From the NCBI GenBank assembly GCA_002472275.1, contig DKRQ01000019.1, positions 140,279-204,278 of the forward strand: 64,000 nt of DNA, in the 5' to 3' direction. The position numbers and the translations under genes were made by a program. Each line of letters starts with the position of its first letter. The stretch's first letter is position 1. The stretch is from Bacillales bacterium UBA7278. Its GTDB lineage: Bacteria > Bacillota_I > Bacilli_A > RFN20 > CAG-826. The notes below the pieces were generated by a model. The model was given only the letters and a program-made list of their open reading frames with translations. It searched no databases and was not told where the DNA came from. Positions 1 through 64,000 of the stretch are shown piece by piece.

Positions 1-1159
1 CGGCGCTTCCGAAGGTTACTTCTATGTCCGTGCCGAATACCCGATCGCCGTCGAAAGGCTTCAAAACGCGATCAAGGACATGGAGGCCGCTGGCTTGCTC
101 GGCGACAACATCCTTGGCACCGACTTCTCCTTCCGCGCCCATCTCCGTCTTGGTGCCGGCGCGTTCGTCTGCGGCGAAGAGACCGCCTTGCTTAACTCCA
201 TCGAGGGTAAGCGCGGCATGCCTCGTCCCCGTCCGCCCTTCCCGGCCATCAAAGGCCTCTGGGGCAAGCCGACCTGCGTCAACAATGTCGAAACCCTCTC
301 CCAGATTCCGTTCATCATCCGCGAAGGCGCTTCCGCCTTCAATTCCATCGGCACCGAAGGCTCCAAAGGCACGAAGGTCTTCGCCCTCGGCGGCAAGATC
401 AACAATGTCGGCCTCGTTGAGGTCCCGATGGGAACGACCCTCCGCCAGCTCATCTATGAAATCGGCGGTGGCATCCCTGGTGGCAAGAAGTTCAAGGCCA
501 TTCAGACCGGCGGTCCTTCCGGCGGCTGCTTGACCGAAAAGGACCTCGATACCCCGATCGACTATGACACCCTCGTCGCCCGTGGCTCCATGATGGGCTC
601 CGGCGGCGCCATCGTCATGGACGAGGACAACTGCGCCGTCGACGTCGCGCACTTCTATATGTCCTTCATCTGCGACGAATCCTGCGGTAAGTGCTCTCCC
701 TGCCGTATCGGCACCAAGAGGCTCTACGAGATGCTCACCTTGGTCACCGAGGGCAAGGGCACCGAGCAGACCCTCAAGGACATGGAAGAGCTCGCCAACG
801 TCATCAAGGCCGGCTCGCTATGCGCCCTCGGCCAGACCGCGGCCAACCCGATTCTCTCGACGATGCATAACTTCCCCGAGGAGTACATCGCCCACGTCAC
901 CGAGAAGAAGTGCCCCGCCCACGTCTGCAAGAACCTGATGTCCTATCAGATCATCAAAGACAAGTGCGTCGGCTGCACCCTCTGTGCGCGTAACTGCCCC
1001 GTCTCCTGCATCAGCGCTAGCGACGTCCCTGCCAGACCCATGGTTCCTGGCAAGCCGGCGCTCCCGGGCAAATTCGCCCACGAAATCGACCAAAGCAAGT
1101 GCATCAAGTGCGGCTCCTGCATGGCTGGCTGCCGCTTCGGTGCCATCGTCAAACAGTGA
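1..1159 (+). CDS. NuoF-like NADH-binding subunit of [FeFe] hydrogenase (HydB/HndC-like); 5' end outside window
   Basis: Frame-2 translation from nt 2 reads [15 protein letters not shown]...[32 protein letters not shown] (NuoF 51 kDa signature), then two C-terminal 4Fe-4S ferredoxin motifs ([23 protein letters not shown]); stop TGA 1157-1159. Confidence 0.85.
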
Positions 1160-1170
1160 GGTGAACGACC

Positions 1171-2970
1171 ATGGAACAAATCGAAAAGATCAACATCAAC
1201 ATCGAGGGCCGCATCTACTCGGTCCCGAAGAACATGACCGTCCTCGAAGCGGCGAGGCTCGCGGGCTACAACATCCCGACCCTCTGCTACTGGAACCACG
1301 GCCAGAACTCCCTCGCTTCCTGCCGCGTTTGCTTAGTCGAAATCGCGACCGCTAGGGGCGGAAGGCTCTTCGCCTCCTGCGTCTACCCCGTCGCCGACTG
1401 CCCGGCCGACAAGGGATTCGAGATCAAAATCTCCTCCCCGATGGCCGTCCGCGCCCGTCGCGCTTCGGTCGAACTCCTTCTCTCCAACCACTCCATGGAT
1501 TGCCAACCCTGCCCCAAAAACGGGCAGTGCGAACTCCTCCATGTCTCGCAGGTCGTCGGCGCCCGCCCCGAGCAATTCCTCGGCGCGAAGACCCCGACCA
1601 CCCTCGATGAACTCGCTCCCGGCCTCGTCCGCGACACCAGCAAGTGCATCCTCTGCGGCCGCTGCATCGAAAGGTGCAAAGACGCTCAGGGCATCGGCAT
1701 CCTTGGCTTCGAAAAGCGTGGCTTCAACACGATCGTCGCCCCGATTGGCAACCGTTCCTTCTCTGAGGTTCCTTGCCTCCAGTGCGGCCAGTGCATCGAG
1801 GTGTGCCCAACCGGCGCCTTGACTGAGCACCGCGAAATCGAGAAGATCGACGCCGCCAAAGCCGCCGGCAAGTACGTCGTCGTGCAGACCGCTCCCGCCG
1901 TTCGCGCCGCGATCGCCGAGGAATTCGGCCACCGCATTGGTGAGCAGGATGGCACCGGCCGCATGGTTGCCGCCCTCCATCGCCTTGGCTTCGACCGCGT
2001 CTTCGACACCAACTTCGGCGCCGACCTCACCATCATGGAAGAGGCGCAGGAGCTCGTGAACCGCATCACCAAGAAGCAAGTCCTCCCGCAGATCACCTCT
2101 TGCTCCCCGGGCTGGATCAACTACATGGAGTTCTTCTACAAGGACCTCATCCCGAACGTCTCCACCTGCAAATCGCCGCATGAGATGGAAGGGGCCGTCA
2201 TCAAGAGCTACTTCGCGAAATCGCATAACCTCAAACCCGAAGATATCTTCGTCGTCTCGGTCATGCCTTGCACCGCGAAGAAATACGAGGCCAAGCGCCC
2301 GCAGAACGCGGCCGTGAATGGTCTCCCCGACGTCGACGCGGTCATCACGACCCGCGAACTCGCCGTCATGATCAAACGCGCCGGTATCCTCTGGGACGAA
2401 CTCCCCGAGGAAGAATTCGACCAAGACCTCCTTGGCCAATACACCGGTGCCGGCGTCATCTTCGGCGCGACCGGTGGCGTCATGGAAGCCGCGGTCCGTA
2501 CCGCTTACCACACCCTCACGGGCAAGGAGATGAATCCCATCGAATTCAAGCCCGTCCGTGGCATGGAAGCCGTTAAGGTGGCCGAGGTCGAGGTTGCGGG
2601 CATCACCCTCAAACTCGCCGTCGCTTCCGGCATGAAGAACGCCAAACCGCTCCTAGACGAAATCAGGGCCGGCAAATCTCCCTATCACTTCATCGAGATC
2701 ATGTGCTGCCCCGGTGGCTGCGTCAATGGCGGTGGCCAACCCTTCGTCAAACCCAACCTCCTTCCCCACGAAGGACCCGACGTCCTCGACACCTATCGTC
2801 AGAAGAGGGCCGCTATCCTCTATAAGATCGACGAGGGCTTGCCGCTACGTCAATCCCACAACAACCCCGACATTCAGAAGCTCTACAAGGACTTCCTTGG
2901 CGAGCCCTGCTCCGAGGAATCCGAGGAACTCCTCCACACCACCTACGTCGCTGACCGCAAGGCCTACTAA
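1171..2970 (+). CDS. hydA: [FeFe] hydrogenase catalytic subunit HydA (HndD-like)
   Basis: N-terminal 2Fe-2S and 4Fe-4S Cys clusters; H-cluster motifs TSCSPGW, MPCTAKKYE, EIMCCPGGCVNGGGQP; 12 nt after upstream stop. Confidence 0.9.
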   Translation: MEQIEKININIEGRIYSVPKNMTVLEAARLAGYNIPTLCYWNHGQNSLASCRVCLVEIATARGGRLFASCVYPVADCPADKGFEIKISSPMAVRARRASVELLLSNHSMDCQPCPKNGQCELLHVSQVVGARPEQFLGAKTPTTLDELAPGLVRDTSKCILCGRCIERCKDAQGIGILGFEKRGFNTIVAPIGNRSFSEVPCLQCGQCIEVCPTGALTEHREIEKIDAAKAAGKYVVVQTAPAVRAAIAEEFGHRIGEQDGTGRMVAALHRLGFDRVFDTNFGADLTIMEEAQELVNRITKKQVLPQITSCSPGWINYMEFFYKDLIPNVSTCKSPHEMEGAVIKSYFAKSHNLKPEDIFVVSVMPCTAKKYEAKRPQNAAVNGLPDVDAVITTRELAVMIKRAGILWDELPEEEFDQDLLGQYTGAGVIFGATGGVMEAAVRTAYHTLTGKEMNPIEFKPVRGMEAVKVAEVEVAGITLKLAVASGMKNAKPLLDEIRAGKSPYHFIEIMCCPGGCVNGGGQPFVKPNLLPHEGPDVLDTYRQKRAAILYKIDEGLPLRQSHNNPDIQKLYKDFLGEPCSEESEELLHTTYVADRKAY

Positions 2971-2989
2971 GCGAAAAGGAAAACAACTA

Positions 2990-3012
2990 GGGTCGCACAC
3001 GCGACCCTTTTT
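2990..3012 (+). terminator. Rho-independent terminator after hydA
   Basis: GGGTCGC-ACAC-GCGACCC perfect 7-bp stem followed by TTTTT. Confidence 0.7.
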
Positions 3013-3043
3013 GATTGCCCCGATAACCCTTATGATTATCTCT

Positions 3044-3703
3044 ATGAGATACGACGCGATCATCTTCGATTTGGATGGCACCCTCCTCGACACGATTGAG
3101 GACATCTCCGCGGCGATCAATTCCGCGCTAGAAAAATGCGGCTATAGCCATCGTTACGATAAAGAGGGAACCAAGCACCTTATCGGCGATGGGGCGGATG
3201 CCTTGGTCAGAAGGGCACTTAAGGAAAAAAGCGGCGATTTGCAGGCGTTTAACGAGCTAAAAGGCTTCTATATGCCCATCTATCGCGAGCATAACTGCGA
3301 TAAGGCGAAACCGTTTCAGGGGCTCGTCGAGACCCTCGTTTCCCTTGAAAAGGAAGGCGTTTCCCTATTCGTGGCGACCAATAAGCCGGACGCCTTGGCC
3401 CAGGTGGTCCTCGCCAAGAAAATGGGCGAGGTCCATTTCAAGGCGATCGTCGGCGTGAAAGAAGGCGACCCCGTGAAACCCAATCCCTATAGCGTCAACC
3501 TCATCATGGACCGTTTTGGCTTAGAAAAAGAAAGAACCCTATATGTGGGGGATTCCCATGTCGACCTGGACACCGCGGCAAACGCGGGTCTAGACGCTTG
3601 CCTTTGCCTTTGGGGCTATGACTTCTATACCGATGAACTCAAGGCCCGCGCGGGCTATTTGGCCAAGGTTCCCGCCGATCTACTAGAAATCGTAAGGGGT
3701 TAA
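3044..3703 (+). CDS. HAD-superfamily hydrolase (phosphoglycolate phosphatase-like)
   Basis: MRYDAIIFDLDGTLLDT (DxDGT motif I), KPNP and GDS.D motifs; tracked ORF 2714 start is an out-of-frame overlap with hydA, real start ATG 3044 (or 3032). Confidence 0.8.
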   Translation: MRYDAIIFDLDGTLLDTIEDISAAINSALEKCGYSHRYDKEGTKHLIGDGADALVRRALKEKSGDLQAFNELKGFYMPIYREHNCDKAKPFQGLVETLVSLEKEGVSLFVATNKPDALAQVVLAKKMGEVHFKAIVGVKEGDPVKPNPYSVNLIMDRFGLEKERTLYVGDSHVDLDTAANAGLDACLCLWGYDFYTDELKARAGYLAKVPADLLEIVRG

Positions 3704-3744
3704 GGGTTCTTTGCTAGGCAAAGAGTAAAGAGTAAGATAGGGCC

Positions 3745-5094
3745 ATGCGTAAAGTCGTTCTGTTCAATTCATTAGGCAAAAAGATGGAGGAATTCGTCCC
3801 CATAGAGCAGGGGAAGGTTTCCTTTTACGTCTGCGGCCCAACCGTCTATAACTCGCCCCATATCGGCAACATGCGTCCTGTCATCGTCTTCGACGTATGG
3901 AGGAGGCTATTCAAGGCCATCGGCTATGAGGTGACCTACGTTTCCAATTACACCGACGTCGACGATAAGATCATCAATAGGGCAAAGGAACTTGGAATCT
4001 CCGAGAAGGAGCTCACTGAAGAGGTCATCGCCGAATTCCGCGACATGGTCGAAAAAGTCGGCTCTCTGCAACCCGACATCACACCCAAGCCCACCGTCTA
4101 CATGGACGAGATGATTTCCTATATCGGCGATATGGTGAAATCGGGCGCGGCCTACGAAGCCGATAACGGCGACGTCTATTTCTCCGTGGAATCGGTAGGG
4201 GATTACGGCTCTTTGTCCGGGAACACTCCCGAAGCCCTTAACGCTGGCGCCCGTATCGAGGTTAGGGGAGCGAAACGTTCTCCGCTAGATTTCGCCCTTT
4301 GGAAGAAAACCGAAGAGGGCATCCGTTGGGATACCCCATGGAGTCAGGGACGTCCAGGATGGCACACCGAATGCTGCGTCATGATCAACTCGATCTTCAA
4401 GGAGCAGGGCGGCCTCATCGATATCCACGGCGGAGGATTCGATTTGAAGTTCCCCCATCACGAGAACGAAATCGCTCAGGCCGAGGCCCATAACCATCAC
4501 AAACTTGCCCATTATTGGATCCATAACGGTTTCATCAACATCGATAACGAGAAGATGTCCAAATCCCTTGGCAACGTTTTGCTCGCAAAAGACATCATCG
4601 CCAAATTCGGCGGCATGCCTTTCCGCCTGATGGTCCTCAACGCCCATTACAGGGCCCCGCTTTCCTTCACCGAGGAAACGATCGGGGAGGCCGAGAAATC
4701 CTATCAGAAGATCCTTTTGGCCTATAAGCAGGCCGCGGTGGCTCTTCAATTAGAAGGCATCGATCCATCTTCCTTAAAAGGAGAGGGGGAGGACAAGTTC
4801 CTCGACGCGATGTGCGACGATCTCAATACGCCTAACGCCCTCTCCGAGCTCTACGCCGAAATCAAGGTCCTTAACCAATCCCTTAGGATGCGCCCGCTTA
4901 ATCTAGACTCGGTCAAGGGTAGCCTAGGCAAGCTAAACGATTATCTGAATATCCTTGGTATCCAAGTTCCTTATCCCGTTCTTTCCGATGAGGATAAGGC
5001 CCTCTATAAAGCCTATATAGACGCGAAGGCGGCGAAGGATTTTGCCAAATCCGATGAGCTGCGCGCCCTTCTTTCCGCGAAAGGAATCCTCTAA
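3745..5094 (+). CDS. cysS: cysteinyl-tRNA synthetase
   Basis: CGPTVYNSPHIGN (HIGH) and KMSKSLGN motifs, class I aaRS length. Confidence 0.95.
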   Translation: MRKVVLFNSLGKKMEEFVPIEQGKVSFYVCGPTVYNSPHIGNMRPVIVFDVWRRLFKAIGYEVTYVSNYTDVDDKIINRAKELGISEKELTEEVIAEFRDMVEKVGSLQPDITPKPTVYMDEMISYIGDMVKSGAAYEADNGDVYFSVESVGDYGSLSGNTPEALNAGARIEVRGAKRSPLDFALWKKTEEGIRWDTPWSQGRPGWHTECCVMINSIFKEQGGLIDIHGGGFDLKFPHHENEIAQAEAHNHHKLAHYWIHNGFINIDNEKMSKSLGNVLLAKDIIAKFGGMPFRLMVLNAHYRAPLSFTEETIGEAEKSYQKILLAYKQAAVALQLEGIDPSSLKGEGEDKFLDAMCDDLNTPNALSELYAEIKVLNQSLRMRPLNLDSVKGSLGKLNDYLNILGIQVPYPVLSDEDKALYKAYIDAKAAKDFAKSDELRALLSAKGIL

Positions 5095-5107
5095 AGGGGT
5101 ATTTCAA

Positions 5108-5833
5108 ATGGAAGAGAAGCGTTATATCATTGCAGGCAGAAACGCAGCCCGGGAAACGATTCTTTCCGGGAACGCTAAGTCGGTTCTTATCAAAGAGAAC
5201 CTGCAAGGTGACCCCGTGGTCCGCTTGGCAAAGGAAAAGGGAATCCCCGTCCTCTTCCGTAGCGATTTCGAACTTACCAGACTTTGCGGTACCTCCCATC
5301 ATCAGGGTATCGCGGTCGAGGCTAAGCCTTACGAGTATTACGATCTTTCTTCCATCATCGCGTCCGCATCCGGCAAAAAGGATTCGACCGTTTTGATTTT
5401 AGACGGCATTGAGGATCCCAATAACCTCGGCGCGATCCTACGCTCCTGCGACGCTTTCGGCGTCGACGGGGTCGTCATCAAATCCAGGGGCGAAGTGGGA
5501 CTCACCCCAACCGTTGCCAAGGTCTCCACCGGCGCGATCTCCTACGTGAAGGTCGCCTGCGTTCCCAATCTCTCCCAAGCCATCTCCGAACTCAAGGACG
5601 CCGGATACTGGGTCGTCTCTAGCGACGGCTCGGCCAAGATGTCCTATGAAGACGTCGACTATTCCGGCAAGATCGCCTTGGTCGTCGGAAGCGAGGGATT
5701 CGGTATCTCCAAACTTGTGCTTTCCCGTAGCGACTTCATCGTGAAGATCCCGATGGTAGGGCATGTCAATTCGCTTAACGCCTCGGTGGCCGCCGGCATC
5801 CTAATCGCCCATATTTCCCATAAAAGATCGTAA
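5108..5833 (+). CDS. rlmB: TrmH/SpoU-family 23S rRNA 2'-O-methyltransferase (RlmB/YacO-like)
   Basis: SpoU methylase motifs (LILDGIEDPNNLGAILRSCDAFG; VVGSEGFGIS); conserved position after cysS as in Bacillus; start ATG 5108 not tracked 5042. Confidence 0.8.
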   Translation: MEEKRYIIAGRNAARETILSGNAKSVLIKENLQGDPVVRLAKEKGIPVLFRSDFELTRLCGTSHHQGIAVEAKPYEYYDLSSIIASASGKKDSTVLILDGIEDPNNLGAILRSCDAFGVDGVVIKSRGEVGLTPTVAKVSTGAISYVKVACVPNLSQAISELKDAGYWVVSSDGSAKMSYEDVDYSGKIALVVGSEGFGISKLVLSRSDFIVKIPMVGHVNSLNASVAAGILIAHISHKRS

Positions 5834-5869
5834 AACCCGTATATTTTGCAAAATTGCGAGGTTTTACAA

Positions 5870-6505
5870 ATGCCAAAAACAAAAGATGTTTTTCATTCCC
5901 CTTTGGAGAATCTTTCCGACGAAGAGCTGATCGTCCATCTCCGCTCAGGAGAGGAAGCGGCCCGCGCGACTTTGGTCGAACGTTACTTCCGTCAAAACGA
6001 ATTGAGGCTCCGCTCCTCCGTTCTTCCACCTACCCCTTTTCTAGCGGAATGGCAAAGGAAGGAAGTCTATTTCAGGACCCTTTGCCACGCCTCCGACACG
6101 TATCGATTCGGAAATAAAAGCACCTTCTCGACTTATTTCACGGCGTTACTGAAAAGGGAAATCGCCGAAGAGAACAGGAAGGAAAGCCACCGCGTCGAGG
6201 CGATCGCCCTTAGCCTTGACCATGATCCAACCCGTCAATTCGACGAGAGCTTGCTGCTATCGGAAGCGGTGCCCGCCTATGGAGGGAAGGACCCGGTTGT
6301 CTTAGAGGCCTACCATTCCTCTTTGGCGGATTCCCTTCGCAAGCCGCCTGCTGGCTATTCCAAAAAAGTGGTGGACGTCGTGCGTCTTCTCATCGAGGGC
6401 TTCAGCCTCCCCGAGGCGAGCCTCATGATCAAGGAAAAGCCGAACACGGTGCAGAACTGGTTCAGGCGCCTAAGGAAAGAGAAGAAGTGGCCCTTCGGGG
6501 AATAG
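5870..6505 (+). CDS. sigma-70 family sigma factor, SigH-like
   Basis: Region-2-like DEELIVHLRSGEEAARATLVERYF...STFSTYF and C-terminal region-4 HTH; position after rlmB matches Bacillus sigH; GAGGT RBS favours ATG 5870 over TTG 5846. Confidence 0.55.
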   Translation: MPKTKDVFHSPLENLSDEELIVHLRSGEEAARATLVERYFRQNELRLRSSVLPPTPFLAEWQRKEVYFRTLCHASDTYRFGNKSTFSTYFTALLKREIAEENRKESHRVEAIALSLDHDPTRQFDESLLLSEAVPAYGGKDPVVLEAYHSSLADSLRKPPAGYSKKVVDVVRLLIEGFSLPEASLMIKEKPNTVQNWFRRLRKEKKWPFGE

Positions 6506-6542
6506 AAAAAGGCCCGCGGGATTCGCGAGCCTTCGATAAGCC

Positions 6543-7097
6543 TTAGATCTTCTCGATTTCGGAGAAGTCGACGTCGACCGGGGTGGAACGGCCGAAGAAG
6601 ACGGTTTCGACACGGCAGGCGCCGGTCTCTTTGTCGATGGAGACGATCTTGCCTTCGGTTCCCTCCAAGGGTCCGTGGATGACCTTGACGTTGTCGCCGA
6701 CGGCGTAACGGTCGTACATGGATTCGTCGACCATGCCCATCCTCTTGAGGACGGGTTCGATTTCCTCACGGGTGACCGGGGTCGGCTTCTGTCCGCCGCC
6801 GCCGGAACCGGCGATACCGGTGACGCCCGGGGTGTTACGGACGATGTACCAGGATTGGTCGGTCATGATCATTTCGACGAAGATGTAACCAGGGTAGAGG
6901 TTGACCATTTTGGTCTTGCCGGTGGGAAGGCCGTCTTTCATGACGGGGACTTCCTGTTCGGCAACGAGGACGCGGAGGATATAATCCTGCATCCCCATGG
7001 TTTGAATACGTTTCTTCAGGTTTTCAGCGGTCTTGGTTTCGTGCTGAGAGTAGGTATTGATGATATACCACTGTTTTTCACCGAGCTGTGCGGGCAT
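6543..7097 (-). CDS. nusG: transcription antiterminator NusG
   Basis: NGN motif KQWYIINTYSQHE and C-terminal KOW (GDNVKVIHGPLEGTEGKIVSID). Confidence 0.9.
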   Translation of the reverse strand: MPAQLGEKQWYIINTYSQHETKTAENLKKRIQTMGMQDYILRVLVAEQEVPVMKDGLPTGKTKMVNLYPGYIFVEMIMTDQSWYIVRNTPGVTGIAGSGGGGQKPTPVTREEIEPVLKRMGMVDESMYDRYAVGDNVKVIHGPLEGTEGKIVSIDKETGACRVETVFFGRSTPVDVDFSEIEKI

Positions 7098-7098
7098 T

Positions 7099-7293
7099 TT
7101 ATTTTCCTCCGAATGCTTTCTGTAATTGGGAGATGAGGGAACCGGCGGTAAGGTCCTCGAGGGTCAGCCATAAAGCGGCGAACCCGGCGATCAAGATAAC
7201 GACGATGATGGTCGGGATGAGGACTTCCCTCTTCGGCCAACGGACGCGCTTGCCTTCCTTGACGACTTCCTTGGCGTATTTCTTAGGTGTCAT
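7099..7293 (-). CDS. secE: preprotein translocase subunit SecE
   Basis: 64 aa, MTPKKYAKEVVKEGKRVRWPKREV plus one TM helix; GGAGA RBS; tracked ORF is over-extended upstream. Confidence 0.75.
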   Translation of the reverse strand: MTPKKYAKEVVKEGKRVRWPKREVLIPTIIVVILIAGFAALWLTLEDLTAGSLISQLQKAFGGK

Positions 7294-7306
7294 TTCGTCT
7301 CCTTTC

Positions 7307-7456
7307 TCACTTGCTCTCCTTGTGGACGGTGTATTTTCCACAATGGGGGCAGTATTTGTTGAGCTCCAAGCGGTTTGGGTCATCGGTTCTTTTGCTGGAG
7401 GTGTAGTTCCTGTTAAGGCACTCAGAGCAAATCAAAAAAACCTTTTTCCTAGCCAT
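7307..7456 (-). CDS. rpmG: 50S ribosomal protein L33
   Basis: 49 aa MARKKVFLICSECLNRNYTSSKRTDDPNRLELNKYCPHCGKYTVHKESK (L33 zinc ribbon); below the ORF-track length cutoff; found by manual reverse translation. Confidence 0.8.
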   Translation of the reverse strand: MARKKVFLICSECLNRNYTSSKRTDDPNRLELNKYCPHCGKYTVHKESK

Positions 7457-7470
7457 GCTTATGCTCAACT

Positions 7471-7499
7471 TTCGTGCAATATGCTACGCGCGCCAATAG
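7471..7499 (-). promoter_or_regulatory. putative sigma-A promoter for rpmG-secE-nusG
   Basis: On minus strand TTGACA, 17 nt, TAGCAT upstream of rpmG start. Confidence 0.4.
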
Positions 7500-7505
7500 G
7501 GGTTG

Positions 7506-8060
7506 TCAAGAGTTGTGGACGGGTCTTGGGTCGTAGGTCAAAAGAACTCGCGCTTCTTCGTTGTTCAGGGCGGAGCAAACCAAATAACCCGAATCGACTT
7601 CGGACATTGGCACCAAGGCTTTGTCCTGGGCGATGGCGTAGGTTTTCTCGATCATCGAATCCAAGGAAACGCCGGTTGGTTGAGCGATAACCCCATTGTT
7701 GACCGCGACTTCGTGGACGGAGCCACGGGTGACTTTCGCGGAAACGAATTTCCCATCCTTGATCTTCGCGATGCGGGGCCCCATGTCCAGAAGCCATAGT
7801 TCGCCCGTGTATTCGATTTCCAAAGCGTCACCGGGGACCAAACTATCGGCGCCGATGCTTTCGGGGAGGAAATCAGGGAACCGGGTGTCGCCCCAGATAA
7901 AGCCGCAGTGGGTTACGTCGGTTTGGCCATAGGTAGGCCACAAGGCAATTTCCTTGACGCAGGTTTTGGTCTCGGCCCCCCCGCAAGAAGCTAAAACGAG
8001 CAAGGGAAAAACAATGATTTTTGCAGATTTAACGTTTTTCATAAACAGATTCTCTAGCAT
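7506..8060 (-). CDS. hypothetical lipoprotein
   Basis: Signal peptide with lipobox LASCGG; AAAGGGGA RBS. Confidence 0.6.
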   Translation of the reverse strand: MLENLFMKNVKSAKIIVFPLLVLASCGGAETKTCVKEIALWPTYGQTDVTHCGFIWGDTRFPDFLPESIGADSLVPGDALEIEYTGELWLLDMGPRIAKIKDGKFVSAKVTRGSVHEVAVNNGVIAQPTGVSLDSMIEKTYAIAQDKALVPMSEVDSGYLVCSALNNEEARVLLTYDPRPVHNS

Positions 8061-8129
8061 GGGTTATCCCCTTTATTAATCGAGGGCACAAGCGGCCCTT
8101 TGTTAGCCCCATTATAAACTTATCGATGT

Positions 8130-8167
8130 CAAAAAAACTTGAAAGTGGCGTGAATCACACGTGATTG
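8130..8167 (+). promoter_or_regulatory. conserved ~38-nt element, copy 1 (A-run, TTGAAAGTGGCGTGAATCACACGTGATTG)
   Basis: Near-identical to 43315-43354; contains palindromic TCACAYGTGA core; lies between divergent genes. Confidence 0.35.
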
Positions 8168-8230
8168 ATCATGAATGGTGTTTTGCTTTTTTGGTTCTTC
8201 TTTTAAGAAAGCTCCCGAAAAGCCTACACT

Positions 8231-9628
8231 ATGGAAGCGATGCTTAGATTCTTTTCCGCCATCAAATCGTTCTTCCTGAAAATCTTCGGGAAAAAGCAGC
8301 CGCCTCTGCTCCCGCGGCGAATCTTTTTCCATTATGCGAAAGGGTTTATAGAAGACGCAGAAGAAGACGTCTATTACACGGATTCCTACTTTTGCGAAGA
8401 TTCTTCGAAAGCCAACCCCTCCCTGGCGGTTTGTTCCCTTGGACTAGCCATGTCCGCGTTTAGCTCCAACCACCTCAAGGAAGGCTTTGAAAAACAGGCC
8501 GTCAACGTCATTGAGTTCATGGGCAAGTGCGGCTTCTCCGGCATTGAAGTCCCTCCCTATTTTTGCAAGGAAACCACGGAAGAAGGAATCGCCTATGCAA
8601 TTGGCAAAAAGACCATAAAGCACGGCAAAAAGCCCTTTATTTTGCTTTCTATCGGCGTTAGGGGAGGCAATTACGGCAAGGAATGGTCGTCCAACGCCTA
8701 CATAGGAGAAGGCAATAGGCACAAGGGCTTTGACCTTGCCGCTTCAGAAATCGTCGAGGCGACGAAAGCCTATATCCAAAAGCATCGTATCCGCGGCGAG
8801 GTCAGGGTGTGGGTAAGCGGCTTCTCCAGGGCGGCAGCGGTCAGCAATCTTTTCTCGGTTAGCCTTCCTAGACAAATCGGCAAGGCCCATATCAGCGAGG
8901 TCTACGCCTATTGCTTCGCCTGCCCCAACGTTGCCAAGGAAATCGAAGAGACCCTCACCGTCCCCCATAACTATGTTGGCTCTGCTGATTTGGTGGCGAT
9001 GCTTCCCCTAAAAAAGTGGGGATTCGCCCGCTATGGCGAGGACACGATGGTCCCGCCTTTAAGCCCCATGCCCTTTTCCTCCGTCTCGTTTAGTCCGATC
9101 CACGTTTTCAACAAGCAAAAGAGATTTGTTAGGACCGGCGGTTTGGACAAGGCGAAATTCCTCGCGGAAGCGGGCGACTATTTGGGCGAGCGCATCACGC
9201 TGCCTTTCTTCTTGGAAAACTGCCAAGACGCGGCAAGGGAGTTCTTGGCACTGGTCGACCCCACTTTGGAAAACCCCTATTCGGTCGTGGGCGGTGTCTT
9301 CGGCGAAACTTTCAAAGGGATGATCGAGGAGTATGGAATCCCCTCTTTGCTATTAAAGGCCGCTTCTAGCAAAACCAACTGGGATGAGGCGATTCGACCC
9401 GTTTTGGAAAGGGTGCTCGAAAGCAAGCCCTATTCTCTGAATTCCGATAACATCGTCCGTGGTTTGACAAGCCTCATCTTCTTGTTAAGAAAAGACGTGC
9501 TCAAAGACCATAACTTCTTTTTGACAATGTGCGACGGCGCGAACATGGCGTCGGCCTTAAACGAGCATAAAGCCGCCTTATACTTGGCGTATCTAAAAGG
9601 GCTTGACCCAAATTACAAAGCGGATTAG
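8231..9628 (+). CDS. hypothetical protein, possible alpha/beta-hydrolase (lipase class-3-like)
   Basis: G-F-S-R-A-A nucleophile-elbow-like motif (VSGFSRAAAV); no other recognisable signature. Confidence 0.45.
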   Translation: MEAMLRFFSAIKSFFLKIFGKKQPPLLPRRIFFHYAKGFIEDAEEDVYYTDSYFCEDSSKANPSLAVCSLGLAMSAFSSNHLKEGFEKQAVNVIEFMGKCGFSGIEVPPYFCKETTEEGIAYAIGKKTIKHGKKPFILLSIGVRGGNYGKEWSSNAYIGEGNRHKGFDLAASEIVEATKAYIQKHRIRGEVRVWVSGFSRAAAVSNLFSVSLPRQIGKAHISEVYAYCFACPNVAKEIEETLTVPHNYVGSADLVAMLPLKKWGFARYGEDTMVPPLSPMPFSSVSFSPIHVFNKQKRFVRTGGLDKAKFLAEAGDYLGERITLPFFLENCQDAAREFLALVDPTLENPYSVVGGVFGETFKGMIEEYGIPSLLLKAASSKTNWDEAIRPVLERVLESKPYSLNSDNIVRGLTSLIFLLRKDVLKDHNFFLTMCDGANMASALNEHKAALYLAYLKGLDPNYKAD

Positions 9629-10254
9629 TCGCCGATTTCGGAACGGATTCTCTGATTGGCCTCTTCGACCGAAAGGAAGCAAGGGGCGCTTTTCATGCCT
9701 TTGGCCTTTTCGCCGAGGATTTGCTTGTAAAAGCGGAAATAGAGGTCGATGACGTTGAGGAAGAGGAGTTCCGCGATTCTGAGTTGGGGGATGTCCTTTT
9801 CCTGTTCGACCAGAAGGTTCACGAGTTCTTCGATGGTGATGAGGGCGAGCTTGCCATAGTCGTCGTTATAGGCGGTCAAGGCATCGGGTTCGGATTCGCC
9901 GACCCATTTGACGTATTCCCTCAAAGGCGAGGTGCCGAGGCTGAAGTCGTCCCCCGACATCGCTAGGCGCATCGAGGTGGCCTTTGCCGAAAGCTTCTTT
10001 CCAGAATAGGAATTGCCCGCGTCTTCGTAGACGAGTTTGGTGATGTCCGCGCCGGCGTTCTCTTTGGCGAATAGGTTATCGAAAAGGAAGGCGGCCGCGC
10101 CGATGATCAGGCGGGATTCCTCCTCGGTGGTTTGGGTGAGTTGCATGTGGAGCCAAGAACGGCAGGTGTAGTCGAATGTGTCCTTCAGCTCTTCGTAGAA
10201 TTCGGATGCTTGTTTCATGGCAACTATTATCCCGTCCTCAAGGAAGTCCGTCAA
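9625..10254 (-). CDS. hypothetical protein
   Basis: Intact 209-aa ORF; convergent with previous gene, stop codons overlap. Confidence 0.45.
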   Translation of the reverse strand: MTDFLEDGIIVAMKQASEFYEELKDTFDYTCRSWLHMQLTQTTEEESRLIIGAAAFLFDNLFAKENAGADITKLVYEDAGNSYSGKKLSAKATSMRLAMSGDDFSLGTSPLREYVKWVGESEPDALTAYNDDYGKLALITIEELVNLLVEQEKDIPQLRIAELLFLNVIDLYFRFYKQILGEKAKGMKSAPCFLSVEEANQRIRSEIGD

Positions 10255-10285
10255 AGAAAGGCGAACTTGCTGTATATTTTAAGCG

Positions 10286-10792
10286 ATGAAGTACTTCGTT
10301 TTCTCCGATCTTCATGGCTCTTTATCCGGAATGGAGAGGACTTTTGCGGCGATTTCGAAGGAAAAACCCGATGTGGTGGTTTGCCTAGGCGACATCCTTT
10401 ATGGCGCTTTCGACACGAATCAGGCCAAGGTCATTGAACTATTCAAATCGATCAAAGCGCCTATCATCGCGGTCAAAGGCAACTGCGATTATCCAGGCGA
10501 CGAACACGCGCTTGGCTTCGATTTGCCAGAATACTGGTCCTTCGATATCGGCATGCACACGGTCCATCTTAGCCATCGGCCGAGCTATCTTGCCTTCCCG
10601 CCGGGAGACGCGACTATATGCGGCCACACCCATATCAAAACCCTTTATCGCGAAGGCGGGGTCATCCACGGCAATCCCGGCTCCGTTTCTAGGCCTAGGG
10701 ACGACGGCCCTAGCTATATGATCATCGAGGATGGCGTCTTTTCCCTCGTGGATTTGGATAGCGGGGAAACCCTCCGTTCCTTGACTTGGTGA
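10286..10792 (+). CDS. metallophosphoesterase (YfcE/MJ0936-type phosphodiesterase)
   Basis: FSDLHGS, VVCLGDILYG, GNCDYPG, GHTHI calcineurin-like motifs. Confidence 0.8.
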   Translation: MKYFVFSDLHGSLSGMERTFAAISKEKPDVVVCLGDILYGAFDTNQAKVIELFKSIKAPIIAVKGNCDYPGDEHALGFDLPEYWSFDIGMHTVHLSHRPSYLAFPPGDATICGHTHIKTLYREGGVIHGNPGSVSRPRDDGPSYMIIEDGVFSLVDLDSGETLRSLTW

Positions 10793-11305
10793 TCAGGAAT
10801 CGAACGAACCGATTCCGGCTACGAAAGCGCCGCCTCCGAAAACCAAACCCGAAAGCATAAAAACGAAGAATAGGGGGATGGGATAGCCTGCGAATTGTTT
10901 CGCGAGCTCACCCATGCCAACGCAAAGCAAGACGACGCCGGCGACGGCCCAAATGGCCAAAGCGGCGCCCGCGGCGACGAATAACGCGTCATAGATACGA
11001 ACGAGGACGGCGAAGAACCCTTCCATGCGGTAGCCTCTTTTCTTCCGCAAAAAGAAGAACAGCAAGGAAAGCAAGGCAACCGCGGCAAAGCCGACGATAA
11101 CCCAAATGAGGTGTTCGGAGAATAGAAGCTCCATTCCGACTGGCAATTGCTTGCCGGTCAGGAAGCTTTGGTTGTCGTTGATGATCGAACGGGAAATGAG
11201 CCACGGGATCAGCATGACGATCAAGCCAAGGAAAAGAATCCCACCTCCGATCGGCATCAAAATGGCGAATTCCTTTTTCTCCCGGAAGTCATGACGATAA
11301 CGCAT
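10793..11305 (-). CDS. hypothetical integral membrane protein
   Basis: 4-5 predicted TM helices, no motif. Confidence 0.5.
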   Translation of the reverse strand: MRYRHDFREKKEFAILMPIGGGILFLGLIVMLIPWLISRSIINDNQSFLTGKQLPVGMELLFSEHLIWVIVGFAAVALLSLLFFFLRKKRGYRMEGFFAVLVRIYDALFVAAGAALAIWAVAGVVLLCVGMGELAKQFAGYPIPLFFVFMLSGLVFGGGAFVAGIGSFDS

Positions 11306-11356
11306 ATCTATTCCCCCTGGTTATGAAAAAGGTAACACAGCGAATTGGCTGTTGCA

Positions 11357-11378
11357 TATATGAAAAACTATTCATATA
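11357..11378 (+). promoter_or_regulatory. CzrA/CadC-type operator overlapping -10 of the metal-efflux operon
   Basis: TATATGAA-aaacta-TTCATATA 8-bp inverted repeat resembling the S. aureus czr operator TATATGAACAAATATTCA; TATAAT at 11375-11380; second half-site ATGAATCAGCGTTCAT at 11391-11409. Confidence 0.5.
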
Positions 11379-11422
11379 ATAACGGCGGAACATGAATCAG
11401 CGTTCATATAAGGAGACCGTTT

Positions 11423-11719
11423 ATGCCCAATATGCCTTCCGAAGTGATCCTCGACGAAATGGAGAACCTTCTTAACATTGCCTCCGACTTCACGAGGCTC
11501 AAGATCATGTACGCGATTTCCGAACGTGAGAAATCCGTTTCCGACATCGTGGAAGAAGTGGGGGCATCCCAATCCTTGGTCTCCCATCAGCTCAAGGTTT
11601 TGAGAAAAGCGAACCTCGTCTCCACCAGGAAAGAAGGGACCCGCGTCTATTACGCGCTGGCCGACGATCACGTCATCGCCCTTTTGAACGTCGTTTACGA
11701 ACACGTTACCGAGGAGTGA
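11423..11719 (+). CDS. ArsR/SmtB-family metalloregulator (CzrA/CadC-like)
   Basis: Winged-HTH LKIMYAISEREKSVSDIVEEVGASQSLVSHQLKVLRKANLV; AGGAGA RBS; overlaps ATPase start by 4 nt. Confidence 0.85.
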   Translation: MPNMPSEVILDEMENLLNIASDFTRLKIMYAISEREKSVSDIVEEVGASQSLVSHQLKVLRKANLVSTRKEGTRVYYALADDHVIALLNVVYEHVTEE

Positions 11720-13686
11720 ACATGGGTTGCTGCTGCCACGAAGGACATTGTGAGTGTGAAGAGGAGGAGAAACGCCTCCCCCTTATCATTCGTTGCGCCA
11801 TTTCCCTGGTTTTAGCTTTGCTAGGGAGGTTCCTTTTCTCAGAAGGCAACCTCGTTAGCTGGGGATTAAGCGAAACCGGAGCTTTGCTCGTCAATCTGGG
11901 CATTATGGCCGTGGCTTATCTAGTGGTCGCCTATGACGTCATCGTCGAAGCGGTCAAAGGAATCTTCAAAGAACACGACTTTTTCAATGAAAGAATCCTG
12001 ATGGTCCTAGCTTCCGTCGGGGCTTTCGCCCTGAGGGCGTTTGGCCCTGAGAGCAACGAGTTCCTTGAAGCGGTCCTCATCGTTTTCCTCTATCAAATCG
12101 GGGAGATGCTCGAGGACTATGCTTCGGACAAATCAAGGGATTCGATTCTAGCCTCGATCGACGTCAGGAAAGAGGTGTGCCTCGTTGAAACCCAAGGTGG
12201 GCTAGTAGAAAGAAAGCCCGAGGAACTAAGAATCGGCGACGTCTGCGTCTATGGCGTGGGAAAGAAACTGCTTTGCGATGGCGAGGTCATCGAAGGCGAG
12301 TGTTTGGTGGATGAATCCTCCTTGACGGGCGAGGCCATGCCTGTCGGTAAAAAAGTAGGGGATTCGGTCCGCTCGCTGACCCTAGTCAAAGAGGGTTCCG
12401 TCAAGGTCAAAGTAAGCAAGGAATACGAGGATTCCACCGCAGCCAAGATGCTGGAACTCATCGAGGAGTCAGGTGAGAAAAAGAGCAGGGTAAATCGCTT
12501 CATCGACTCGTTCGCGAAGGTCTATACGCCGATTGTTTTTCTTCTGGCGATACTGGTCTCCGTCTTGCCTCCTCTATTCCTAGGAATCGGGGATTCGGCG
12601 GTCTGGTCCAAATGGGTTTACGTGGGTCTATCCTTCCTCGTCGTTTCCTGCCCCTGCGCGATTGTCATATCGATTCCGTTAGCCTATTTCGCGGGTTTGG
12701 GGCTTGCCTCAAAAAACGGCATTTTGATCAAAGGAGCGGTGCATTTAGACTCGTTAATCTCCGTAAAAACCGCCTGTTTTGATAAAACCGGCACCTTGAC
12801 GACGGGCGATTTCTCTTTGTCGAAAAAGCGTTCTTCCGCGATTTCCGAAGACAGGTTCAACGAGTATCTTTGTGCCTGCGAATCCAGGAGCACGCACCCC
12901 TTAGGCAAGACGATCGTGGCCTCAATCGGCGCACCGTTCGAGGAAGAGAAAATCAGCTCTTATTTCGAGGTCGCGGGATCTGGTGTCCGCACCGTTTACG
13001 ATGGCCACGAACTGAAGGTTGGAAAAGCGGAGTTTTTAGGGGCGACCATCCCTTCAGAATATGTGTCCGAGCAGGGCACGAGCGTGTTCCTTTCCGTCGA
13101 TGGCGAGTGCGTTGGCGCGGTCACCCTCATGGACACGCCTAGAAAAGAAGTCGCCTCGTTCCTAGACAAAGCCAAAGCCCTCCGCATCAAGACCGTTTTG
13201 CTTTCGGGGGACAAGAAGGAAAACGTCTTGGCCCTTGGCGAATCTTTAGGCATTGAAAAGAGCCTCGGCGGACTTTCGCCCAAAGACAAAGTGGACGCCC
13301 TCGAAAAGGAAATCGCCCAAGCCCCGACTTTGTTCATTGGCGATGGCATCAACGACGCCGCCTCGATTCGCTTGGCTGATGTCGGCGTCGCGATGGGAGG
13401 GGTAGGAAGCGATTTGGCCCTTGAATGCGCGGACCTTGTTTTGGTCAATGACGATATCTCCAAGGCCATGACAGCGGTTCAAATCGCCAAAAAGACCAGA
13501 AGGAGGGCGATCTTCAACATCGTTTTCTCCATCGCGGTCAAAGCGGGAATCATGGTCGCTTCCTTAATCGGCGCCCTCACGGCCTCCTTTGCCTTGCCTC
13601 TATGGGTCGCGGCGATCGGCGATACCGGCGTTGCCCTTGTCTGCATCTTGTCCTCGTTCCTGATTGCAAAGGCCAAGATTGAATAG
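11716..13686 (+). CDS. heavy-metal (Zn/Cd/Co-type) P1B-ATPase
   Basis: CPC (SCPCAIV), DKTGTLT, GDGINDA motifs; Cys/His/Glu-rich N-terminus MGCCCHEGHCECEEEE instead of an HMA domain. Confidence 0.9.
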   Translation: MNMGCCCHEGHCECEEEEKRLPLIIRCAISLVLALLGRFLFSEGNLVSWGLSETGALLVNLGIMAVAYLVVAYDVIVEAVKGIFKEHDFFNERILMVLASVGAFALRAFGPESNEFLEAVLIVFLYQIGEMLEDYASDKSRDSILASIDVRKEVCLVETQGGLVERKPEELRIGDVCVYGVGKKLLCDGEVIEGECLVDESSLTGEAMPVGKKVGDSVRSLTLVKEGSVKVKVSKEYEDSTAAKMLELIEESGEKKSRVNRFIDSFAKVYTPIVFLLAILVSVLPPLFLGIGDSAVWSKWVYVGLSFLVVSCPCAIVISIPLAYFAGLGLASKNGILIKGAVHLDSLISVKTACFDKTGTLTTGDFSLSKKRSSAISEDRFNEYLCACESRSTHPLGKTIVASIGAPFEEEKISSYFEVAGSGVRTVYDGHELKVGKAEFLGATIPSEYVSEQGTSVFLSVDGECVGAVTLMDTPRKEVASFLDKAKALRIKTVLLSGDKKENVLALGESLGIEKSLGGLSPKDKVDALEKEIAQAPTLFIGDGINDAASIRLADVGVAMGGVGSDLALECADLVLVNDDISKAMTAVQIAKKTRRRAIFNIVFSIAVKAGIMVASLIGALTASFALPLWVAAIGDTGVALVCILSSFLIAKAKIE

Positions 13687-13726
13687 GCGAAACCGCGGCG
13701 ATTTTTATATGTGCGCACGATTTTTC

Positions 13727-13755
13727 TTGACGTGCCTCTCTCACACGTATATCAT
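13727..13755 (+). promoter_or_regulatory. putative promoter of rplK-rplA
   Basis: TTGACG, 17 nt, TATCAT ~95 nt upstream of rplK. Confidence 0.45.
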
Positions 13756-13850
13756 ACGCACTGCGCACATTCAGCGCGATTGCGTGGGAGGACCTTGACG
13801 AGGGTCCGGACGAACCACTGCATGAAACATTCCAAAAAGGAGGAATTTCC

Positions 13851-14261
13851 ATGAGAAAGAAGATTACCAAAGTCGTCAAAATGGAACTCCCGGGCGGCGA
13901 CGCCCATCCGGGACCGAAGCTGGCTTCCGCCGGCGTCAACATGGCCAAATTCTGCACCGACTTCAACGCGAAGACCGGTGACAGGAGGGGCCAAGTCGTT
14001 CCAGTCATCATCACGGCCTATGAGGACAAGTCCTACGACTTCGTCATCAAGACCACCCCGGTTGCTCCGTTGCTTCTAAAGGCCGCGGGCATCGAAAAAG
14101 GATCCGGCAACTCGAAGAAGATCGTTGGACACATCTCTGACGCTCAGCTCACCGAGATCGCCCAGTACAAGCTCCCTGACCTCAACACCGAGGACATCGA
14201 AGCCGCGAAAAAGGTCATCGCCGGTACCTGCAAGCAGATGGGCATCGCCATCGACAAATAA
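13851..14261 (+). CDS. rplK: 50S ribosomal protein L11
   Basis: PGPKLASAGVNMAKFCTDFNAKT L11 core; GGAGGA RBS. Confidence 0.9.
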   Translation: MRKKITKVVKMELPGGDAHPGPKLASAGVNMAKFCTDFNAKTGDRRGQVVPVIITAYEDKSYDFVIKTTPVAPLLLKAAGIEKGSGNSKKIVGHISDAQLTEIAQYKLPDLNTEDIEAAKKVIAGTCKQMGIAIDK

Positions 14262-14276
14262 GGAGGTTAGCGAATC

Positions 14277-14969
14277 ATGAAAAAAGTTTCCAAGAAATAC
14301 GCGGCCGCCGTTAAGAAAGTCGATGCGACCAAGCTCTACACCCTCGAGGAGGCCGTCTCCCTCGTCAAAGAGACCTCCGTCACCAAGTTCGACGCTTCTG
14401 TTGACATCTCGTTCAACCTCAACGTCAACCCCACCCTCGCCGATCAACTCATCCGCGGCACCATCACCCTTCCCCACGGCAACGGCAAGACCAAGAAGGT
14501 CCTCGTCGTCACCAACACGAAGCTAGATGACGCCAAAGAGTCCGGCGCCGACTTCTTCGGCGGCAAGGACATGCTCGAGAAGATCCAGCGCGAGAACTGG
14601 TTCGACTTCGACATCATCGTCGCCACTCCCGACATGATGGGCGAACTCGGCAAAATGGGCCGTGTCCTCGGCCCCAAAGGCTTGATGCCTAACCCCAAGA
14701 CCGGCACCGTCACCATGGACGTCAAAACCGCCGTCAAGGAAATCAAGGCTGGCAAGGTCGCCTACCGCGTCGACCGCGATGGCAACCTCTCCATGGGCAT
14801 CGGAAGGGTTTCCTTCTCCGAAGCCGACCTACTCGACAATCTCAAGGCCATCACCGACCAGATCGTCAAATCCCGTCCCTCTACCGTCAAGGGCACCTTC
14901 ATCAAGAACGCTGCCATTGCCTCTACCATGGGACCCGCCGTCCACATCACCTTCGCTGGACGCAACTAA
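14277..14969 (+). CDS. rplA: 50S ribosomal protein L1
   Basis: L1 family, 230 aa, AAGGAGG RBS. Confidence 0.95.
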   Translation: MKKVSKKYAAAVKKVDATKLYTLEEAVSLVKETSVTKFDASVDISFNLNVNPTLADQLIRGTITLPHGNGKTKKVLVVTNTKLDDAKESGADFFGGKDMLEKIQRENWFDFDIIVATPDMMGELGKMGRVLGPKGLMPNPKTGTVTMDVKTAVKEIKAGKVAYRVDRDGNLSMGIGRVSFSEADLLDNLKAITDQIVKSRPSTVKGTFIKNAAIASTMGPAVHITFAGRN

Positions 14970-15110
14970 TCACCATTGGTGAATCGCTTCATATTCCTAA
15001 GATAGCCGGGGGCAAGTGCCTTAATAGATACACCCTGCTGAGGTAACAAACATTCACACTTCACTAGTTATATCGAAGCATCACATATACACAGAAAGGA
15101 GGTACATACC

Positions 15111-15620
15111 ATGAACCAGCAAGTTCTCGAAGCTAAGAAGGAATTGGTCAAACAGATTGGCGAAAGCATCTCTAAAGCCGGCTCCCTCACGGTCGTCTCC
15201 TACCAAGGTCTCACCGTCGCCGAAACCCAGGAACTCCGCAGGACCCTCGAAAAGGCCGACTCCACGTTCACCGTTTACAAAAACACCCTCGTGCGCCGCG
15301 CTCTTGAAGAAGGCAAGCATCCGGATCTAGGCGAATTGCTCAATGGTGCCAACGGATTCGTCTTCTCCACCGAAGTCTCCGCCGGCCCCAAGGCGCTTGT
15401 CAAATTCGCCCGTACCCACGAAGCCCTCGTCCTCAAAGGCGGTCTCGTGGAAGGCAAGGTCCTCGACGCCCAAGGCATCAAGGACGTGAGCAAGCTCCCG
15501 GACAAAAACGGCCTCATCGCTATGTTCCTATCGTGCCTCAACGCACCCATCACCAAGTTCGCCGCCACCGTCAAGGCCATCGCGGACAAAGCCCCGGCTG
15601 CCCAGCCGGCTGCCAACTGA
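15111..15620 (+). CDS. rplJ: 50S ribosomal protein L10
   Basis: L10 family; preceded by ~140-nt leader typical of rplJL. Confidence 0.95.
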   Translation: MNQQVLEAKKELVKQIGESISKAGSLTVVSYQGLTVAETQELRRTLEKADSTFTVYKNTLVRRALEEGKHPDLGELLNGANGFVFSTEVSAGPKALVKFARTHEALVLKGGLVEGKVLDAQGIKDVSKLPDKNGLIAMFLSCLNAPITKFAATVKAIADKAPAAQPAAN

Positions 15621-15641
15621 TCAATTAAGGAGGATCAAACA

Positions 15642-16028
15642 ATGGCTAAACTCACCAACGAAGAGATCATCGCCTCCCTTAAGGAGATGACCATCATCGA
15701 GCTCTCTGAGCTCGTCAAGGCCGTCGAGGCCGAATTCGGCGTCACCGCCGCCGTCGCCGCCGCTGGCCCGGCCGCCGCTCCCGCCGAGGACGAAGCCCCC
15801 GTCGATAAGGGACCCTCTGAAGTCTCCCTCATCCTCAAGGGTCTTGGCACCGGCTCCAAGGTCGCCATCATCAAAGCCGTCCAGGCCATCACCGGCCTTG
15901 GCTTGATGGATGCCAAGAAGCTCGTCGACGCCTGCCCCGCTCCCGTCAAAGAGCACATCAGCCCCGTCGAAGCCGAAGAACACAAGAAGGCTCTCGTCGC
16001 CGCCGGCGCCGAAGTCGAGATCAAGTAA
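15642..16028 (+). CDS. rplL: 50S ribosomal protein L7/L12
   Basis: [34 protein letters not shown]...EVEIK. Confidence 0.95.
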
Positions 16029-16050
16029 TCTCACTCAAATCGCTTCTCTT

Positions 16051-16082
16051 CCCGCCCTGGGTTTTTCCTGGGGCGGGGTTTG
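16051..16082 (+). terminator. hairpin/attenuator between rplL and downstream genes
   Basis: CCCGCCC...GGGCGGG stem followed by GTTTG; analogous to the partial terminator between rplL and rpoB in other bacteria. Confidence 0.4.
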
Positions 16083-16107
16083 CTCGCTTATAGGAGGGTA
16101 GAAATCC

Positions 16108-16704
16108 ATGGGCCAATACTTCGATAACGACGAGACTTTGCCTCACGAAGACATCGTCTACTCGTTCTCGGTCCTAGGCAAAAACTACACCTTCGTAAGC
16201 GATGCAGGGGTCTTCTCCAAAGATGGCCTCGACGATGGTAGCAGATTGCTGCTTGAAACCATCGCCAAGACCGACCTTGGGAGAAACATACTCGACCTGG
16301 GTTGTGGCATTGGGCCGATTGGCCTCGTGCTCGCCGACGTTGATAGCAGTAGGGAGGTAACTCTCTCCGATGTCAACGAACGCGCCCTGGAATGCTGCAG
16401 GAAAAACGCCTCGAACCTCGGGCTGCAGTCTCGGGTCTCCATCCTACAATCCGATGTTTACGACAACATCACCGCATCCTTCTCCACAATCGTAACCAAT
16501 CCGCCCATTCGCGCGGGAAAGAAGGTTACGTACGCGATGTACGCGGGCGCGGTCAGCCATCTTAATGAAGGTGGCTCGCTGATCCTAGTCATCCGAAAGC
16601 AGCAGGGGGCCGCCTCCTGCCAGGACTACCTAAAGACCCTCTTCCAGAAGGTCGAATGCGTGGCCCAACACAAGGGATATCGCATCCTCATCGCGACAAA
16701 ATAA
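16108..16704 (+). CDS. class I SAM-dependent rRNA methyltransferase (RsmC/YbxB-like)
   Basis: LDLGCGIGPIGLVLA SAM motif and TNPPIRAGK (NPPF-type) motif; rplL-MTase-rpoB synteny as B. subtilis ybxB. Confidence 0.8.
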   Translation: MGQYFDNDETLPHEDIVYSFSVLGKNYTFVSDAGVFSKDGLDDGSRLLLETIAKTDLGRNILDLGCGIGPIGLVLADVDSSREVTLSDVNERALECCRKNASNLGLQSRVSILQSDVYDNITASFSTIVTNPPIRAGKKVTYAMYAGAVSHLNEGGSLILVIRKQQGAASCQDYLKTLFQKVECVAQHKGYRILIATK

Positions 16705-16714
16705 GGAGTCAACC

Positions 16715-19700
16715 ATGCCTCAAGAAGACAATTTCATCCCCATGACCGACTATAAGGATCCTAACGGCAAACCTTATCCTGTTGGCATCAACGGCCGTAT
16801 CGACTTCTCCAAGATCTCCGGCCATCTGGATCTTCCCTACATGATCGAGATCCAAATCGAATCGTATAAGTGGTTCCTCGAAAAAGGCATCGACGAAGTC
16901 CTCCGCGAGGTCTTCCCGATCGCCAACTACTCCCAGACCCTCTTCATCGATTACGTTTCCTGCCGTTTGGAGGAACCAAAATACACTCCTTTGGAGTGTA
17001 AAGAAGGTGACTTGAATTATTCAAGCAAACTCAAGGCCACCCTTCGCCTCCGCTTTAAGAACTCTGGCGAAATCAAGGAAGCCGAGGTCTTCATGGGCGA
17101 TTTGCCCAGAATGACCGACTCCGGCACCTTCATTTTTAACGGTGCAGAAAGGGTCATCGTCTCCCAGATCGTCCGTTCTCCGGGCGCTTACTTCCAAGAC
17201 ACCTTGGATAAGTCCGGCGAGCACATCTATAACGGCGAGATCATCCCCACCCGCGGCACCTGGCTCCAGTTCGAGTCCGACACCAAGCACATCCTCTACG
17301 TCCGCATCGACCGTCAGAGGAAGATGCCCGCGACCACCTTCTTCAAGGCCCTCGGCATTGAATCCGACAAGGTCTTGGTCGATCTTTTCGGCGAACAGGT
17401 CGAATCCACGATCAAGAAGGACGAGGAGAACCTCAACAAGCTCCGCAGCTACATCGAGCAGATCATGCCCGCCCTCAAGAAGGACGAGACCGTCTCCGAT
17501 GGCACCGTCGCCCTCACCGACATCTTCAGGAAACTGAAGCCCGGCGAACCCGTCACCCCCGATGGCATCATCACCTTCCTCGTCCAGAAGTTCTTCGACG
17601 ACAAGAGGTATGACCTCGGCAGGGCCGGCCGTTTCAAATACACCCAGAAGCTTGGCATCTACGATCGTTTGGTCGGCCGCGTCCTCGCGGAAGACTTGGT
17701 CTCCGCCGATGGCGAAATCCGTTTCCAGAAGGACCATGTCCTCTCTAAAGAGGACGTCAAAGCCCTCCGTGACGAGGAATTCTTCGAAGCCGGCGCCCAC
17801 CAGAAGACCATCAAGATCAACTCCAAGCTCGACATGGTCATCGGCGAAGACGGCAAACCCATGCCCTATCCTTGCCGTGTCAACATCGTCAAGGTCTACG
17901 CCAATGACAAGAAGGGCGCCAAGAAGTGCGCGATCGTCGGCAACGACATCAACTGCCCGCTTTCCCGCGTCACCGTGTCCGACATGGTCGCTTGCTTCTC
18001 CTATTTCTGCAACATCATGGACGGCATCGGCCAGACCGACGACATCGACCACCTCGGCAATCGTCGCATCCGCTGCGTCGGCGAGCTTCTCCAGACCCAG
18101 TTCCGCATCGGCCTCACCAAGATGAGCAAGACGGTTCAGCAGAAGATGTCCATCTCCGACCTCGAATCGGTGACCCCGCAGCTTCTGGTCAATACCCGTC
18201 CCCTCACCTCCTCCATCCGCGAGTTCTTCGCGACCAGCCAGCTCTCGCAGTTCATGGACCAGGTGAACCCCCTCGCCGAACTCACCAACAAGCGCCGTAT
18301 CTCCGCGCTAGGCCCCGGCGGTCTAACCCGCGACCGCGCTTCCATGGAAGTCCGCGACGTCCACTATACCCACTATGGCCGTATCTGCCCGATCGAATCT
18401 CCTGAAGGCCAGAACATCGGTCTAATCAACAACCTTTGCACCTACGCGAAGGTGAATCCTTATGGATTCATCATGACCCCGTACCGCCTTGTTTATAACA
18501 TCGGTGGCAAGACCTACGTCTCCGAGACGAGGACCGAATACCTCTCCGCCGACGACGAAAGGGGCCATTACATCGCCGAAGCCAACATCAGCCTTGGCGA
18601 ACCCATCAAGCTTTGCACCCTCGATCCGAAGGCCGACCCCGAGGAGATCGTCAAAGAGGTCCTCGACCGCGAAATCGTCACCCGTCACGATGACGACAAC
18701 GTCATGGTCGCCAAGGAACTCATCGACTATGTCGACGTCTCTCCGAAGCAGGTCGTCTCCATCGCCGCGGCTTGCATTCCCTTCCTCGCCCACGACGACG
18801 CGACCCGTGCTCTTATGGGCGCGAACATGCAACGTCAGGCCCTTCCGCTTCTTCGTCCCTCGATCCCCTATGTCGGCACCGGCATGGAGCAGATCATCGC
18901 CAAGGACTCCGGTTTGGCCGTCGTCGCTTCCGCCGACGGTATCGTCAAGACGGTCGATTCCTCGACCATCACGGTCCGCGAGGGCAAGGACAACCACGTC
19001 TATCACCTGCAGAAGTTCCATCGTTCCAACCAGGGAACCTGCATCAACCACACCCCGATCGTGAAGCCCGGGGACGAAATCAAAGCCGGCCAGATCATCG
19101 CCGACGGTCCCGCCATGCGCAATGGCGAGCTTGCCCTTGGGCAAAACGTCCTCATCGCCTACATGACCTGGAACGGTTATAACTACGAAGACGCCGTCAT
19201 CATGTCCGAGAGGATGGTCAAAGACGACGTGTTCACCTCCATCCACATCGAGAAATACGAGTGCGAATGCCGCGAGACCAAGCTCGGTCCCGAGGAAATC
19301 ACCCGTGATATCCCCAACGTTGGCGAAGACGCCAAGGCCTTCCTCGACGAGAACGGCATCATTGTGCCGGGCGCCGAGGTCAAAGAAGGCGACATCCTCG
19401 TCGGCAAAGTGACCCCGAAGGGCCAGACCGAACCCACCCCTGAGGAGAAACTCCTCATGGCCATCTTCGCCGAAAAGGCGAAAGAGGGTAAGGACAGCTC
19501 CCTCCGCGTCCCCCATGGCGGCGCTGGCATCGTCCACGCGGTCAAGATCTTCTCCCGCAAGAAGAAAGATCCGCTCCCGCCTGGCGTCAACATGGTCATC
19601 CACGTTTACATCGTCCAGAAGAGGAAGATCTCCGAAGGCGACAAGATGTCCGGCCGTCACGGCAACAAGGGCGTCATCTCCAAGATCCTACCGATCGAGG

Positions 19701-32264: not shown

Positions 32265-34814
32265 ATGAAAAAGAACGTATCCATTAGGTTGGCCGCATTG
32301 TTGCTGGCCTTTGCTCTTCCTTCGTGTGGTGCCCCAAACTCATCGCAGAGCAGCTTTTCGATTTCCTCGGATCAACCCAGCGAATCCTCTTCCATTGATT
32401 CCTCTGCGCAGTCTGGGGAGAAAGACGAGATCCAGAAAGTTTATGACTTGTATGTAAAAAACGTTTCCGCAAGCGGGGAAGTTCCGCTTTCATACGAGGA
32501 GTGGCTCGCGACCATCAAAGGCGAAAAAGGGGATACTGGACCAAAAGGTGATTCGGGTGCTTCGGTTTTGACTGGCGAAGGCGCCCCTTTATCCACAAAA
32601 GGAAAGGACGGAGATTCTTATATCGATCTCCTTACTTGGGATTTCTATATCAAGGTCAACGGGGTCTGGGCAAAGACGGGCAATATTTCTGGCCAGTCTT
32701 CTTCCTCCCCCGATGAAAACCCACAAGGCTTGAAGTTTTACCCTCTTGATGATGGCACTTATGGGGTTAGTTTGGATGCCGCTTTATATTTAAGCGAAAT
32801 AACGGTGCCCGCCACCTATAGAGGTAAAGAGGTTACTCGGTTTTTGTGTGGAACCCCCGCAAGTCTACACGGCTTTTCAGCTATTGCAGTAAAAAAGGTA
32901 GTTCTCCCTGACACCATTACTTCAGTCGAGAAAGAAGCCTTTTATGATTGGGACTTGCTGGAATCTGTAACAATTCCTTCTGGCGAAATCGGCCCGAACG
33001 CGTTTTACGGGTGTAAAAAGTTAAGTAACGTTATTCTTGGTCACAAAGTCACCAGCATCGGATATTATGCTTTTTCAAATTGTGCTTCCCTGAAAGAGCT
33101 GGTTGTTCCCGAGGGCGTAGCATCAATCGGGGATGGGGCTTTCGCCGGCACCAGTTTGCTCTTTTTGAGCCTCCCAGATAGTTTGATTACGATTGACGGT
33201 ACCCTATTTTCGTCCATCGGCGGGCTAAGCTCTTTGCAAACATTGGTCCAAAAAGATGGGCTGTATTACATCGGTAATTCCGCAAATCCATATGTTTATT
33301 TGGCAGGGGTTGATAACAGGTCAATGGTGTCTGCTCAAATCGCTCCAGGTTGTCGGATTGTTGGAAAACGGGCTTTTGCTGGGTGCTATAACTTACGCAA
33401 CGTCGTTCTCCCATCTACGGTTGTTTCGATTGGCGAGGAGCCTTTTTCGGAATGTTCTTCGCTTTCATTTATTCAAATTCCATCCGGGGTTGTTTCTATT
33501 GCAAACGGCGCCATCGGCAATGGCGTGACCGTTTCCTTTGGCGGAACTATGAGCGAATGGGCGTTGCTTGCTGAGTTTGTTTCCGCAATCTGCTCGGACG
33601 GCTTTTACGAGGCCCCTACGCCGCCGCAGCCCGCACCGCCTGCATATCCTGACCTCAGCAACGGTGCCTCCATCACCTACTGGTGCCCGAACACCGACAC
33701 CGACCTCTTCGCCCAAAAGGTCGCGGCTTTCAAACTCCTCCACCCGGAGTACAAGGGCAGCATCACCCAGCTCGCTATCCTCGGCGAAGGCGACGTCAGA
33801 AGCGAATTGAGCAAGGACGCCGAAATCGCCGCCGACGTCTTCGAGATCGCCGACCACGACGTCGCCGATTGCGTCGATTGGCGCGCCATGACCTCCTTTG
33901 GCAAGGCCTCCGAAGTCCAGTGGATCAAGGACATCTATGGCGAAACCGCCGTCGCCGCCGTCACGATCAAAGGCCAGGTCTATGGCCTTCCCTATCGTAA
34001 CGATAACGGCTACGTCCTAACCTACGACAAGGCCATCGTCTCTGACGAGCAGGCCAAGACCGTCGAGGGCATCATCGCCGCTTGCAAAGCCAAGAACGCC
34101 GTCTTCGGATTCGACCTCGCCAACTCCTGGTACGCCTTTGCCCCCGTTTGGGGTGCCGGTGGCAAGACCTACACCGATGCCGAAGGCGTCTTCCACTCCG
34201 AAATCGCCACTGACGCGGTCGCCAAGGCCGTCGGCGGATTCGGCAAGATCGTCAAGGATGCCGGTTCCACCTGGGTCCACAGCGACGCCGATGACAAGAT
34301 GGGCGTCGAAGGCGCTGGCCGCGTTGGCGCCGTCGTCAAGTGGAACAACTACAACGCCGAGAAGAAAGCGCTTGGCGATAACCTCGGCGTCGCCCCGCTT
34401 CCTTCCTTCTCCGTCGACGGAACCTCCTACGCCCTCAAGGGCTTCCAGGGCTACAAGGCCCTCGGCATGAGGAGGGCCGCCGCCTTCACCGAAGAGAAGA
34501 GGATCGTCGCCGTCGAATTCGCGAAGTTCATGGGCTCCGACGAAGTCTCCGAAGCTCGTTTGACCCAGCTTGGCCAGGGTGTCTCCAACAAGGCCGTCAT
34601 CGCCAAGACCGAACTCTGGACCAGCCCCTGGATCGCCGCTCTCACCAAGATGAGTTCCGCCGGCAACACCGTTTCTCAGGCCAACGGCTCCTCTGGCACC
34701 TTCTGGGATCCCGCCAAGGCTCTCGGCAACGCCATCAAGGGTGGCACCATCATCAATCAGCAGTCTGCCAAAGAAGCGCTTCAGCTTTGCCAGCAGGCAC
34801 AGATGAGCCAGTAG
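32265..34814 (+). CDS. chimeric surface lipoprotein: collagen-like G-x-y stretch + BspA-type LRR domain + C-terminal family-1 solute-binding-protein-like domain
   Basis: Lipobox LPSCGA; KGEKGDTGPKGDSGAS; LRR units with C.SL..I.IP; C-terminal ITYWCPNTD...GLPYRNDNGYVLTYDKA...SWYAFAPVWGAGG resembling SBP_bac_1. Confidence 0.6.
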   Translation: MKKNVSIRLAALLLAFALPSCGAPNSSQSSFSISSDQPSESSSIDSSAQSGEKDEIQKVYDLYVKNVSASGEVPLSYEEWLATIKGEKGDTGPKGDSGASVLTGEGAPLSTKGKDGDSYIDLLTWDFYIKVNGVWAKTGNISGQSSSSPDENPQGLKFYPLDDGTYGVSLDAALYLSEITVPATYRGKEVTRFLCGTPASLHGFSAIAVKKVVLPDTITSVEKEAFYDWDLLESVTIPSGEIGPNAFYGCKKLSNVILGHKVTSIGYYAFSNCASLKELVVPEGVASIGDGAFAGTSLLFLSLPDSLITIDGTLFSSIGGLSSLQTLVQKDGLYYIGNSANPYVYLAGVDNRSMVSAQIAPGCRIVGKRAFAGCYNLRNVVLPSTVVSIGEEPFSECSSLSFIQIPSGVVSIANGAIGNGVTVSFGGTMSEWALLAEFVSAICSDGFYEAPTPPQPAPPAYPDLSNGASITYWCPNTDTDLFAQKVAAFKLLHPEYKGSITQLAILGEGDVRSELSKDAEIAADVFEIADHDVADCVDWRAMTSFGKASEVQWIKDIYGETAVAAVTIKGQVYGLPYRNDNGYVLTYDKAIVSDEQAKTVEGIIAACKAKNAVFGFDLANSWYAFAPVWGAGGKTYTDAEGVFHSEIATDAVAKAVGGFGKIVKDAGSTWVHSDADDKMGVEGAGRVGAVVKWNNYNAEKKALGDNLGVAPLPSFSVDGTSYALKGFQGYKALGMRRAAAFTEEKRIVAVEFAKFMGSDEVSEARLTQLGQGVSNKAVIAKTELWTSPWIAALTKMSSAGNTVSQANGSSGTFWDPAKALGNAIKGGTIINQQSAKEALQLCQQAQMSQ

Positions 34815-34898
34815 CCCAAATTCTTTCTCTATCGATGAGGCACAATCTGGAAAGCTATATCCATGTTTTTTGTTGTTCGGCCCCAGCAAAAAACTTTG

Positions 34899-34927
34899 TT
34901 GACACCGCTTTCCTATACGCGTATAGT
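34899..34927 (+). promoter_or_regulatory. sigma-A promoter of the rpsL-rpsG-fusA-tuf (str) operon
   Basis: TTGACA, 17 nt, TATAGT; 7-bp leader hairpin CCCGGTG...CACCGGG at 34972-34992. Confidence 0.6.
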
Positions 34928-35019
34928 CTCCCTCGGACATAAGTAAAGAGGCTTTCGCCCGCTTTATTTAACCCGGTGGTTGATACACCGGGGCATGTGT
35001 GAATTAAGGAGAACACAAA

Positions 35020-35439
35020 ATGCCAACCATTAACCAACTAGTTCGGCAGGGTCGCCAGTCCGCGGCCAAGAAGTCCAAAACCCCTGCTCTAGGCAAGAGG
35101 TGGAACTCGCTGAACAAACGCTCCTCGGATCAGCCCTCCGCTCAAAAGCGCGGCGTCTGCACCCGTGTGGGCACCATGACCCCGAAGAAACCGAACTCGG
35201 CTCTTCGCAAATACGCTCGTGTCCGTCTTAGCAACGGTTACGAAGTCACCGCCTACATCGGCGGCGAAGGACACAACCTACAGGAGCACTCGACCGTTAT
35301 GATCCGCGGCGGCCGTGTCAAAGACCTCCCTGGTGTCCGTTACCACATCATCCGCGGAACCCTCGACTGCGCCGGCATCGACGCCCGTCGTCAGGGACGC
35401 TCCCTCTACGGCACCAAGAAGCCGAAGGCGAGCAAATAA
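35020..35439 (+). CDS. rpsL: 30S ribosomal protein S12
   Basis: [29 protein letters not shown]; Firmicutes-type N-terminal insertion. Confidence 0.97.
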
Positions 35440-35457
35440 GGAAAGGAGAACTAGACC

Positions 35458-35928
35458 ATGCCAAGAAAAGGTGCTGTCGAGAAACGTGATGTTCTTCCCG
35501 ACCCAGTATATAACTCCAAACTCGTCACCCGCTTGATCAACCGCGTCATGTACGACGGCAAGAGGGGCACTGCGCAGACCATCATCTACAAGGCCTTCAA
35601 GCAGATCGAGGACAAGACCGGCAAACCCGCCATCGACGTGTTCGCCACCGCCATCAACAACATCATGCCCGAAGTCGAACTCAAGGTTCGCCGCATCGGC
35701 GCCGCCAACTACCAGGTCCCCGTCGAGGTCTCTCCCGCCAGGAAGCAGACCCTTGGCCTCCGCTGGCTCGTCACCTATTCCCGCCTCCGTGGCGAGAAGA
35801 CGATGGAAGACAAGCTCGCCAACGAGATCATCGATGCCGCCAACGGCGTCGGCGCTTCCGTCAAGAAGAAACAAGACGTCCACAAAATGGCCGAAGCCAA
35901 CAAGGCTTACGCCCACTATCGCTGGTAA
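35458..35928 (+). CDS. rpsG: 30S ribosomal protein S7
   Basis: S7 family, 156 aa. Confidence 0.97.
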
Positions 35929-35943
35929 TAAGGAGAAAAGACC

Positions 35944-38046
35944 ATGGCTGAAAACGAAATCAACATCAAAGAAGCTGAGTCTTACGACCTCCCTCATACC
36001 CGCAACATCGGCATCATGGCCCACATCGACGCGGGCAAGACCACCACGACCGAGCGTATCCTCTATTACACCGGCCGTTCGCACAAAATCGGCGAAGTCC
36101 ACGAAGGCACCGCCACCATGGACTGGATGGCCCAAGAGCAGGAGAGGGGTATCACCATCACCTCTTCCGCGACCACTTGCTTCTGGAAGGGCAACCGCTT
36201 CAACATCATCGACACTCCGGGGCACGTCGACTTCACCGTCGAAGTCGAGCGTTCCCTCCGCGTCCTTGACGGCGCGGTGACCGTCCTCGACTCCAAAAAC
36301 GGCGTCGAGCCCCAGACCGAAACCGTCTGGCGCCAGGGCACCAAGTACAATGTCCCCCGTATCGTCTTCTGCAACAAGATGGACGCTACCGGCGCTGACT
36401 TCGACATGTGCGTCGCCTCCCTCCATGAGAGGCTCGCCGCCAACGCCGCCGCCATCCAATACCCGATCGGCAAGGAATCCTATCTCAAGGGTTGCTGCGA
36501 CATCATCGAGCGCAAAGCCTACATCTATGGCGACGATAAGGCCGATGCCCCGACGATCACCGACATCCCGGCCGAGTACAAAGACAAGTGCGAAGAGCTC
36601 CGTGGCATCCTCCTCGAGAAGCTCGCCGCCTTCGACGATGACCTCATGATGATGGTCCTCGAAGGGGAAGAACCCTCCGTCGAACTCATCAAGGCCACCA
36701 TCCGCAAAGCCGTTTTGACCGGCACGTTCTTCCCGGTCCTCTGCGGTTCCGCTTACAAGAACAAATGCATCCAGCCGCTCCTCGACGCGGTCGTCGACTA
36801 CCTCCCCTCTCCGCTAGACATCGCGGGTGAGAAGGGAACCTTGGATGGCGAACCCTACGTCTGCGAGGCGGATGACAAGAAGCCGTTCGTCGGTCTTGCC
36901 TTCAAGATCGCGACCGACCCCTTCATCGGACGTCTTGCTTACGTCCGTGTCTACCAGGGCGTCCTCCGCTCTGGCTCCTACGTCCTCAACTCCTCCAAAG
37001 GAGGCAAGGAACGTATCGCCCGTTTGGTTCTTATGCACGCCAACCACCGTCAGGAGGTCGAATCCCTCCACGCCGGTGAGATCGGCGCTGTCGTCGGCCT
37101 CAAGAACACGACCACCGGTGACTCTCTAACCGATGAGAATTGCCCGGTCATCCTCGAGTCCCTCTCCTTCCCCGAACCCGTTTTGGAGGAAGCGGTGGAA
37201 CCCAAGACCAAAGCCGACCAAGAAAAGATGACGGCTGCGCTTCTAAAGCTAGCCGAAGAAGACCCGACCTTCCGCGTCCACACCGATCCCGACTCCGGCC
37301 AGACCATCATCGCCGGCGTTGGCGAGCTCCAGCTCGACATCCTCGTCGATCGTATGCGCCGCGAATTCAAGGTCGACGTCAACGTGGGCGCCCCGCAGGT
37401 CAACTACCGCGAGACGATCCGCAAGACCGGCGAGGCCCAGGGCCGCTATGTCAAGCAGTCTGGTGGCCATGGTCAGTACGGTGACGTCTGGGTTCGTTTC
37501 GAACCCAACCCCGGCAAGGGCTTCGAGTTCGTCGATGCCATCGTCGGCGGCGCCGTTCCGAAGGAGTTCATCAAGCCGACCCAACAGGGTCTAGAGGACT
37601 CCATGAACCGCGGTCTCATCGCCGGTTACCCCGCGATCGACATCAAGTGCACCCTCTTCGACGGGTCCTACCACGATGTTGACTCCTCGGAAGCCGCTTA
37701 TAAGATCGCCGCGTCCTTGGCCCTCAAAGAGGCCGCCAAGAAATGCGACCCCGTCATCCTCGAACCGATCATGAAGGTCGAGATCACCGTTCCCGAACAG
37801 TACTACGGTGACGTCATCGGCGACGTGGCCCGTCGTCGTGGCATCATGACCGGCGAAACCCAACGCGGCAACGCCAAGCAAGTCGACTGCGAAATCCCCC
37901 TCTCTGAGATGTTCGGCTACGTCACCGACCTCCGTTCTCTCACCCAGGGTCGTGGAAACTTCACGATGCAGTTCGACCACTATGGCGAATGCCCGCGCTT
38001 CATCCAGGACGAGATCATCAAGAAGTCGTCCATGAGCAATCGGTAA
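35944..38046 (+). CDS. fusA: elongation factor G
   Basis: [24 protein letters not shown]-domain motifs, 700 aa. Confidence 0.98.
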
Positions 38047-38133
38047 TACCTACTTAAAGTAGGATTGCCAAACCAAAGCGATTGCCCTATCATAACTACG
38101 CCAATCTAGAAACCAATTGGAGGAAAACTACTC

Positions 38134-39327
38134 ATGGCAAAAGAAAAATTCAACCGTGACCGCGTCCACATTAACGTTGGTACCATCGGCCACGTTGACC
38201 ACGGCAAGACCACCCTTACCGCGGCCATCACCCACGTCCTCTCCCTCAAGGGCCTAGCCAAGGATATGGCTTACGGCGCCATCGACGCCACCCCTGAAGA
38301 AAGGGCTCGTGGTATCACGATCAACTCGGCCCACGTCGAGTACGCGACCGAAAAGCGTCACTACGCTCACGTCGACTGCCCGGGGCACGCCGACTACATC
38401 AAGAACATGATCACCGGCGCCGCCCAGATGGACGCTGCCATCCTCGTCGTCGCCGCTACCGACGGCGTCATGCCGCAGACCAAAGAGCACGTCTTGCTCG
38501 CCCGTCAGGTCGGTGTTCCTCAGATCATCGTCTTCCTCAACAAGTGCGATATGGTCGATGACCCCGAACTCATTGACCTCGTCGAAATGGACGTCCGCGA
38601 ACTCCTCAACTCCTATGACTTCCCTGGTGATGAAATCCCCGTCATCCGCGGTTCCGCCCTCAAGGCCGGCCAGGCCACTTCCGCCGATGCTCCTGAAGCC
38701 AAGTGCATCATCGAGCTCATGGAAGCCCTCGACACCTATGTCAAGGAACCCGTCCGCGACGATGCGAAGCCCTTCCTTCTCCCGATCGAAGACGTCATGA
38801 CCATCTCCGGCCGTGGCACCGTCGTCACCGGCCGTGTCGAGCGTGGTGTCATCAAGCTCAACGACGAAGCCGAAATCGTCGGTATCCGTCCGACCCAGAA
38901 GACCGTCGTCACCGGCCTCGAAATGTTCCGCAAGACCCTCGACTTCGCTCAGGGCGGCGACAACATCGGTGCCCTTCTCCGTGGTATCACCCATGACCAG
39001 GTCGAGCGTGGCCAAGTCCTCGCCAAGCCGGGCTCCATCGTCCCCCACGACAAGTTCACCGCTACCACCTACATCCTCAAGAAGGAAGAAGGTGGCCGTC
39101 ACACTCACTTCCTCAACGGTTATCGTCCTCAGTTCTTCTTCAGGACCACTGACATCACTGGCACCATCACCCTCCCCGCTGGGACCGACATGGTCATGCC
39201 TGGTGACAACGTCACCTTCACCGTCGAACTCATCCACCCCATCGCCATGGAAAAGGGAACCAAGTTCTCCATCCGTGAAGGTGGTAGGACCGTCGGCGCC
39301 GGCACCGTTGCCGAAATTCTCCACTGA
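38134..39327 (+). CDS. tuf: elongation factor Tu
   Basis: [25 protein letters not shown] motifs, 397 aa. Confidence 0.98.
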
Positions 39328-39347
39328 TCATCCTAATCATTGGATAC

Positions 39348-39377
39348 AGCCTCATTCCTTCGGGAGTGGGGCTTTTT
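39348..39377 (+). terminator. Rho-independent terminator of tuf
   Basis: 11-bp stem (with G-U pairs) AGCCTCATTCC-TTCG-GGAGTGGGGCT plus TTTTT. Confidence 0.75.
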
Positions 39378-39523
39378 CTATCGATTCTCCAAACTCTATG
39401 GTGGCTAAAAGCGGTCAAAAAGAAAGCATTGTCCTTTTTTCGATATTGAACTGCTTTCCTCCGTTTTACCCATATAATAAAAACGCCTCCTTTGGGTATG
39501 GATATTTAGTTCTGGGGAGAACC

Positions 39524-39622
39524 ATGAATACCATACTTCGAAAGAGGCTTTTCCAACTAAAAGCAGTTTTCGACTACAAAGTTGCATTTAGTTTGTCAGT
39601 TGGCGGGTTTTTTCTTGCTTGA
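39524..39622 (+). CDS. possible small hydrophobic ORF (32 aa)
   Basis: MNTILRKRLFQLKAVFDYKVAFSLSVGGFFLA preceded by GGGGAGA RBS; no homology recognisable; weak. Confidence 0.15.
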   Translation: MNTILRKRLFQLKAVFDYKVAFSLSVGGFFLA

Positions 39623-39860
39623 TCATATGAGGAAGAACTCATCCTTTTTTCTCACCAATGAATGAAATGAGGCCTATAATATTCCGCAGGAGAATGATCC
39701 GTATCATTGTCCACCAAATCAAATCGATTCTTGCGGGTTCCCAATGCTTAACGGCATTCCCGGAGATAGCAAGCCCTTGATTAAAGCCGATGGCTTTACT
39801 GGTTGGGATCAGTTAGGGCTTGCGATAAGACTCCTTCGCGGAGTTTTTTGATGAAAGGCT

Positions 39861-39926
39861 CTCTAAACTCTAAGGTGGTTAGCCAGAAAAGCCAACCACC
39901 TTAGAGTTTAGAGAACCGCTTTTTTC
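39861..39926 (+). terminator. 20-bp perfect-stem hairpin plus T-run (terminator-like)
   Basis: CTCTAAACTCTAAGGTGGTT-(13 nt)-AACCACCTTAGAGTTTAGAG followed by AACCGCTTTTTTC; partial copy of left arm at 39389-39414. Confidence 0.5.
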
Positions 39927-40046
39927 TACGGGGCGACGAGAAAAACGCCTTTTTCGTAGGAATTTACCGGATATTTCGGTCAATTTCCGCCAAGAAATGC
40001 GCCTCAAATTCGAAGAGGCGATTATGAAAGATAACCGCGCACAGGC

Positions 40047-41735
40047 TTAAAAGGTCCGTAAGTTGGAAGTGTTCGTGGCGAAGATGGAGAGTTGGGCAAG
40101 CGGGTCGTCGAAGAAAGGCTGTTGTTCGTCGATTCGATAGATGACCCCGTTCTTTTCGGGGTATTGGCTATAAAAGTCGCCATAGTATTGGGATGGAATT
40201 TTGGCCGGGACAAAGAACTCCTCGTAGCCTTTCCTGGCCTCGTTCAACGCTGAAAAGAAGGCTTCCGACCTCGGGTCGGGATAATCCTTGGAAAGGTAGA
40301 CGAAGGGGAAGGGGACGTTGACGGGTTCGGAGAAGAACGACGCGCCTAGCGCCTCCTTTGCCTTCTCGAAGTGGGCTTTCGCGGCGCCTTCCTTCCAGAT
40401 GTCGGTGGTCCGCATCGCCCTCACGAGGTCGGCGTAAGGGGTGCCTTCCTTAAACGAATGGCCATCCCATTCACGTTTTTCGGAGAGAGAAGCCCCGCCT
40501 TGGTAGACGCAGTCGAAACCCTTGTCGAACTTCGGCGTCAGCGACCCGCCATAGAAGGTCCTTGTTTGTTCTAGCAGCGCGAGAAGGCCGAGTCGGAAGT
40601 TCCTGTTGTTGAGGGCCTCACAGGAACGTCTGTCGCCCTTGCCGTTTTGCAGAGCCCTCAGAAAGCCGGGCGCGGGCAAGGCGGGGATCAGGTACTCGTC
40701 ATATTCTACGGGGCTTTCCCTTCCTGAGAACTTGAAGAAGCGATCCACCTTGCCATCGAGGAAATCGCTGAACTCGCCCCCTCCCTCCTGGAGTTCCTTG
40801 ATTTCGTGGATGACGTCCTCGCCCTTGGCGTCCTCGCGGGCCGTGCGGGTCCAGTGTGTGGCGTCGGTTTTCTCTTGATAGAAGCCGGTGCAGATCCCGG
40901 GCTCATAAGCGTAGTTGAGCCCCGTGTTGAAGATATCGCCCTTAAGCGGGGAGTCGAAGAGGGCGCTGTATCGGAACAATTTGTCGTCGGCGACGTCGAT
41001 TTGCCCCGCGTAATCGATCCCTCCTATCGGCAGCCGGTCCTTGCAAAGGATCTTGCAATAGCTGGAATTGTTGAAGGAGCCGACGAAGTCCTTCGCGGTG
41101 ATCTTCTGGTAGGGCTCGCCGGTTTCAGAATGGTAAATCCAGCAGTCCTTGATCCGCACGATATAATCCATGTTCTTTTCGTCGTATTCGACGGATTCTG
41201 CCAAGTCGAGGATCGGCTCATCCCCATCCCACCCTTTGAAAAGGCCGCGGGAATTGGAAAAGGTGGTGCAAACGGCCCCGTTCACGGTGACCGTGTCCTT
41301 GATGGTGTAGCCAAAGCCTTGCAATGCGTCCACGACTTCCTGCCTTCGCTTTGGTTTTTGCTTTCTGATTGCGAGGTAGTGGTCCCGTTTGATAGGTTCG
41401 GTCACACAGACTGCGTCGGAAAGGTTGTCCCATACGAACTCTCCCGCGTATTCTTTTTCACGGTTGATGGAGTAGAAGCGGGTCATGAACGGACTTCCGG
41501 AAAGCCGGTCGGTCAGGGAGAAATAGCCCTCGTCCTGGAGCCAAGCCTCGAGCTTTGCGGTTTCCAAAAGCCTTTCGTCGCCGCTGAGTCTCATCACCTT
41601 TTGGAAAGAGTCGCAGAAATCGAGGTAGGCCTTCCGAGTGGGGACGTATGGCTCCTCCGATGCTGCCGGGGTTTGCCCACAGGAAAAGCAAAGGAGGAAG
41701 GCGAACGCGAAAATAGGGGCCTTGGCTTCGTTCAT
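40047..41735 (-). CDS. hypothetical lipoprotein (large extracellular protein)
   Basis: Signal peptide with lipobox LCFSCG; 4-nt overlap with upstream protease gene. Confidence 0.55.
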   Translation of the reverse strand: MNEAKAPIFAFAFLLCFSCGQTPAASEEPYVPTRKAYLDFCDSFQKVMRLSGDERLLETAKLEAWLQDEGYFSLTDRLSGSPFMTRFYSINREKEYAGEFVWDNLSDAVCVTEPIKRDHYLAIRKQKPKRRQEVVDALQGFGYTIKDTVTVNGAVCTTFSNSRGLFKGWDGDEPILDLAESVEYDEKNMDYIVRIKDCWIYHSETGEPYQKITAKDFVGSFNNSSYCKILCKDRLPIGGIDYAGQIDVADDKLFRYSALFDSPLKGDIFNTGLNYAYEPGICTGFYQEKTDATHWTRTAREDAKGEDVIHEIKELQEGGGEFSDFLDGKVDRFFKFSGRESPVEYDEYLIPALPAPGFLRALQNGKGDRRSCEALNNRNFRLGLLALLEQTRTFYGGSLTPKFDKGFDCVYQGGASLSEKREWDGHSFKEGTPYADLVRAMRTTDIWKEGAAKAHFEKAKEALGASFFSEPVNVPFPFVYLSKDYPDPRSEAFFSALNEARKGYEEFFVPAKIPSQYYGDFYSQYPEKNGVIYRIDEQQPFFDDPLAQLSIFATNTSNLRTF

Positions 41736-43279
41736 AGAACCACCCCGTTTAAAAGATCGTTCAGTAAGCTGAAATTTGACGGATTGACGGCGGAAAGGTA
41801 ATTATAGGAACCGGATTGATCGTTTTTGCTTCCAGAAACAATCCCTTGGGCATAATATGAGCCGCTATCAGCGATAACAGAAGGGGCTCCCGATTGCCCG
41901 GCGGTGAAATCGACATGGCACCGGAAGGCTCCGTTGTAACTGTAGAGGGTGCCTGAGGACACAACATTCTTATAAGAACCCGGATTCCTATCCTCTTCCC
42001 GTTCATCCGGAAGGCCCTTATTGCTTGGGCTGTCGGTACTGTAGTAGGCGGGGAAACCCAAAATCGAATTGTTTGTTGAATTGGTCGACGTGTTGTAGGA
42101 CAACCCTAAATAGCCGTGGCTATAATTCGAGGGGGAAGAGGAATTGGCCACTCGCAATATCCCCCAATCATAAGCCCGTTCGTGATAAAGGTAGTATCGA
42201 TAAGGAAAATAGCCCGTAAGAGCAGTGTCCGTATATCGATGGGTGGATTGAGTCCCAACCCGAACGGTCATTCCTTTTAGGAACAAGCCGTTTTCATGGT
42301 TATACAGACCGTGCCCAGCAGTGAATATGTATTCGTTATCCACGAAAAAGCCAGAACCTCTTGCGAGGTTATTTGAGTTGCCATCAAAATTCGCAAGAGT
42401 TTGGACAACGGCGCTCGCAGGATAGGAATCGTGTGCGTTCAAAAACATTCTGTCGTCGTCGTTCGTGCTTGATGCGGGGTTCCCGTTGCTATCATAGATT
42501 CCGCCAAGCGGAGGGAATTCCTCGACTGCAGCTCCGTAGTAATAAATCCCCTCTGATATTTGCGAGCGAACATAGCCCGAACCCGTAAGACTAGTTGGCA
42601 GATTGACGCCGTTTTCCGATGAAACAAGCCCGCTTTTGGTTCCGCTTGTTGGGGCGTTCGAATAATCTTCTTGCACAATCGAGAGGGCTGTCACGCCACT
42701 GCTGGTGTATCTTTCCCGGATATAGTAATAGTCAGCATCTACGCTGGCGATCGTGGTGCGCAAGCACGCGAAGGAGTAATTGCCTGTGCCCGTTCCGGAA
42801 AAAACGAAACAATAGTTGGCCGATGTGGGGAAAAAGATCCTCTCGGTGGGGGCGGTTGTCTCTGGGTAGAAGCAATCCCACGTTCCACCAGTGTTTTGGC
42901 GGAAAACCGATACTTTAATAGATACAGAAGAAAAGAAGAAAAGCGCGGTTTGGCCCGCGGTCATCCAGCAAGAAAAGTAATCGTGGTCACCGGAAAACTG
43001 GAACCTCCTAGCGATATAAGTGCTGAAATACATGGGTTCAGCATCCGAAAAGCCGGTCGACTCGTCAGGATCTTCCAGGCCTTTTCCACCTCCCTCGTCT
43101 TCCTCTATGCAGGAGGCAGAGGAACCATCGGGCTCTGTCTCGTGACCTTCCTTGGCTAGCGAGTAAAAGTCGGCCGAAATCGAGGCGGCGTCCTCTGTGG
43201 GGCAAAGATTCCCCTGGGAAGAAAAAAGACCCTGAGACAGTAAAACGGCAAAACCGGAAACTATGATAGGAATTTTCAT
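41732..43279 (-). CDS. secreted trypsin-like (S1) serine protease with N-terminal domain of unknown function
   Basis: Signal peptide MKIPIIVSGFAVLLS; catalytic triad context FTAGHGLY (His), DWGILRV (Asp), GQSGAPSV (Ser); AGGAGG RBS; start is M57 of tracked ORF. Confidence 0.6.
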   Translation of the reverse strand: MKIPIIVSGFAVLLSQGLFSSQGNLCPTEDAASISADFYSLAKEGHETEPDGSSASCIEEDEGGGKGLEDPDESTGFSDAEPMYFSTYIARRFQFSGDHDYFSCWMTAGQTALFFFSSVSIKVSVFRQNTGGTWDCFYPETTAPTERIFFPTSANYCFVFSGTGTGNYSFACLRTTIASVDADYYYIRERYTSSGVTALSIVQEDYSNAPTSGTKSGLVSSENGVNLPTSLTGSGYVRSQISEGIYYYGAAVEEFPPLGGIYDSNGNPASSTNDDDRMFLNAHDSYPASAVVQTLANFDGNSNNLARGSGFFVDNEYIFTAGHGLYNHENGLFLKGMTVRVGTQSTHRYTDTALTGYFPYRYYLYHERAYDWGILRVANSSSPSNYSHGYLGLSYNTSTNSTNNSILGFPAYYSTDSPSNKGLPDEREEDRNPGSYKNVVSSGTLYSYNGAFRCHVDFTAGQSGAPSVIADSGSYYAQGIVSGSKNDQSGSYNYLSAVNPSNFSLLNDLLNGVVL

Positions 43280-43314
43280 GGGTGTTCCTCCTGCCTGATA
43301 TTTAGCACGCTTTT

Positions 43315-43354
43315 GAAAAAAAACAAGAAAATGGGCGTGAATCACATGTGAATG
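43315..43354 (+). promoter_or_regulatory. conserved ~38-nt element, copy 2 (A-run, GAAAATGGGCGTGAATCACATGTGAATG)
   Basis: Shares GGCGTGAATCACAYGTGAWTG plus upstream A-run with 8130-8167; TCACATGTGA perfect palindrome; 36 nt upstream of protease gene start. Confidence 0.35.
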
Positions 43355-43611
43355 GGGAAAAGCAGACAAGATGCCCGGTCGATTGCGAGCCAAAAGTTTA
43401 ATCCATATCGTCCCTAGACAAACTTCCGGCCGCCTTACCAACTTCAATCGACGGTTCGCCTTAAGGATTGTCTTTTTAACTATTTATAAGGTTTTAGATA
43501 GTTTTACAGACACTACGGGTGTGAAGCCCCATAATCTAACCGACAAAAATGTAGAATTCTACAAAAAAAGAGATTAGAAAACCCTTACGACTCTCTTTTG
43601 ACTTGTGTGGG

Positions 43612-44484
43612 CTATTCTCCCTTCACGGGGTCGAGTTCGTATTTGCCGTCCTTTTCGTTACCGTCGCATAGGCAGGGGAAGAACGCCTCTTTGCCGTCTA
43701 TTTCCCTGAAGGTGGCCTTACGGCCCATAGAAACGTCCTCTAAGACGATTTCTTTGTTTACCCCGAAGAAGATGTGGCAATGGGTGACCATGAGCAAAGC
43801 AGGGGGGTTAGGCTGGCTCATGAGGTCCTTGATTTCGTTATTGAGGATTTTCTTGTTGTTCTTATCGAGGTTATTCAAGGGTTCATCCATCAGGATGAGA
43901 CGGCTGCCTAGGATCCTGGCCTGGAGGATGGCCGTGACGATTTGGCACATCTTGCGTTGGCCGCCAGAGCAAGAATAGATGGAACGGAGGTGGGGGTTAG
44001 TGAAGAAGCCGTTTCCTTTCCTCTCATCGAAGAGGCCGATTTTCCTGAAATGGGCCAAATAGTCCTCGACCGCCTTGCGGCATTCCTTCTTTTTCTCCTT
44101 CTTCTCGGAATAACTCATCTTCTGGTTATATTCGATCGTGAGCTTTAGATTTTGGTAGATCGCCGAGAAGATGGAGGAGGTAGGCAGGAAATCGTCTTCC
44201 TGAGGGACGTAGGCGATGGAGTTGCGTAGATGGGCGAGTTCTCTATCGGAGAAGCTATTCATGGCCTTTTCGCCGAAAAGGAAGGGGAATTGCACCTTTC
44301 CCTTGGTGGCTTTGACCGAGACGTCTTTGCCTACGAGCATCTTGAGGAAGGAACTTTTGCCATAGCCGTTCCTGCCCTTGATGAGGACGAAGTCGCCTCC
44401 TCTGATTTGCAGATCGTCGAAATCCACGGGTGTCCCGTGCACGTCGATCGTCGCCTTTTGGGTTTGAAGCAATATCTCTTCCAT
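43612..44484 (-). CDS. ABC transporter ATP-binding protein (MacB-type partner)
   Basis: Walker A GRNGYGKSS, signature CSGGQRKM, Walker B LILMDEP, H-loop VTHC; start at M106 of tracked ORF (RBS GGAGGAA). Confidence 0.85.
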   Translation of the reverse strand: MEEILLQTQKATIDVHGTPVDFDDLQIRGGDFVLIKGRNGYGKSSFLKMLVGKDVSVKATKGKVQFPFLFGEKAMNSFSDRELAHLRNSIAYVPQEDDFLPTSSIFSAIYQNLKLTIEYNQKMSYSEKKEKKKECRKAVEDYLAHFRKIGLFDERKGNGFFTNPHLRSIYSCSGGQRKMCQIVTAILQARILGSRLILMDEPLNNLDKNNKKILNNEIKDLMSQPNPPALLMVTHCHIFFGVNKEIVLEDVSMGRKATFREIDGKEAFFPCLCDGNEKDGKYELDPVKGE

Positions 44485-44486
44485 GG

Positions 44487-45449
44487 TCATTTCCTCCACG
44501 TCAAAACGGATGATTGCAGATAAATGGACACTAGTAGCGATAACCCCATCGCTAGAAGCATCGACGCTCCCGCGAGGGGATAGGTTAGGTTCATGAGGAA
44601 GAAGATGAGGACGATGAGGAACGGGGGCAAGAAGCGGTAGAGGCCCTTTTCCAGTAGGAAACGGTAGAAGACGCCCCACCTGGAGGAACCGCTTGTTATG
44701 AGCTGCCTCTTTTTCCTTTGGTCGTCTTTTAGGAAGACGAGCCCCACGGCGATGGGGGCGAGGAGGCACACGAGCACCCCGGCCGCAAAGCGGGGCCATG
44801 ATTCTTGGGCCGCTTTTTCGATTTCGACGTTTTTGAGGCGGATATTGCCCTCGATCTGCATGGGGCCGAAGGTGCCAAATTTCTTGGAGAAGCTAACGTA
44901 TCTAGGCTTCACGGAGCGGAGATATTCCTCCATATGCGCGTTGTGCCCGAGCAAGACGATGCCGTAATGCTCATGCTCAAAACCCTTCATCGCGGGGAGT
45001 TCCCCGACGATTTTGAAGGTTCCGTCGTCTTTGTCGTTGGTGAGTAAGGTGTCGCCAACTTTGAGTCTTCTCATCCCCATGACGTTTTTACTCACCATGG
45101 CTTCGCCCGGATTAAGCGAATTCATCGCGGAGACGTAGAAGGGCAACACCTCGGTATAGGTGAATCCAGGGAGCACCATGAGGATATCGGAGGAAAGAGA
45201 GTATTTGCCCGTCTTAACGATGCTTACTCCTGCAAAGTCCGCGAAGGCGTCTTTCTTCTCACCCGTAGAGGGATTTTCATAAGGCAAATCGGCGTAGACC
45301 TTCTCCTGGAATTCGCATTTGCGGAGGACGCTATATTGGTTAAGCGAAGCCGAAACGGGGCCAAAGGAATAAAGACAGAAAACCAATACCCCGAGCATGA
45401 TCAAAAGGGAGGGAAGGTAATCGTGGATGAACTTCCGGAAGAAGAGCAT
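44487..45449 (-). CDS. FtsX-like ABC permease
   Basis: 1 N-terminal TM, extracytoplasmic domain, 3 C-terminal TMs. Confidence 0.6.
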   Translation of the reverse strand: MLFFRKFIHDYLPSLLIMLGVLVFCLYSFGPVSASLNQYSVLRKCEFQEKVYADLPYENPSTGEKKDAFADFAGVSIVKTGKYSLSSDILMVLPGFTYTEVLPFYVSAMNSLNPGEAMVSKNVMGMRRLKVGDTLLTNDKDDGTFKIVGELPAMKGFEHEHYGIVLLGHNAHMEEYLRSVKPRYVSFSKKFGTFGPMQIEGNIRLKNVEIEKAAQESWPRFAAGVLVCLLAPIAVGLVFLKDDQRKKRQLITSGSSRWGVFYRFLLEKGLYRFLPPFLIVLIFFLMNLTYPLAGASMLLAMGLSLLVSIYLQSSVLTWRK

Positions 45450-46687
45450 TATTCCTCCGGTTTTTCGACGTTGAGGGGTTCTTCGGCAGGGATTTCCTGG
45501 GTCTCGGGGGCTAACTCGCGCCTACCATAGACGAGGTTACTATAGACCATGCCGATGGGGAGCGCGATCGCCAGTGCGGCGAGGACGGGCAGGCTATAGA
45601 TCAGGAGCGAATCCACGAAGATATGGCCGCGGATCGCGGAGTAGATAAGCGTGCCTCCAAGGGAGACCACAAGGGCCGCTCCGACGGCGATCAAATCGAA
45701 AATAATGATGGTTTTGCGGAGAATTTCTTTGGTTTTGCCGTTTGTTTTCTCGGCTTCATCGCGGTTACGGCCAAGGAAATCAAAGGCGATTAAGCCGCCC
45801 GCTAGTCCTAACGGAACGAGGATGGAGAAGAGCATCGTGAGCTGGAAGCCACGGTCTTTGCGGGTGGATACGGTGTCCTCGGCGCCTTGCATGTAAACGG
45901 CCTTGGCTTGCACCGCGTTGACGAAATCCTGCTTAAGCCAATTGGTCTTCATGGCTTCGTAGCCAGCCTGCAGTTTGGCTTCCCATTCTTCGTCGGTGTA
46001 TTCACCGGGTTGGCGTTGCGCGTCCCATCCCGCTTTATATTCCTCATAGGTCATGAGCTGGCCCATCGGCTTATAGCCTTCCAGCATCTGGGTGCATTTG
46101 GTGATATCCTTCGCGGCGATGAAGGCCAATTCGTAGGTCTTGGGTCCTTTGCCTTCGCCCCAAGACGCCGCCATCGCGGGGGTAAATTTGGCCATGGCGA
46201 TGCCGGTGGCCATCGTCTGGTAGTTGACCGCGGAATAGATGACGGAGACGGGCAAGGTGAATTTGGAGGCGCCTAAGGTGAAGGAAACCTGCGTGCCAAC
46301 TTGGGCCCCGATTTTCTGGGCGGCCACTTCATCTAGCATCAGGCCATTTTCCTTGTAGTCGCCCTTAACGACGCGCTTAGGGTTGAAGAAGGAGATGTCA
46401 TAGTCCGCCATTTGGTCGGAGAGGAGCAGGTGGATTTTGGCTGATGTGCCAGCCGCCACGGAGATTTCGTAATGATAGGTGGGGAAAAGCCCGCTGACCG
46501 CTTCCGTATTGGCCTTAAAGGTCGTCAGCTGGTCGTTAGAAGGCTGAGTGATGATGTAATCGAAGGTCGACTTGGTGAAAGTGGAGGTCGCTTGATCGAT
46601 GGCGATATTCGTCTCGACCGACATGGCTCCACCGACAAGAAGCAAAGCACCTGCGACGATGCCGAGTGCGATTTTGGCAAGTTTCAT
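45449..46687 (-). CDS. FtsX-like ABC permease (second)
   Basis: Same 1+3 TM topology. Confidence 0.55.
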   Translation of the reverse strand: MKLAKIALGIVAGALLLVGGAMSVETNIAIDQATSTFTKSTFDYIITQPSNDQLTTFKANTEAVSGLFPTYHYEISVAAGTSAKIHLLLSDQMADYDISFFNPKRVVKGDYKENGLMLDEVAAQKIGAQVGTQVSFTLGASKFTLPVSVIYSAVNYQTMATGIAMAKFTPAMAASWGEGKGPKTYELAFIAAKDITKCTQMLEGYKPMGQLMTYEEYKAGWDAQRQPGEYTDEEWEAKLQAGYEAMKTNWLKQDFVNAVQAKAVYMQGAEDTVSTRKDRGFQLTMLFSILVPLGLAGGLIAFDFLGRNRDEAEKTNGKTKEILRKTIIIFDLIAVGAALVVSLGGTLIYSAIRGHIFVDSLLIYSLPVLAALAIALPIGMVYSNLVYGRRELAPETQEIPAEEPLNVEKPEE

Positions 46688-46702
46688 ATCTATTCCCCCC
46701 GA

Positions 46703-47608
46703 TTAGATGGTCACTAGGACGGCGTTGGAATTCCCAGAATCCGTGAAGCCCGCCTTTTTGGAGCAAGCGGAAACGGTCACGGAATAGGGGCCGCCGTAGT
46801 AGTTGCGTTTTTCAAATTCTAGGGTGGAAATGGAGCACTCGTCATCCACGAGGGTTCCTTCTTCGGGGACGAACTGATATTCGGTGCCGTCGAGGTTCTT
46901 CATGGGAGCGCCGTCGATGTTGACTTTGTAGTAATCGGCGCCTTTGACGTGCTTCCAAGCGAGTTTGTTCTCGAAGCTGACCGTGGGCTTGAGGATGTTG
47001 TATTTGTCGACGATCATCGGGATGGTGCATCCGGAAGCGCCCGAGCCGATGACCTCGACTCCGGATTGGTCTTCGGGATAGAAATTCATCTTCATCGTGG
47101 ACTGACCGACGACGGAGGGAGTGATTTTGAAGACGATGCGTTGGGATTCCGTGACATCCGGTTCCGCGGGCACGCGGAAAGCCTGCTCGATCTTGTTCAT
47201 CTGCTTATTGGTGACGGGGTCGCGGTAGGGAATTGGGGTGCCGTCGGTGCCAGAGTCGGACTTCATCAAGAAGGCATCGAAGATCGTGATGGCCTCGAAT
47301 TCGAGAGCGGCTTTCAAAAGGAGATGGCCGCTGGTTTCGGCGCGGGAATAGTAGTCGAACTCGTAGACCAAATAGTATTGGTCAGCGATGCAAAGGCTCG
47401 CCAAATCGGCGTATTTGCTGTAATCGACAACTTCGTTAGGCTTTCCGGTGGAGACGATGAAACCGCGTTTGATCTTAGTCACGTTGACGGTGGTGGTCAG
47501 CTCGATGGAACGGGTGCCGGTGGAGAGTCCGCCGATATGGCTAGATTCACCTCCACAGGAGGCGAGACAGGCGACGATGGCCGGAATCAGAATGAGTTTC
47601 TTCTTCAT
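46703..47608 (-). CDS. hypothetical lipoprotein
   Basis: Lipobox LASCGG. Confidence 0.6.
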   Translation of the reverse strand: MKKKLILIPAIVACLASCGGESSHIGGLSTGTRSIELTTTVNVTKIKRGFIVSTGKPNEVVDYSKYADLASLCIADQYYLVYEFDYYSRAETSGHLLLKAALEFEAITIFDAFLMKSDSGTDGTPIPYRDPVTNKQMNKIEQAFRVPAEPDVTESQRIVFKITPSVVGQSTMKMNFYPEDQSGVEVIGSGASGCTIPMIVDKYNILKPTVSFENKLAWKHVKGADYYKVNIDGAPMKNLDGTEYQFVPEEGTLVDDECSISTLEFEKRNYYGGPYSVTVSACSKKAGFTDSGNSNAVLVTI

Positions 47609-47620
47609 AAAGATTGCTCC

Positions 47621-49486
47621 TTAGTAGTCTAACCCTAGGGTTTCGTAGGTCCTTTCGAAGACTTTGATGGTGGATTCGGGGTCGGTTGAATAAGTGACCT
47701 CTTCGATCGTGAATTCGATGCGATTCGCTTCACGGAAGGTTAGCGGGCGTAGGCCTGGAGTAACCCCATCGCGATAAACTGTCCAGTCGGCGTAGGTTTG
47801 TGTATTCACGTGATCGGAGTAAATCCATTTGACCTCGACCTTGGCGTTGATGTTCCTGTTCACGCCAGGAATGGAGTGATGGAGGACAAAATGGGCGAGT
47901 TTTTGGCCGCTTTCCTTGTCAATTGAGGTGCTCGGTTCATCCCAAGAAATGTTCGGAATGAGGAAGGTGACACGGTTAGAATCCGCGGAACGGAGAATGT
48001 CGTTGCCATTGCCGAGGTTGACGGTCCTCACCGCGTATTGGCCCGCGGCGAATCCATTGAGAGTAGTCTCGGAAAGATCCGTCAAATCCGTCCTCTTTTG
48101 GTCGTTAATGTAAATCGTGAAAGAAGAAGGATCGGCATTATCGAACGTGAAACTCTTGCCATCAAAGGAGATGGTGGGAGCACCGAGTTTGGTGAGTGTT
48201 ACCTCGTTGGAGAACTCCGAGGAAATCTGATTGGTGTTGCCAACGGCCTTGGCGGTAACCTTGTGGGCACCGACCGCGGTGATACCGTTAAGATTGGCGT
48301 CCCATTCGGCTCCGTCTAGATAGTATTGGACCGAATTCTCGCTGCTGACGTTGCTCGCATGGAGGACTCCTTCGGAAATGGAGATGAGGGGGCTATCGAG
48401 TTTGGTCAAAACCAAAGGCGCGGACATCGCGGAATCGATTTCTCCCGCGTTTCTCGCCGCGTTTTTGGCGGTGATGCTGTAGCTGCCGACTTCGGTGATG
48501 GTCTTCACGTCGCCGGTGAACTCAACGCCATCGCGATACCATATGAGGTTTTCGCCATCCGCGGCGGTGAGCGCTCCATTGACCAAGGAAAGCTTGGGAG
48601 TGGGCATCCTGCGGATTTCGGCTTCCACGGGGGTGGCGTAATCGACTTCGGCGTTAGGCCCAATGGTGCGGATGGAAATGTTATAGACGCCAGGGTTAGT
48701 GGTGTCGAAGGCGATTTCGGGTGCGGTCGGGGAGAATGTGGAGCCGTTGATGCGGACATCATATCCAGAAGCATCGGTCGCGGCGGTCCATTTGAATTTG
48801 CCGTCGGTGGCGTCGTAATGGATGTCGGAGACGCCCGGCATCTTCCTTAGTTTCACCGCGGCGGATTCGTCGCTGGGGGAGTAGGCGGAGACGCCGTTGC
48901 TGCCCTTTTTGTCGCTTCCCGCGATGACGTAGGTCTCGAATTGGCTGAAGAAGGCGATCGAGTTGAAATCGTAGGTGGTGGTTTCGGTGTTGTAGTTGGT
49001 GATGGCCGCCTTGGTCTCGGGGTTGCGGAGATAAACGGTGTAGAAAGTGGCATTCTCGATGGGCTCCCAGTTCAAAACGCCGGTAGTGAAGTTGAATTTG
49101 GGGGCAGGGGTGAGGAGTTTTTTCGGGGAAGTGGTGACCTTGATGACCTTTTTGAAGTTCAAATAAGTCAAGGTGACCTCTTGGGTGCCGACGTAAAGCG
49201 GGTCATAACCCGTCACGGTGAACTTGTCGCCGGAAATCCATTGTCCGACGGAATCGAAGGCGTTGCCGACGTGAATTTTGGCGTTGGATAAATCCAAGGT
49301 GCCGCCATAGACGATGGGGTATTCTTCCTGGAGTTCTTTGACTTCGGTGACCACGTTGGTTCCCATGTTGATAAGAACGGGGGCGGTGGCGCCACCGGCG
49401 ACGCCCAAAGCAACGAGGGCGACGCTGCCGATCATGATGGATTGGGCCAGTTTGAGCCTGGCCACTGCGCGAAGCATGTGTGCCAT
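47621..49486 (-). CDS. N-terminally anchored surface protein with repeated beta-rich (Ig/FN3-like) modules
   Basis: Single N-terminal TM then 580-aa Thr/Ser/Asn-rich extracellular region. Confidence 0.5.
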   Translation of the reverse strand: MAHMLRAVARLKLAQSIMIGSVALVALGVAGGATAPVLINMGTNVVTEVKELQEEYPIVYGGTLDLSNAKIHVGNAFDSVGQWISGDKFTVTGYDPLYVGTQEVTLTYLNFKKVIKVTTSPKKLLTPAPKFNFTTGVLNWEPIENATFYTVYLRNPETKAAITNYNTETTTYDFNSIAFFSQFETYVIAGSDKKGSNGVSAYSPSDESAAVKLRKMPGVSDIHYDATDGKFKWTAATDASGYDVRINGSTFSPTAPEIAFDTTNPGVYNISIRTIGPNAEVDYATPVEAEIRRMPTPKLSLVNGALTAADGENLIWYRDGVEFTGDVKTITEVGSYSITAKNAARNAGEIDSAMSAPLVLTKLDSPLISISEGVLHASNVSSENSVQYYLDGAEWDANLNGITAVGAHKVTAKAVGNTNQISSEFSNEVTLTKLGAPTISFDGKSFTFDNADPSSFTIYINDQKRTDLTDLSETTLNGFAAGQYAVRTVNLGNGNDILRSADSNRVTFLIPNISWDEPSTSIDKESGQKLAHFVLHHSIPGVNRNINAKVEVKWIYSDHVNTQTYADWTVYRDGVTPGLRPLTFREANRIEFTIEEVTYSTDPESTIKVFERTYETLGLDY

Positions 49487-50319
49487 TATTTCTGACTCCT
49501 TTCCAGGCGTTTGCTAAAGCCCTTATAGGCTTTGTTGAGAACCTTGATGTGCTTGCGTTTCCTGCGGCTGAAGATGAGGGTCTTCAGGGGATAGACGCTC
49601 GTGACGAAATCCTCGTCGTTGAGGGTGTCGTTGATGAAGGCGACGTAGAACTTCAATTGTTCATCGGTCTTCGCGGTCTTCATGAGGAATTCGGCAAATT
49701 CATAGAAGGCCACTTCGTCATAGTTGCCGAACTTGTCGGAAAGGGATTGCTTGATCTTCGAAACGGAAAGCAAGGTGGTTAGGTCGCCGCCTTTTCCGGA
49801 AACGGAGAAATAGTTCTGATAAAGCTGGCCCCAGAAATGGGGATTGATGGCGTCGCATTCCTTGATGTCCGCCACGATTTGGGCAACGGTGTCGAAGTCG
49901 CCGAAAAGCGAACGGCAGAAGACGACGCGGAGGACGACCTCGGCCAAGCGGTTCCAGGTTTTGCCTTTGTTCGGATATGCGCCGAGTTCACCGGCAAGAC
50001 CTTGAATCTCGATCTTGATGGTGCTCGCGGATTGCTGATCGATGGATTGGATTTCGGCTTCCAGGTTGACCGGGAATGCCTTATTGAGTTCGTTGGCGGC
50101 CTCTAATAGATCTTGATCGGTGCCGGCATTTTTGACGGCCTTATGGATGGCTTTCCATTGGTCCTCACTAGGCAAAACGATGAGGGAACTTTCGTCCTCA
50201 CCTTGGCTTAGCACAATGCTTCCGCAGAACTTGCACTTATAGCGGCCGAGCGACTCTTTGACCAAGCCAGAGCTCTCGCCGCAATGGGGGCATTTGAGCG
50301 CCTGAAGTTCGATTGCCAT
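49486..50319 (-). CDS. zinc-ribbon domain protein, first gene of ABC/surface operon
   Basis: CPHCGESSG...CKFCGS N-terminal zinc ribbon; start at M55 of tracked ORF with GGAGGAAG RBS. Confidence 0.5.
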   Translation of the reverse strand: MAIELQALKCPHCGESSGLVKESLGRYKCKFCGSIVLSQGEDESSLIVLPSEDQWKAIHKAVKNAGTDQDLLEAANELNKAFPVNLEAEIQSIDQQSASTIKIEIQGLAGELGAYPNKGKTWNRLAEVVLRVVFCRSLFGDFDTVAQIVADIKECDAINPHFWGQLYQNYFSVSGKGGDLTTLLSVSKIKQSLSDKFGNYDEVAFYEFAEFLMKTAKTDEQLKFYVAFINDTLNDEDFVTSVYPLKTLIFSRRKRKHIKVLNKAYKGFSKRLERSQK

Positions 50320-50552
50320 GCTCTTCCTCCTTGGGTAGTGGCAGGGGGAGTGAGTGCTCAAAACACTATTTTCCCCCGTTCCTATGGAACATCTTATTAC
50401 ACGAGACTCTTTTATTCTATAAAAAAATACCCAGTTCCAATTCGAATGCGGAAACCATACATTTTTGCAAAGATTTTTCACATTTTTGAGGTGTGAGGAA
50501 TCTCACAAAAACCCTGCAAAAACCCCATATTTTTTGGAACTAAAACCCATAA

Positions 50553-50592
50553 TTAGCGCATTTTTAGCGCTGTCTTAGCGCTTCTTTAGCGG
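50553..50592 (+). promoter_or_regulatory. four direct TTAGCGC repeats at exact 11-bp phasing (candidate regulator-binding array)
   Basis: TTAGCGC at 50553, 50564, 50575, TTAGCGG at 50586; ~50 nt upstream of extended -10. Confidence 0.5.
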
Positions 50593-50640
50593 ATGCCCAA
50601 AGGGCAGGAAACGAAAAAATCTCGATATATGGAAACCGCA

Positions 50641-50649
50641 TGTTATAAT
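50641..50649 (+). promoter_or_regulatory. extended -10 promoter element (TGtTATAAT) of the ESCRT-like operon
   Basis: TG-n-TATAAT 48 nt upstream of first gene; weak -35; leader hairpin CGCCTT-t-AAGGCG at 50661-50673. Confidence 0.4.
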
Positions 50650-50696
50650 TGCCTAAACTTCGCCTTTAAGGCGCCATACGAAGGGGGACAAAAATC

Positions 50697-51644
50697 ATGT
50701 CACTATTCACTGATAAGGTCGACTTAGGGATGGCGGATTCCCGCGAACACTTGATTGAGAAGTATGTTTTCGACGTCAAGAAAGGAACCATCCAAATCCA
50801 CGTCAAACCCGGCTATGAAGCCATCATCAACGGCTACGACAAAATCGGGCCGAACCAAACCAACACCTACAACAAGAAGACGATCGGCACCACGCTCACT
50901 GCTTTCGTCTACCAGAAGGGCAGCATCGCCAAGCCGATCATCGTTCCCTTCTTCGCCGGTCAGCACACCATTTCGCTAGACGCCCATAAGACCGCCAAGG
51001 CCACGTTCGCCCTTGTCGGCACGGCCAAGATCGAGATCGATGACTACAAGGCGCTTGCTCGTTATTTCGACAGCACCGTGACCTATGCCGATGTCGAGAA
51101 AGAACTCCACGAGAACTTCAAGGACGCGTTCTCAATCCACATGACCGCAGCCGCGAAAACCTATATCTCTTCTTCCTCCACCGATGTCTCGATCCACTCG
51201 GATCTCAAAAACATCGCCAAGGCCGGTATCCAGGGCTCTTCCCTCCAGAACACCCTCATCGACATGGGCATGTCCCTTATGTCTTCCGGCATCAGCCTGA
51301 GGCTCAACCCGGTCGGCAACTCCGAGGAGATCATCGCCGCCATCAACGCCAAATTCAACGAAGCCGCCTTCGATGAATTCGACGAGGCCAAAGCCGATAA
51401 GCAGCGTCAAAGGGAAATCGAAGACAAGAAGTTGGACTACCAGCACGAAATCGACGTCATCAACGCTCAGAACACCGATACCCAGAACCGCAACAACAGC
51501 TATGCCTACTCGGGCAATGTCCCAAAGTATCCTCACGGCGCTCCCGCCGCCCCCGATACCGGCAAGAGGTTCTGCTCGCATTGCGGCAGGGAACTCGCCC
51601 CCCGCGACGAATATTGCCCGTCCTGTGGCACCAAGACCCGCTAA
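50697..51644 (+). CDS. SPFH/YdjI-like protein with C-terminal zinc ribbon
   Basis: Resembles PspA-operon YdjI-type proteins; C-terminal CSHCGRELAPRDEYCPSCG. Confidence 0.45.
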   Translation: MSLFTDKVDLGMADSREHLIEKYVFDVKKGTIQIHVKPGYEAIINGYDKIGPNQTNTYNKKTIGTTLTAFVYQKGSIAKPIIVPFFAGQHTISLDAHKTAKATFALVGTAKIEIDDYKALARYFDSTVTYADVEKELHENFKDAFSIHMTAAAKTYISSSSTDVSIHSDLKNIAKAGIQGSSLQNTLIDMGMSLMSSGISLRLNPVGNSEEIIAAINAKFNEAAFDEFDEAKADKQRQREIEDKKLDYQHEIDVINAQNTDTQNRNNSYAYSGNVPKYPHGAPAAPDTGKRFCSHCGRELAPRDEYCPSCGTKTR

Positions 51645-51669
51645 TCACCACCGATAAGGAGAATCAACA

Positions 51670-52635
51670 ATGGGACTTTTCAAAAGCAAAGAGCAGAAGG
51701 CCGCTGAGGCCGCTGCAAAGCAGAGGCAGCAGCAGCAAGCCGCCATCAACAAGGGTCTACAAGACAGCATGACCCCGAAAGACGATGTTACCCCCTACGC
51801 CAACGAAAAAAAGCGCAGGCAGGAAGAGCAAGCCGCGGCCCAGCACCAAGAAGCCAACCGCGACGAGATCGACGAAATCCTCAGGAACCTCTCCAGGGAA
51901 ATCTCGCTGAGCTTCCCCGACGCCGAAGACGACGCCCAGGAAATCCGCGACCTTTCCGTCAGGGTCAGGAGGATGAACCTTGGCAAGAACCAAGGTGCCA
52001 CCGACGCCATCATGACCTTCATCCGCGCCAAAGCGCAGGACATGATCGTCAAGGCCCACGCCGGCAACTACGCCGCCATCATCGGCTTCTTCGAAGAGCT
52101 TAGGAGCCTCATTAACGACGCGGAGAATCCACAAAAGGCCAAACTTATGGCCGATCCCGCCTACGTCAAGCGTCGTATCCGCGTCGCCGAGCTTTCCGCC
52201 CTCAAGGAAGACCTCCAAGGCCAGAAACAGGCTTTGTATCGCCAACGCGACAAACTCAAATCCAGGATGGAAGCCGGCCTCATTGACCAACGTGAAGCCG
52301 TCTCCAGGGTCGGCGACATCCGCGCTCAAGTCGAAGACTTGGAACGTTCCCTCCAGAACGCCCAGAGCGATTTGAGGGATGCCCAGACCGTCCTCACCGA
52401 GCAGGAGACCCAGATCCGCAACTCCGCGAAAGCCAAGGCCGAGGACATCAACGACTACACCGCGATCGCCGACCAGAAGGCCGACGCCGAGGCGCTTTCC
52501 TCCGAGAAAAACGACGTCATGTCGCAGATCCGTCAGAACAGCACCGATGTTTCGATGGATGACATGCATATGCATGCCAGCACCGGCAAGACCGAACTCA
52601 GCCAAGAACAGGTCGACAACGCCTTCGACTTCTAA
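51670..52635 (+). CDS. coiled-coil protein, possible PspA/ESCRT-III superfamily member, C-terminal AFDF tail
   Basis: Starts MGLF like PspA/Vipp1; long heptad-rich region; ends ...EQVDNAFDF. Confidence 0.45.
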   Translation: MGLFKSKEQKAAEAAAKQRQQQQAAINKGLQDSMTPKDDVTPYANEKKRRQEEQAAAQHQEANRDEIDEILRNLSREISLSFPDAEDDAQEIRDLSVRVRRMNLGKNQGATDAIMTFIRAKAQDMIVKAHAGNYAAIIGFFEELRSLINDAENPQKAKLMADPAYVKRRIRVAELSALKEDLQGQKQALYRQRDKLKSRMEAGLIDQREAVSRVGDIRAQVEDLERSLQNAQSDLRDAQTVLTEQETQIRNSAKAKAEDINDYTAIADQKADAEALSSEKNDVMSQIRQNSTDVSMDDMHMHASTGKTELSQEQVDNAFDF

Positions 52636-52649
52636 GGAGAGAGACGAAC

Positions 52650-53228
52650 ATGTTTGGTAAGAAACCCGCTCAGATGCCTAACCGCACCGACATCAACCTC
52701 AAGTTTTCGTCGAGCCTGCGCCAGTTGAAGCGCTCCATCGACCAGCTCGACCAAAAGATCGAGGCCGAAGTGGCCGCCGCGATTTCCTATAGGAAATCCG
52801 GCAACATCGACGAGGAACATCGTTCCCTCGCCAAGATCCAACGCTACCTCGCCCAGAAGATCCAAAAGGAACGTTTCTATGACAGCGTCGAAGGCGTCAA
52901 AGCCAAAATCGACGATATCCTCGACAAAGTCGAGGTTTCCCGCAACCTCTCCGAGACCTTGGGCAGCATCGGCCAACTCGTCGATTCCAAGGAACTCAAA
53001 TCCATCGTCGGCGAACTCGACACGTTCAACAAGAACTTCGCCAAGACCAACAACATGATGGACGCCTTCATGGGCTCGATGGACGCAACCGTCGGCGAAA
53101 TGAGCGTCGATCCTAGCCTCACCGCCTCCGTTCAGGCGATGGTCGGCGAAAGAATGAAGGGGTACGAGACTCGCATTGAGGAGCAGGCCGAGGCCGACCT
53201 CGATGAGAGCGCGTTCAATTTTCAATAA
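52650..53228 (+). CDS. ESCRT-III/Snf7-fold protein
   Basis: Aligns by eye to CHMP2: LDQKIEAEVAAAISYRKSGNIDEEHRSLAKIQRYLAQKIQK vs LETQEKKIIADIKKMAKQGQMDAVRIMAKDLVRTRRYVRK; ends ...DESAFNFQ. Confidence 0.65.
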   Translation: MFGKKPAQMPNRTDINLKFSSSLRQLKRSIDQLDQKIEAEVAAAISYRKSGNIDEEHRSLAKIQRYLAQKIQKERFYDSVEGVKAKIDDILDKVEVSRNLSETLGSIGQLVDSKELKSIVGELDTFNKNFAKTNNMMDAFMGSMDATVGEMSVDPSLTASVQAMVGERMKGYETRIEEQAEADLDESAFNFQ

Positions 53229-54505
53229 TGGAAAGCATCAACTCCGTCAAAAACCGTTTCTTAGCCGAGAAGAAAGAGGCGGAATACCGCCTCACAGTCA
53301 AGGACTACCAAGGGGCCATGCCTCATCTAGAGAAGGCCGCCGAACTCCTTGGCGAGGTTTATCGTCGCGACATTAACGTGCAAAGGCGCGAGCAGTATAA
53401 GCGTATCCGCGAAGAACTTCGCGACAAATACGACGAGTGCAAGCAGGAACTAGGCATGGCGCCTTCCTCCTCTTCCAAGCCCCGTCAGAGCACCCAGCGT
53501 CCCGCTGGCCCCCGTCCCGCCGCTGGCGGTGCCTCCCAAGCCAAGGGCGGCGCGCCCGCAAAAGGCGGCGACCAGAAGGGCAAAGGCAAGCAAGCCGAGG
53601 AAGACGATGGCATCAACTACGTCGTCAACGGCATCGACCTGAAGCAATTCCTCGCTTCCGAATCCCGTGAGAAAGATGTCATGTTCGACGACGTCATCGG
53701 CATGGAGAGGGAGAAGCGCACGGTCAAAGGCGAACTGTTCCTCTCAGAGGAAGAGAAAGCCTACAAAGCCCAAATCGGCCTCAAGAACAAGAACTTCATC
53801 CTCCTCTATGGTCTTCCCGGCACCGGTAAGACCTACTTCGCGATGGCCCTTTCCAATGAGCTCCGCGAATTCTCGGGCGAGGACATCCCGTTCTTCTCCG
53901 TCGTGTGCACGCATTTGAAATCGTCCCACGTCGGCCAAACCGAGAACAACATCATCGCCCTCTTCGAGTTCACGAAGCAGTTCGACCGTTGCGTCCTCTT
54001 CATGGACGAATTCGACGCGATCGGTCAATCCAGACAGAAGAACTCGGGCGACCCGACCGCCGTCACGGTTGTCAACACGTTGCTCACCCAACTCGGTGGC
54101 TTCGATTCCAACCCGAACCTCCTCTTCATCGCCGCGACCAACTGCCCCTATAACCTAGACGGTGCGTTGCTCTCCCGCGCCTCCCCCAAGATCGAGGTGC
54201 CTCTTCCCGGCGCCGAGGTCCTCTATGGGACTCTTAAGAGGAAGTTAGGGGATCTAGTCGCCCCCGACGTCGACCTCTCCGCGGTGGCCAACAGGCTTGC
54301 CAAAAGCAAGTTCTCCAACCGCGACGCCTCCAACCTGATCGACGAAATCAAGAGGAAGCTATTCGAAGCCCATAGGGCGGACGATATGATCGACAAAGTC
54401 GATACCTCGATGATCACCACCGCGCTGAAGGAGGTTAAGTCCTCCGTCAAGCGCGATGAGGAAATCGCCTTGGAGGAATTCAAGGCGCAATTTGCAGAAA
54501 ACTGA
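53228..54505 (+). CDS. AAA+ ATPase with N-terminal MIT-like domain (Vps4/CdvC-like) no. 1
   Basis: N-term three-helix pattern AEKKEAEYRLTVKDYQGAMPHLEKAAELL; low-complexity G/P/K linker; Walker A GLPGTGKT, Walker B LFMDEFDA, SRH region; start overlaps previous stop (TAATG). Confidence 0.75.
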   Translation: MESINSVKNRFLAEKKEAEYRLTVKDYQGAMPHLEKAAELLGEVYRRDINVQRREQYKRIREELRDKYDECKQELGMAPSSSSKPRQSTQRPAGPRPAAGGASQAKGGAPAKGGDQKGKGKQAEEDDGINYVVNGIDLKQFLASESREKDVMFDDVIGMEREKRTVKGELFLSEEEKAYKAQIGLKNKNFILLYGLPGTGKTYFAMALSNELREFSGEDIPFFSVVCTHLKSSHVGQTENNIIALFEFTKQFDRCVLFMDEFDAIGQSRQKNSGDPTAVTVVNTLLTQLGGFDSNPNLLFIAATNCPYNLDGALLSRASPKIEVPLPGAEVLYGTLKRKLGDLVAPDVDLSAVANRLAKSKFSNRDASNLIDEIKRKLFEAHRADDMIDKVDTSMITTALKEVKSSVKRDEEIALEEFKAQFAEN

Positions 54506-54526
54506 TATCAATAAGGAGATATAACC

Positions 54527-55114
54527 ATGAACGACATCAAACGCCGCATGAAGATGATGGAAGAGAAGCAGCAAGCCAAAGACATCATCAAGCAATTCGA
54601 TTCCGTCATCGTCAATTTGGACAATGGCATCGCCAAGTGCCGCGAGAAGGCCAAGGAAGCCTTGGTCAAGCGCAACGACATGGCCGGTTTCAAGATGTTC
54701 GGCCGTTCCATGAAGTACTACCAGAACATGAAGAACTCGATCGAGGCCATCAAGTGCCAGTTCGAGAACTACCTGATCCAAGTCGAGGTCGCCAACACCT
54801 TCGTCGGTTTGAAGGACGTCCTTGGCAAAACCGCCAAGATGATGGACTCCATGCCCTCTTTGCAGAAGAACAACCGCGACTTCATGAAGTTCAAGAAGTC
54901 CATCATGAAAGGCCAGCTCTCCATGGATTCCATCAACTCCATGATGAGCAACCTGGATCCCTCCGCGGATTCCGAACTCACCCCCGCCGAACTCGACAGC
55001 CTCAAGGACGAGATCCTCATGACCTCCGGCGCGAGCCAGACCACGATCGGCGCGACCGAAGGCGACAAGGCCTCCCAGTCCTCGGGCGACTTCTTCTCCG
55101 AACTCGACATCTAA
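54527..55114 (+). CDS. ESCRT-III/Snf7-fold protein no. 2
   Basis: IAKCREKAKEALVKRNDMAGFKMFGRSMKYYQNMKN ... TAKMMDSMPSLQKNNRDFMKFKKS parallels CHMP helices; acidic C-terminal tail ...GDFFSELDI. Confidence 0.6.
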   Translation: MNDIKRRMKMMEEKQQAKDIIKQFDSVIVNLDNGIAKCREKAKEALVKRNDMAGFKMFGRSMKYYQNMKNSIEAIKCQFENYLIQVEVANTFVGLKDVLGKTAKMMDSMPSLQKNNRDFMKFKKSIMKGQLSMDSINSMMSNLDPSADSELTPAELDSLKDEILMTSGASQTTIGATEGDKASQSSGDFFSELDI

Positions 55115-55123
55115 TCCAAAACC

Positions 55124-56308
55124 ATGGCCTTTGATTACCCGGGGAAAAATAGAGCCTACGAAGCGGCCCTTCAAAGAACGAAGGAATGCCTTTCTAACGG
55201 CGACGTCGAAAACGGCACCCTCTACCTAGACAAAGCGATTACCCTGTCCGCCGAGCTCGCCGCAAACGCGGCGATCCCGGAGTTTCAGGCGCGCTTCAAA
55301 AAGGAGAACGCCCAGCTCCTCAAAATCAAGGGCATGCTCGGCAAGGGCGAGAACCCCTTCCGGAAGAAAGCCACCGTTTCTAACGGAGACGGGGCAAAAG
55401 GAGGGGATGGCAAAGCCCAAAAGCCCGAGGAAGGGGAAAACGTCAGCGGCTTCTTCTCCACGGAGATCCCGACGACCACCCTCGCCGACGTCGCGGGCCT
55501 AGAGGAGGTCAAGGAGCAGATTCGCATCAACGTCTTGCTCCCTCTAAAGGACCCCGAGGTTTTCTATAACTATAAAAAGGACGCAGGTGCGCGAATCATC
55601 ATGTACGGCCCGCCGGGATGTGGCAAAAGCTTCGTCGCCGAAGCGATCGCCGGCGAGCTCAAGTGCCATTACGCGGTCATCACCTCCGACCAAATCCTCG
55701 ACAAGTATGTAGGCGTCGCCTCCAAAAGGATCAAGGCCGTCTTCGACGAAGCCGAGAAATACGACAACGTCCTTCTCTTCTTCGACGAAATCGACGCGCT
55801 TTGCGCTTCCCGCGACTCCGACGATTCCGCTCACACGAAGGACATTTTGACGACCTTCCTCACCTGCATGTCGGGTTTCAAACCCAAAGACAAATCCTTG
55901 AAGGTCATCATCGGCGCGACCAACAGGCCGTGGGCGATCGACTCCGCTTTGGTCCGTGGCCAGCGTTTGGACACCGCGATCTACGTCCGCCTGCCCGACC
56001 GCAAGGCCAGGGAATTCTTCGTGAAGAAGGAGTGGGAGAAGTTCGCCAACATCTACGAAGGCAGCGACCTCACGATGGATTACGCGATCGACGCCCTCGA
56101 TGGGTTCTCCGGCGCGGATATCAAGACGATCCTCGACCAAGCAAAGACCAAGACATTGACCCGTGTTTTGCAGGACAATTTGCCAAAAGGGCAATATTAC
56201 AAGGTGTCCAAGGCGGATTTCGACTCCGCTTTGGCGGCCCACCATAACCCCGTCACCGCCGAAATGCTACTTAGATACGAAGCCTTCGGGAAAGGAATGA
56301 CCGAATGA
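55124..56308 (+). CDS. AAA+ ATPase with N-terminal MIT-like domain no. 2
   Basis: N-term LSNGDVENGTLYLDKAITLSAELAANA; Walker A GPPGCGKS, Walker B LLFFDEIDA, SRH GATNRPWAIDSALVRGQRLD. Confidence 0.75.
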   Translation: MAFDYPGKNRAYEAALQRTKECLSNGDVENGTLYLDKAITLSAELAANAAIPEFQARFKKENAQLLKIKGMLGKGENPFRKKATVSNGDGAKGGDGKAQKPEEGENVSGFFSTEIPTTTLADVAGLEEVKEQIRINVLLPLKDPEVFYNYKKDAGARIIMYGPPGCGKSFVAEAIAGELKCHYAVITSDQILDKYVGVASKRIKAVFDEAEKYDNVLLFFDEIDALCASRDSDDSAHTKDILTTFLTCMSGFKPKDKSLKVIIGATNRPWAIDSALVRGQRLDTAIYVRLPDRKAREFFVKKEWEKFANIYEGSDLTMDYAIDALDGFSGADIKTILDQAKTKTLTRVLQDNLPKGQYYKVSKADFDSALAAHHNPVTAEMLLRYEAFGKGMTE

Positions 56309-57876
56309 TCAACAACGCAGACATCCTCCGCGAAGCCAAAGCCGCGATCGTCCGTGGCGATTACCGCACCGCGACCAAGCACATCGAAAAACTGATGACC
56401 CTTCTCAAGTTCGACTTTGAGAACGGCATCGACCGTGAGAAGAATGGCAGGGCCTTCAACGCCCTGGCCAAAGTCAGGAGGGAACTGATTGCCGGAAGTC
56501 TCAGCGAGTCTTCCTATGCCCTTTTGAAGATCCCTTCCCCGAAGCCGAAATACGAGGCCCCCTCCGCGCCGAAGCCCGCGGCCCCCAAAGAGGATCCCTT
56601 CGCCGGCTATAATCCCGACGCGAAGCCGATCGGCGGAAAACCTGCTCCCGCGCCAAAACCAGAACCCAAGCCGGAGCCCAAGGACGAAGAACCCGAAAAG
56701 CTCTCCCCCGAGGACGCCGCGCTTGCAGCCAAACCCGAAACCCAGTTCCACTGGGATGAGATCCCGACCGTCACCTTTGAGGACATCGCGGGCCTAGACG
56801 AATGCAAAGCCCTCGTCGAAAGGAAGGTTTTGCTTCCCTTGCTCCACCCCGAGATGCTAGAAGGCTACGTCGCCGGCGGCGGCGGAGGCGTTTGCCTCTA
56901 TGGCCCTCCGGGCACCGGCAAAACCATGATCTCCGCGGCCATCGCCAACAGGATCAACGCTAAATTCTGCTCCATCACCCCCTCCGATTTGCTTCAGCAG
57001 GGGTTAGGCAACACCGAGAAGGCCGTCAAAGCCCTCTTTGCGGAAGCCCGTTCCTATCCCTGCGCGGTCATCTATTTCGACGAAATGGACTCAATCGCCC
57101 CGAAGAACACCAAATCGACCGCGGCCAGGCAACTTCGTTCCGAGTTCCTCGCCCAACTTCAAGGCGTTTCTAGCTATGGCAAGAAGAGCAAGAACATCCT
57201 CTTCCTCATCTGCGCGACCAACAAACCATGGGATATCGATTCCGCCTTCTTACGTCCGGGCCGTTTCGGCACGAAGATCTACGTCGGCTTGCCCGATGAC
57301 GCGGCGAGGCGTTACATCATCACCCACCGTTTGGACAAGATCAAATCCAAGCGCACCGTCGAGATCAGGCCCGACATCGACATCGACATGATCGTCGAGA
57401 AGACGAACGGCTTCAACTGCGCCGACGTCTCGAACTTCCTCAATTCCGTCGAGGAGGTATCCCTTGTCCGTGCGATGAAGACCGGCGAGAAATACATCGC
57501 CAACCACGACTTTGTCCTCGTTCTTAAGAAAGCCGTCTCCTCCGTCCAGGCCGACGACATCATCAAACTCGATGCCTGGCGTAAGGAAAACGATGCGCCG
57601 ATTAGCTTCGATGACGACGAACTTGCCGGCAAACCCAAGGAAGAACCGGCCCCGACCGAACCCGCGGCACCCGCTCCTGAGCCAGCGCCTGCCCCTGCAC
57701 CCGCTCCGGCATCCGAGCCCGCCCCCGAACCTGCACCAGCACCCGAACCGGCCCCGGCACCTGAGCCTGCTCCAAGTGGAGAACCCGCCGCCCCGACGGA
57801 GGGCGATTCCTCATCTTCCGCGTTCGACGATTTCCTCTCCGGAATCGACGATTCGCTACCAAAAGACGGCGAATAA
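56305..57876 (+). CDS. AAA+ ATPase with N-terminal MIT-like domain no. 3, Pro/Ala/Glu-rich C-terminal tail
   Basis: N-term REAKAAIVRGDYRTATKHIEKLMTLL; Walker A GPPGTGKT, Walker B IYFDEMDS, SRH CATNKPWDIDSAFLRPGRFG; tail PAPEPAPAPAPAPASEPAPEPAPAPEPAPAPEPAP; 4-nt overlap with previous gene. Confidence 0.75.
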   Translation: MINNADILREAKAAIVRGDYRTATKHIEKLMTLLKFDFENGIDREKNGRAFNALAKVRRELIAGSLSESSYALLKIPSPKPKYEAPSAPKPAAPKEDPFAGYNPDAKPIGGKPAPAPKPEPKPEPKDEEPEKLSPEDAALAAKPETQFHWDEIPTVTFEDIAGLDECKALVERKVLLPLLHPEMLEGYVAGGGGGVCLYGPPGTGKTMISAAIANRINAKFCSITPSDLLQQGLGNTEKAVKALFAEARSYPCAVIYFDEMDSIAPKNTKSTAARQLRSEFLAQLQGVSSYGKKSKNILFLICATNKPWDIDSAFLRPGRFGTKIYVGLPDDAARRYIITHRLDKIKSKRTVEIRPDIDIDMIVEKTNGFNCADVSNFLNSVEEVSLVRAMKTGEKYIANHDFVLVLKKAVSSVQADDIIKLDAWRKENDAPISFDDDELAGKPKEEPAPTEPAAPAPEPAPAPAPAPASEPAPEPAPAPEPAPAPEPAPSGEPAAPTEGDSSSSAFDDFLSGIDDSLPKDGE

Positions 57877-57941
57877 GCGGGAAATCGCCGCAAAACCATT
57901 AGATTTCCTAAATTGCGATACCCAAGAAAGGAGTAGCGATC

Positions 57942-58889
57942 ATGAAAGAAAAACCCGAAATCTGCCCCGTTTGCAAAGGAAGGCTCTTCCTCACCAATCG
58001 CGACGGGACCAAGACCTGCGCGAGCTGCGGTCATACCCTAGGCACCCCATCCGCGCATGGCGGACGTTCCGCTGCCGCCCCCGTCAGGCCCTCTCCCTCC
58101 AAGACGGAGAAGTGTCCTTCCTGTGGCTCCGTGGCCAACTACGTCAGTACCGACGCCGACGGCAAGGAGATCTACGCTTGCTCCTTCTGCGGCTCGAAGT
58201 TCACCCCTAAGCCGCGCGTCGAGGCCAAACCCAAAGAACCAGAACCCGAAAAACCCGCGGCCCCCCTCAAAGACGAGCTAGACGGCAGGGAAATCTTCGC
58301 CCTTGCCAAAGCCAATACGGTCGAGATCTTCTGCCGCAGTGGCTCCGGCGCCTCGGCGGGATCCGGCTTCTTCATCGCCGATAACTTCGTGATGACCAAC
58401 GCCCACGTCGTCTTCGATGACTTCGGCGGGGCAAACCCGACCCCGTCCTCCTACATCGCCGTTTGCTTCAAAGGAGGCAAGCAACATGGCGCGGAAATCC
58501 TCGCGGCCAACCTCGACGAGGACATGGCGATCCTAGCGACTGACCTCTCTTGCTCCGCCATCGCCGAAATCGCGAAGGAGATGCCCGAGACCGGCGAGAC
58601 CATCTACGCGGTCGGCAACTCTGCGGGACAAGGCATGTGCATCATGGAAGGACTCGTGGCCGACCAACTCCGCGAGATCGCCGACAACGACTACATGATG
58701 ATCTCCGCGAACATCGTCGGCGGCAACTCCGGCGGCCCGATCTTCAATAAGCACGGCAAAGTCGTCGGCATCGTCACCCTCGGTTCCAACGAGGCGGTCG
58801 CGATGAACTATGGCATCCCCGTTCCCCGCATCGAGAGATTCATCAAGTCGGTGGAACAAAAAGTCGGCAAGAAATTCGCCCGTAAGTAA
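57942..58889 (+). CDS. double zinc-ribbon protein fused to trypsin-like (S1) serine protease domain
   Basis: CPVCKG...CASCG and CPSCGS...CSFCGS; protease motifs TNAHVV, DMAIL, GNSGGP. Confidence 0.65.
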   Translation: MKEKPEICPVCKGRLFLTNRDGTKTCASCGHTLGTPSAHGGRSAAAPVRPSPSKTEKCPSCGSVANYVSTDADGKEIYACSFCGSKFTPKPRVEAKPKEPEPEKPAAPLKDELDGREIFALAKANTVEIFCRSGSGASAGSGFFIADNFVMTNAHVVFDDFGGANPTPSSYIAVCFKGGKQHGAEILAANLDEDMAILATDLSCSAIAEIAKEMPETGETIYAVGNSAGQGMCIMEGLVADQLREIADNDYMMISANIVGGNSGGPIFNKHGKVVGIVTLGSNEAVAMNYGIPVPRIERFIKSVEQKVGKKFARK

Positions 58890-58900
58890 ACAAGGAATGA

Positions 58901-58927
58901 ACCGGTAGGGGCTCCCTATCGGTTTTT
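58901..58927 (+). terminator. Rho-independent terminator after the protease gene
   Basis: 10-bp stem ACCGGTAGGG-GCT-CCCTATCGGT plus TTTT. Confidence 0.5.
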
Positions 58928-58963
58928 CTTAATGTTCGCGTGCAAACGCGATAAAGTAATTCC

Positions 58964-60400
58964 ATGCCGAAAACCAAAGTACCGCAGAACGTGAAGCCCG
59001 AAGGCTATTGGAGGGCCATCGGGGCTTTTTCCATCGATTTGGCCCTAACGATCGTGGCCATCGTCCTCCTCTATGTCTCGATTGGCAACACCCTTATTTA
59101 TAAGGCCGTCGACTATGCGGGCGACATCGCCAAGATGGACGCCTTCATGGAAGGGACCGCCCTCGTCAATATCAAGGCCCCCAAATCCTATGGCTATTTG
59201 GACTTCCAGGACAAGGAAGGGGAAGTGCCGGCCTATCAAAAGTACATCGATCGCGTTTGGAACTATTTCACCGTCTTATGCGCGGACCCCAATTCGGGAT
59301 ATGACATCAACCCGCCGATGACCTCCTTCGATAACGAACACGACTTCGTGCCCTTCACCGGCGAGAAGACCGTCGAAAACATCGGCAAATGGGTCTATGA
59401 CCATTACTTTACCAGCAATCTTTGGAAGGCCCCTGTGAAAGAGGGCACCCAGGATCCCGACTATTCGAAGGCCCCGATTCCCGCCGAAGACCCGACGGGA
59501 CGCGAGGCCAAACTGAAGACCGCGATGTATGACGTTTCCACGACCACCCCAAAAGGAACCTACGTCTTCACCGTGAGCCACATCTTGGCCCAGAACAAAT
59601 ACGCCGCTTTGGCCAAAACCGAAAGGCTCCATGGCTGGTTCGCCTGGATGCCTTGGTTCGCGGTGGCCCCCGTCATCTTCTTCTTCGTCATCCCCGTGGC
59701 GAGCCGTAACGGCAGGACCATCGGCAAAAGGATCGTCGGAACAGCGGTATTAGGAAGCGACGGCTATACCGCCAAGAAGCTCAACATCGTCCTTCACTAT
59801 TTCTTCCCGACCATCTATTGGTTCATTCTGATGTTGCCTTATCAAGGCATAACCTTTCCCCTCTTCGTCTTATTGCTCCTAGTGGAATACATGACTTTGG
59901 TCATGACCCACAACCATCAATCCATCCACGACAAGATCGCCCAGACGATCGTAGTCAACGCCAAGCAATCCACGTGGTTCGCGAGTAGGGAGGATGAAGA
60001 GGAATATCTCAAGAGCCACCCCAATTCCTACGTCGCAAAGCTTCGCAGGGACGAGGAATGGGAATCCAATCCCCGTTACGCGGCGACCACCGCGGCCATC
60101 GCCGCCCAGGACGCCATCGTCGACTCCACGACGATCGGCAGGGCCAGGAAGGAAGCCGAGGCCATCTCCTCCTTCGACGAATTCGAGCGCAAATCCGATG
60201 AGGATTACGCGAGAAGGGAATCCGAGGCAAAGGCTAACTCCGAGCTTCAGGAAGAGCCCGAAGAGGAACTATCCGAGCAGCAGAAGCAAGAACTCGCCGA
60301 CCTCGCCAAGATGGAAGGCCTAAGCGAAGAAGAAGGCTCCGCCGCCCTCGAGGAAGAAGAACCCGAGGGCGAGGAAGACGACTTCGCCGACAAGAAGTAA
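58964..60400 (+). CDS. RDD-family membrane protein with large extracytoplasmic insert and acidic C-terminal tail
   Basis: YWRAIGAFSIDLALTIV, GKRIVGTAVL, HDKIAQTIVV (RDD motifs); tail EEEPEGEEDDFADKK. Confidence 0.6.
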   Translation: MPKTKVPQNVKPEGYWRAIGAFSIDLALTIVAIVLLYVSIGNTLIYKAVDYAGDIAKMDAFMEGTALVNIKAPKSYGYLDFQDKEGEVPAYQKYIDRVWNYFTVLCADPNSGYDINPPMTSFDNEHDFVPFTGEKTVENIGKWVYDHYFTSNLWKAPVKEGTQDPDYSKAPIPAEDPTGREAKLKTAMYDVSTTTPKGTYVFTVSHILAQNKYAALAKTERLHGWFAWMPWFAVAPVIFFFVIPVASRNGRTIGKRIVGTAVLGSDGYTAKKLNIVLHYFFPTIYWFILMLPYQGITFPLFVLLLLVEYMTLVMTHNHQSIHDKIAQTIVVNAKQSTWFASREDEEEYLKSHPNSYVAKLRRDEEWESNPRYAATTAAIAAQDAIVDSTTIGRARKEAEAISSFDEFERKSDEDYARRESEAKANSELQEEPEEELSEQQKQELADLAKMEGLSEEEGSAALEEEEPEGEEDDFADKK

Positions 60401-60407
60401 TCGATTG

Positions 60408-60434
60408 ACCCCAGCGAGAAATCCTGGGGTTTTT
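60408..60434 (+). terminator. Rho-independent terminator ending the ESCRT-like operon
   Basis: ACCCCAG-(9 nt)-CTGGGGT plus TTTT. Confidence 0.6.
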
Positions 60435-60443
60435 CGTTGCCAC

Positions 60444-60479
60444 AAAACTTGGTCATGCAAAATTGCATAAGTAAGTTTT
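60444..60479 (+). repeat. 36-bp perfect direct repeat, left copy
   Basis: AAAACTTGGTCATGCAAAATTGCATAAGTAAGTTTT identical to 61824-61859; contains 6-2-6 inverted repeat ATGCAA-aa-TTGCAT. Confidence 0.85.
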
Positions 60480-60497
60480 CCGTGATAAAGTTTTGTC

Positions 60498-61349
60498 ATG
60501 GAATTCGATTATTCAACCAGAAAAGATTTGAAGTTTCTTATAGAAGTAGGGGGGCGGACCGTAGAGGAGATTGCCTCCGAAACGGGTTTTTCGGTACGGA
60601 CGATCGAAAGCGTTGCCTTAGGGGAAACTAAAGCCTCGGATCAGGTAAATGAAAAAATCTATTCGCTCCTTTTCGACCAAGGGTACTCCTTGAATCGAGC
60701 GAAAGAGGAGACTTTGGCTGAGAAATATGGGAAAGCCCTCTTGTTCCATGGGTCCAAGAAAGGACTAAAGGAGATTGTCGCGGACGGCTCCCGAGCCAAT
60801 TGCGATTTTGGGACAGGCTTTTATTTGGGCGAAAGATTTGATTCCGCAGCAAGTTTTGTCTTCGCTAATGAAGGAAGCAGCGTCTATGCGTTTTCCTTTG
60901 ATCCGAAAGGGCTCAAAGGCGTTGAACTTGAATGCGATTTGAAATGGATGCTCCTCGTTTGCGCTTTTAGGGGAACGCTAGGCCAATTTGCGAATCACCC
61001 TAGGATTAAGCAAGCCATGGAAACCATTGCGGGGGCCGATTATATCAAAGCCCCGATTGCTGACAACAGGATGTTTTTCGTCATGGATGCCTATGCGAAA
61101 GGGGAGATGACAGACGTGGAGGCTATCCATTGCTTGTCTGCCTCGAGTCTAGGGAAGCAGACCGTCATCAAAACCAAGAAGGCGATTAAGCGCCTTGTTT
61201 TCCTCGAGCGTTTCTATCTATGCCAAGGTGAGAGGCAACACTTCGCCATGGAAGCCGAGGAAAGATCCAAACTGATAGAAACGAAACTCAAATACGCCAA
61301 GCGGGAATTCCGTGGAGAGGGTCAATTTATTGACGAATTGCTGTCATGA
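60498..61349 (+). CDS. HTH-DUF3990 fusion protein
   Basis: N-terminal HTH (RTVEEIASETGFSVRTIESVALGE) then LLFHGSKKGL...CDFGTGFYLGER DUF3990 signatures; homologous to 25231-25908 product. Confidence 0.6.
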   Translation: MEFDYSTRKDLKFLIEVGGRTVEEIASETGFSVRTIESVALGETKASDQVNEKIYSLLFDQGYSLNRAKEETLAEKYGKALLFHGSKKGLKEIVADGSRANCDFGTGFYLGERFDSAASFVFANEGSSVYAFSFDPKGLKGVELECDLKWMLLVCAFRGTLGQFANHPRIKQAMETIAGADYIKAPIADNRMFFVMDAYAKGEMTDVEAIHCLSASSLGKQTVIKTKKAIKRLVFLERFYLCQGERQHFAMEAEERSKLIETKLKYAKREFRGEGQFIDELLS

Positions 61350-61825
61350 GAGAGTTTGATATAGAAGGATTAAGGCAAGCCGAGTTTCAAGCGGAGATTT
61401 TCGAGGCTTCCGCCACCAAAACCGATTGTTCTTCGCTTATTTTCCTTCGTCGCTATGGCAAATCCAAATTGGCTTTGTCTTTCGACCGGGGCACGGCCGA
61501 CTATTCCTTGACGGTCGAAGATGCGTTGCGGGAAATCGAAGAAGAATTTGGCCATTCCTCCTATGGCAAAGACAAGTATCCCGCTTCGGTCCTCTATTGG
61601 CTTGGATATCAATACCGTTACATCGCCTATACAAGGCAATGCGAAACCCGTTTCCTTTTCCGCCTCTTTCCTCCGAAGAAGATGGCGTCGACCTATTTGG
61701 CGTTCCATACCCAAAGCCAGGAATGGGTGGTGGCATCATGGCTGGAGATTGTAGAAAAGGACGAAAAAATCTTCTCTCCGTTTGAAAGAGCCAAAGCTTA
61801 TTACAGGAAAGTTTACGGGCTTTAA
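61346..61825 (+). CDS. DUF3791-like partner protein
   Basis: Homologous to N-terminal domain of 24612-25250 product; 4-nt overlap with upstream gene. Confidence 0.5.
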   Translation: MREFDIEGLRQAEFQAEIFEASATKTDCSSLIFLRRYGKSKLALSFDRGTADYSLTVEDALREIEEEFGHSSYGKDKYPASVLYWLGYQYRYIAYTRQCETRFLFRLFPPKKMASTYLAFHTQSQEWVVASWLEIVEKDEKIFSPFERAKAYYRKVYGL

Positions 61826-61859
61826 AACTTGGTCATGCAAAATTGCATAAGTAAGTTTT
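61824..61859 (+). repeat. 36-bp perfect direct repeat, right copy
   Basis: Identical to 60444-60479; 63 nt upstream of nadE. Confidence 0.85.
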
Positions 61860-61922
61860 GAGCCCTTTTCCATTGGATTTACCCTTGTTCCCAATTGGGG
61901 GCGCGAGGGGGATAATTGGAAC

Positions 61923-62666
61923 ATGGCAAAAATCAATCTAGAAACAGAGCTGCCCAAGGTAATCGATTGGGTGCGCCAAACAGTCGGCAGCTGCAACGTC
62001 GTCATCGGCATTTCCGGAGGAAAGGATTCCTCGGTCGTCGCCGCCTTGTGCGTCAAGGCATTAGGCAAGGACAAGGTCTTCGGCGTCATGATGCCTAACC
62101 GCGTCCAGGACGACATCGATAAATCCGAACTCCTCATCAAGACCCTCGGCATCAAAAGCGCCCGCATCAACATCGGGGACACGGTGGACGCCCTGACTAA
62201 CGACACCTGCTCTTCGATGGGCATCGAAAAGAAGGATTTGAATCTCCTTTTCACCTCCAACACGCCCGCCCGCATCAGGATGACCACCCTCTATGGCGTG
62301 GCCGCGATCATCGGCAATGCCAGGGTCGCCAATACCTGCAACCTCTCCGAGGACTACGTCGGCTATAGCACCAAATTCGGCGATGCGGCAGGGGATTTCT
62401 CCCCGCTTTCTCGCTTCACCGCGACCGAGGTGATGGAGATCGGCGACATGCTTGGATTGCCTTTCGAACTAAGCCACAAGGTCCCAACCGACGGCATGTG
62501 CGGGCTGACCGATGAAGACCGCTTTGGCTTTACTTATGCCGAGCTCGACGCCTATCTAAGGGATGGCGTCAAACCTAGCCCCGAGAAACTAGAGAAAATC
62601 GAGAGGATGCATCGCGCCGGACTCCATAAGCTATTGCCGATGCCCTGCTACGAAATCAAGGAGTAA
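61923..62666 (+). CDS. nadE: NH3-dependent NAD+ synthetase
   Basis: PP-loop IGISGGKDSSVVAALC; 247 aa short-form NadE. Confidence 0.85.
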   Translation: MAKINLETELPKVIDWVRQTVGSCNVVIGISGGKDSSVVAALCVKALGKDKVFGVMMPNRVQDDIDKSELLIKTLGIKSARINIGDTVDALTNDTCSSMGIEKKDLNLLFTSNTPARIRMTTLYGVAAIIGNARVANTCNLSEDYVGYSTKFGDAAGDFSPLSRFTATEVMEIGDMLGLPFELSHKVPTDGMCGLTDEDRFGFTYAELDAYLRDGVKPSPEKLEKIERMHRAGLHKLLPMPCYEIKE

Positions 62667-62671
62667 CCCCC

Positions 62672-63868
62672 ATGCGTTTTAGACCGATTGTCACGTCCCT
62701 TTTGGACACCGACCTATACAAGTTCAACATGAACCAGGTCATCTTCCATAAACACAACGACCTGCTTGGCGAATACATCTTCAAATGCCGTAACCACGGC
62801 GTCGTCTTCACCGAGGAGATGGTCAAGGAAATCAACGAGCAGATCGACAGCCTTTGCCGTCTGCGTTTCCGCAGCGAGGAACTCGAATACCTCCGTTCCA
62901 TCCGTTTCCTCAAACCCGACTACATCGAATTCCTTCGCCTTTGGCATCCGATGAGGGACTACGTCACCTGCGGCCTTATGCCTAACGGGGAACTTAACCT
63001 TAAGGTCAAAGGGCCCCTTTTCTCGGCGATGCAATTCGAGATCTACCTCCTGGAGATCGTCAACGAGGTCTATTTCCGCTTCACCTACGATTACGACACC
63101 TTGATCGCCGGGGCCAGGGAACGCCTAGAAGAGAAAATCAAGAAGTTCAATGACGGGGCCTATGCCTTCAAATTCGCCGAATTCGGCTGCAGAAGGAGGC
63201 TTTCCTTGGAATGGGAGGACGAGATGGTCGCTTCCCTTTTGAAGAGGACCCATAACCTCGTCGGCACGAGCAACGTCTACCTCGCCAAAAAATATGGGAT
63301 CACCCCAATCGGCACCTACGCGCACGAATTCGTGCAAATGTATCAGGGCATCCCGACCATCCCTCTTGCCTATACCAATGCGATCGCTTTGCGGGACTGG
63401 TATGACGAATATAAAGGCGATAACGGTACCGCGTTAACCGATACCTTAACCACCGATTTGTTCCTCCGCGACTTCGACCGTTCGATGTGCAACAACTTCA
63501 CCGGCGTCCGTCATGACTCGGGCGACCCCTACGAATGGGGCGAGAAGATCCTCTCCCATTACAGGCGTTACGACATCGACACCCATACCAAGACGCTTCT
63601 ATTCTCGGATTCGCTTACCTGCGAAAAGGCCGAGGCGCTTTACCAATACTTCAAGGGCCAAGCCAGGGTTGCCTTTGGCATCGGCACGCATTTTAGCAAC
63701 GACACGGGCGTCGAGGCCCTCAACATCGTCATCAAGCTCCAATACGTCGGCGGCAATCCCGTCGCCAAGCTTAGCGACGTCCCCGGCAAGATGATGTGCC
63801 AAGACCCCGATTACGCGGACTATCTCCACCGCGCGGTCGAGTTCCGCCTTAAAAGCGAGGGCAAATGA
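62672..63868 (+). CDS. pncB: nicotinate phosphoribosyltransferase
   Basis: N-terminal LLDTDLYKFNMNQVIFHKH as in PncB; ~400 aa; adjacent to nadE. Confidence 0.75.
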   Translation: MRFRPIVTSLLDTDLYKFNMNQVIFHKHNDLLGEYIFKCRNHGVVFTEEMVKEINEQIDSLCRLRFRSEELEYLRSIRFLKPDYIEFLRLWHPMRDYVTCGLMPNGELNLKVKGPLFSAMQFEIYLLEIVNEVYFRFTYDYDTLIAGARERLEEKIKKFNDGAYAFKFAEFGCRRRLSLEWEDEMVASLLKRTHNLVGTSNVYLAKKYGITPIGTYAHEFVQMYQGIPTIPLAYTNAIALRDWYDEYKGDNGTALTDTLTTDLFLRDFDRSMCNNFTGVRHDSGDPYEWGEKILSHYRRYDIDTHTKTLLFSDSLTCEKAEALYQYFKGQARVAFGIGTHFSNDTGVEALNIVIKLQYVGGNPVAKLSDVPGKMMCQDPDYADYLHRAVEFRLKSEGK

Positions 63869-64000
63869 AGCTCCTCTCCAAATACAAAAACCACGTCACC
63901 GCGAGTAAGAAGCAGGTTTACCTGACCAATATCGCGGACTATTTCCTATCCTTCATTTTGACCTTCTTGCTTTTCGCCGTCGCCGGCGGGCCGATCGTCT
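63865..64000 (+). CDS. hypothetical membrane protein, 3' end outside window
   Basis: MKLLSKYKNHVTASKKQVYLTNIADYFLSFILTFLLFAV; possible RDD-like N-terminus; overlaps pncB stop. Confidence 0.3.
   Translation, partial: MKLLSKYKNHVTASKKQVYLTNIADYFLSFILTFLLFAVAGGPIV

Follow-up and report, generated by a model that had tools for sequence, protein, structure and literature searches.

The window analysed here, a stretch of 64,000 nucleotides from a Bacillales bacterium, encodes two Snf7-like proteins and a coiled-coil protein alongside three AAA ATPases, and the short aromatic and acidic C-termini of these proteins raise the question of whether they are docking motifs and, if so, what reads them. 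The original prediction held that such tails could be MIM-like and recruit three MIT-bearing ATPases, possibly in private pairs. It quoted four C-termini, all of which exactly match the translated sequence. On the + strand, to which all coordinates below refer, the coiled-coil protein (51670-52635) ends in EQVDNAFDF (52606..52632), Snf7-like-1 (hereafter Snf7-1; 192 aa, 52650..53228) in DLDESAFNFQ (53196..53225), Snf7-like-2 (Snf7-2; 195 aa, 54527..55114) in SSGDFFSELDI (55079..55111), and the RDD protein (58964-60400) in EDDFADKK (60374..60397), the last lying outside the range that the prediction had given. Additionally, the ATPase AAA-3 carries a C-terminal tail of its own, SSSSAFDDFLSGIDDSLPKDGE (57808..57873), which that prediction lacked. 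The coiled-coil and Snf7-1 tails fall in a class A, with the patterns PHI-F-x-PHI-COOH and [SL]-F-x-[LF]-x-COOH respectively; the Snf7-2 tail defines a class B, [ND][DE]D-F-F-x-x-[IL]-[ND], which the AAA-3 tail resembles.

The description of the two Snf7-like proteins as ESCRT-III-like is borne out, with Pfam Snf7 (PF03357) being the top family for both: Snf7-1 is recovered with E=5.6e-5 (23.3 bits, cut-off 27.3) and Snf7-2 with E=7.9e-5 (22.8 bits, cut-off 27.3) in a match covering residues 18-166. The same family ranks first in 17 of 26 Snf7-1 homologues (best E=2e-6) and in 11 of 17 members of the Snf7-2 family (best E=1e-7), and one homologue has been named 'Snf7 family protein' by NCBI. 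The AF2 model of Snf7-1 (pLDDT 79.5; helices 12-50, 53-110, 114-150 and 159-188) displays a core built as a helical hairpin with shorter helices after it, and its top Foldseek matches are the solved ESCRT-III structures of CdvB and CHMP1B, followed by CdvB2, Asgard ESCRT-IIIB, CHMP2A/3 and IST1 (prob 0.9-1.0, E ~0.02-0.3). The last helix (residues 159-188, containing VQAMVGERMKGYETRIEE; 53124..53213) is strongly conserved, with R168, M169, K170, E173 and E177 invariant and a pLDDT of ~90; its core, V-x-x-R-M-x-x-Y, may be read as a loose likeness of the MIM1 core L-x-x-R-L-x-x-L. Beyond it, residues 189-192 are non-helical and have a pLDDT below 50, as expected of a linear motif. Thus, the tail lies C-terminal to and outside the helical core in the Snf7-1 model, and likewise in Snf7-2, where it follows both the Pfam Snf7 match and a linker. 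The coiled-coil protein is not demonstrably an ESCRT-III protein; an hhalign comparison with Snf7-1 (19% over the hairpin region) suggests that the two are possibly related.

The original prediction had proposed conservation of the tails in orthologous operons as a check, and we find them conserved both there and in distant operons. Every non-redundant locus (17/17) has the class B pattern of Snf7-2, in which F190 never varies and D188 is at least 90% conserved; the pattern is preceded by a variable, low-complexity linker (55019..55078 in the window, separating the tail from the conserved helix …ELDSLKDEILM) that differs in length among loci (25-35 residues) and has a column identity near zero, and up to two additional residues (0-2) are allowed after it. 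The tails stand out as islands of conservation, the Snf7-2 tail persisting in every locus behind an unconserved linker, and a short conserved island inside a variable tail is also expected of MIMs. In Snf7-1, F189 is at least 90% conserved among 26 close homologues; an acidic stretch leading to [SL]-F-x-L-x-COOH is found in most relatives, with F-x-L spanning two clades, and PHI-F-x-L recurs in 5/6 distant loci and in ~10/16 full-length representatives of the family. The coiled-coil tail is looser, being kept only as acidic residues, two hydrophobics and a terminal hydrophobic (AFDF, MFDF, MFNF, LFKM, FFKM, FLNTL and LFNSI among orthologues). The exact pattern [DE]-x-[SA]-A-F-[DN]-F, which the coiled-coil protein and Snf7-1 had been said to share, is kept in the closest relatives of the window and breaks down beyond them. 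About half of the loci have a comparable tail on AAA-3, including AAFDDFFSLP, DDFFSSLDDMF, TDFFDDLDL and DDFFSALKDDE.

When a crude set of 268 ORFs from the 17 non-redundant loci was searched for an acidic stretch with PHI-F-x(1,2)-PHI in the last 14 residues, 41 were recovered, all but ~3 of which are proteins of this system; the stricter [DEN][DE][FIVL]F is expected in ~0.5% of 16-residue tails. The tails are real and far above chance, and they are very probably functional linear motifs of some kind. The opposite reading, in which they arose by accident of composition in C-termini that are acidic and disordered and serve no specific function, would suit the RDD tail, which is just such a case, and might draw on the loosely conserved coiled-coil tail. 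However, it has to contend with the invariant F190, with DFF in 17/17 loci behind an unconserved linker, with a background rate of ~2% or less, and with conservation that persists at 26-44% overall identity, and we hold it to be highly improbable. For Snf7-1 and Snf7-2 it is refuted by the conservation of their tails. Divergence runs module by module: between the window and the distant loci, Snf7-2 and the AAA-2 N-domain retain 44% and 42% identity, as against 26% for both Snf7-1 and the AAA-1 N-domain and 23% in the coiled-coil protein.

How the tails are distributed does not agree with the proposed pairing of three tails with three MIT domains. The coiled-coil and Snf7-1 tails resemble each other within a locus and co-vary as a single class (permutation p=0.006 over 15 loci, a value not corrected for phylogeny), and the DDFF class of Snf7-2 also occurs on AAA-3, on a protein in which the AAA-3 N-domain is fused to LRR_5 instead of the ATPase (locus L018, with a DEFF tail), and on a TIR-LRR protein with the C-terminus LDDFFS (locus L024); both observations contradict one-to-one pairing. 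The RDD protein has no operon-adjacent orthologue in any other locus and so lies outside the conserved system, which makes its tail irrelevant. The data therefore fit two motif classes, PHI-F-x-PHI and DDFF, more readily than three private pairs. Given the spread of DDFF over these proteins, class B would be a portable docking motif, and the retention of the AAA-3 N-domain on LRR_5 together with the LDDFFS tail of the TIR-LRR protein suggests that motif and N-domain alike act as portable interaction modules.

The same distribution bears on the possibility that the tails dock on the helical core of another ESCRT-III subunit, a neighbour or a partner, serving polymer assembly or auto-inhibition, for example in a co-polymer of Snf7-1, Snf7-2 and the coiled-coil protein. 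Tail-to-core contacts do occur in ESCRT-III co-polymers, the C-terminus of CHMP1B docking onto IST1, and CHMP1B/IST1 structures are among the fold matches of Snf7-1; moreover, the system has two Snf7 paralogues and a possibly related coiled-coil protein, and the coiled-coil and Snf7-1 tails co-vary. Nevertheless, the presence of DDFF on AAA-3, on the N-domain-LRR fusion and on the TIR-LRR protein, none of which is an ESCRT-III protein, favours recruitment over lattice building, and in the monomer model of Snf7-1 the tail is disordered and not packed against the core (helices 12-188). We therefore consider this reading unlikely.

If the tails are read by other proteins, the co-encoded ATPases offer candidate receptors. 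Each of the three has a distinct conserved N-domain of ~78 residues, joined through a long low-complexity linker and belonging to a family of its own that is kept in every locus. The helical domains of AAA-1 (53228..53461) and AAA-3 (56305..56538) are candidate MIT-like receptors, and the three-helix domain of AAA-2 (55124..55363), which ends in an invariant NPF, is MIT-like in its AF2 model. An HMM of the AAA-1 N-domain matches AAA-1 orthologues only; in hhalign it aligns with a small Vps4/CdvC MIT profile (Prob 65%, E=6e-5, 55 columns in register) and with the AAA-3 N-domain (90% probability), whereas the AAA-2 and AAA-3 N-domains gave no hit to the MIT profile. The AAA-2 N-domain, modelled from 107 sequences (pLDDT 87.5; helices 5-24, 28-48 and 52-73), superposes best on the MIT domains of Vps4, CdvC and MITD1 (TM 0.74-0.78, rmsd 1.1-2.3 Å; 2w2u TM 0.78/0.88, 9bl8 0.78, 4a5x 0.75 with rmsd 1.1 Å). 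Its Foldseek E-values of 0.5-1.3 are not significant, with generic three-helix bundles such as FliS ahead by E-value, and a search of its profile against PDB sequences found no MIT chain. By its model, the AAA-2 N-domain appears to have an MIT-like fold. The original interpretation is upheld in part: there are three distinct N-domains, and the AAA-2 model is MIT-like, but Pfam MIT matches none of the three by sequence. AAA-2 itself appears Vps4-like in build. Vps4_C is matched by 70/106 of its homologues (best E=3e-5), and its match to PF00004 scores 118 bits; NCBIfam CdvC scores ~160 bits for both AAA-2 and AAA-3, far under the equivalog cut-off of 650, and a PDB phmmer search with AAA-2 ranks AFG2, VAT and p97 D2 first.

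Taken together, we favour the reading in which the tails are MIM-like docking motifs whose most likely binding partners are the MIT-like N-domains of the three ATPases in the operon, and we put its probability at about one half. The subunits that form the polymer of a conserved Firmicutes ESCRT-III/Vps4-like machine would end in short linear docking motifs, recognised by the MIT-like three-helix N-domains by analogy with MIM-MIT recruitment, and such binding would draw the ATPases, together with some accessory proteins, to the polymer so that it can be remodelled or disassembled. We infer both the binding and the pairing, with the N-domain of AAA-1 as the proposed receptor of class A and that of AAA-2 or AAA-3 as the proposed receptor of class B. 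The nearest outgroup ESCRT-III protein to the Snf7-1 family (P0173) has a canonical MIM1, DNLEKRLEQLR, where the tails sit. None of the tails (AFDF, AFNFQ and DFFSELDI, or the family consensuses PHI-F-x-L-x and DDFFxx[IL][ND]) matches the MIM1 (LxxRLxxL[KR]) or the Pro-rich MIM2 consensus, and the motifs have a length of 4-9 residues, below that of most MIM helices. AAA-3 has both a DDFF tail and a candidate receptor domain of its own, which makes a plain substrate-to-enzyme reading less straightforward.

Alternatively, the tails might be tags that the AAA+ ring or pore recognises directly, in the manner of ssrA and ClpX, marking subunits for threading and disassembly while the N-domains bind other things. 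Several features would suit such tags: in nearly all relatives the Snf7-1 motif (F-x-L-x-COOH) keeps a constant spacing from the free C-terminus, in many loci that of the coiled-coil protein is flush with the chain end, all the motifs are very short, and the partner ATPases are of the classic-clade AAA unfoldase type. Yet the Snf7-2 motif permits residues beyond it, the motif recurs on the ATPase's own tail and on LRR/TIR proteins, and three conserved, paralogue-specific N-domains would be left without a ligand, so that we regard this as rather unlikely. The N-domains would equally stay unexplained if the tails docked on Zn-ribbons, recruiting effectors (the protease, a 315-aa Zn-ribbon protein and accessory TIR proteins) instead of ATPases. 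The trypsin-like protease and the TIR proteins do carry CxxC...CxxC ribbons N-terminally, the product of the first gene has one at its C-terminal end, and the ribbon proteins are co-conserved with the tails; but this reading has neither precedent nor computed support, and the TIR-LRR protein of L024 carries both a Zn-ribbon and the DDFF tail, making it distinctly improbable.

Returning to docking on the N-domains, this operon family, in which Snf7-like subunits are combined with MIT-like AAA ATPases, occurs in many MAGs of Bacilli and Clostridia. A broader reading, which we offer tentatively as a possibility somewhat short of even odds, is that these gut and rumen Firmicutes possess a bona fide ESCRT-III/Vps4-type machine wired by a two-class docking code (PHI-F-x-PHI and DDFF), with the portable DDFF plugging in TIR/LRR proteins. 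Its parts would be two Snf7 paralogues, the coiled-coil protein as third subunit, the three MIT-AAA ATPases and a protease with a Zn-ribbon. As some loci adjoin Cas9, WYL, PRTase and TIR genes, membrane remodelling by ESCRT-III would on this reading be tied to conflict or defence. Were the tails MIT ligands, the principle of tail-to-MIT recruitment would reach bacteria with a new motif chemistry, and the two-class code would show by what means several ATPases and effectors sort onto a single polymer; were they not, they would still be interaction nodes of an uncharacterised membrane-remodelling system. For bench work the conserved tails are a tangible and inexpensive entry point, requiring no more than a handful of synthetic peptides and three small N-domains.

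The reviews and surveys consulted place the ESCRT-III and Vps4 combination in archaea and eukaryotes only (PMC10936438) and state that bacteria lack Vps4-like ATPases, or their combination with ESCRT-III (PMC7619361, PMC10936438); a further survey describes Vps4-like transfers to bacteria, in which an unrelated gene had displaced snf7 (PMC11237479). As in the archaeal systems (Makarova et al. 2024, PMC10936438), the ESCRT-III genes here lie directly upstream of Vps4-like genes, with a Zn-ribbon protein and variable protein-interaction modules nearby, whereas the three ATPase paralogues, the trypsin-like protease, the TIR/LRR_5 neighbours and the hosts, Bacilli and Clostridia, set the present system apart; no wH/ESCRT-II or adaptin-like protein was identified in it. 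With ssrA-ClpX tags it shares a very short motif near the free C-terminus of the substrate and a co-encoded AAA+ machine, but the motifs are acidic and aromatic rather than LAA-like, that of Snf7-2 is not strictly terminal, and the ATPases have dedicated N-domains. Like MIM-MIT pairs, it has a motif at the very end of a subunit with the ESCRT-III fold, set in Snf7-2 behind a flexible unconserved linker, co-encoded AAA ATPases with an N-terminal three-helix bundle and a long low-complexity linker, and a Snf7-1 outgroup with a canonical MIM1 at the equal position. It differs in its bacterial host, in tails of 4-9 aromatic and acidic residues unrelated in sequence to MIM1 ((D/E)xxLxxRLxxL(K/R)) or Pro-rich MIM2, in the occurrence of the motif on an ATPase and on LRR/TIR proteins, and in that binding here is putative. 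MIT domains are known to recognise the tails of ESCRT-III proteins in no fewer than seven modes, and the human tail/MIT 'binding code' (Type 1-7; PMC9477494) likewise combines several tail types with several MIT-like paralogues in one system, an arrangement that implies selective recruitment with one motif reused by several clients; the bacterial version would have no more than three receptors, each on an ATPase, with a single LRR fusion besides, and two motif classes are favoured.

The C-terminal tails belong to a packed operon on the + strand of the window, in which eight core genes are followed by one for an RDD membrane protein. The core genes code, in order, for a 315-residue protein with a C-terminal Zn-ribbon (50697-51644, +), the 321-residue coiled-coil protein CC (51670-52635, +), the 192-residue Snf7-like protein S1 (52650-53228, +), the 425-residue ATPase AAA-1 (53228-54505, +), the 195-residue Snf7-like protein S2 (54527-55114, +), the ATPases AAA-2 (394 residues; 55124-56308, +) and AAA-3 (523 residues; 56305-57876, +), and a 315-residue trypsin-like protease with two Zn-ribbons (57942-58889, +). 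The S1 and AAA-1 genes overlap by 1 nt and those of AAA-2 and AAA-3 by 4 nt; S2 and AAA-2 share a reading frame across a gap of 9 nt. The four C-termini quoted in the original prediction, EQVDNAFDF of CC, DLDESAFNFQ of S1, SSGDFFSELDI of S2 and EDDFADKK of the 478-residue RDD protein (58964-60400, +), match the translation exactly. A further tail resembling the others, at the end of AAA-3 (57808-57873; …SSSSAFDDFLSGIDDSLPKDGE), had been overlooked, and the segments of interest are QVDNAFDF (CC), LDESAFNFQ (S1), SSGDFFSELDI (S2) and SSAFDDFLSGIDD (AAA-3). The window and its 99%-identical relative are alone in having the RDD gene behind the operon; elsewhere the protein is never conserved beside it, and as the other loci have unrelated genes there, the EDDFADKK end is best not grouped with the other tails.

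Relatives were recovered at several depths. S1 has 26 close homologues, from 'Bacilli bacterium' MAGs. Scanning genomes and metagenomes and looking up contigs yielded 18 loci (L001-L018), in MAGs from rumen and gut that belong to Bacilli, Erysipelotrichaceae and Firmicutes. Full-length homologues of AAA-2 are numerous, with identity down to 44% (878 with E<=1e-30), the named ones coming from Bacilli, Acholeplasmatales, Clostridia and Candidatus Coproplasma. Six contigs of such homologues (L019-L024) carry the same core as the window: the protease, the Zn-ribbon protein, CC, S1, AAA-1, S2, AAA-2 and a third ATPase. The whole eight-gene core (window 50697-58889, +; L001-L024) is kept across many Bacilli and Clostridia MAGs.

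Across these loci the tails are conserved to different degrees. The pattern [ND][DE]D-F-F-x-x-[IL]-[ND]x0-2 ends S2 in all 17 non-redundant loci, with F190 invariant and D188 conserved in at least 90%, and is preceded by a linker of 25-35 residues that varies in length and shows no conservation. In S1, F189 is kept in at least 90% of the close homologues, and PHI-F-x-L (PHI, hydrophobic) is found near the end of about 10 of 16 full-length representatives drawn from a library of 1.84 billion proteins. Distant loci have S1 tails such as LFDLT, LFHLD, LFKLD, LFDLK and DFVLE, and the weakest S1-family match, P0173, bears a canonical MIM1 (DNLEKRLEQLR) at this position. What persists in CC is the property of the tail but not its sequence (AFDF, MFDF, MFNF, LFKM, FFKM, FLNTL, LFNSI and similar). 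About half of the loci also have a DFF motif in the tail of AAA-3, and the third ATPases of L019 and L022 are among them. As to background, about 3 matches outside the system occurred among 268 crude genes, and a stricter motif is expected in ~0.5% of tails.

Pfam Snf7 is the top family for both S1 (E=5.6e-5) and S2 (E=7.9e-5), at 23 bits, slightly below the 27.3-bit cut-off, and is matched by 17 of 26 S1 and 11 of 17 S2 homologues. An AF2 model of S1 built from 26 sequences (pLDDT 79.5) has helices at 12-50, 53-110, 114-150 and 159-188 and a disordered tail at 189-192; its top Foldseek matches are S. islandicus CdvB, CHMP1B, CdvB2, Asgard ESCRT-IIIB, CHMP2A/3 and IST1. That the tails make tail-to-core contacts within a co-polymer we regard as rather improbable. 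No part of S1 is better conserved than its last helix (residues 159-188; 53124-53213), in which R168, M169, K170, E173 and E177 are invariant. The core of this helix, V-x-x-R-M-x-x-Y, resembles the MIM1 core L-x-x-R-L-x-x-L, and distant loci have EIDxIVxxR[LM]xQ[YL]DE here; the helix may correspond to alpha5 or serve as a second element that binds MIT. Paralogy of S2 and S1 was undetected by hhalign (probability 2%). CC gave no match in a Pfam search; its residues ~103-166 (51970-52170) align weakly with the S1 hairpin (Prob 19%, E=1e-3), both having the pattern 'GN…Y.N..YV..R', and CC is a candidate for a third subunit of ESCRT-III-like type, much diverged and extended at its N-terminus by ~100 residues. 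Profiles of S2, CC and the Zn-ribbon protein run against PDB and Pfam returned coiled coils and Zn-ribbons and were otherwise uninformative, which leaves the guess that the first gene encodes an SPFH/YdjI-like protein unsupported. The N-termini of CC (MGLFKSK; 51670-51699), S1 (MFGKK; 52650-52664; M1, K4 and K5 invariant) and the Zn-ribbon protein (MSLFTDK; 50697-50717) resemble the N-terminal membrane motif of eukaryotic CHMP proteins, of the MGLFGK type.

All three ATPases belong to the classic AAA clade (PF00004, 108-118 bits). The NCBIfam CdvC model scores ~160 bits for AAA-2 and AAA-3, far under its equivalog cut-off and similar to CDC48 and PAN; Pfam Vps4_C is matched in 70 of 106 full-length AAA-2 homologues. 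Direct recognition of the tails by the AAA ring, in the manner of an ssrA-type tag, is an alternative that we consider unlikely. Each ATPase begins with a helical domain of ~78 residues (N1, N2 and N3 of AAA-1, AAA-2 and AAA-3), followed by a Pro/Lys/Ala-rich linker. HMMs of these domains match only their own paralogue at every locus, save for an N3-LRR_5 fusion in L018. Residues 1-85 of AAA-2 are modeled by AF2 (107 sequences) as three helices (pLDDT 87.5), for which the best PDB matches by TM-score are MIT domains: CdvC 2w2u (0.78/0.88), Vps4 9bl8 (0.78) and 2v6x (0.74), and MITD1 4a5x (0.75, rmsd 1.1 Å); the Foldseek E-values are insignificant, and by E-value FliS outranks the MIT domains. 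Sequence searches found no Pfam MIT match, and the N2 profile recovered from PDB sequences no MIT domain, just insignificant TPR and complex-I matches. A small MIT profile of four sequences (verified ones of VPS4A and VPS4B, approximate ones of yeast Vps4 and S. acidocaldarius CdvC) aligned in register with N1 by hhalign (65%) and was negative with N2 and N3; N3 in turn matched N1 at 90%. As the structural match of N2 by TM-score is best to MIT but the sequence evidence is weak, we term these predicted domains MIT-like as distinct from MIT. Directly after helix 3 of N2 stands an N-P-F (AAA-2 residues 77-79; 55352-55360), with N77 and P78 invariant and F79 kept in at least 90% of 107 homologues whose domain identity falls to ~25-45%; it may be a bundle cap or a second linear motif. 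The third ATPase of the distant clade (L019:11236-12804, L020:11125-12582, L022:11197-12678, L024:11169-12635) matches RuvB_N, AAA_lid_4 and WHD_RuvB, unlike the classic AAA of AAA-3 in the window; core identity between the two is 16-25%, and an N3-like start is kept, with weak HMM matches.

A one-to-one pairing of three tails with three MIT paralogues had been proposed; the data suggest otherwise. The CC and S1 tails (class A, PHI-F-x-PHI) are alike within a locus: their middle residue shifts jointly, being D/N in the clade of the window and K/H in L020 and L022, and both are degraded in L004/L008 and in L021 (permutation p=0.006 over 15 loci, uncorrected for phylogeny). Between the window and distant loci divergence runs by module, S2 (44%), the AAA-2 N-domain (42%) and the AAA-2 core (57%) retaining more identity than S1 (26%), the AAA-1 N-domain (26%) and CC (23%). 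This divergence, together with gene order, favors two wiring modules, in which CC and S1 would work with AAA-1, and S2, with its class B tail of the DDFF type, with AAA-2 and/or AAA-3. The class B motif appears to have been reused by AAA-3 and accessory proteins.

Beyond S2, DDFF-type tails are seen on AAA-3, on the N3::LRR_5 fusion standing in its place in L018 (L018:5930-7159; DEFFADLPPLD) and on a Zn-ribbon TIR-LRR protein (L024:12648-15368; LDDFFS). Docking of the tails onto the recurrent Zn-ribbon modules strikes us as an improbable alternative. The flanking genes vary and include LRR_5 lipoproteins, TIR_2-Sel1 proteins and a Big_3 plus ABC module; L019 is flanked by Cas9, WYL, PRTase/TRSP/PELOTA and TIR_2-Sel1 genes, TIR_2 recurs at L014/L015 and TIR-LRR at L024. 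Several loci lie amid defense or conflict genes, and their TIR proteins begin with CxxC...CxxC Zn-ribbons similar to the ones on the operon protease, which hints at a role in a conflict system; PADLOC recognized no known defense system, only generic AAA and protease similarity. A divergently transcribed module (window 43612-50481, - strand) coding for a Zn-ribbon helical protein, a 621-residue Big_3-like repeat protein, proteins of 301, 412 and 320 residues and an ABC ATPase is co-conserved with the operon at several loci (L009, L012, L022); in L022 it sits downstream on the same strand.

Within the searchable literature, most subscription journals being outside its scope, we found no description of a bacterial Snf7 plus Vps4 system or of such tails. 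One review has Vps4-like ATPases apparently absent from bacteria (PMC7619361), Makarova et al. see the pairing of ESCRT-III with Vps4 in archaea and eukaryotes alone (PMC10936438), and Ravi et al. describe Vps4-like transfers into bacteria that go along with displacement of snf7 (PMC11237479). The eight-gene core of Bacilli and Clostridia would contrast with the first two accounts (PMC7619361, PMC10936438). The operon system itself seems to be undescribed, the tails being a variation on a known type of feature. In its layout an ESCRT-III core would be followed by a flexible segment and a short conserved terminal motif, opposite ATPases with a tethered three-helix N-domain. Because MIM-MIT recruitment is built in the same way, we favor by analogy, at a probability of about one half, the reading of the tails as MIM-like docking motifs. 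They differ from that system in matching neither the MIM1 nor the MIM2 consensus; the likeness lies in the four-part architecture, and MIM-MIT recruitment itself encompasses at least seven binding modes (PMC9477494).

What the first reader, a model, noticed from the sequence alone, without database searches (positions are those of the whole stretch)
60444..61859. Low-GC DUF3990/DUF3791 cassette bracketed by perfect 36-bp direct repeats containing a 6-2-6 palindrome; related TGCAAAATTGC motif upstream of the SigH-like gene
Seen: AAAACTTGGTCATGCAAAATTGCATAAGTAAGTTTT occurs identically at 60444-60479 and 61824-61859, flanking a 1.34-kb segment whose GC is visibly lower than its surroundings. The repeat contains the inverted repeat ATGCAA-aa-TTGCAT. 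TTTGCAAAATTGCGAGG also lies just upstream of the SigH-like sigma gene start (5845-5861). Inference: either target-site/att duplications from cassette insertion (horizontal acquisition) or a repeated operator for a dimeric regulator, with left copy 18 nt before the cassette and right copy 63 nt before nadE, possibly linking these genes to a SigH-like regulon.
Basis: seen in the sequence. Interest (0 to 1): 0.55.

Follow-up and report, generated by a model that had tools for sequence, protein, structure and literature searches.

The report
Palindrome-bounded mobile toxin-like gene cassette
The two identical 36-base repeats are the built-in boundary elements (promoter/operator at the front, hairpin terminator at the back) of a small, horizontally moving two-gene toxin/defence-like cassette. 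The same bracketed design recurs in dozens of gut and rumen bacteria, so the repeats are not scars of insertion into host DNA.

Summary
A perfect 36-bp direct repeat (60444-60479, 61824-61859) brackets a 1344-bp low-GC segment.

- **Genes.** The segment encodes an Xre-HTH + DUF3990 (ADP-ribosyltransferase-clan) protein and an overlapping 159-aa all-alpha partner. The partner does not pass Pfam DUF3791.
- **Family feature.** The repeat is a diverged member of a family-wide dyad-symmetric element, consensus AACTTGTTTGTnCAnnTTGnACAAACAAGTT. It lies upstream of essentially every homologous cassette examined and at the partner gene's stop codon in about half.
- **Front copy.** It carries the cassette promoter's -35 (17-nt spacer, TATAAT in relatives). 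It is most likely the operator of the cassette's own HTH.
- **Back copy.** In this window it sits inside a -23 kcal/mol GC-clamped hairpin followed by TTTT, which looks like a terminator.
- **Not a target duplication.** Four related genomes have an empty tuf-nadE site with no repeat copy. Near-identical cassettes occur in unrelated contexts, with homology ending at or near the palindromes. Cassette GC3 is about 2.9 SD below the window's genes. So the cassette is a discrete, horizontally moving module that carries both repeats.
- **Chance match.** The TGCAAAATTGC match near the 'SigH-like' gene is at chance level.

How the cassette moves and what the back copy does remain inferred.

The parts
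60409..60434 (+). Terminator-like hairpin of the upstream RDD-family gene (CCCCAG-9 nt-CTGGGG + TTTTT). It marks the end of host sequence before the cassette.
   Evidence: Read directly. The pattern scan does not list it, because the loop is 9 nt and the scan allows at most 8.
60444..60479 (+). Left 36-bp repeat: dyad-symmetric boundary element, the putative operator of the cassette's HTH. It contains the promoter -35 (TTGCAT, 60463-60468).
   Evidence: Exact repeat. Family-wide element upstream of the DUF3990 gene: 73 copies. The -35 lies inside the palindrome at a fixed offset in 44 of 61 distinct upstream regions. 0 of 36 mismatches between strains.
60486..60491 (+). Putative -10 (TAAAGT), 17 nt after TTGCAT and 6 nt before the ATG. 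This implies a leaderless mRNA.
   Evidence: Sequence. The same geometry occurs in the closest relatives L087-L090 and L104, with the -10 ending 7 nt before the ATG and TATAAT in L088-L090 and L104. The strict consensus scan did not call it.
60498..61349 (+). Gene 1: 283-aa protein with an N-terminal Xre-type HTH and a C-terminal DUF3990 (ADP-ribosyltransferase-clan) domain. It looks like a toxin or effector.
   Evidence: Pfam DUF3990 E 4.7e-26. AF2 pLDDT 93.7. Foldseek hits to Xre-RES bound to promoter DNA, a diphtheria-toxin homologue, and SinR, HigA and DdrO HTH domains. PADLOC PDC-M13A/B, PDC-M42A and PDC-M10A. DUF3990 is listed in Pfam's ART clan (PMC7955679) and occurs as an Rhs C-terminal domain (PMC4524185).
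61346..61825 (+). Gene 2: 159-aa all-alpha partner protein, overlapping gene 1 by 4 nt (ATGA). Probably an antitoxin or immunity partner. Its TAA stop overlaps the right repeat by 2 nt.
   Evidence: ORF. No Pfam, NCBIfam or PADLOC hit for the window protein. The homologue in L103 hits PADLOC PDC-M42B at 1.1e-6. One homologue is named 'antitoxin' by NCBI. AF2 pLDDT 92.3, with no PDB fold match.
61824..61859 (+). Right 36-bp repeat: identical boundary element starting inside the stop codon of gene 2.
   Evidence: The position (-2 relative to the ORF2 end) is conserved across the family. 36 copies at this position. 0 of 36 mismatches between strains.
61817..61869 (+). Extended hairpin GGGCTT-T-[repeat]-GAGCCC followed by TTTT: the likely intrinsic terminator of the cassette. 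Position 61869 is also where homology with strain L087 ends.
   Evidence: RNA fold -23.3 kcal/mol, z -5.64, 0 of 200 shuffles as stable. Homology with L087 ends at 61869. The consensus terminator scan did not list it.
61888..61916 (+). Promoter-like site of nadE (TTCCCA-17-GATAAT), ending 6 nt before the nadE ATG and lying downstream of and separate from the right repeat.
   Evidence: 9 of 12 match; consensus match only.
61923..63868 (+). nadE (61923-62666) and pncB (62672-63868): the host NAD synthesis and salvage operon that borders the cassette here and in two related genomes.
   Evidence: Pfam NAD_synthase 2.4e-48 and NAPRTase 1.7e-62. Synteny in L007, L187 and L008-L012.

Best explanation
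The two 36-bp repeats are the 5' and 3' boundary elements of a self-contained two-gene module of about 1.4 kb that moves horizontally. Gene 1 encodes an Xre-type HTH fused to an ADP-ribosyltransferase-fold DUF3990 domain. Gene 2 encodes a 159-aa all-alpha partner. Both repeat copies belong to the module and are not duplicated host target.

**Left copy.** It is a dyad-symmetric operator overlapping the module's promoter: -35 TTGCAT inside the repeat, a 17-nt spacer, -10 TAAAGT, and a leaderless ATG 6 nt later. The module's own HTH protein, alone or with the partner, binds it as a dimer and autorepresses. Xre-RES and HigBA toxin-antitoxin systems work this way.

**Right copy.** It begins inside the partner gene's stop codon. 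With a GC clamp (GGGCTT/GAGCCC) and TTTT it forms a strong hairpin that ends cassette transcription before nadE. Because it is an identical operator, the same protein probably binds it as a second site (looping or roadblock).

**Shown:** repeat anatomy, family-wide conservation and positions, promoter geometry, domain and fold assignments, empty sites, and modular distribution.

**Inferred:** HTH binding to the repeat, terminator activity, toxin/antitoxin roles, and the way the module moves.
For: 1. **The architecture is family-wide.** In 36 of 60 distinct homologous loci, the regions upstream of gene 1 and at the gene 2 stop share a repeat scoring at least 15, against 1 of 300 shuffled controls.
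2. **The element is specific to the cassette.** A regex for the consensus over 1.75 Mb of fetched loci finds 73 copies just upstream of the DUF3990 gene and 36 at the ORF2 stop. Four lie elsewhere, of which 2 look genuine, and none in the NadE loci that lack a cassette apart from one spurious weak match. A scan of viral contigs gave only 8 hits.
3. **Positions are fixed.** The downstream copy starts at -2 relative to the ORF2 end, so the TAA is part of the element. The upstream copy ends 18-19 nt (window clade) or 41-47 nt before the ATG.
4. **Promoter geometry.** 44 of 61 distinct upstream regions have TTGAAC, TTGTAC or TTGCAT inside the palindrome at offset 16-17, a 16-18-nt spacer (17 nt in 37) and a -10. 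The -10 is perfect TATAAT in 36 and TG-extended in 24.
5. **Dyad symmetry.** 88% of cells pair in 76 distinct copies, against 29-42% when the partner is slid. Subfamilies with different inner sequences (window, L090, L131, the TTCG clade) are each palindromic.
6. **The 5' and 3' copies of one cassette share variants**, for example TTCG..CGAA in L095. A locus's own 3' copy is the best match to its 5' copy in 10 of 36 loci.
7. **Helix and half-site change together.** Recognition-helix ISR to ISK coincides with half-site TTTG to TTCG.
8. **Gene 1 has a confident Xre HTH and an ART-like fold.** The best structural analogue is Xre-RES bound to promoter DNA. That complex represses through a promoter palindrome and has two DNA-binding sites (PMC12204516).
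9. **Both window repeats are invariant between strains.** They show 0 of 72 mismatches in L087, while gene 1 differs at 4.5% and the adjacent 18-nt spacer at 5 of 18 positions.
10. **The right copy sits in a strong hairpin** of -23.3 kcal/mol, z -5.6.
11. **Empty sites.** L008, L010, L011 and L012 have tuf-terminator-nadE with no copy of the element.
12. **Modularity.** Cassettes 91-97% identical lie in different contexts, with homology limited to roughly palindrome-to-palindrome (L113/L115, L108/L118, L121/L124, L133/L139). L152/L153 break exactly at the 3' palindrome edge.
13. **GC3 outlier** in the window, L187 and L007.
Against: - No binding or expression data exist, so operator and terminator roles rest on geometry and analogy.
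- A 31-36-bp palindrome is longer than a typical single Xre-dimer operator.
- Within the main 31-nt class, covariation barely exceeds the shuffled controls (score 0.091 against 0.079; 22 of 500 shuffles reach it). The symmetry there could reflect conservation alone.
- The ISR/ISK versus TTTG/TTCG co-variation is one clade, hence one event.
- In the main family the 3' copy is usually followed by only 1-3 T, so it is a poor canonical terminator. The pattern scan did not call the window's promoter or terminator.
- About 40% of loci lack a recognisable 3' copy, so it is dispensable.
- The distant cassette in L007 is bracketed by a perfect 31-bp repeat that is not palindromic.
- An HTH-less DUF3990 pair on a Lactobacillus plasmid also has 16-nt flanking repeats. 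Flanking repeats may therefore have a cause other than HTH binding.
- The perfect 36/36 identity in the window contrasts with about 75% identity between the two copies in the nearest relative, L187. That needs either selection on both sites or gene conversion.
Confidence: 0.62

Rival explanations
1. The palindromes are primarily mobility determinants: recombination or transposition ends (hairpin-forming sites recognised by a trans-acting recombinase or transposase, or cruciform hot spots for host nucleases) that define and move the cassette. Any regulatory role is secondary. This rival is not exclusive of the best explanation.
For: - Homology between near-identical cassettes in different contexts ends within 0-3 nt of a palindrome edge at 6 of 11 mapped breakpoints, including both the inner and outer edges of the 3' copy.
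- Many homologues sit on contigs of about 1.3-1.6 kb, which suggests assemblies break at the cassette ends.
- Two loci carry a third copy bracketing other cargo. L099 has a CPBP protease plus an Xre membrane protein. L158 has a 78-bp repeat around a 4.5-kb metabolic segment.
- Even a non-palindromic cassette (L007) and an HTH-less pair (L191) have flanking direct repeats.
- IS110-family or other transposase genes lie next to the cassette in L187 and L007.
Against: - No recombinase or transposase is encoded in the cassette or consistently next to it.
- There is no target-site duplication and no conserved target motif outside the palindromes.
- Five of 11 breakpoints lie 10-43 nt away from an edge.
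- The centres of the two copies in one cassette often differ, which argues against active site-specific exchange between them.
- Solo copies are very rare.
- In a well-sampled human-gut species, context changes do not map to the palindromes.
- The IS110 in L187 is inserted about 90 nt upstream of the palindrome, not in it.
Confidence: 0.22
2. The repeats are a target-site or att duplication: a host sequence present once before insertion and duplicated when the cassette integrated.
For: - Perfect 36/36 identity of the two copies.
- The cassette is compositionally foreign.
- L007 also has perfect 31-bp flanking repeats of a different sequence.
Against: - Empty tuf-nadE sites in four related genomes carry no copy.
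- The same element family flanks cassettes in dozens of unrelated contexts and hosts.
- It contains the cassette's own -35 and stop codon.
- Distinct 5' and 3' copies are both carried between contexts.
- The nearest relative, L187, has the same element type at both ends, already diverged.
Confidence: 0.05
3. The repeats are operators of a host regulator that co-controls the cassette, nadE and a SigH-like gene.
For: - TGCAAAATTGC occurs once more, at 5847-5857, 14 nt upstream of an ATG.
- The right copy lies 63 nt upstream of nadE.
- The cassette neighbours NAD genes in three related genomes.
Against: - An 11-mer match is what chance gives for a 36-mer against 128 kb, and shuffles reach the count in 13 of 100.
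- The full palindrome does not match at 5847.
- The ORF there has no sigma-70 Pfam hit at E <= 0.001.
- The motif occurs nowhere else in the 64 kb.
- nadE in cassette-free relatives lacks the motif.
- The nadE promoter-like site is downstream of the repeat.
Confidence: 0.03

Closest known systems
Xre-RES type II toxin-antitoxin systems (e.g. Pseudomonas putida Xre-RES; PDB 9r35; PMC12204516)
   Same: - An Xre-type HTH combined with an ADP-ribosyltransferase-clan toxin domain.
- A two-gene overlapping operon.
- A palindromic repeat in the promoter used for autorepression.
- A complex with two DNA-binding sites.
- It is the best structural analogue of gene 1.
   Different: - Here the HTH is fused to the ART-like domain in one polypeptide.
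- The second gene is an unrelated all-alpha protein with no HTH.
- The ART-clan domain is DUF3990, not RES.
- A second, identical copy of the palindrome sits at the 3' end of the operon, 1.38 kb away.
PADLOC candidate defence systems PDC-M42 (A+B), PDC-M13 and PDC-M10
   Same: - The DUF3990 part of gene 1 matches PDC-M13B (1.7e-13), PDC-M13A, PDC-M42A and PDC-M10A.
- The partner of the homologous cassette L103 matches PDC-M42B at 1.1e-6.
   Different: - The window's own partner protein does not reach the PDC-M42B model.
- The window protein matches those models over residues 79-238 only; whether the PADLOC models include an N-terminal HTH was not examined (profile lengths 152-280).
- These candidates are uncharacterised, and no paper on PDC-M42 was found.
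- Nothing is on record about flanking palindromes.
Integron gene cassettes with attC sites; pdif (Xer) modules of Acinetobacter plasmids (from my own knowledge)
   Same: - Small one- or two-gene modules, often toxin-antitoxin pairs, bracketed by copies of an imperfect palindrome.
- The 3' site commonly abuts or overlaps the stop codon.
- Modules occur in different contexts and occasionally in series (L099, L158).
   Different: - No integrase or Xer-type gene is seen nearby.
- There are no arrays in most loci.
- The element shows no GTTRRRY/RYYYAAC cores and no 11-6-11 dif layout.
- The 5' copy carries the cassette's own promoter.
- Both copies travel with the cassette instead of being shared with a neighbour.
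IS200/IS605-type elements and their passenger-carrying derivatives (PATEs); REP/RAYT systems (from my own knowledge)
   Same: - Hairpin-forming sequences in direct orientation at both ends.
- No terminal inverted repeats in the usual sense.
- No target-site duplication.
   Different: - No Y1 transposase in the cassette.
- No conserved tetranucleotide cleavage or target motif.
- Long, near-perfect stems rather than short imperfect hairpins with bulges.
- The element is not dispersed in the genome: there are only two copies in 64 kb.

Membership tests
Pfam DUF3990 (PF13151, ADP-ribosyl clan): gene 1 | Score above the Pfam gathering threshold over the full domain | tested here: met
   91.7 bits against a cut-off of 32.2, residues 82-234 matching profile positions 3-151 of 152.
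ADP-ribosyltransferase fold: gene 1 C-terminal domain | ART-like fold and an NAD-binding motif triad (H-Y-E or R-S-E type) | tested here: inconclusive
   The confident model (pLDDT 93.7) hits the Xre-RES complex chain 9r35_A (probability 0.99) and a diphtheria-toxin homologue (E 0.22). Invariant H84-G85 and Y109 (F83, S86 and E112 nearly invariant; motifs LFHGS, GFYLGE) resemble PARP-type H and Y motifs, a resemblance I recall rather than tested. The catalytic acid was not identified. Clan membership is from PMC7955679.
Pfam DUF3791 (PF12668): gene 2 | Score above the Pfam gathering threshold | tested here: not met
   No hit for the window protein even at E <= 10. The best in the family is L088 at E 0.067, 13.6 bits against a cut-off of 25.
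Type II toxin-antitoxin module (Xre-RES-like) | Two small co-oriented, overlapping genes, one carrying a toxin-type domain | tested here: met
   The genes overlap by 4 nt (61346-61349). Gene 1 has the DUF3990/ART-clan domain.
Type II toxin-antitoxin module (Xre-RES-like) | Antitoxin carries the DNA-binding domain and is a separate protein from the toxin | tested here: not met
   The HTH is N-terminally fused to the ART-like protein. Gene 2 is all-alpha with no HTH family hit and no fold match.
Type II toxin-antitoxin module (Xre-RES-like) | Palindromic operator overlapping the promoter | tested here: met
   The dyad element contains the -35 at a fixed offset in 44 of 61 upstream regions. The window has TTGCAT-17-TAAAGT. 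Protein binding itself was not tested.
Type II toxin-antitoxin module (Xre-RES-like) | Toxicity of one product neutralised by the other | not testable with these tools
   Needs expression experiments.
PADLOC PDC-M42 candidate defence system | Both components (A and B) match | tested here: inconclusive
   The window's gene 1 hits PDC-M42A at 2.5e-6, but PDC-M13B is better at 1.7e-13. The window's gene 2 has no hit. Its homologue in L103 hits PDC-M42B at 1.1e-6.
Target-site duplication / att site | Empty sites in relatives carry one copy of the duplicated sequence | tested here: not met
   The tuf-nadE intergenic regions of L008, L010, L011 and L012 (100-230 bp) contain no copy. No cassette-free strain of the window's own species was found.
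Integron gene cassette | attC with RYYYAAC / GTTRRRY cores, an integrase and array context | tested here: not met
   I saw no such cores when reading the consensus AACTTGTTTGTnCAnnTTGnACAAACAAGTT. The flanks examined hold diverse housekeeping or accessory genes. No formal attC or IntI search was run.
IS200/IS605-type or PATE element | Y1 transposase in cis or conserved cleavage tetranucleotides next to the end hairpins | tested here: not met
   There is no such gene in the cassette. The flanks just outside the palindromes show no shared motif or duplication. A trans-acting enzyme cannot be excluded.
Intrinsic (Rho-independent) terminator: right copy | Stable GC-containing stem-loop followed by a U-tract | tested here: inconclusive
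   The window hairpin is -23.3 kcal/mol, z -5.6, followed by UUUU, but the consensus scan does not list it. In the main family the 3' copies are followed by only 1-3 T.
Known RNA families (Rfam 15) | Covariance-model match in 60300-62000 | tested here: not met
   No match at E <= 1.

The most novel reading that the evidence does not exclude
The cassette may represent an undescribed kind of mobile gene module in Firmicutes: a self-regulated ART-toxin or defence pair whose identical hairpin-forming operator sites at both ends also act as the recombination or breakpoint sites that move it. Occasionally the same sites bracket other cargo, as in L099 and L158. This would be functionally analogous to integron attC or pdif modules but with no known recombinase.

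In this bacterial clade the module repeatedly occupies the tuf / NAD-salvage junction. In L187 its 3' palindrome lies 15 nt before pncA with no separate promoter. An NAD-consuming enzyme and NAD salvage could therefore be transcriptionally coupled.
Probability: 0.2. Interest if true: 0.75.

Novelty: new variant of a known kind. Interest (0 to 1): 0.55.

Why it matters
DUF3990 proteins and their partners are uncharacterised. They appear as Rhs toxin tips and as candidate anti-phage systems.

- **Testable regulation.** The work defines a large HTH-fused subfamily with a concrete regulatory design: a promoter-embedded dyad operator repeated at the 3' end. It gives exact sites for binding, reporter and transcript-end experiments.
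- **A tractable case of cassette movement.** The pair behaves as a discrete unit of about 1.43 kb that jumps between contexts, with breakpoints clustered at the palindromes. This offers a way to study how small toxin or defence cassettes move without their own recombinase.
- **A hint at substrate.** The recurrent placement beside NAD synthesis and salvage genes points to NAD as the enzyme's substrate.
- **Annotation.** Long perfect direct repeats around a low-GC gene pair should not be read automatically as att sites.

Tried and rejected
1. **Empty site in the window's own species.** Exact-protein look-ups of gene 1, gene 2, NadE and the RDD protein returned only contigs that carry the cassette or break inside the 36-mer. 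That is consistent with a repeat longer than an assembly k-mer of about 31 (my inference). No cassette-free strain was found.
2. **Assembly artefact.** Rejected, because independent contigs span both junctions.
3. **A phage-borne or generally dispersed repeat.** The viral scan gave 8 hits, some inside genes, roughly at chance level by my estimate. There were none in 80 NadE loci lacking the cassette.
4. **A known RNA element upstream of nadE.** Rfam found none.
5. **The partner protein as a recombinase or nuclease.** It has no family hit, an all-alpha fold and no PDB match. I saw no HUH-type motif by eye.
6. **Target duplications or target motifs outside the palindromes.** None found.
7. **Covariation statistics within the 31-nt class.** Weak, because the class is too conserved.
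9. **Human-gut species L177-L186 as a source of breakpoints.** Its context changes map to a diverged 120-510-bp duplication of an acetyltransferase gene, not to the palindromes. This was left unexplained.
10. **Literature.** Four papers mention DUF3990, one mentions DUF3791 and none mentions PDC-M42. None describes flanking repeats.
Full report
**1. Observation**

The 36-mer AAAACTTGGTCATGCAAAATTGCATAAGTAAGTTTT occurs exactly twice in the 64-kb window, at 60444-60479 and 61824-61859, both on the + strand. No further match appears at up to 3 mismatches, and none is expected by chance.

The repeat has two nested dyads: outer arms AAAACTT/AAGTTTT, and inner arms ATGCAA/TTGCAT around AA. It brackets 1344 bp holding two overlapping + strand ORFs, 60498-61349 (283 aa) and 61346-61825 (159 aa). 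The left copy ends 18 nt before the first ATG. The right copy starts at the second base of the second ORF's TAA and ends 63 nt before nadE.

The segment is compositionally foreign:
- GC is 0.43-0.49 against 0.55-0.62 in the flanks, and GC skew changes sign.
- GC3 is 0.535 and 0.537 against 0.735 +/- 0.07 (minimum 0.572) for 21 long ORFs of the window.

Independent metagenome contigs reproduce both junctions, so this is not an assembly artefact.

**2. The genes**

- **Gene 1.**
  - It matches Pfam DUF3990 (E 4.7e-26) after an N-terminal helix-turn-helix.
  - A confident AlphaFold model (pLDDT 93.7) has an Xre-type HTH (SinR, HigA and DdrO hits). Its C-terminal domain has as best solved analogues the Xre-RES toxin-antitoxin complex bound to promoter DNA and a diphtheria-toxin homologue.
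  - DUF3990 belongs to Pfam's ADP-ribosyltransferase clan (PMC7955679) and occurs as an Rhs effector tip (PMC4524185).
  - Conserved motifs (LFHGS, CDFGxGFYLGE, APIADN) are.
- **Gene 2.**
- It has no Pfam, NCBIfam or PADLOC hit.
  - The protein is confidently all-alpha with no PDB fold match.
  - One homologue is called 'antitoxin' by NCBI.
- **PADLOC.** Gene 1 matches candidate defence components PDC-M13A/B, PDC-M42A and PDC-M10A. The partner in the homologous cassette L103 matches PDC-M42B.

**3. The repeat is a family-wide part of the cassette**

A metagenome scan with a gene 1 alignment returned 80 loci.

- In 36 of 60 distinct loci, the region upstream of gene 1 and the region at the gene 2 stop share a repeat scoring at least 15. 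Only 1 of 300 shuffled controls does.
- In most loci the repeat is a dyad of about 31-33 bp, with consensus AACTTGTTTGTnCAnnTTGnACAAACAAGTT.
- The window's 36-mer is a diverged member. It shares the outer AAACTT/AAGTTT arms. L131 has the same TGCAAAATTGCA centre. The nearest relative, L187, has AAAACTTGCATACACAATATTGAGTAAGTAAGTTT.
- Over 1.75 Mb of fetched DNA the element occurs 73 times just upstream of the DUF3990 gene, 36 times at the ORF2 stop, and essentially nowhere else: two genuine extra copies, and none in cassette-free loci. A viral-contig scan found 8 hits, about chance level.
- Positions are fixed. The 3' copy starts at -2 relative to the ORF2 end. The 5' copy ends 18-19 nt (window clade) or 41-47 nt before the ATG.

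**4. What the copies do**

*The 5' copy.* It overlaps the promoter.
- In 44 of 61 distinct upstream regions, a TTGAAC, TTGTAC or TTGCAT hexamer sits inside the dyad at offset 16-17.
- It is followed by a spacer of 16-18 nt (17 nt in 37 of the 44) and a -10. The -10 is a perfect TATAAT in 36 and TG-extended in 24.
- The window has TTGCAT (60463-60468), 17 nt, TAAAGT (60486-60491), then 6 nt to the ATG. This leaderless layout is shared with its closest relatives.

A dyad overlapping the -35 and spacer, next to a gene that begins with an Xre HTH, is the classical autorepression layout of HigBA and Xre-RES. Xre-RES binds a promoter palindrome and has two DNA-binding sites (PMC12204516).

Support for binding by the cassette's own protein:
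- Subfamilies with different inner sequences are each palindromic.
- The two copies in one cassette share variants (L095).
- Recognition-helix ISR to ISK coincides with half-site TTTG to TTCG, though this is a single clade.
- Both window copies are invariant between strains, with 0 of 72 mismatches. Gene 1 differs at 4.5% and the adjacent 18-nt spacer at 5 of 18 positions.

*The 3' copy.* In the window it is embedded in GGGCTT-T-[repeat]-GAGCCC-TTTT. This folds at -23.3 kcal/mol (z -5.6) and looks like a terminator. nadE has its own promoter-like site further downstream. In the main family the 3' copies lack a good U-tract and are missing or degenerate in about 40% of loci. Their role is therefore less certain; candidates are a second operator, looping, a roadblock, or a weak terminator.

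**5. Not a target duplication, but a mobile module**

NadE-based loci from related genomes (best 72% identity; rumen and gut Bacilli MAGs) show the ancestral order fusA-tuf-nadE-pncB. The tuf / NAD-operon junction varies as follows.

| Genomes | Content of the tuf / NAD-operon junction |
|---|---|
| L008, L010, L011, L012 | Empty: tuf terminator, 100-230 bp, then nadE; no copy of the element |
| L007 | DUF3990 cassette, 34% identity, with a perfect 31-bp non-palindromic repeat |
| Organism of P0002 (L187/L190; PncB 85% identical, the nearest relative) | tuf-cassette-pncA-pncB; an IS110 element about 90 nt upstream of the palindrome in L187 |
| Window | DUF3990 cassette directly upstream of nadE, with about 21 kb of other genes between tuf and the cassette |
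| L083 | RelE-like toxin (by sequence reading) and other genes |
| L009 | Other genes |

The junction is therefore a variable hot spot. In all three occupied genomes the cassette is a GC3 outlier.

Elsewhere, cassettes 91-97% identical sit in unrelated contexts. Homology begins 0-43 nt before the 5' dyad. It ends at the right edge of the 3' dyad, 10 nt beyond it, or exactly at its left edge (L113/L115, L108/L118, L121/L124, L133/L139, L088/L089, L152/L153). The distinct 5' and 3' copies are both carried along. This excludes duplication of a host target and an integron-like sharing of sites. No target duplications or target motifs were seen.

The mechanism of movement is unknown. The options are homologous exchange through conserved flanks such as tuf, a trans-acting hairpin-specific enzyme, or palindrome-stimulated illegitimate recombination.

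**6. The SigH-like link**

TGCAAAATTGC recurs once, at 5847-5857. An 11-mer is about the longest chance match expected for a 36-mer in 128 kb, and shuffles reach the observed count in 13 of 100. The 14-mer dyad does not match there. The ORF at 5846-6505 has no sigma-70 Pfam hit at E <= 0.001. I treat this part of the finding as coincidence.

**7. Verdict**

- The cassette is horizontally acquired and polymorphic among relatives.
- The repeats are cassette-borne regulatory and boundary elements, not att or target duplications.
- They are not connected to nadE or SigH control.

The closest characterised analogue is the Xre-RES toxin-antitoxin system. The cassette differs from it in three ways: a fused HTH-ART protein, an unrelated partner protein, and a second identical operator at the 3' end. 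I rate it a new variant of a known kind and of moderate interest. The more novel reading is that the palindromes double as mobility sites and that the module is coupled to NAD salvage. That reading remains open.

Noticed in passing
window 39327-60400; loci L008, L010-L012: In four related genomes tuf is followed directly by nadE. In this window about 21 kb separates tuf (38134-39327) from the cassette and nadE. It holds several AAA ATPases, an S1C-type protease with zinc ribbons, an RDD protein, and a 523-aa AAA protein with a long PAPEPAP low-complexity tail. This may be a large insertion into the same hot spot.
   Followed up: partly
L187:1774-4852, L007:6356-11933, window 60498-63868: In three related genomes the ART-fold cassette sits immediately upstream of NAD synthesis or salvage genes (nadE-pncB or pncA-pncB). 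In L187 the 3' palindrome ends 15 nt before the pncA ATG with no obvious separate promoter. An NAD-using enzyme and NAD salvage may be co-transcribed.
   Followed up: partly
L099:1001-1549, L106:1906-2392, L129:4242-4754: Macro-domain genes (Pfam E about 1e-39 for L099 and L106) lie directly next to the cassette in three loci. In L099 the macro gene's stop codon overlaps the 5' palindrome. In L106 the gene starts 17 nt after the 3' palindrome. Macro domains reverse ADP-ribosylation, which fits an active transferase.
   Followed up: partly
L099:2943-4476: A third palindrome copy (4446-4476) together with the cassette's degenerate 3' copy brackets a second unit encoding a CPBP-type membrane protease and an Xre-HTH membrane protein (assigned by reading the sequences). 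An HTH-nucleotidyltransferase gene follows. This looks like a short array of palindrome-separated modules.
   Followed up: partly
L158:284-361 and 4864-4940: A 78-bp direct repeat (terminator hairpin plus palindrome, 94% identical) brackets a 4.5-kb segment directly upstream of the DUF3990 cassette. The segment holds what look, by sequence reading, like an AraC-type regulator, two short-chain dehydrogenases and an aminotransferase.
   Followed up: no
L087:4166-4421 (corresponds to window 61870 onward): A strain 97% identical to the window diverges completely 10 nt after the right repeat, into non-coding-looking sequence with repeated aaattccgc motifs. This is possibly the end of another inserted element between the cassette and nadE.
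   Followed up: no
L177-L186 (human-gut species), e.g. L184:3411-3918 and 5905-6413: The cassette with both palindromes is embedded in a diverged (88-95%) direct duplication of 120-510 bp of an acetyltransferase gene. Strains also differ in upstream context (hut genes, or DctPQM, or a sigma-54 activator). This suggests Campbell-type or homologous integration of a larger fragment.
   Followed up: partly
L187:326-1531; L007:8529-9746 (- strand): An IS110-family transposase gene (Pfam DEDD_Tnp_IS110) lies about 240 nt upstream of the cassette in L187 and is absent in L190, which carries the same cassette. A 405-aa ORF that I suspect is a transposase (no family search was run) lies between the cassette and nadE in L007.
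   Followed up: partly
L191:2457-2472 and 3253-3268 (Lactobacillus crispatus plasmid NZ_CP047143.1): A distant, HTH-less DUF3990 gene plus a small downstream ORF is flanked by a 16-nt direct repeat (15 of 16 identical, containing TTAATATTAA). One copy lies 14 nt before the start and the other 4 nt after the stop. Flanking repeats may be a wider habit of DUF3990 pairs.
   Followed up: no
window 60486-60498 and 61911-61923: Both the cassette and nadE have a -10-like hexamer ending 6 nt before the ATG and no Shine-Dalgarno sequence. This organism may commonly use leaderless mRNAs.
   Followed up: no
It follows a SpoU/RlmB-type methylase gene (5042-5833). From my own knowledge, that placement resembles the position of sigH in Bacillus.
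   Followed up: partly
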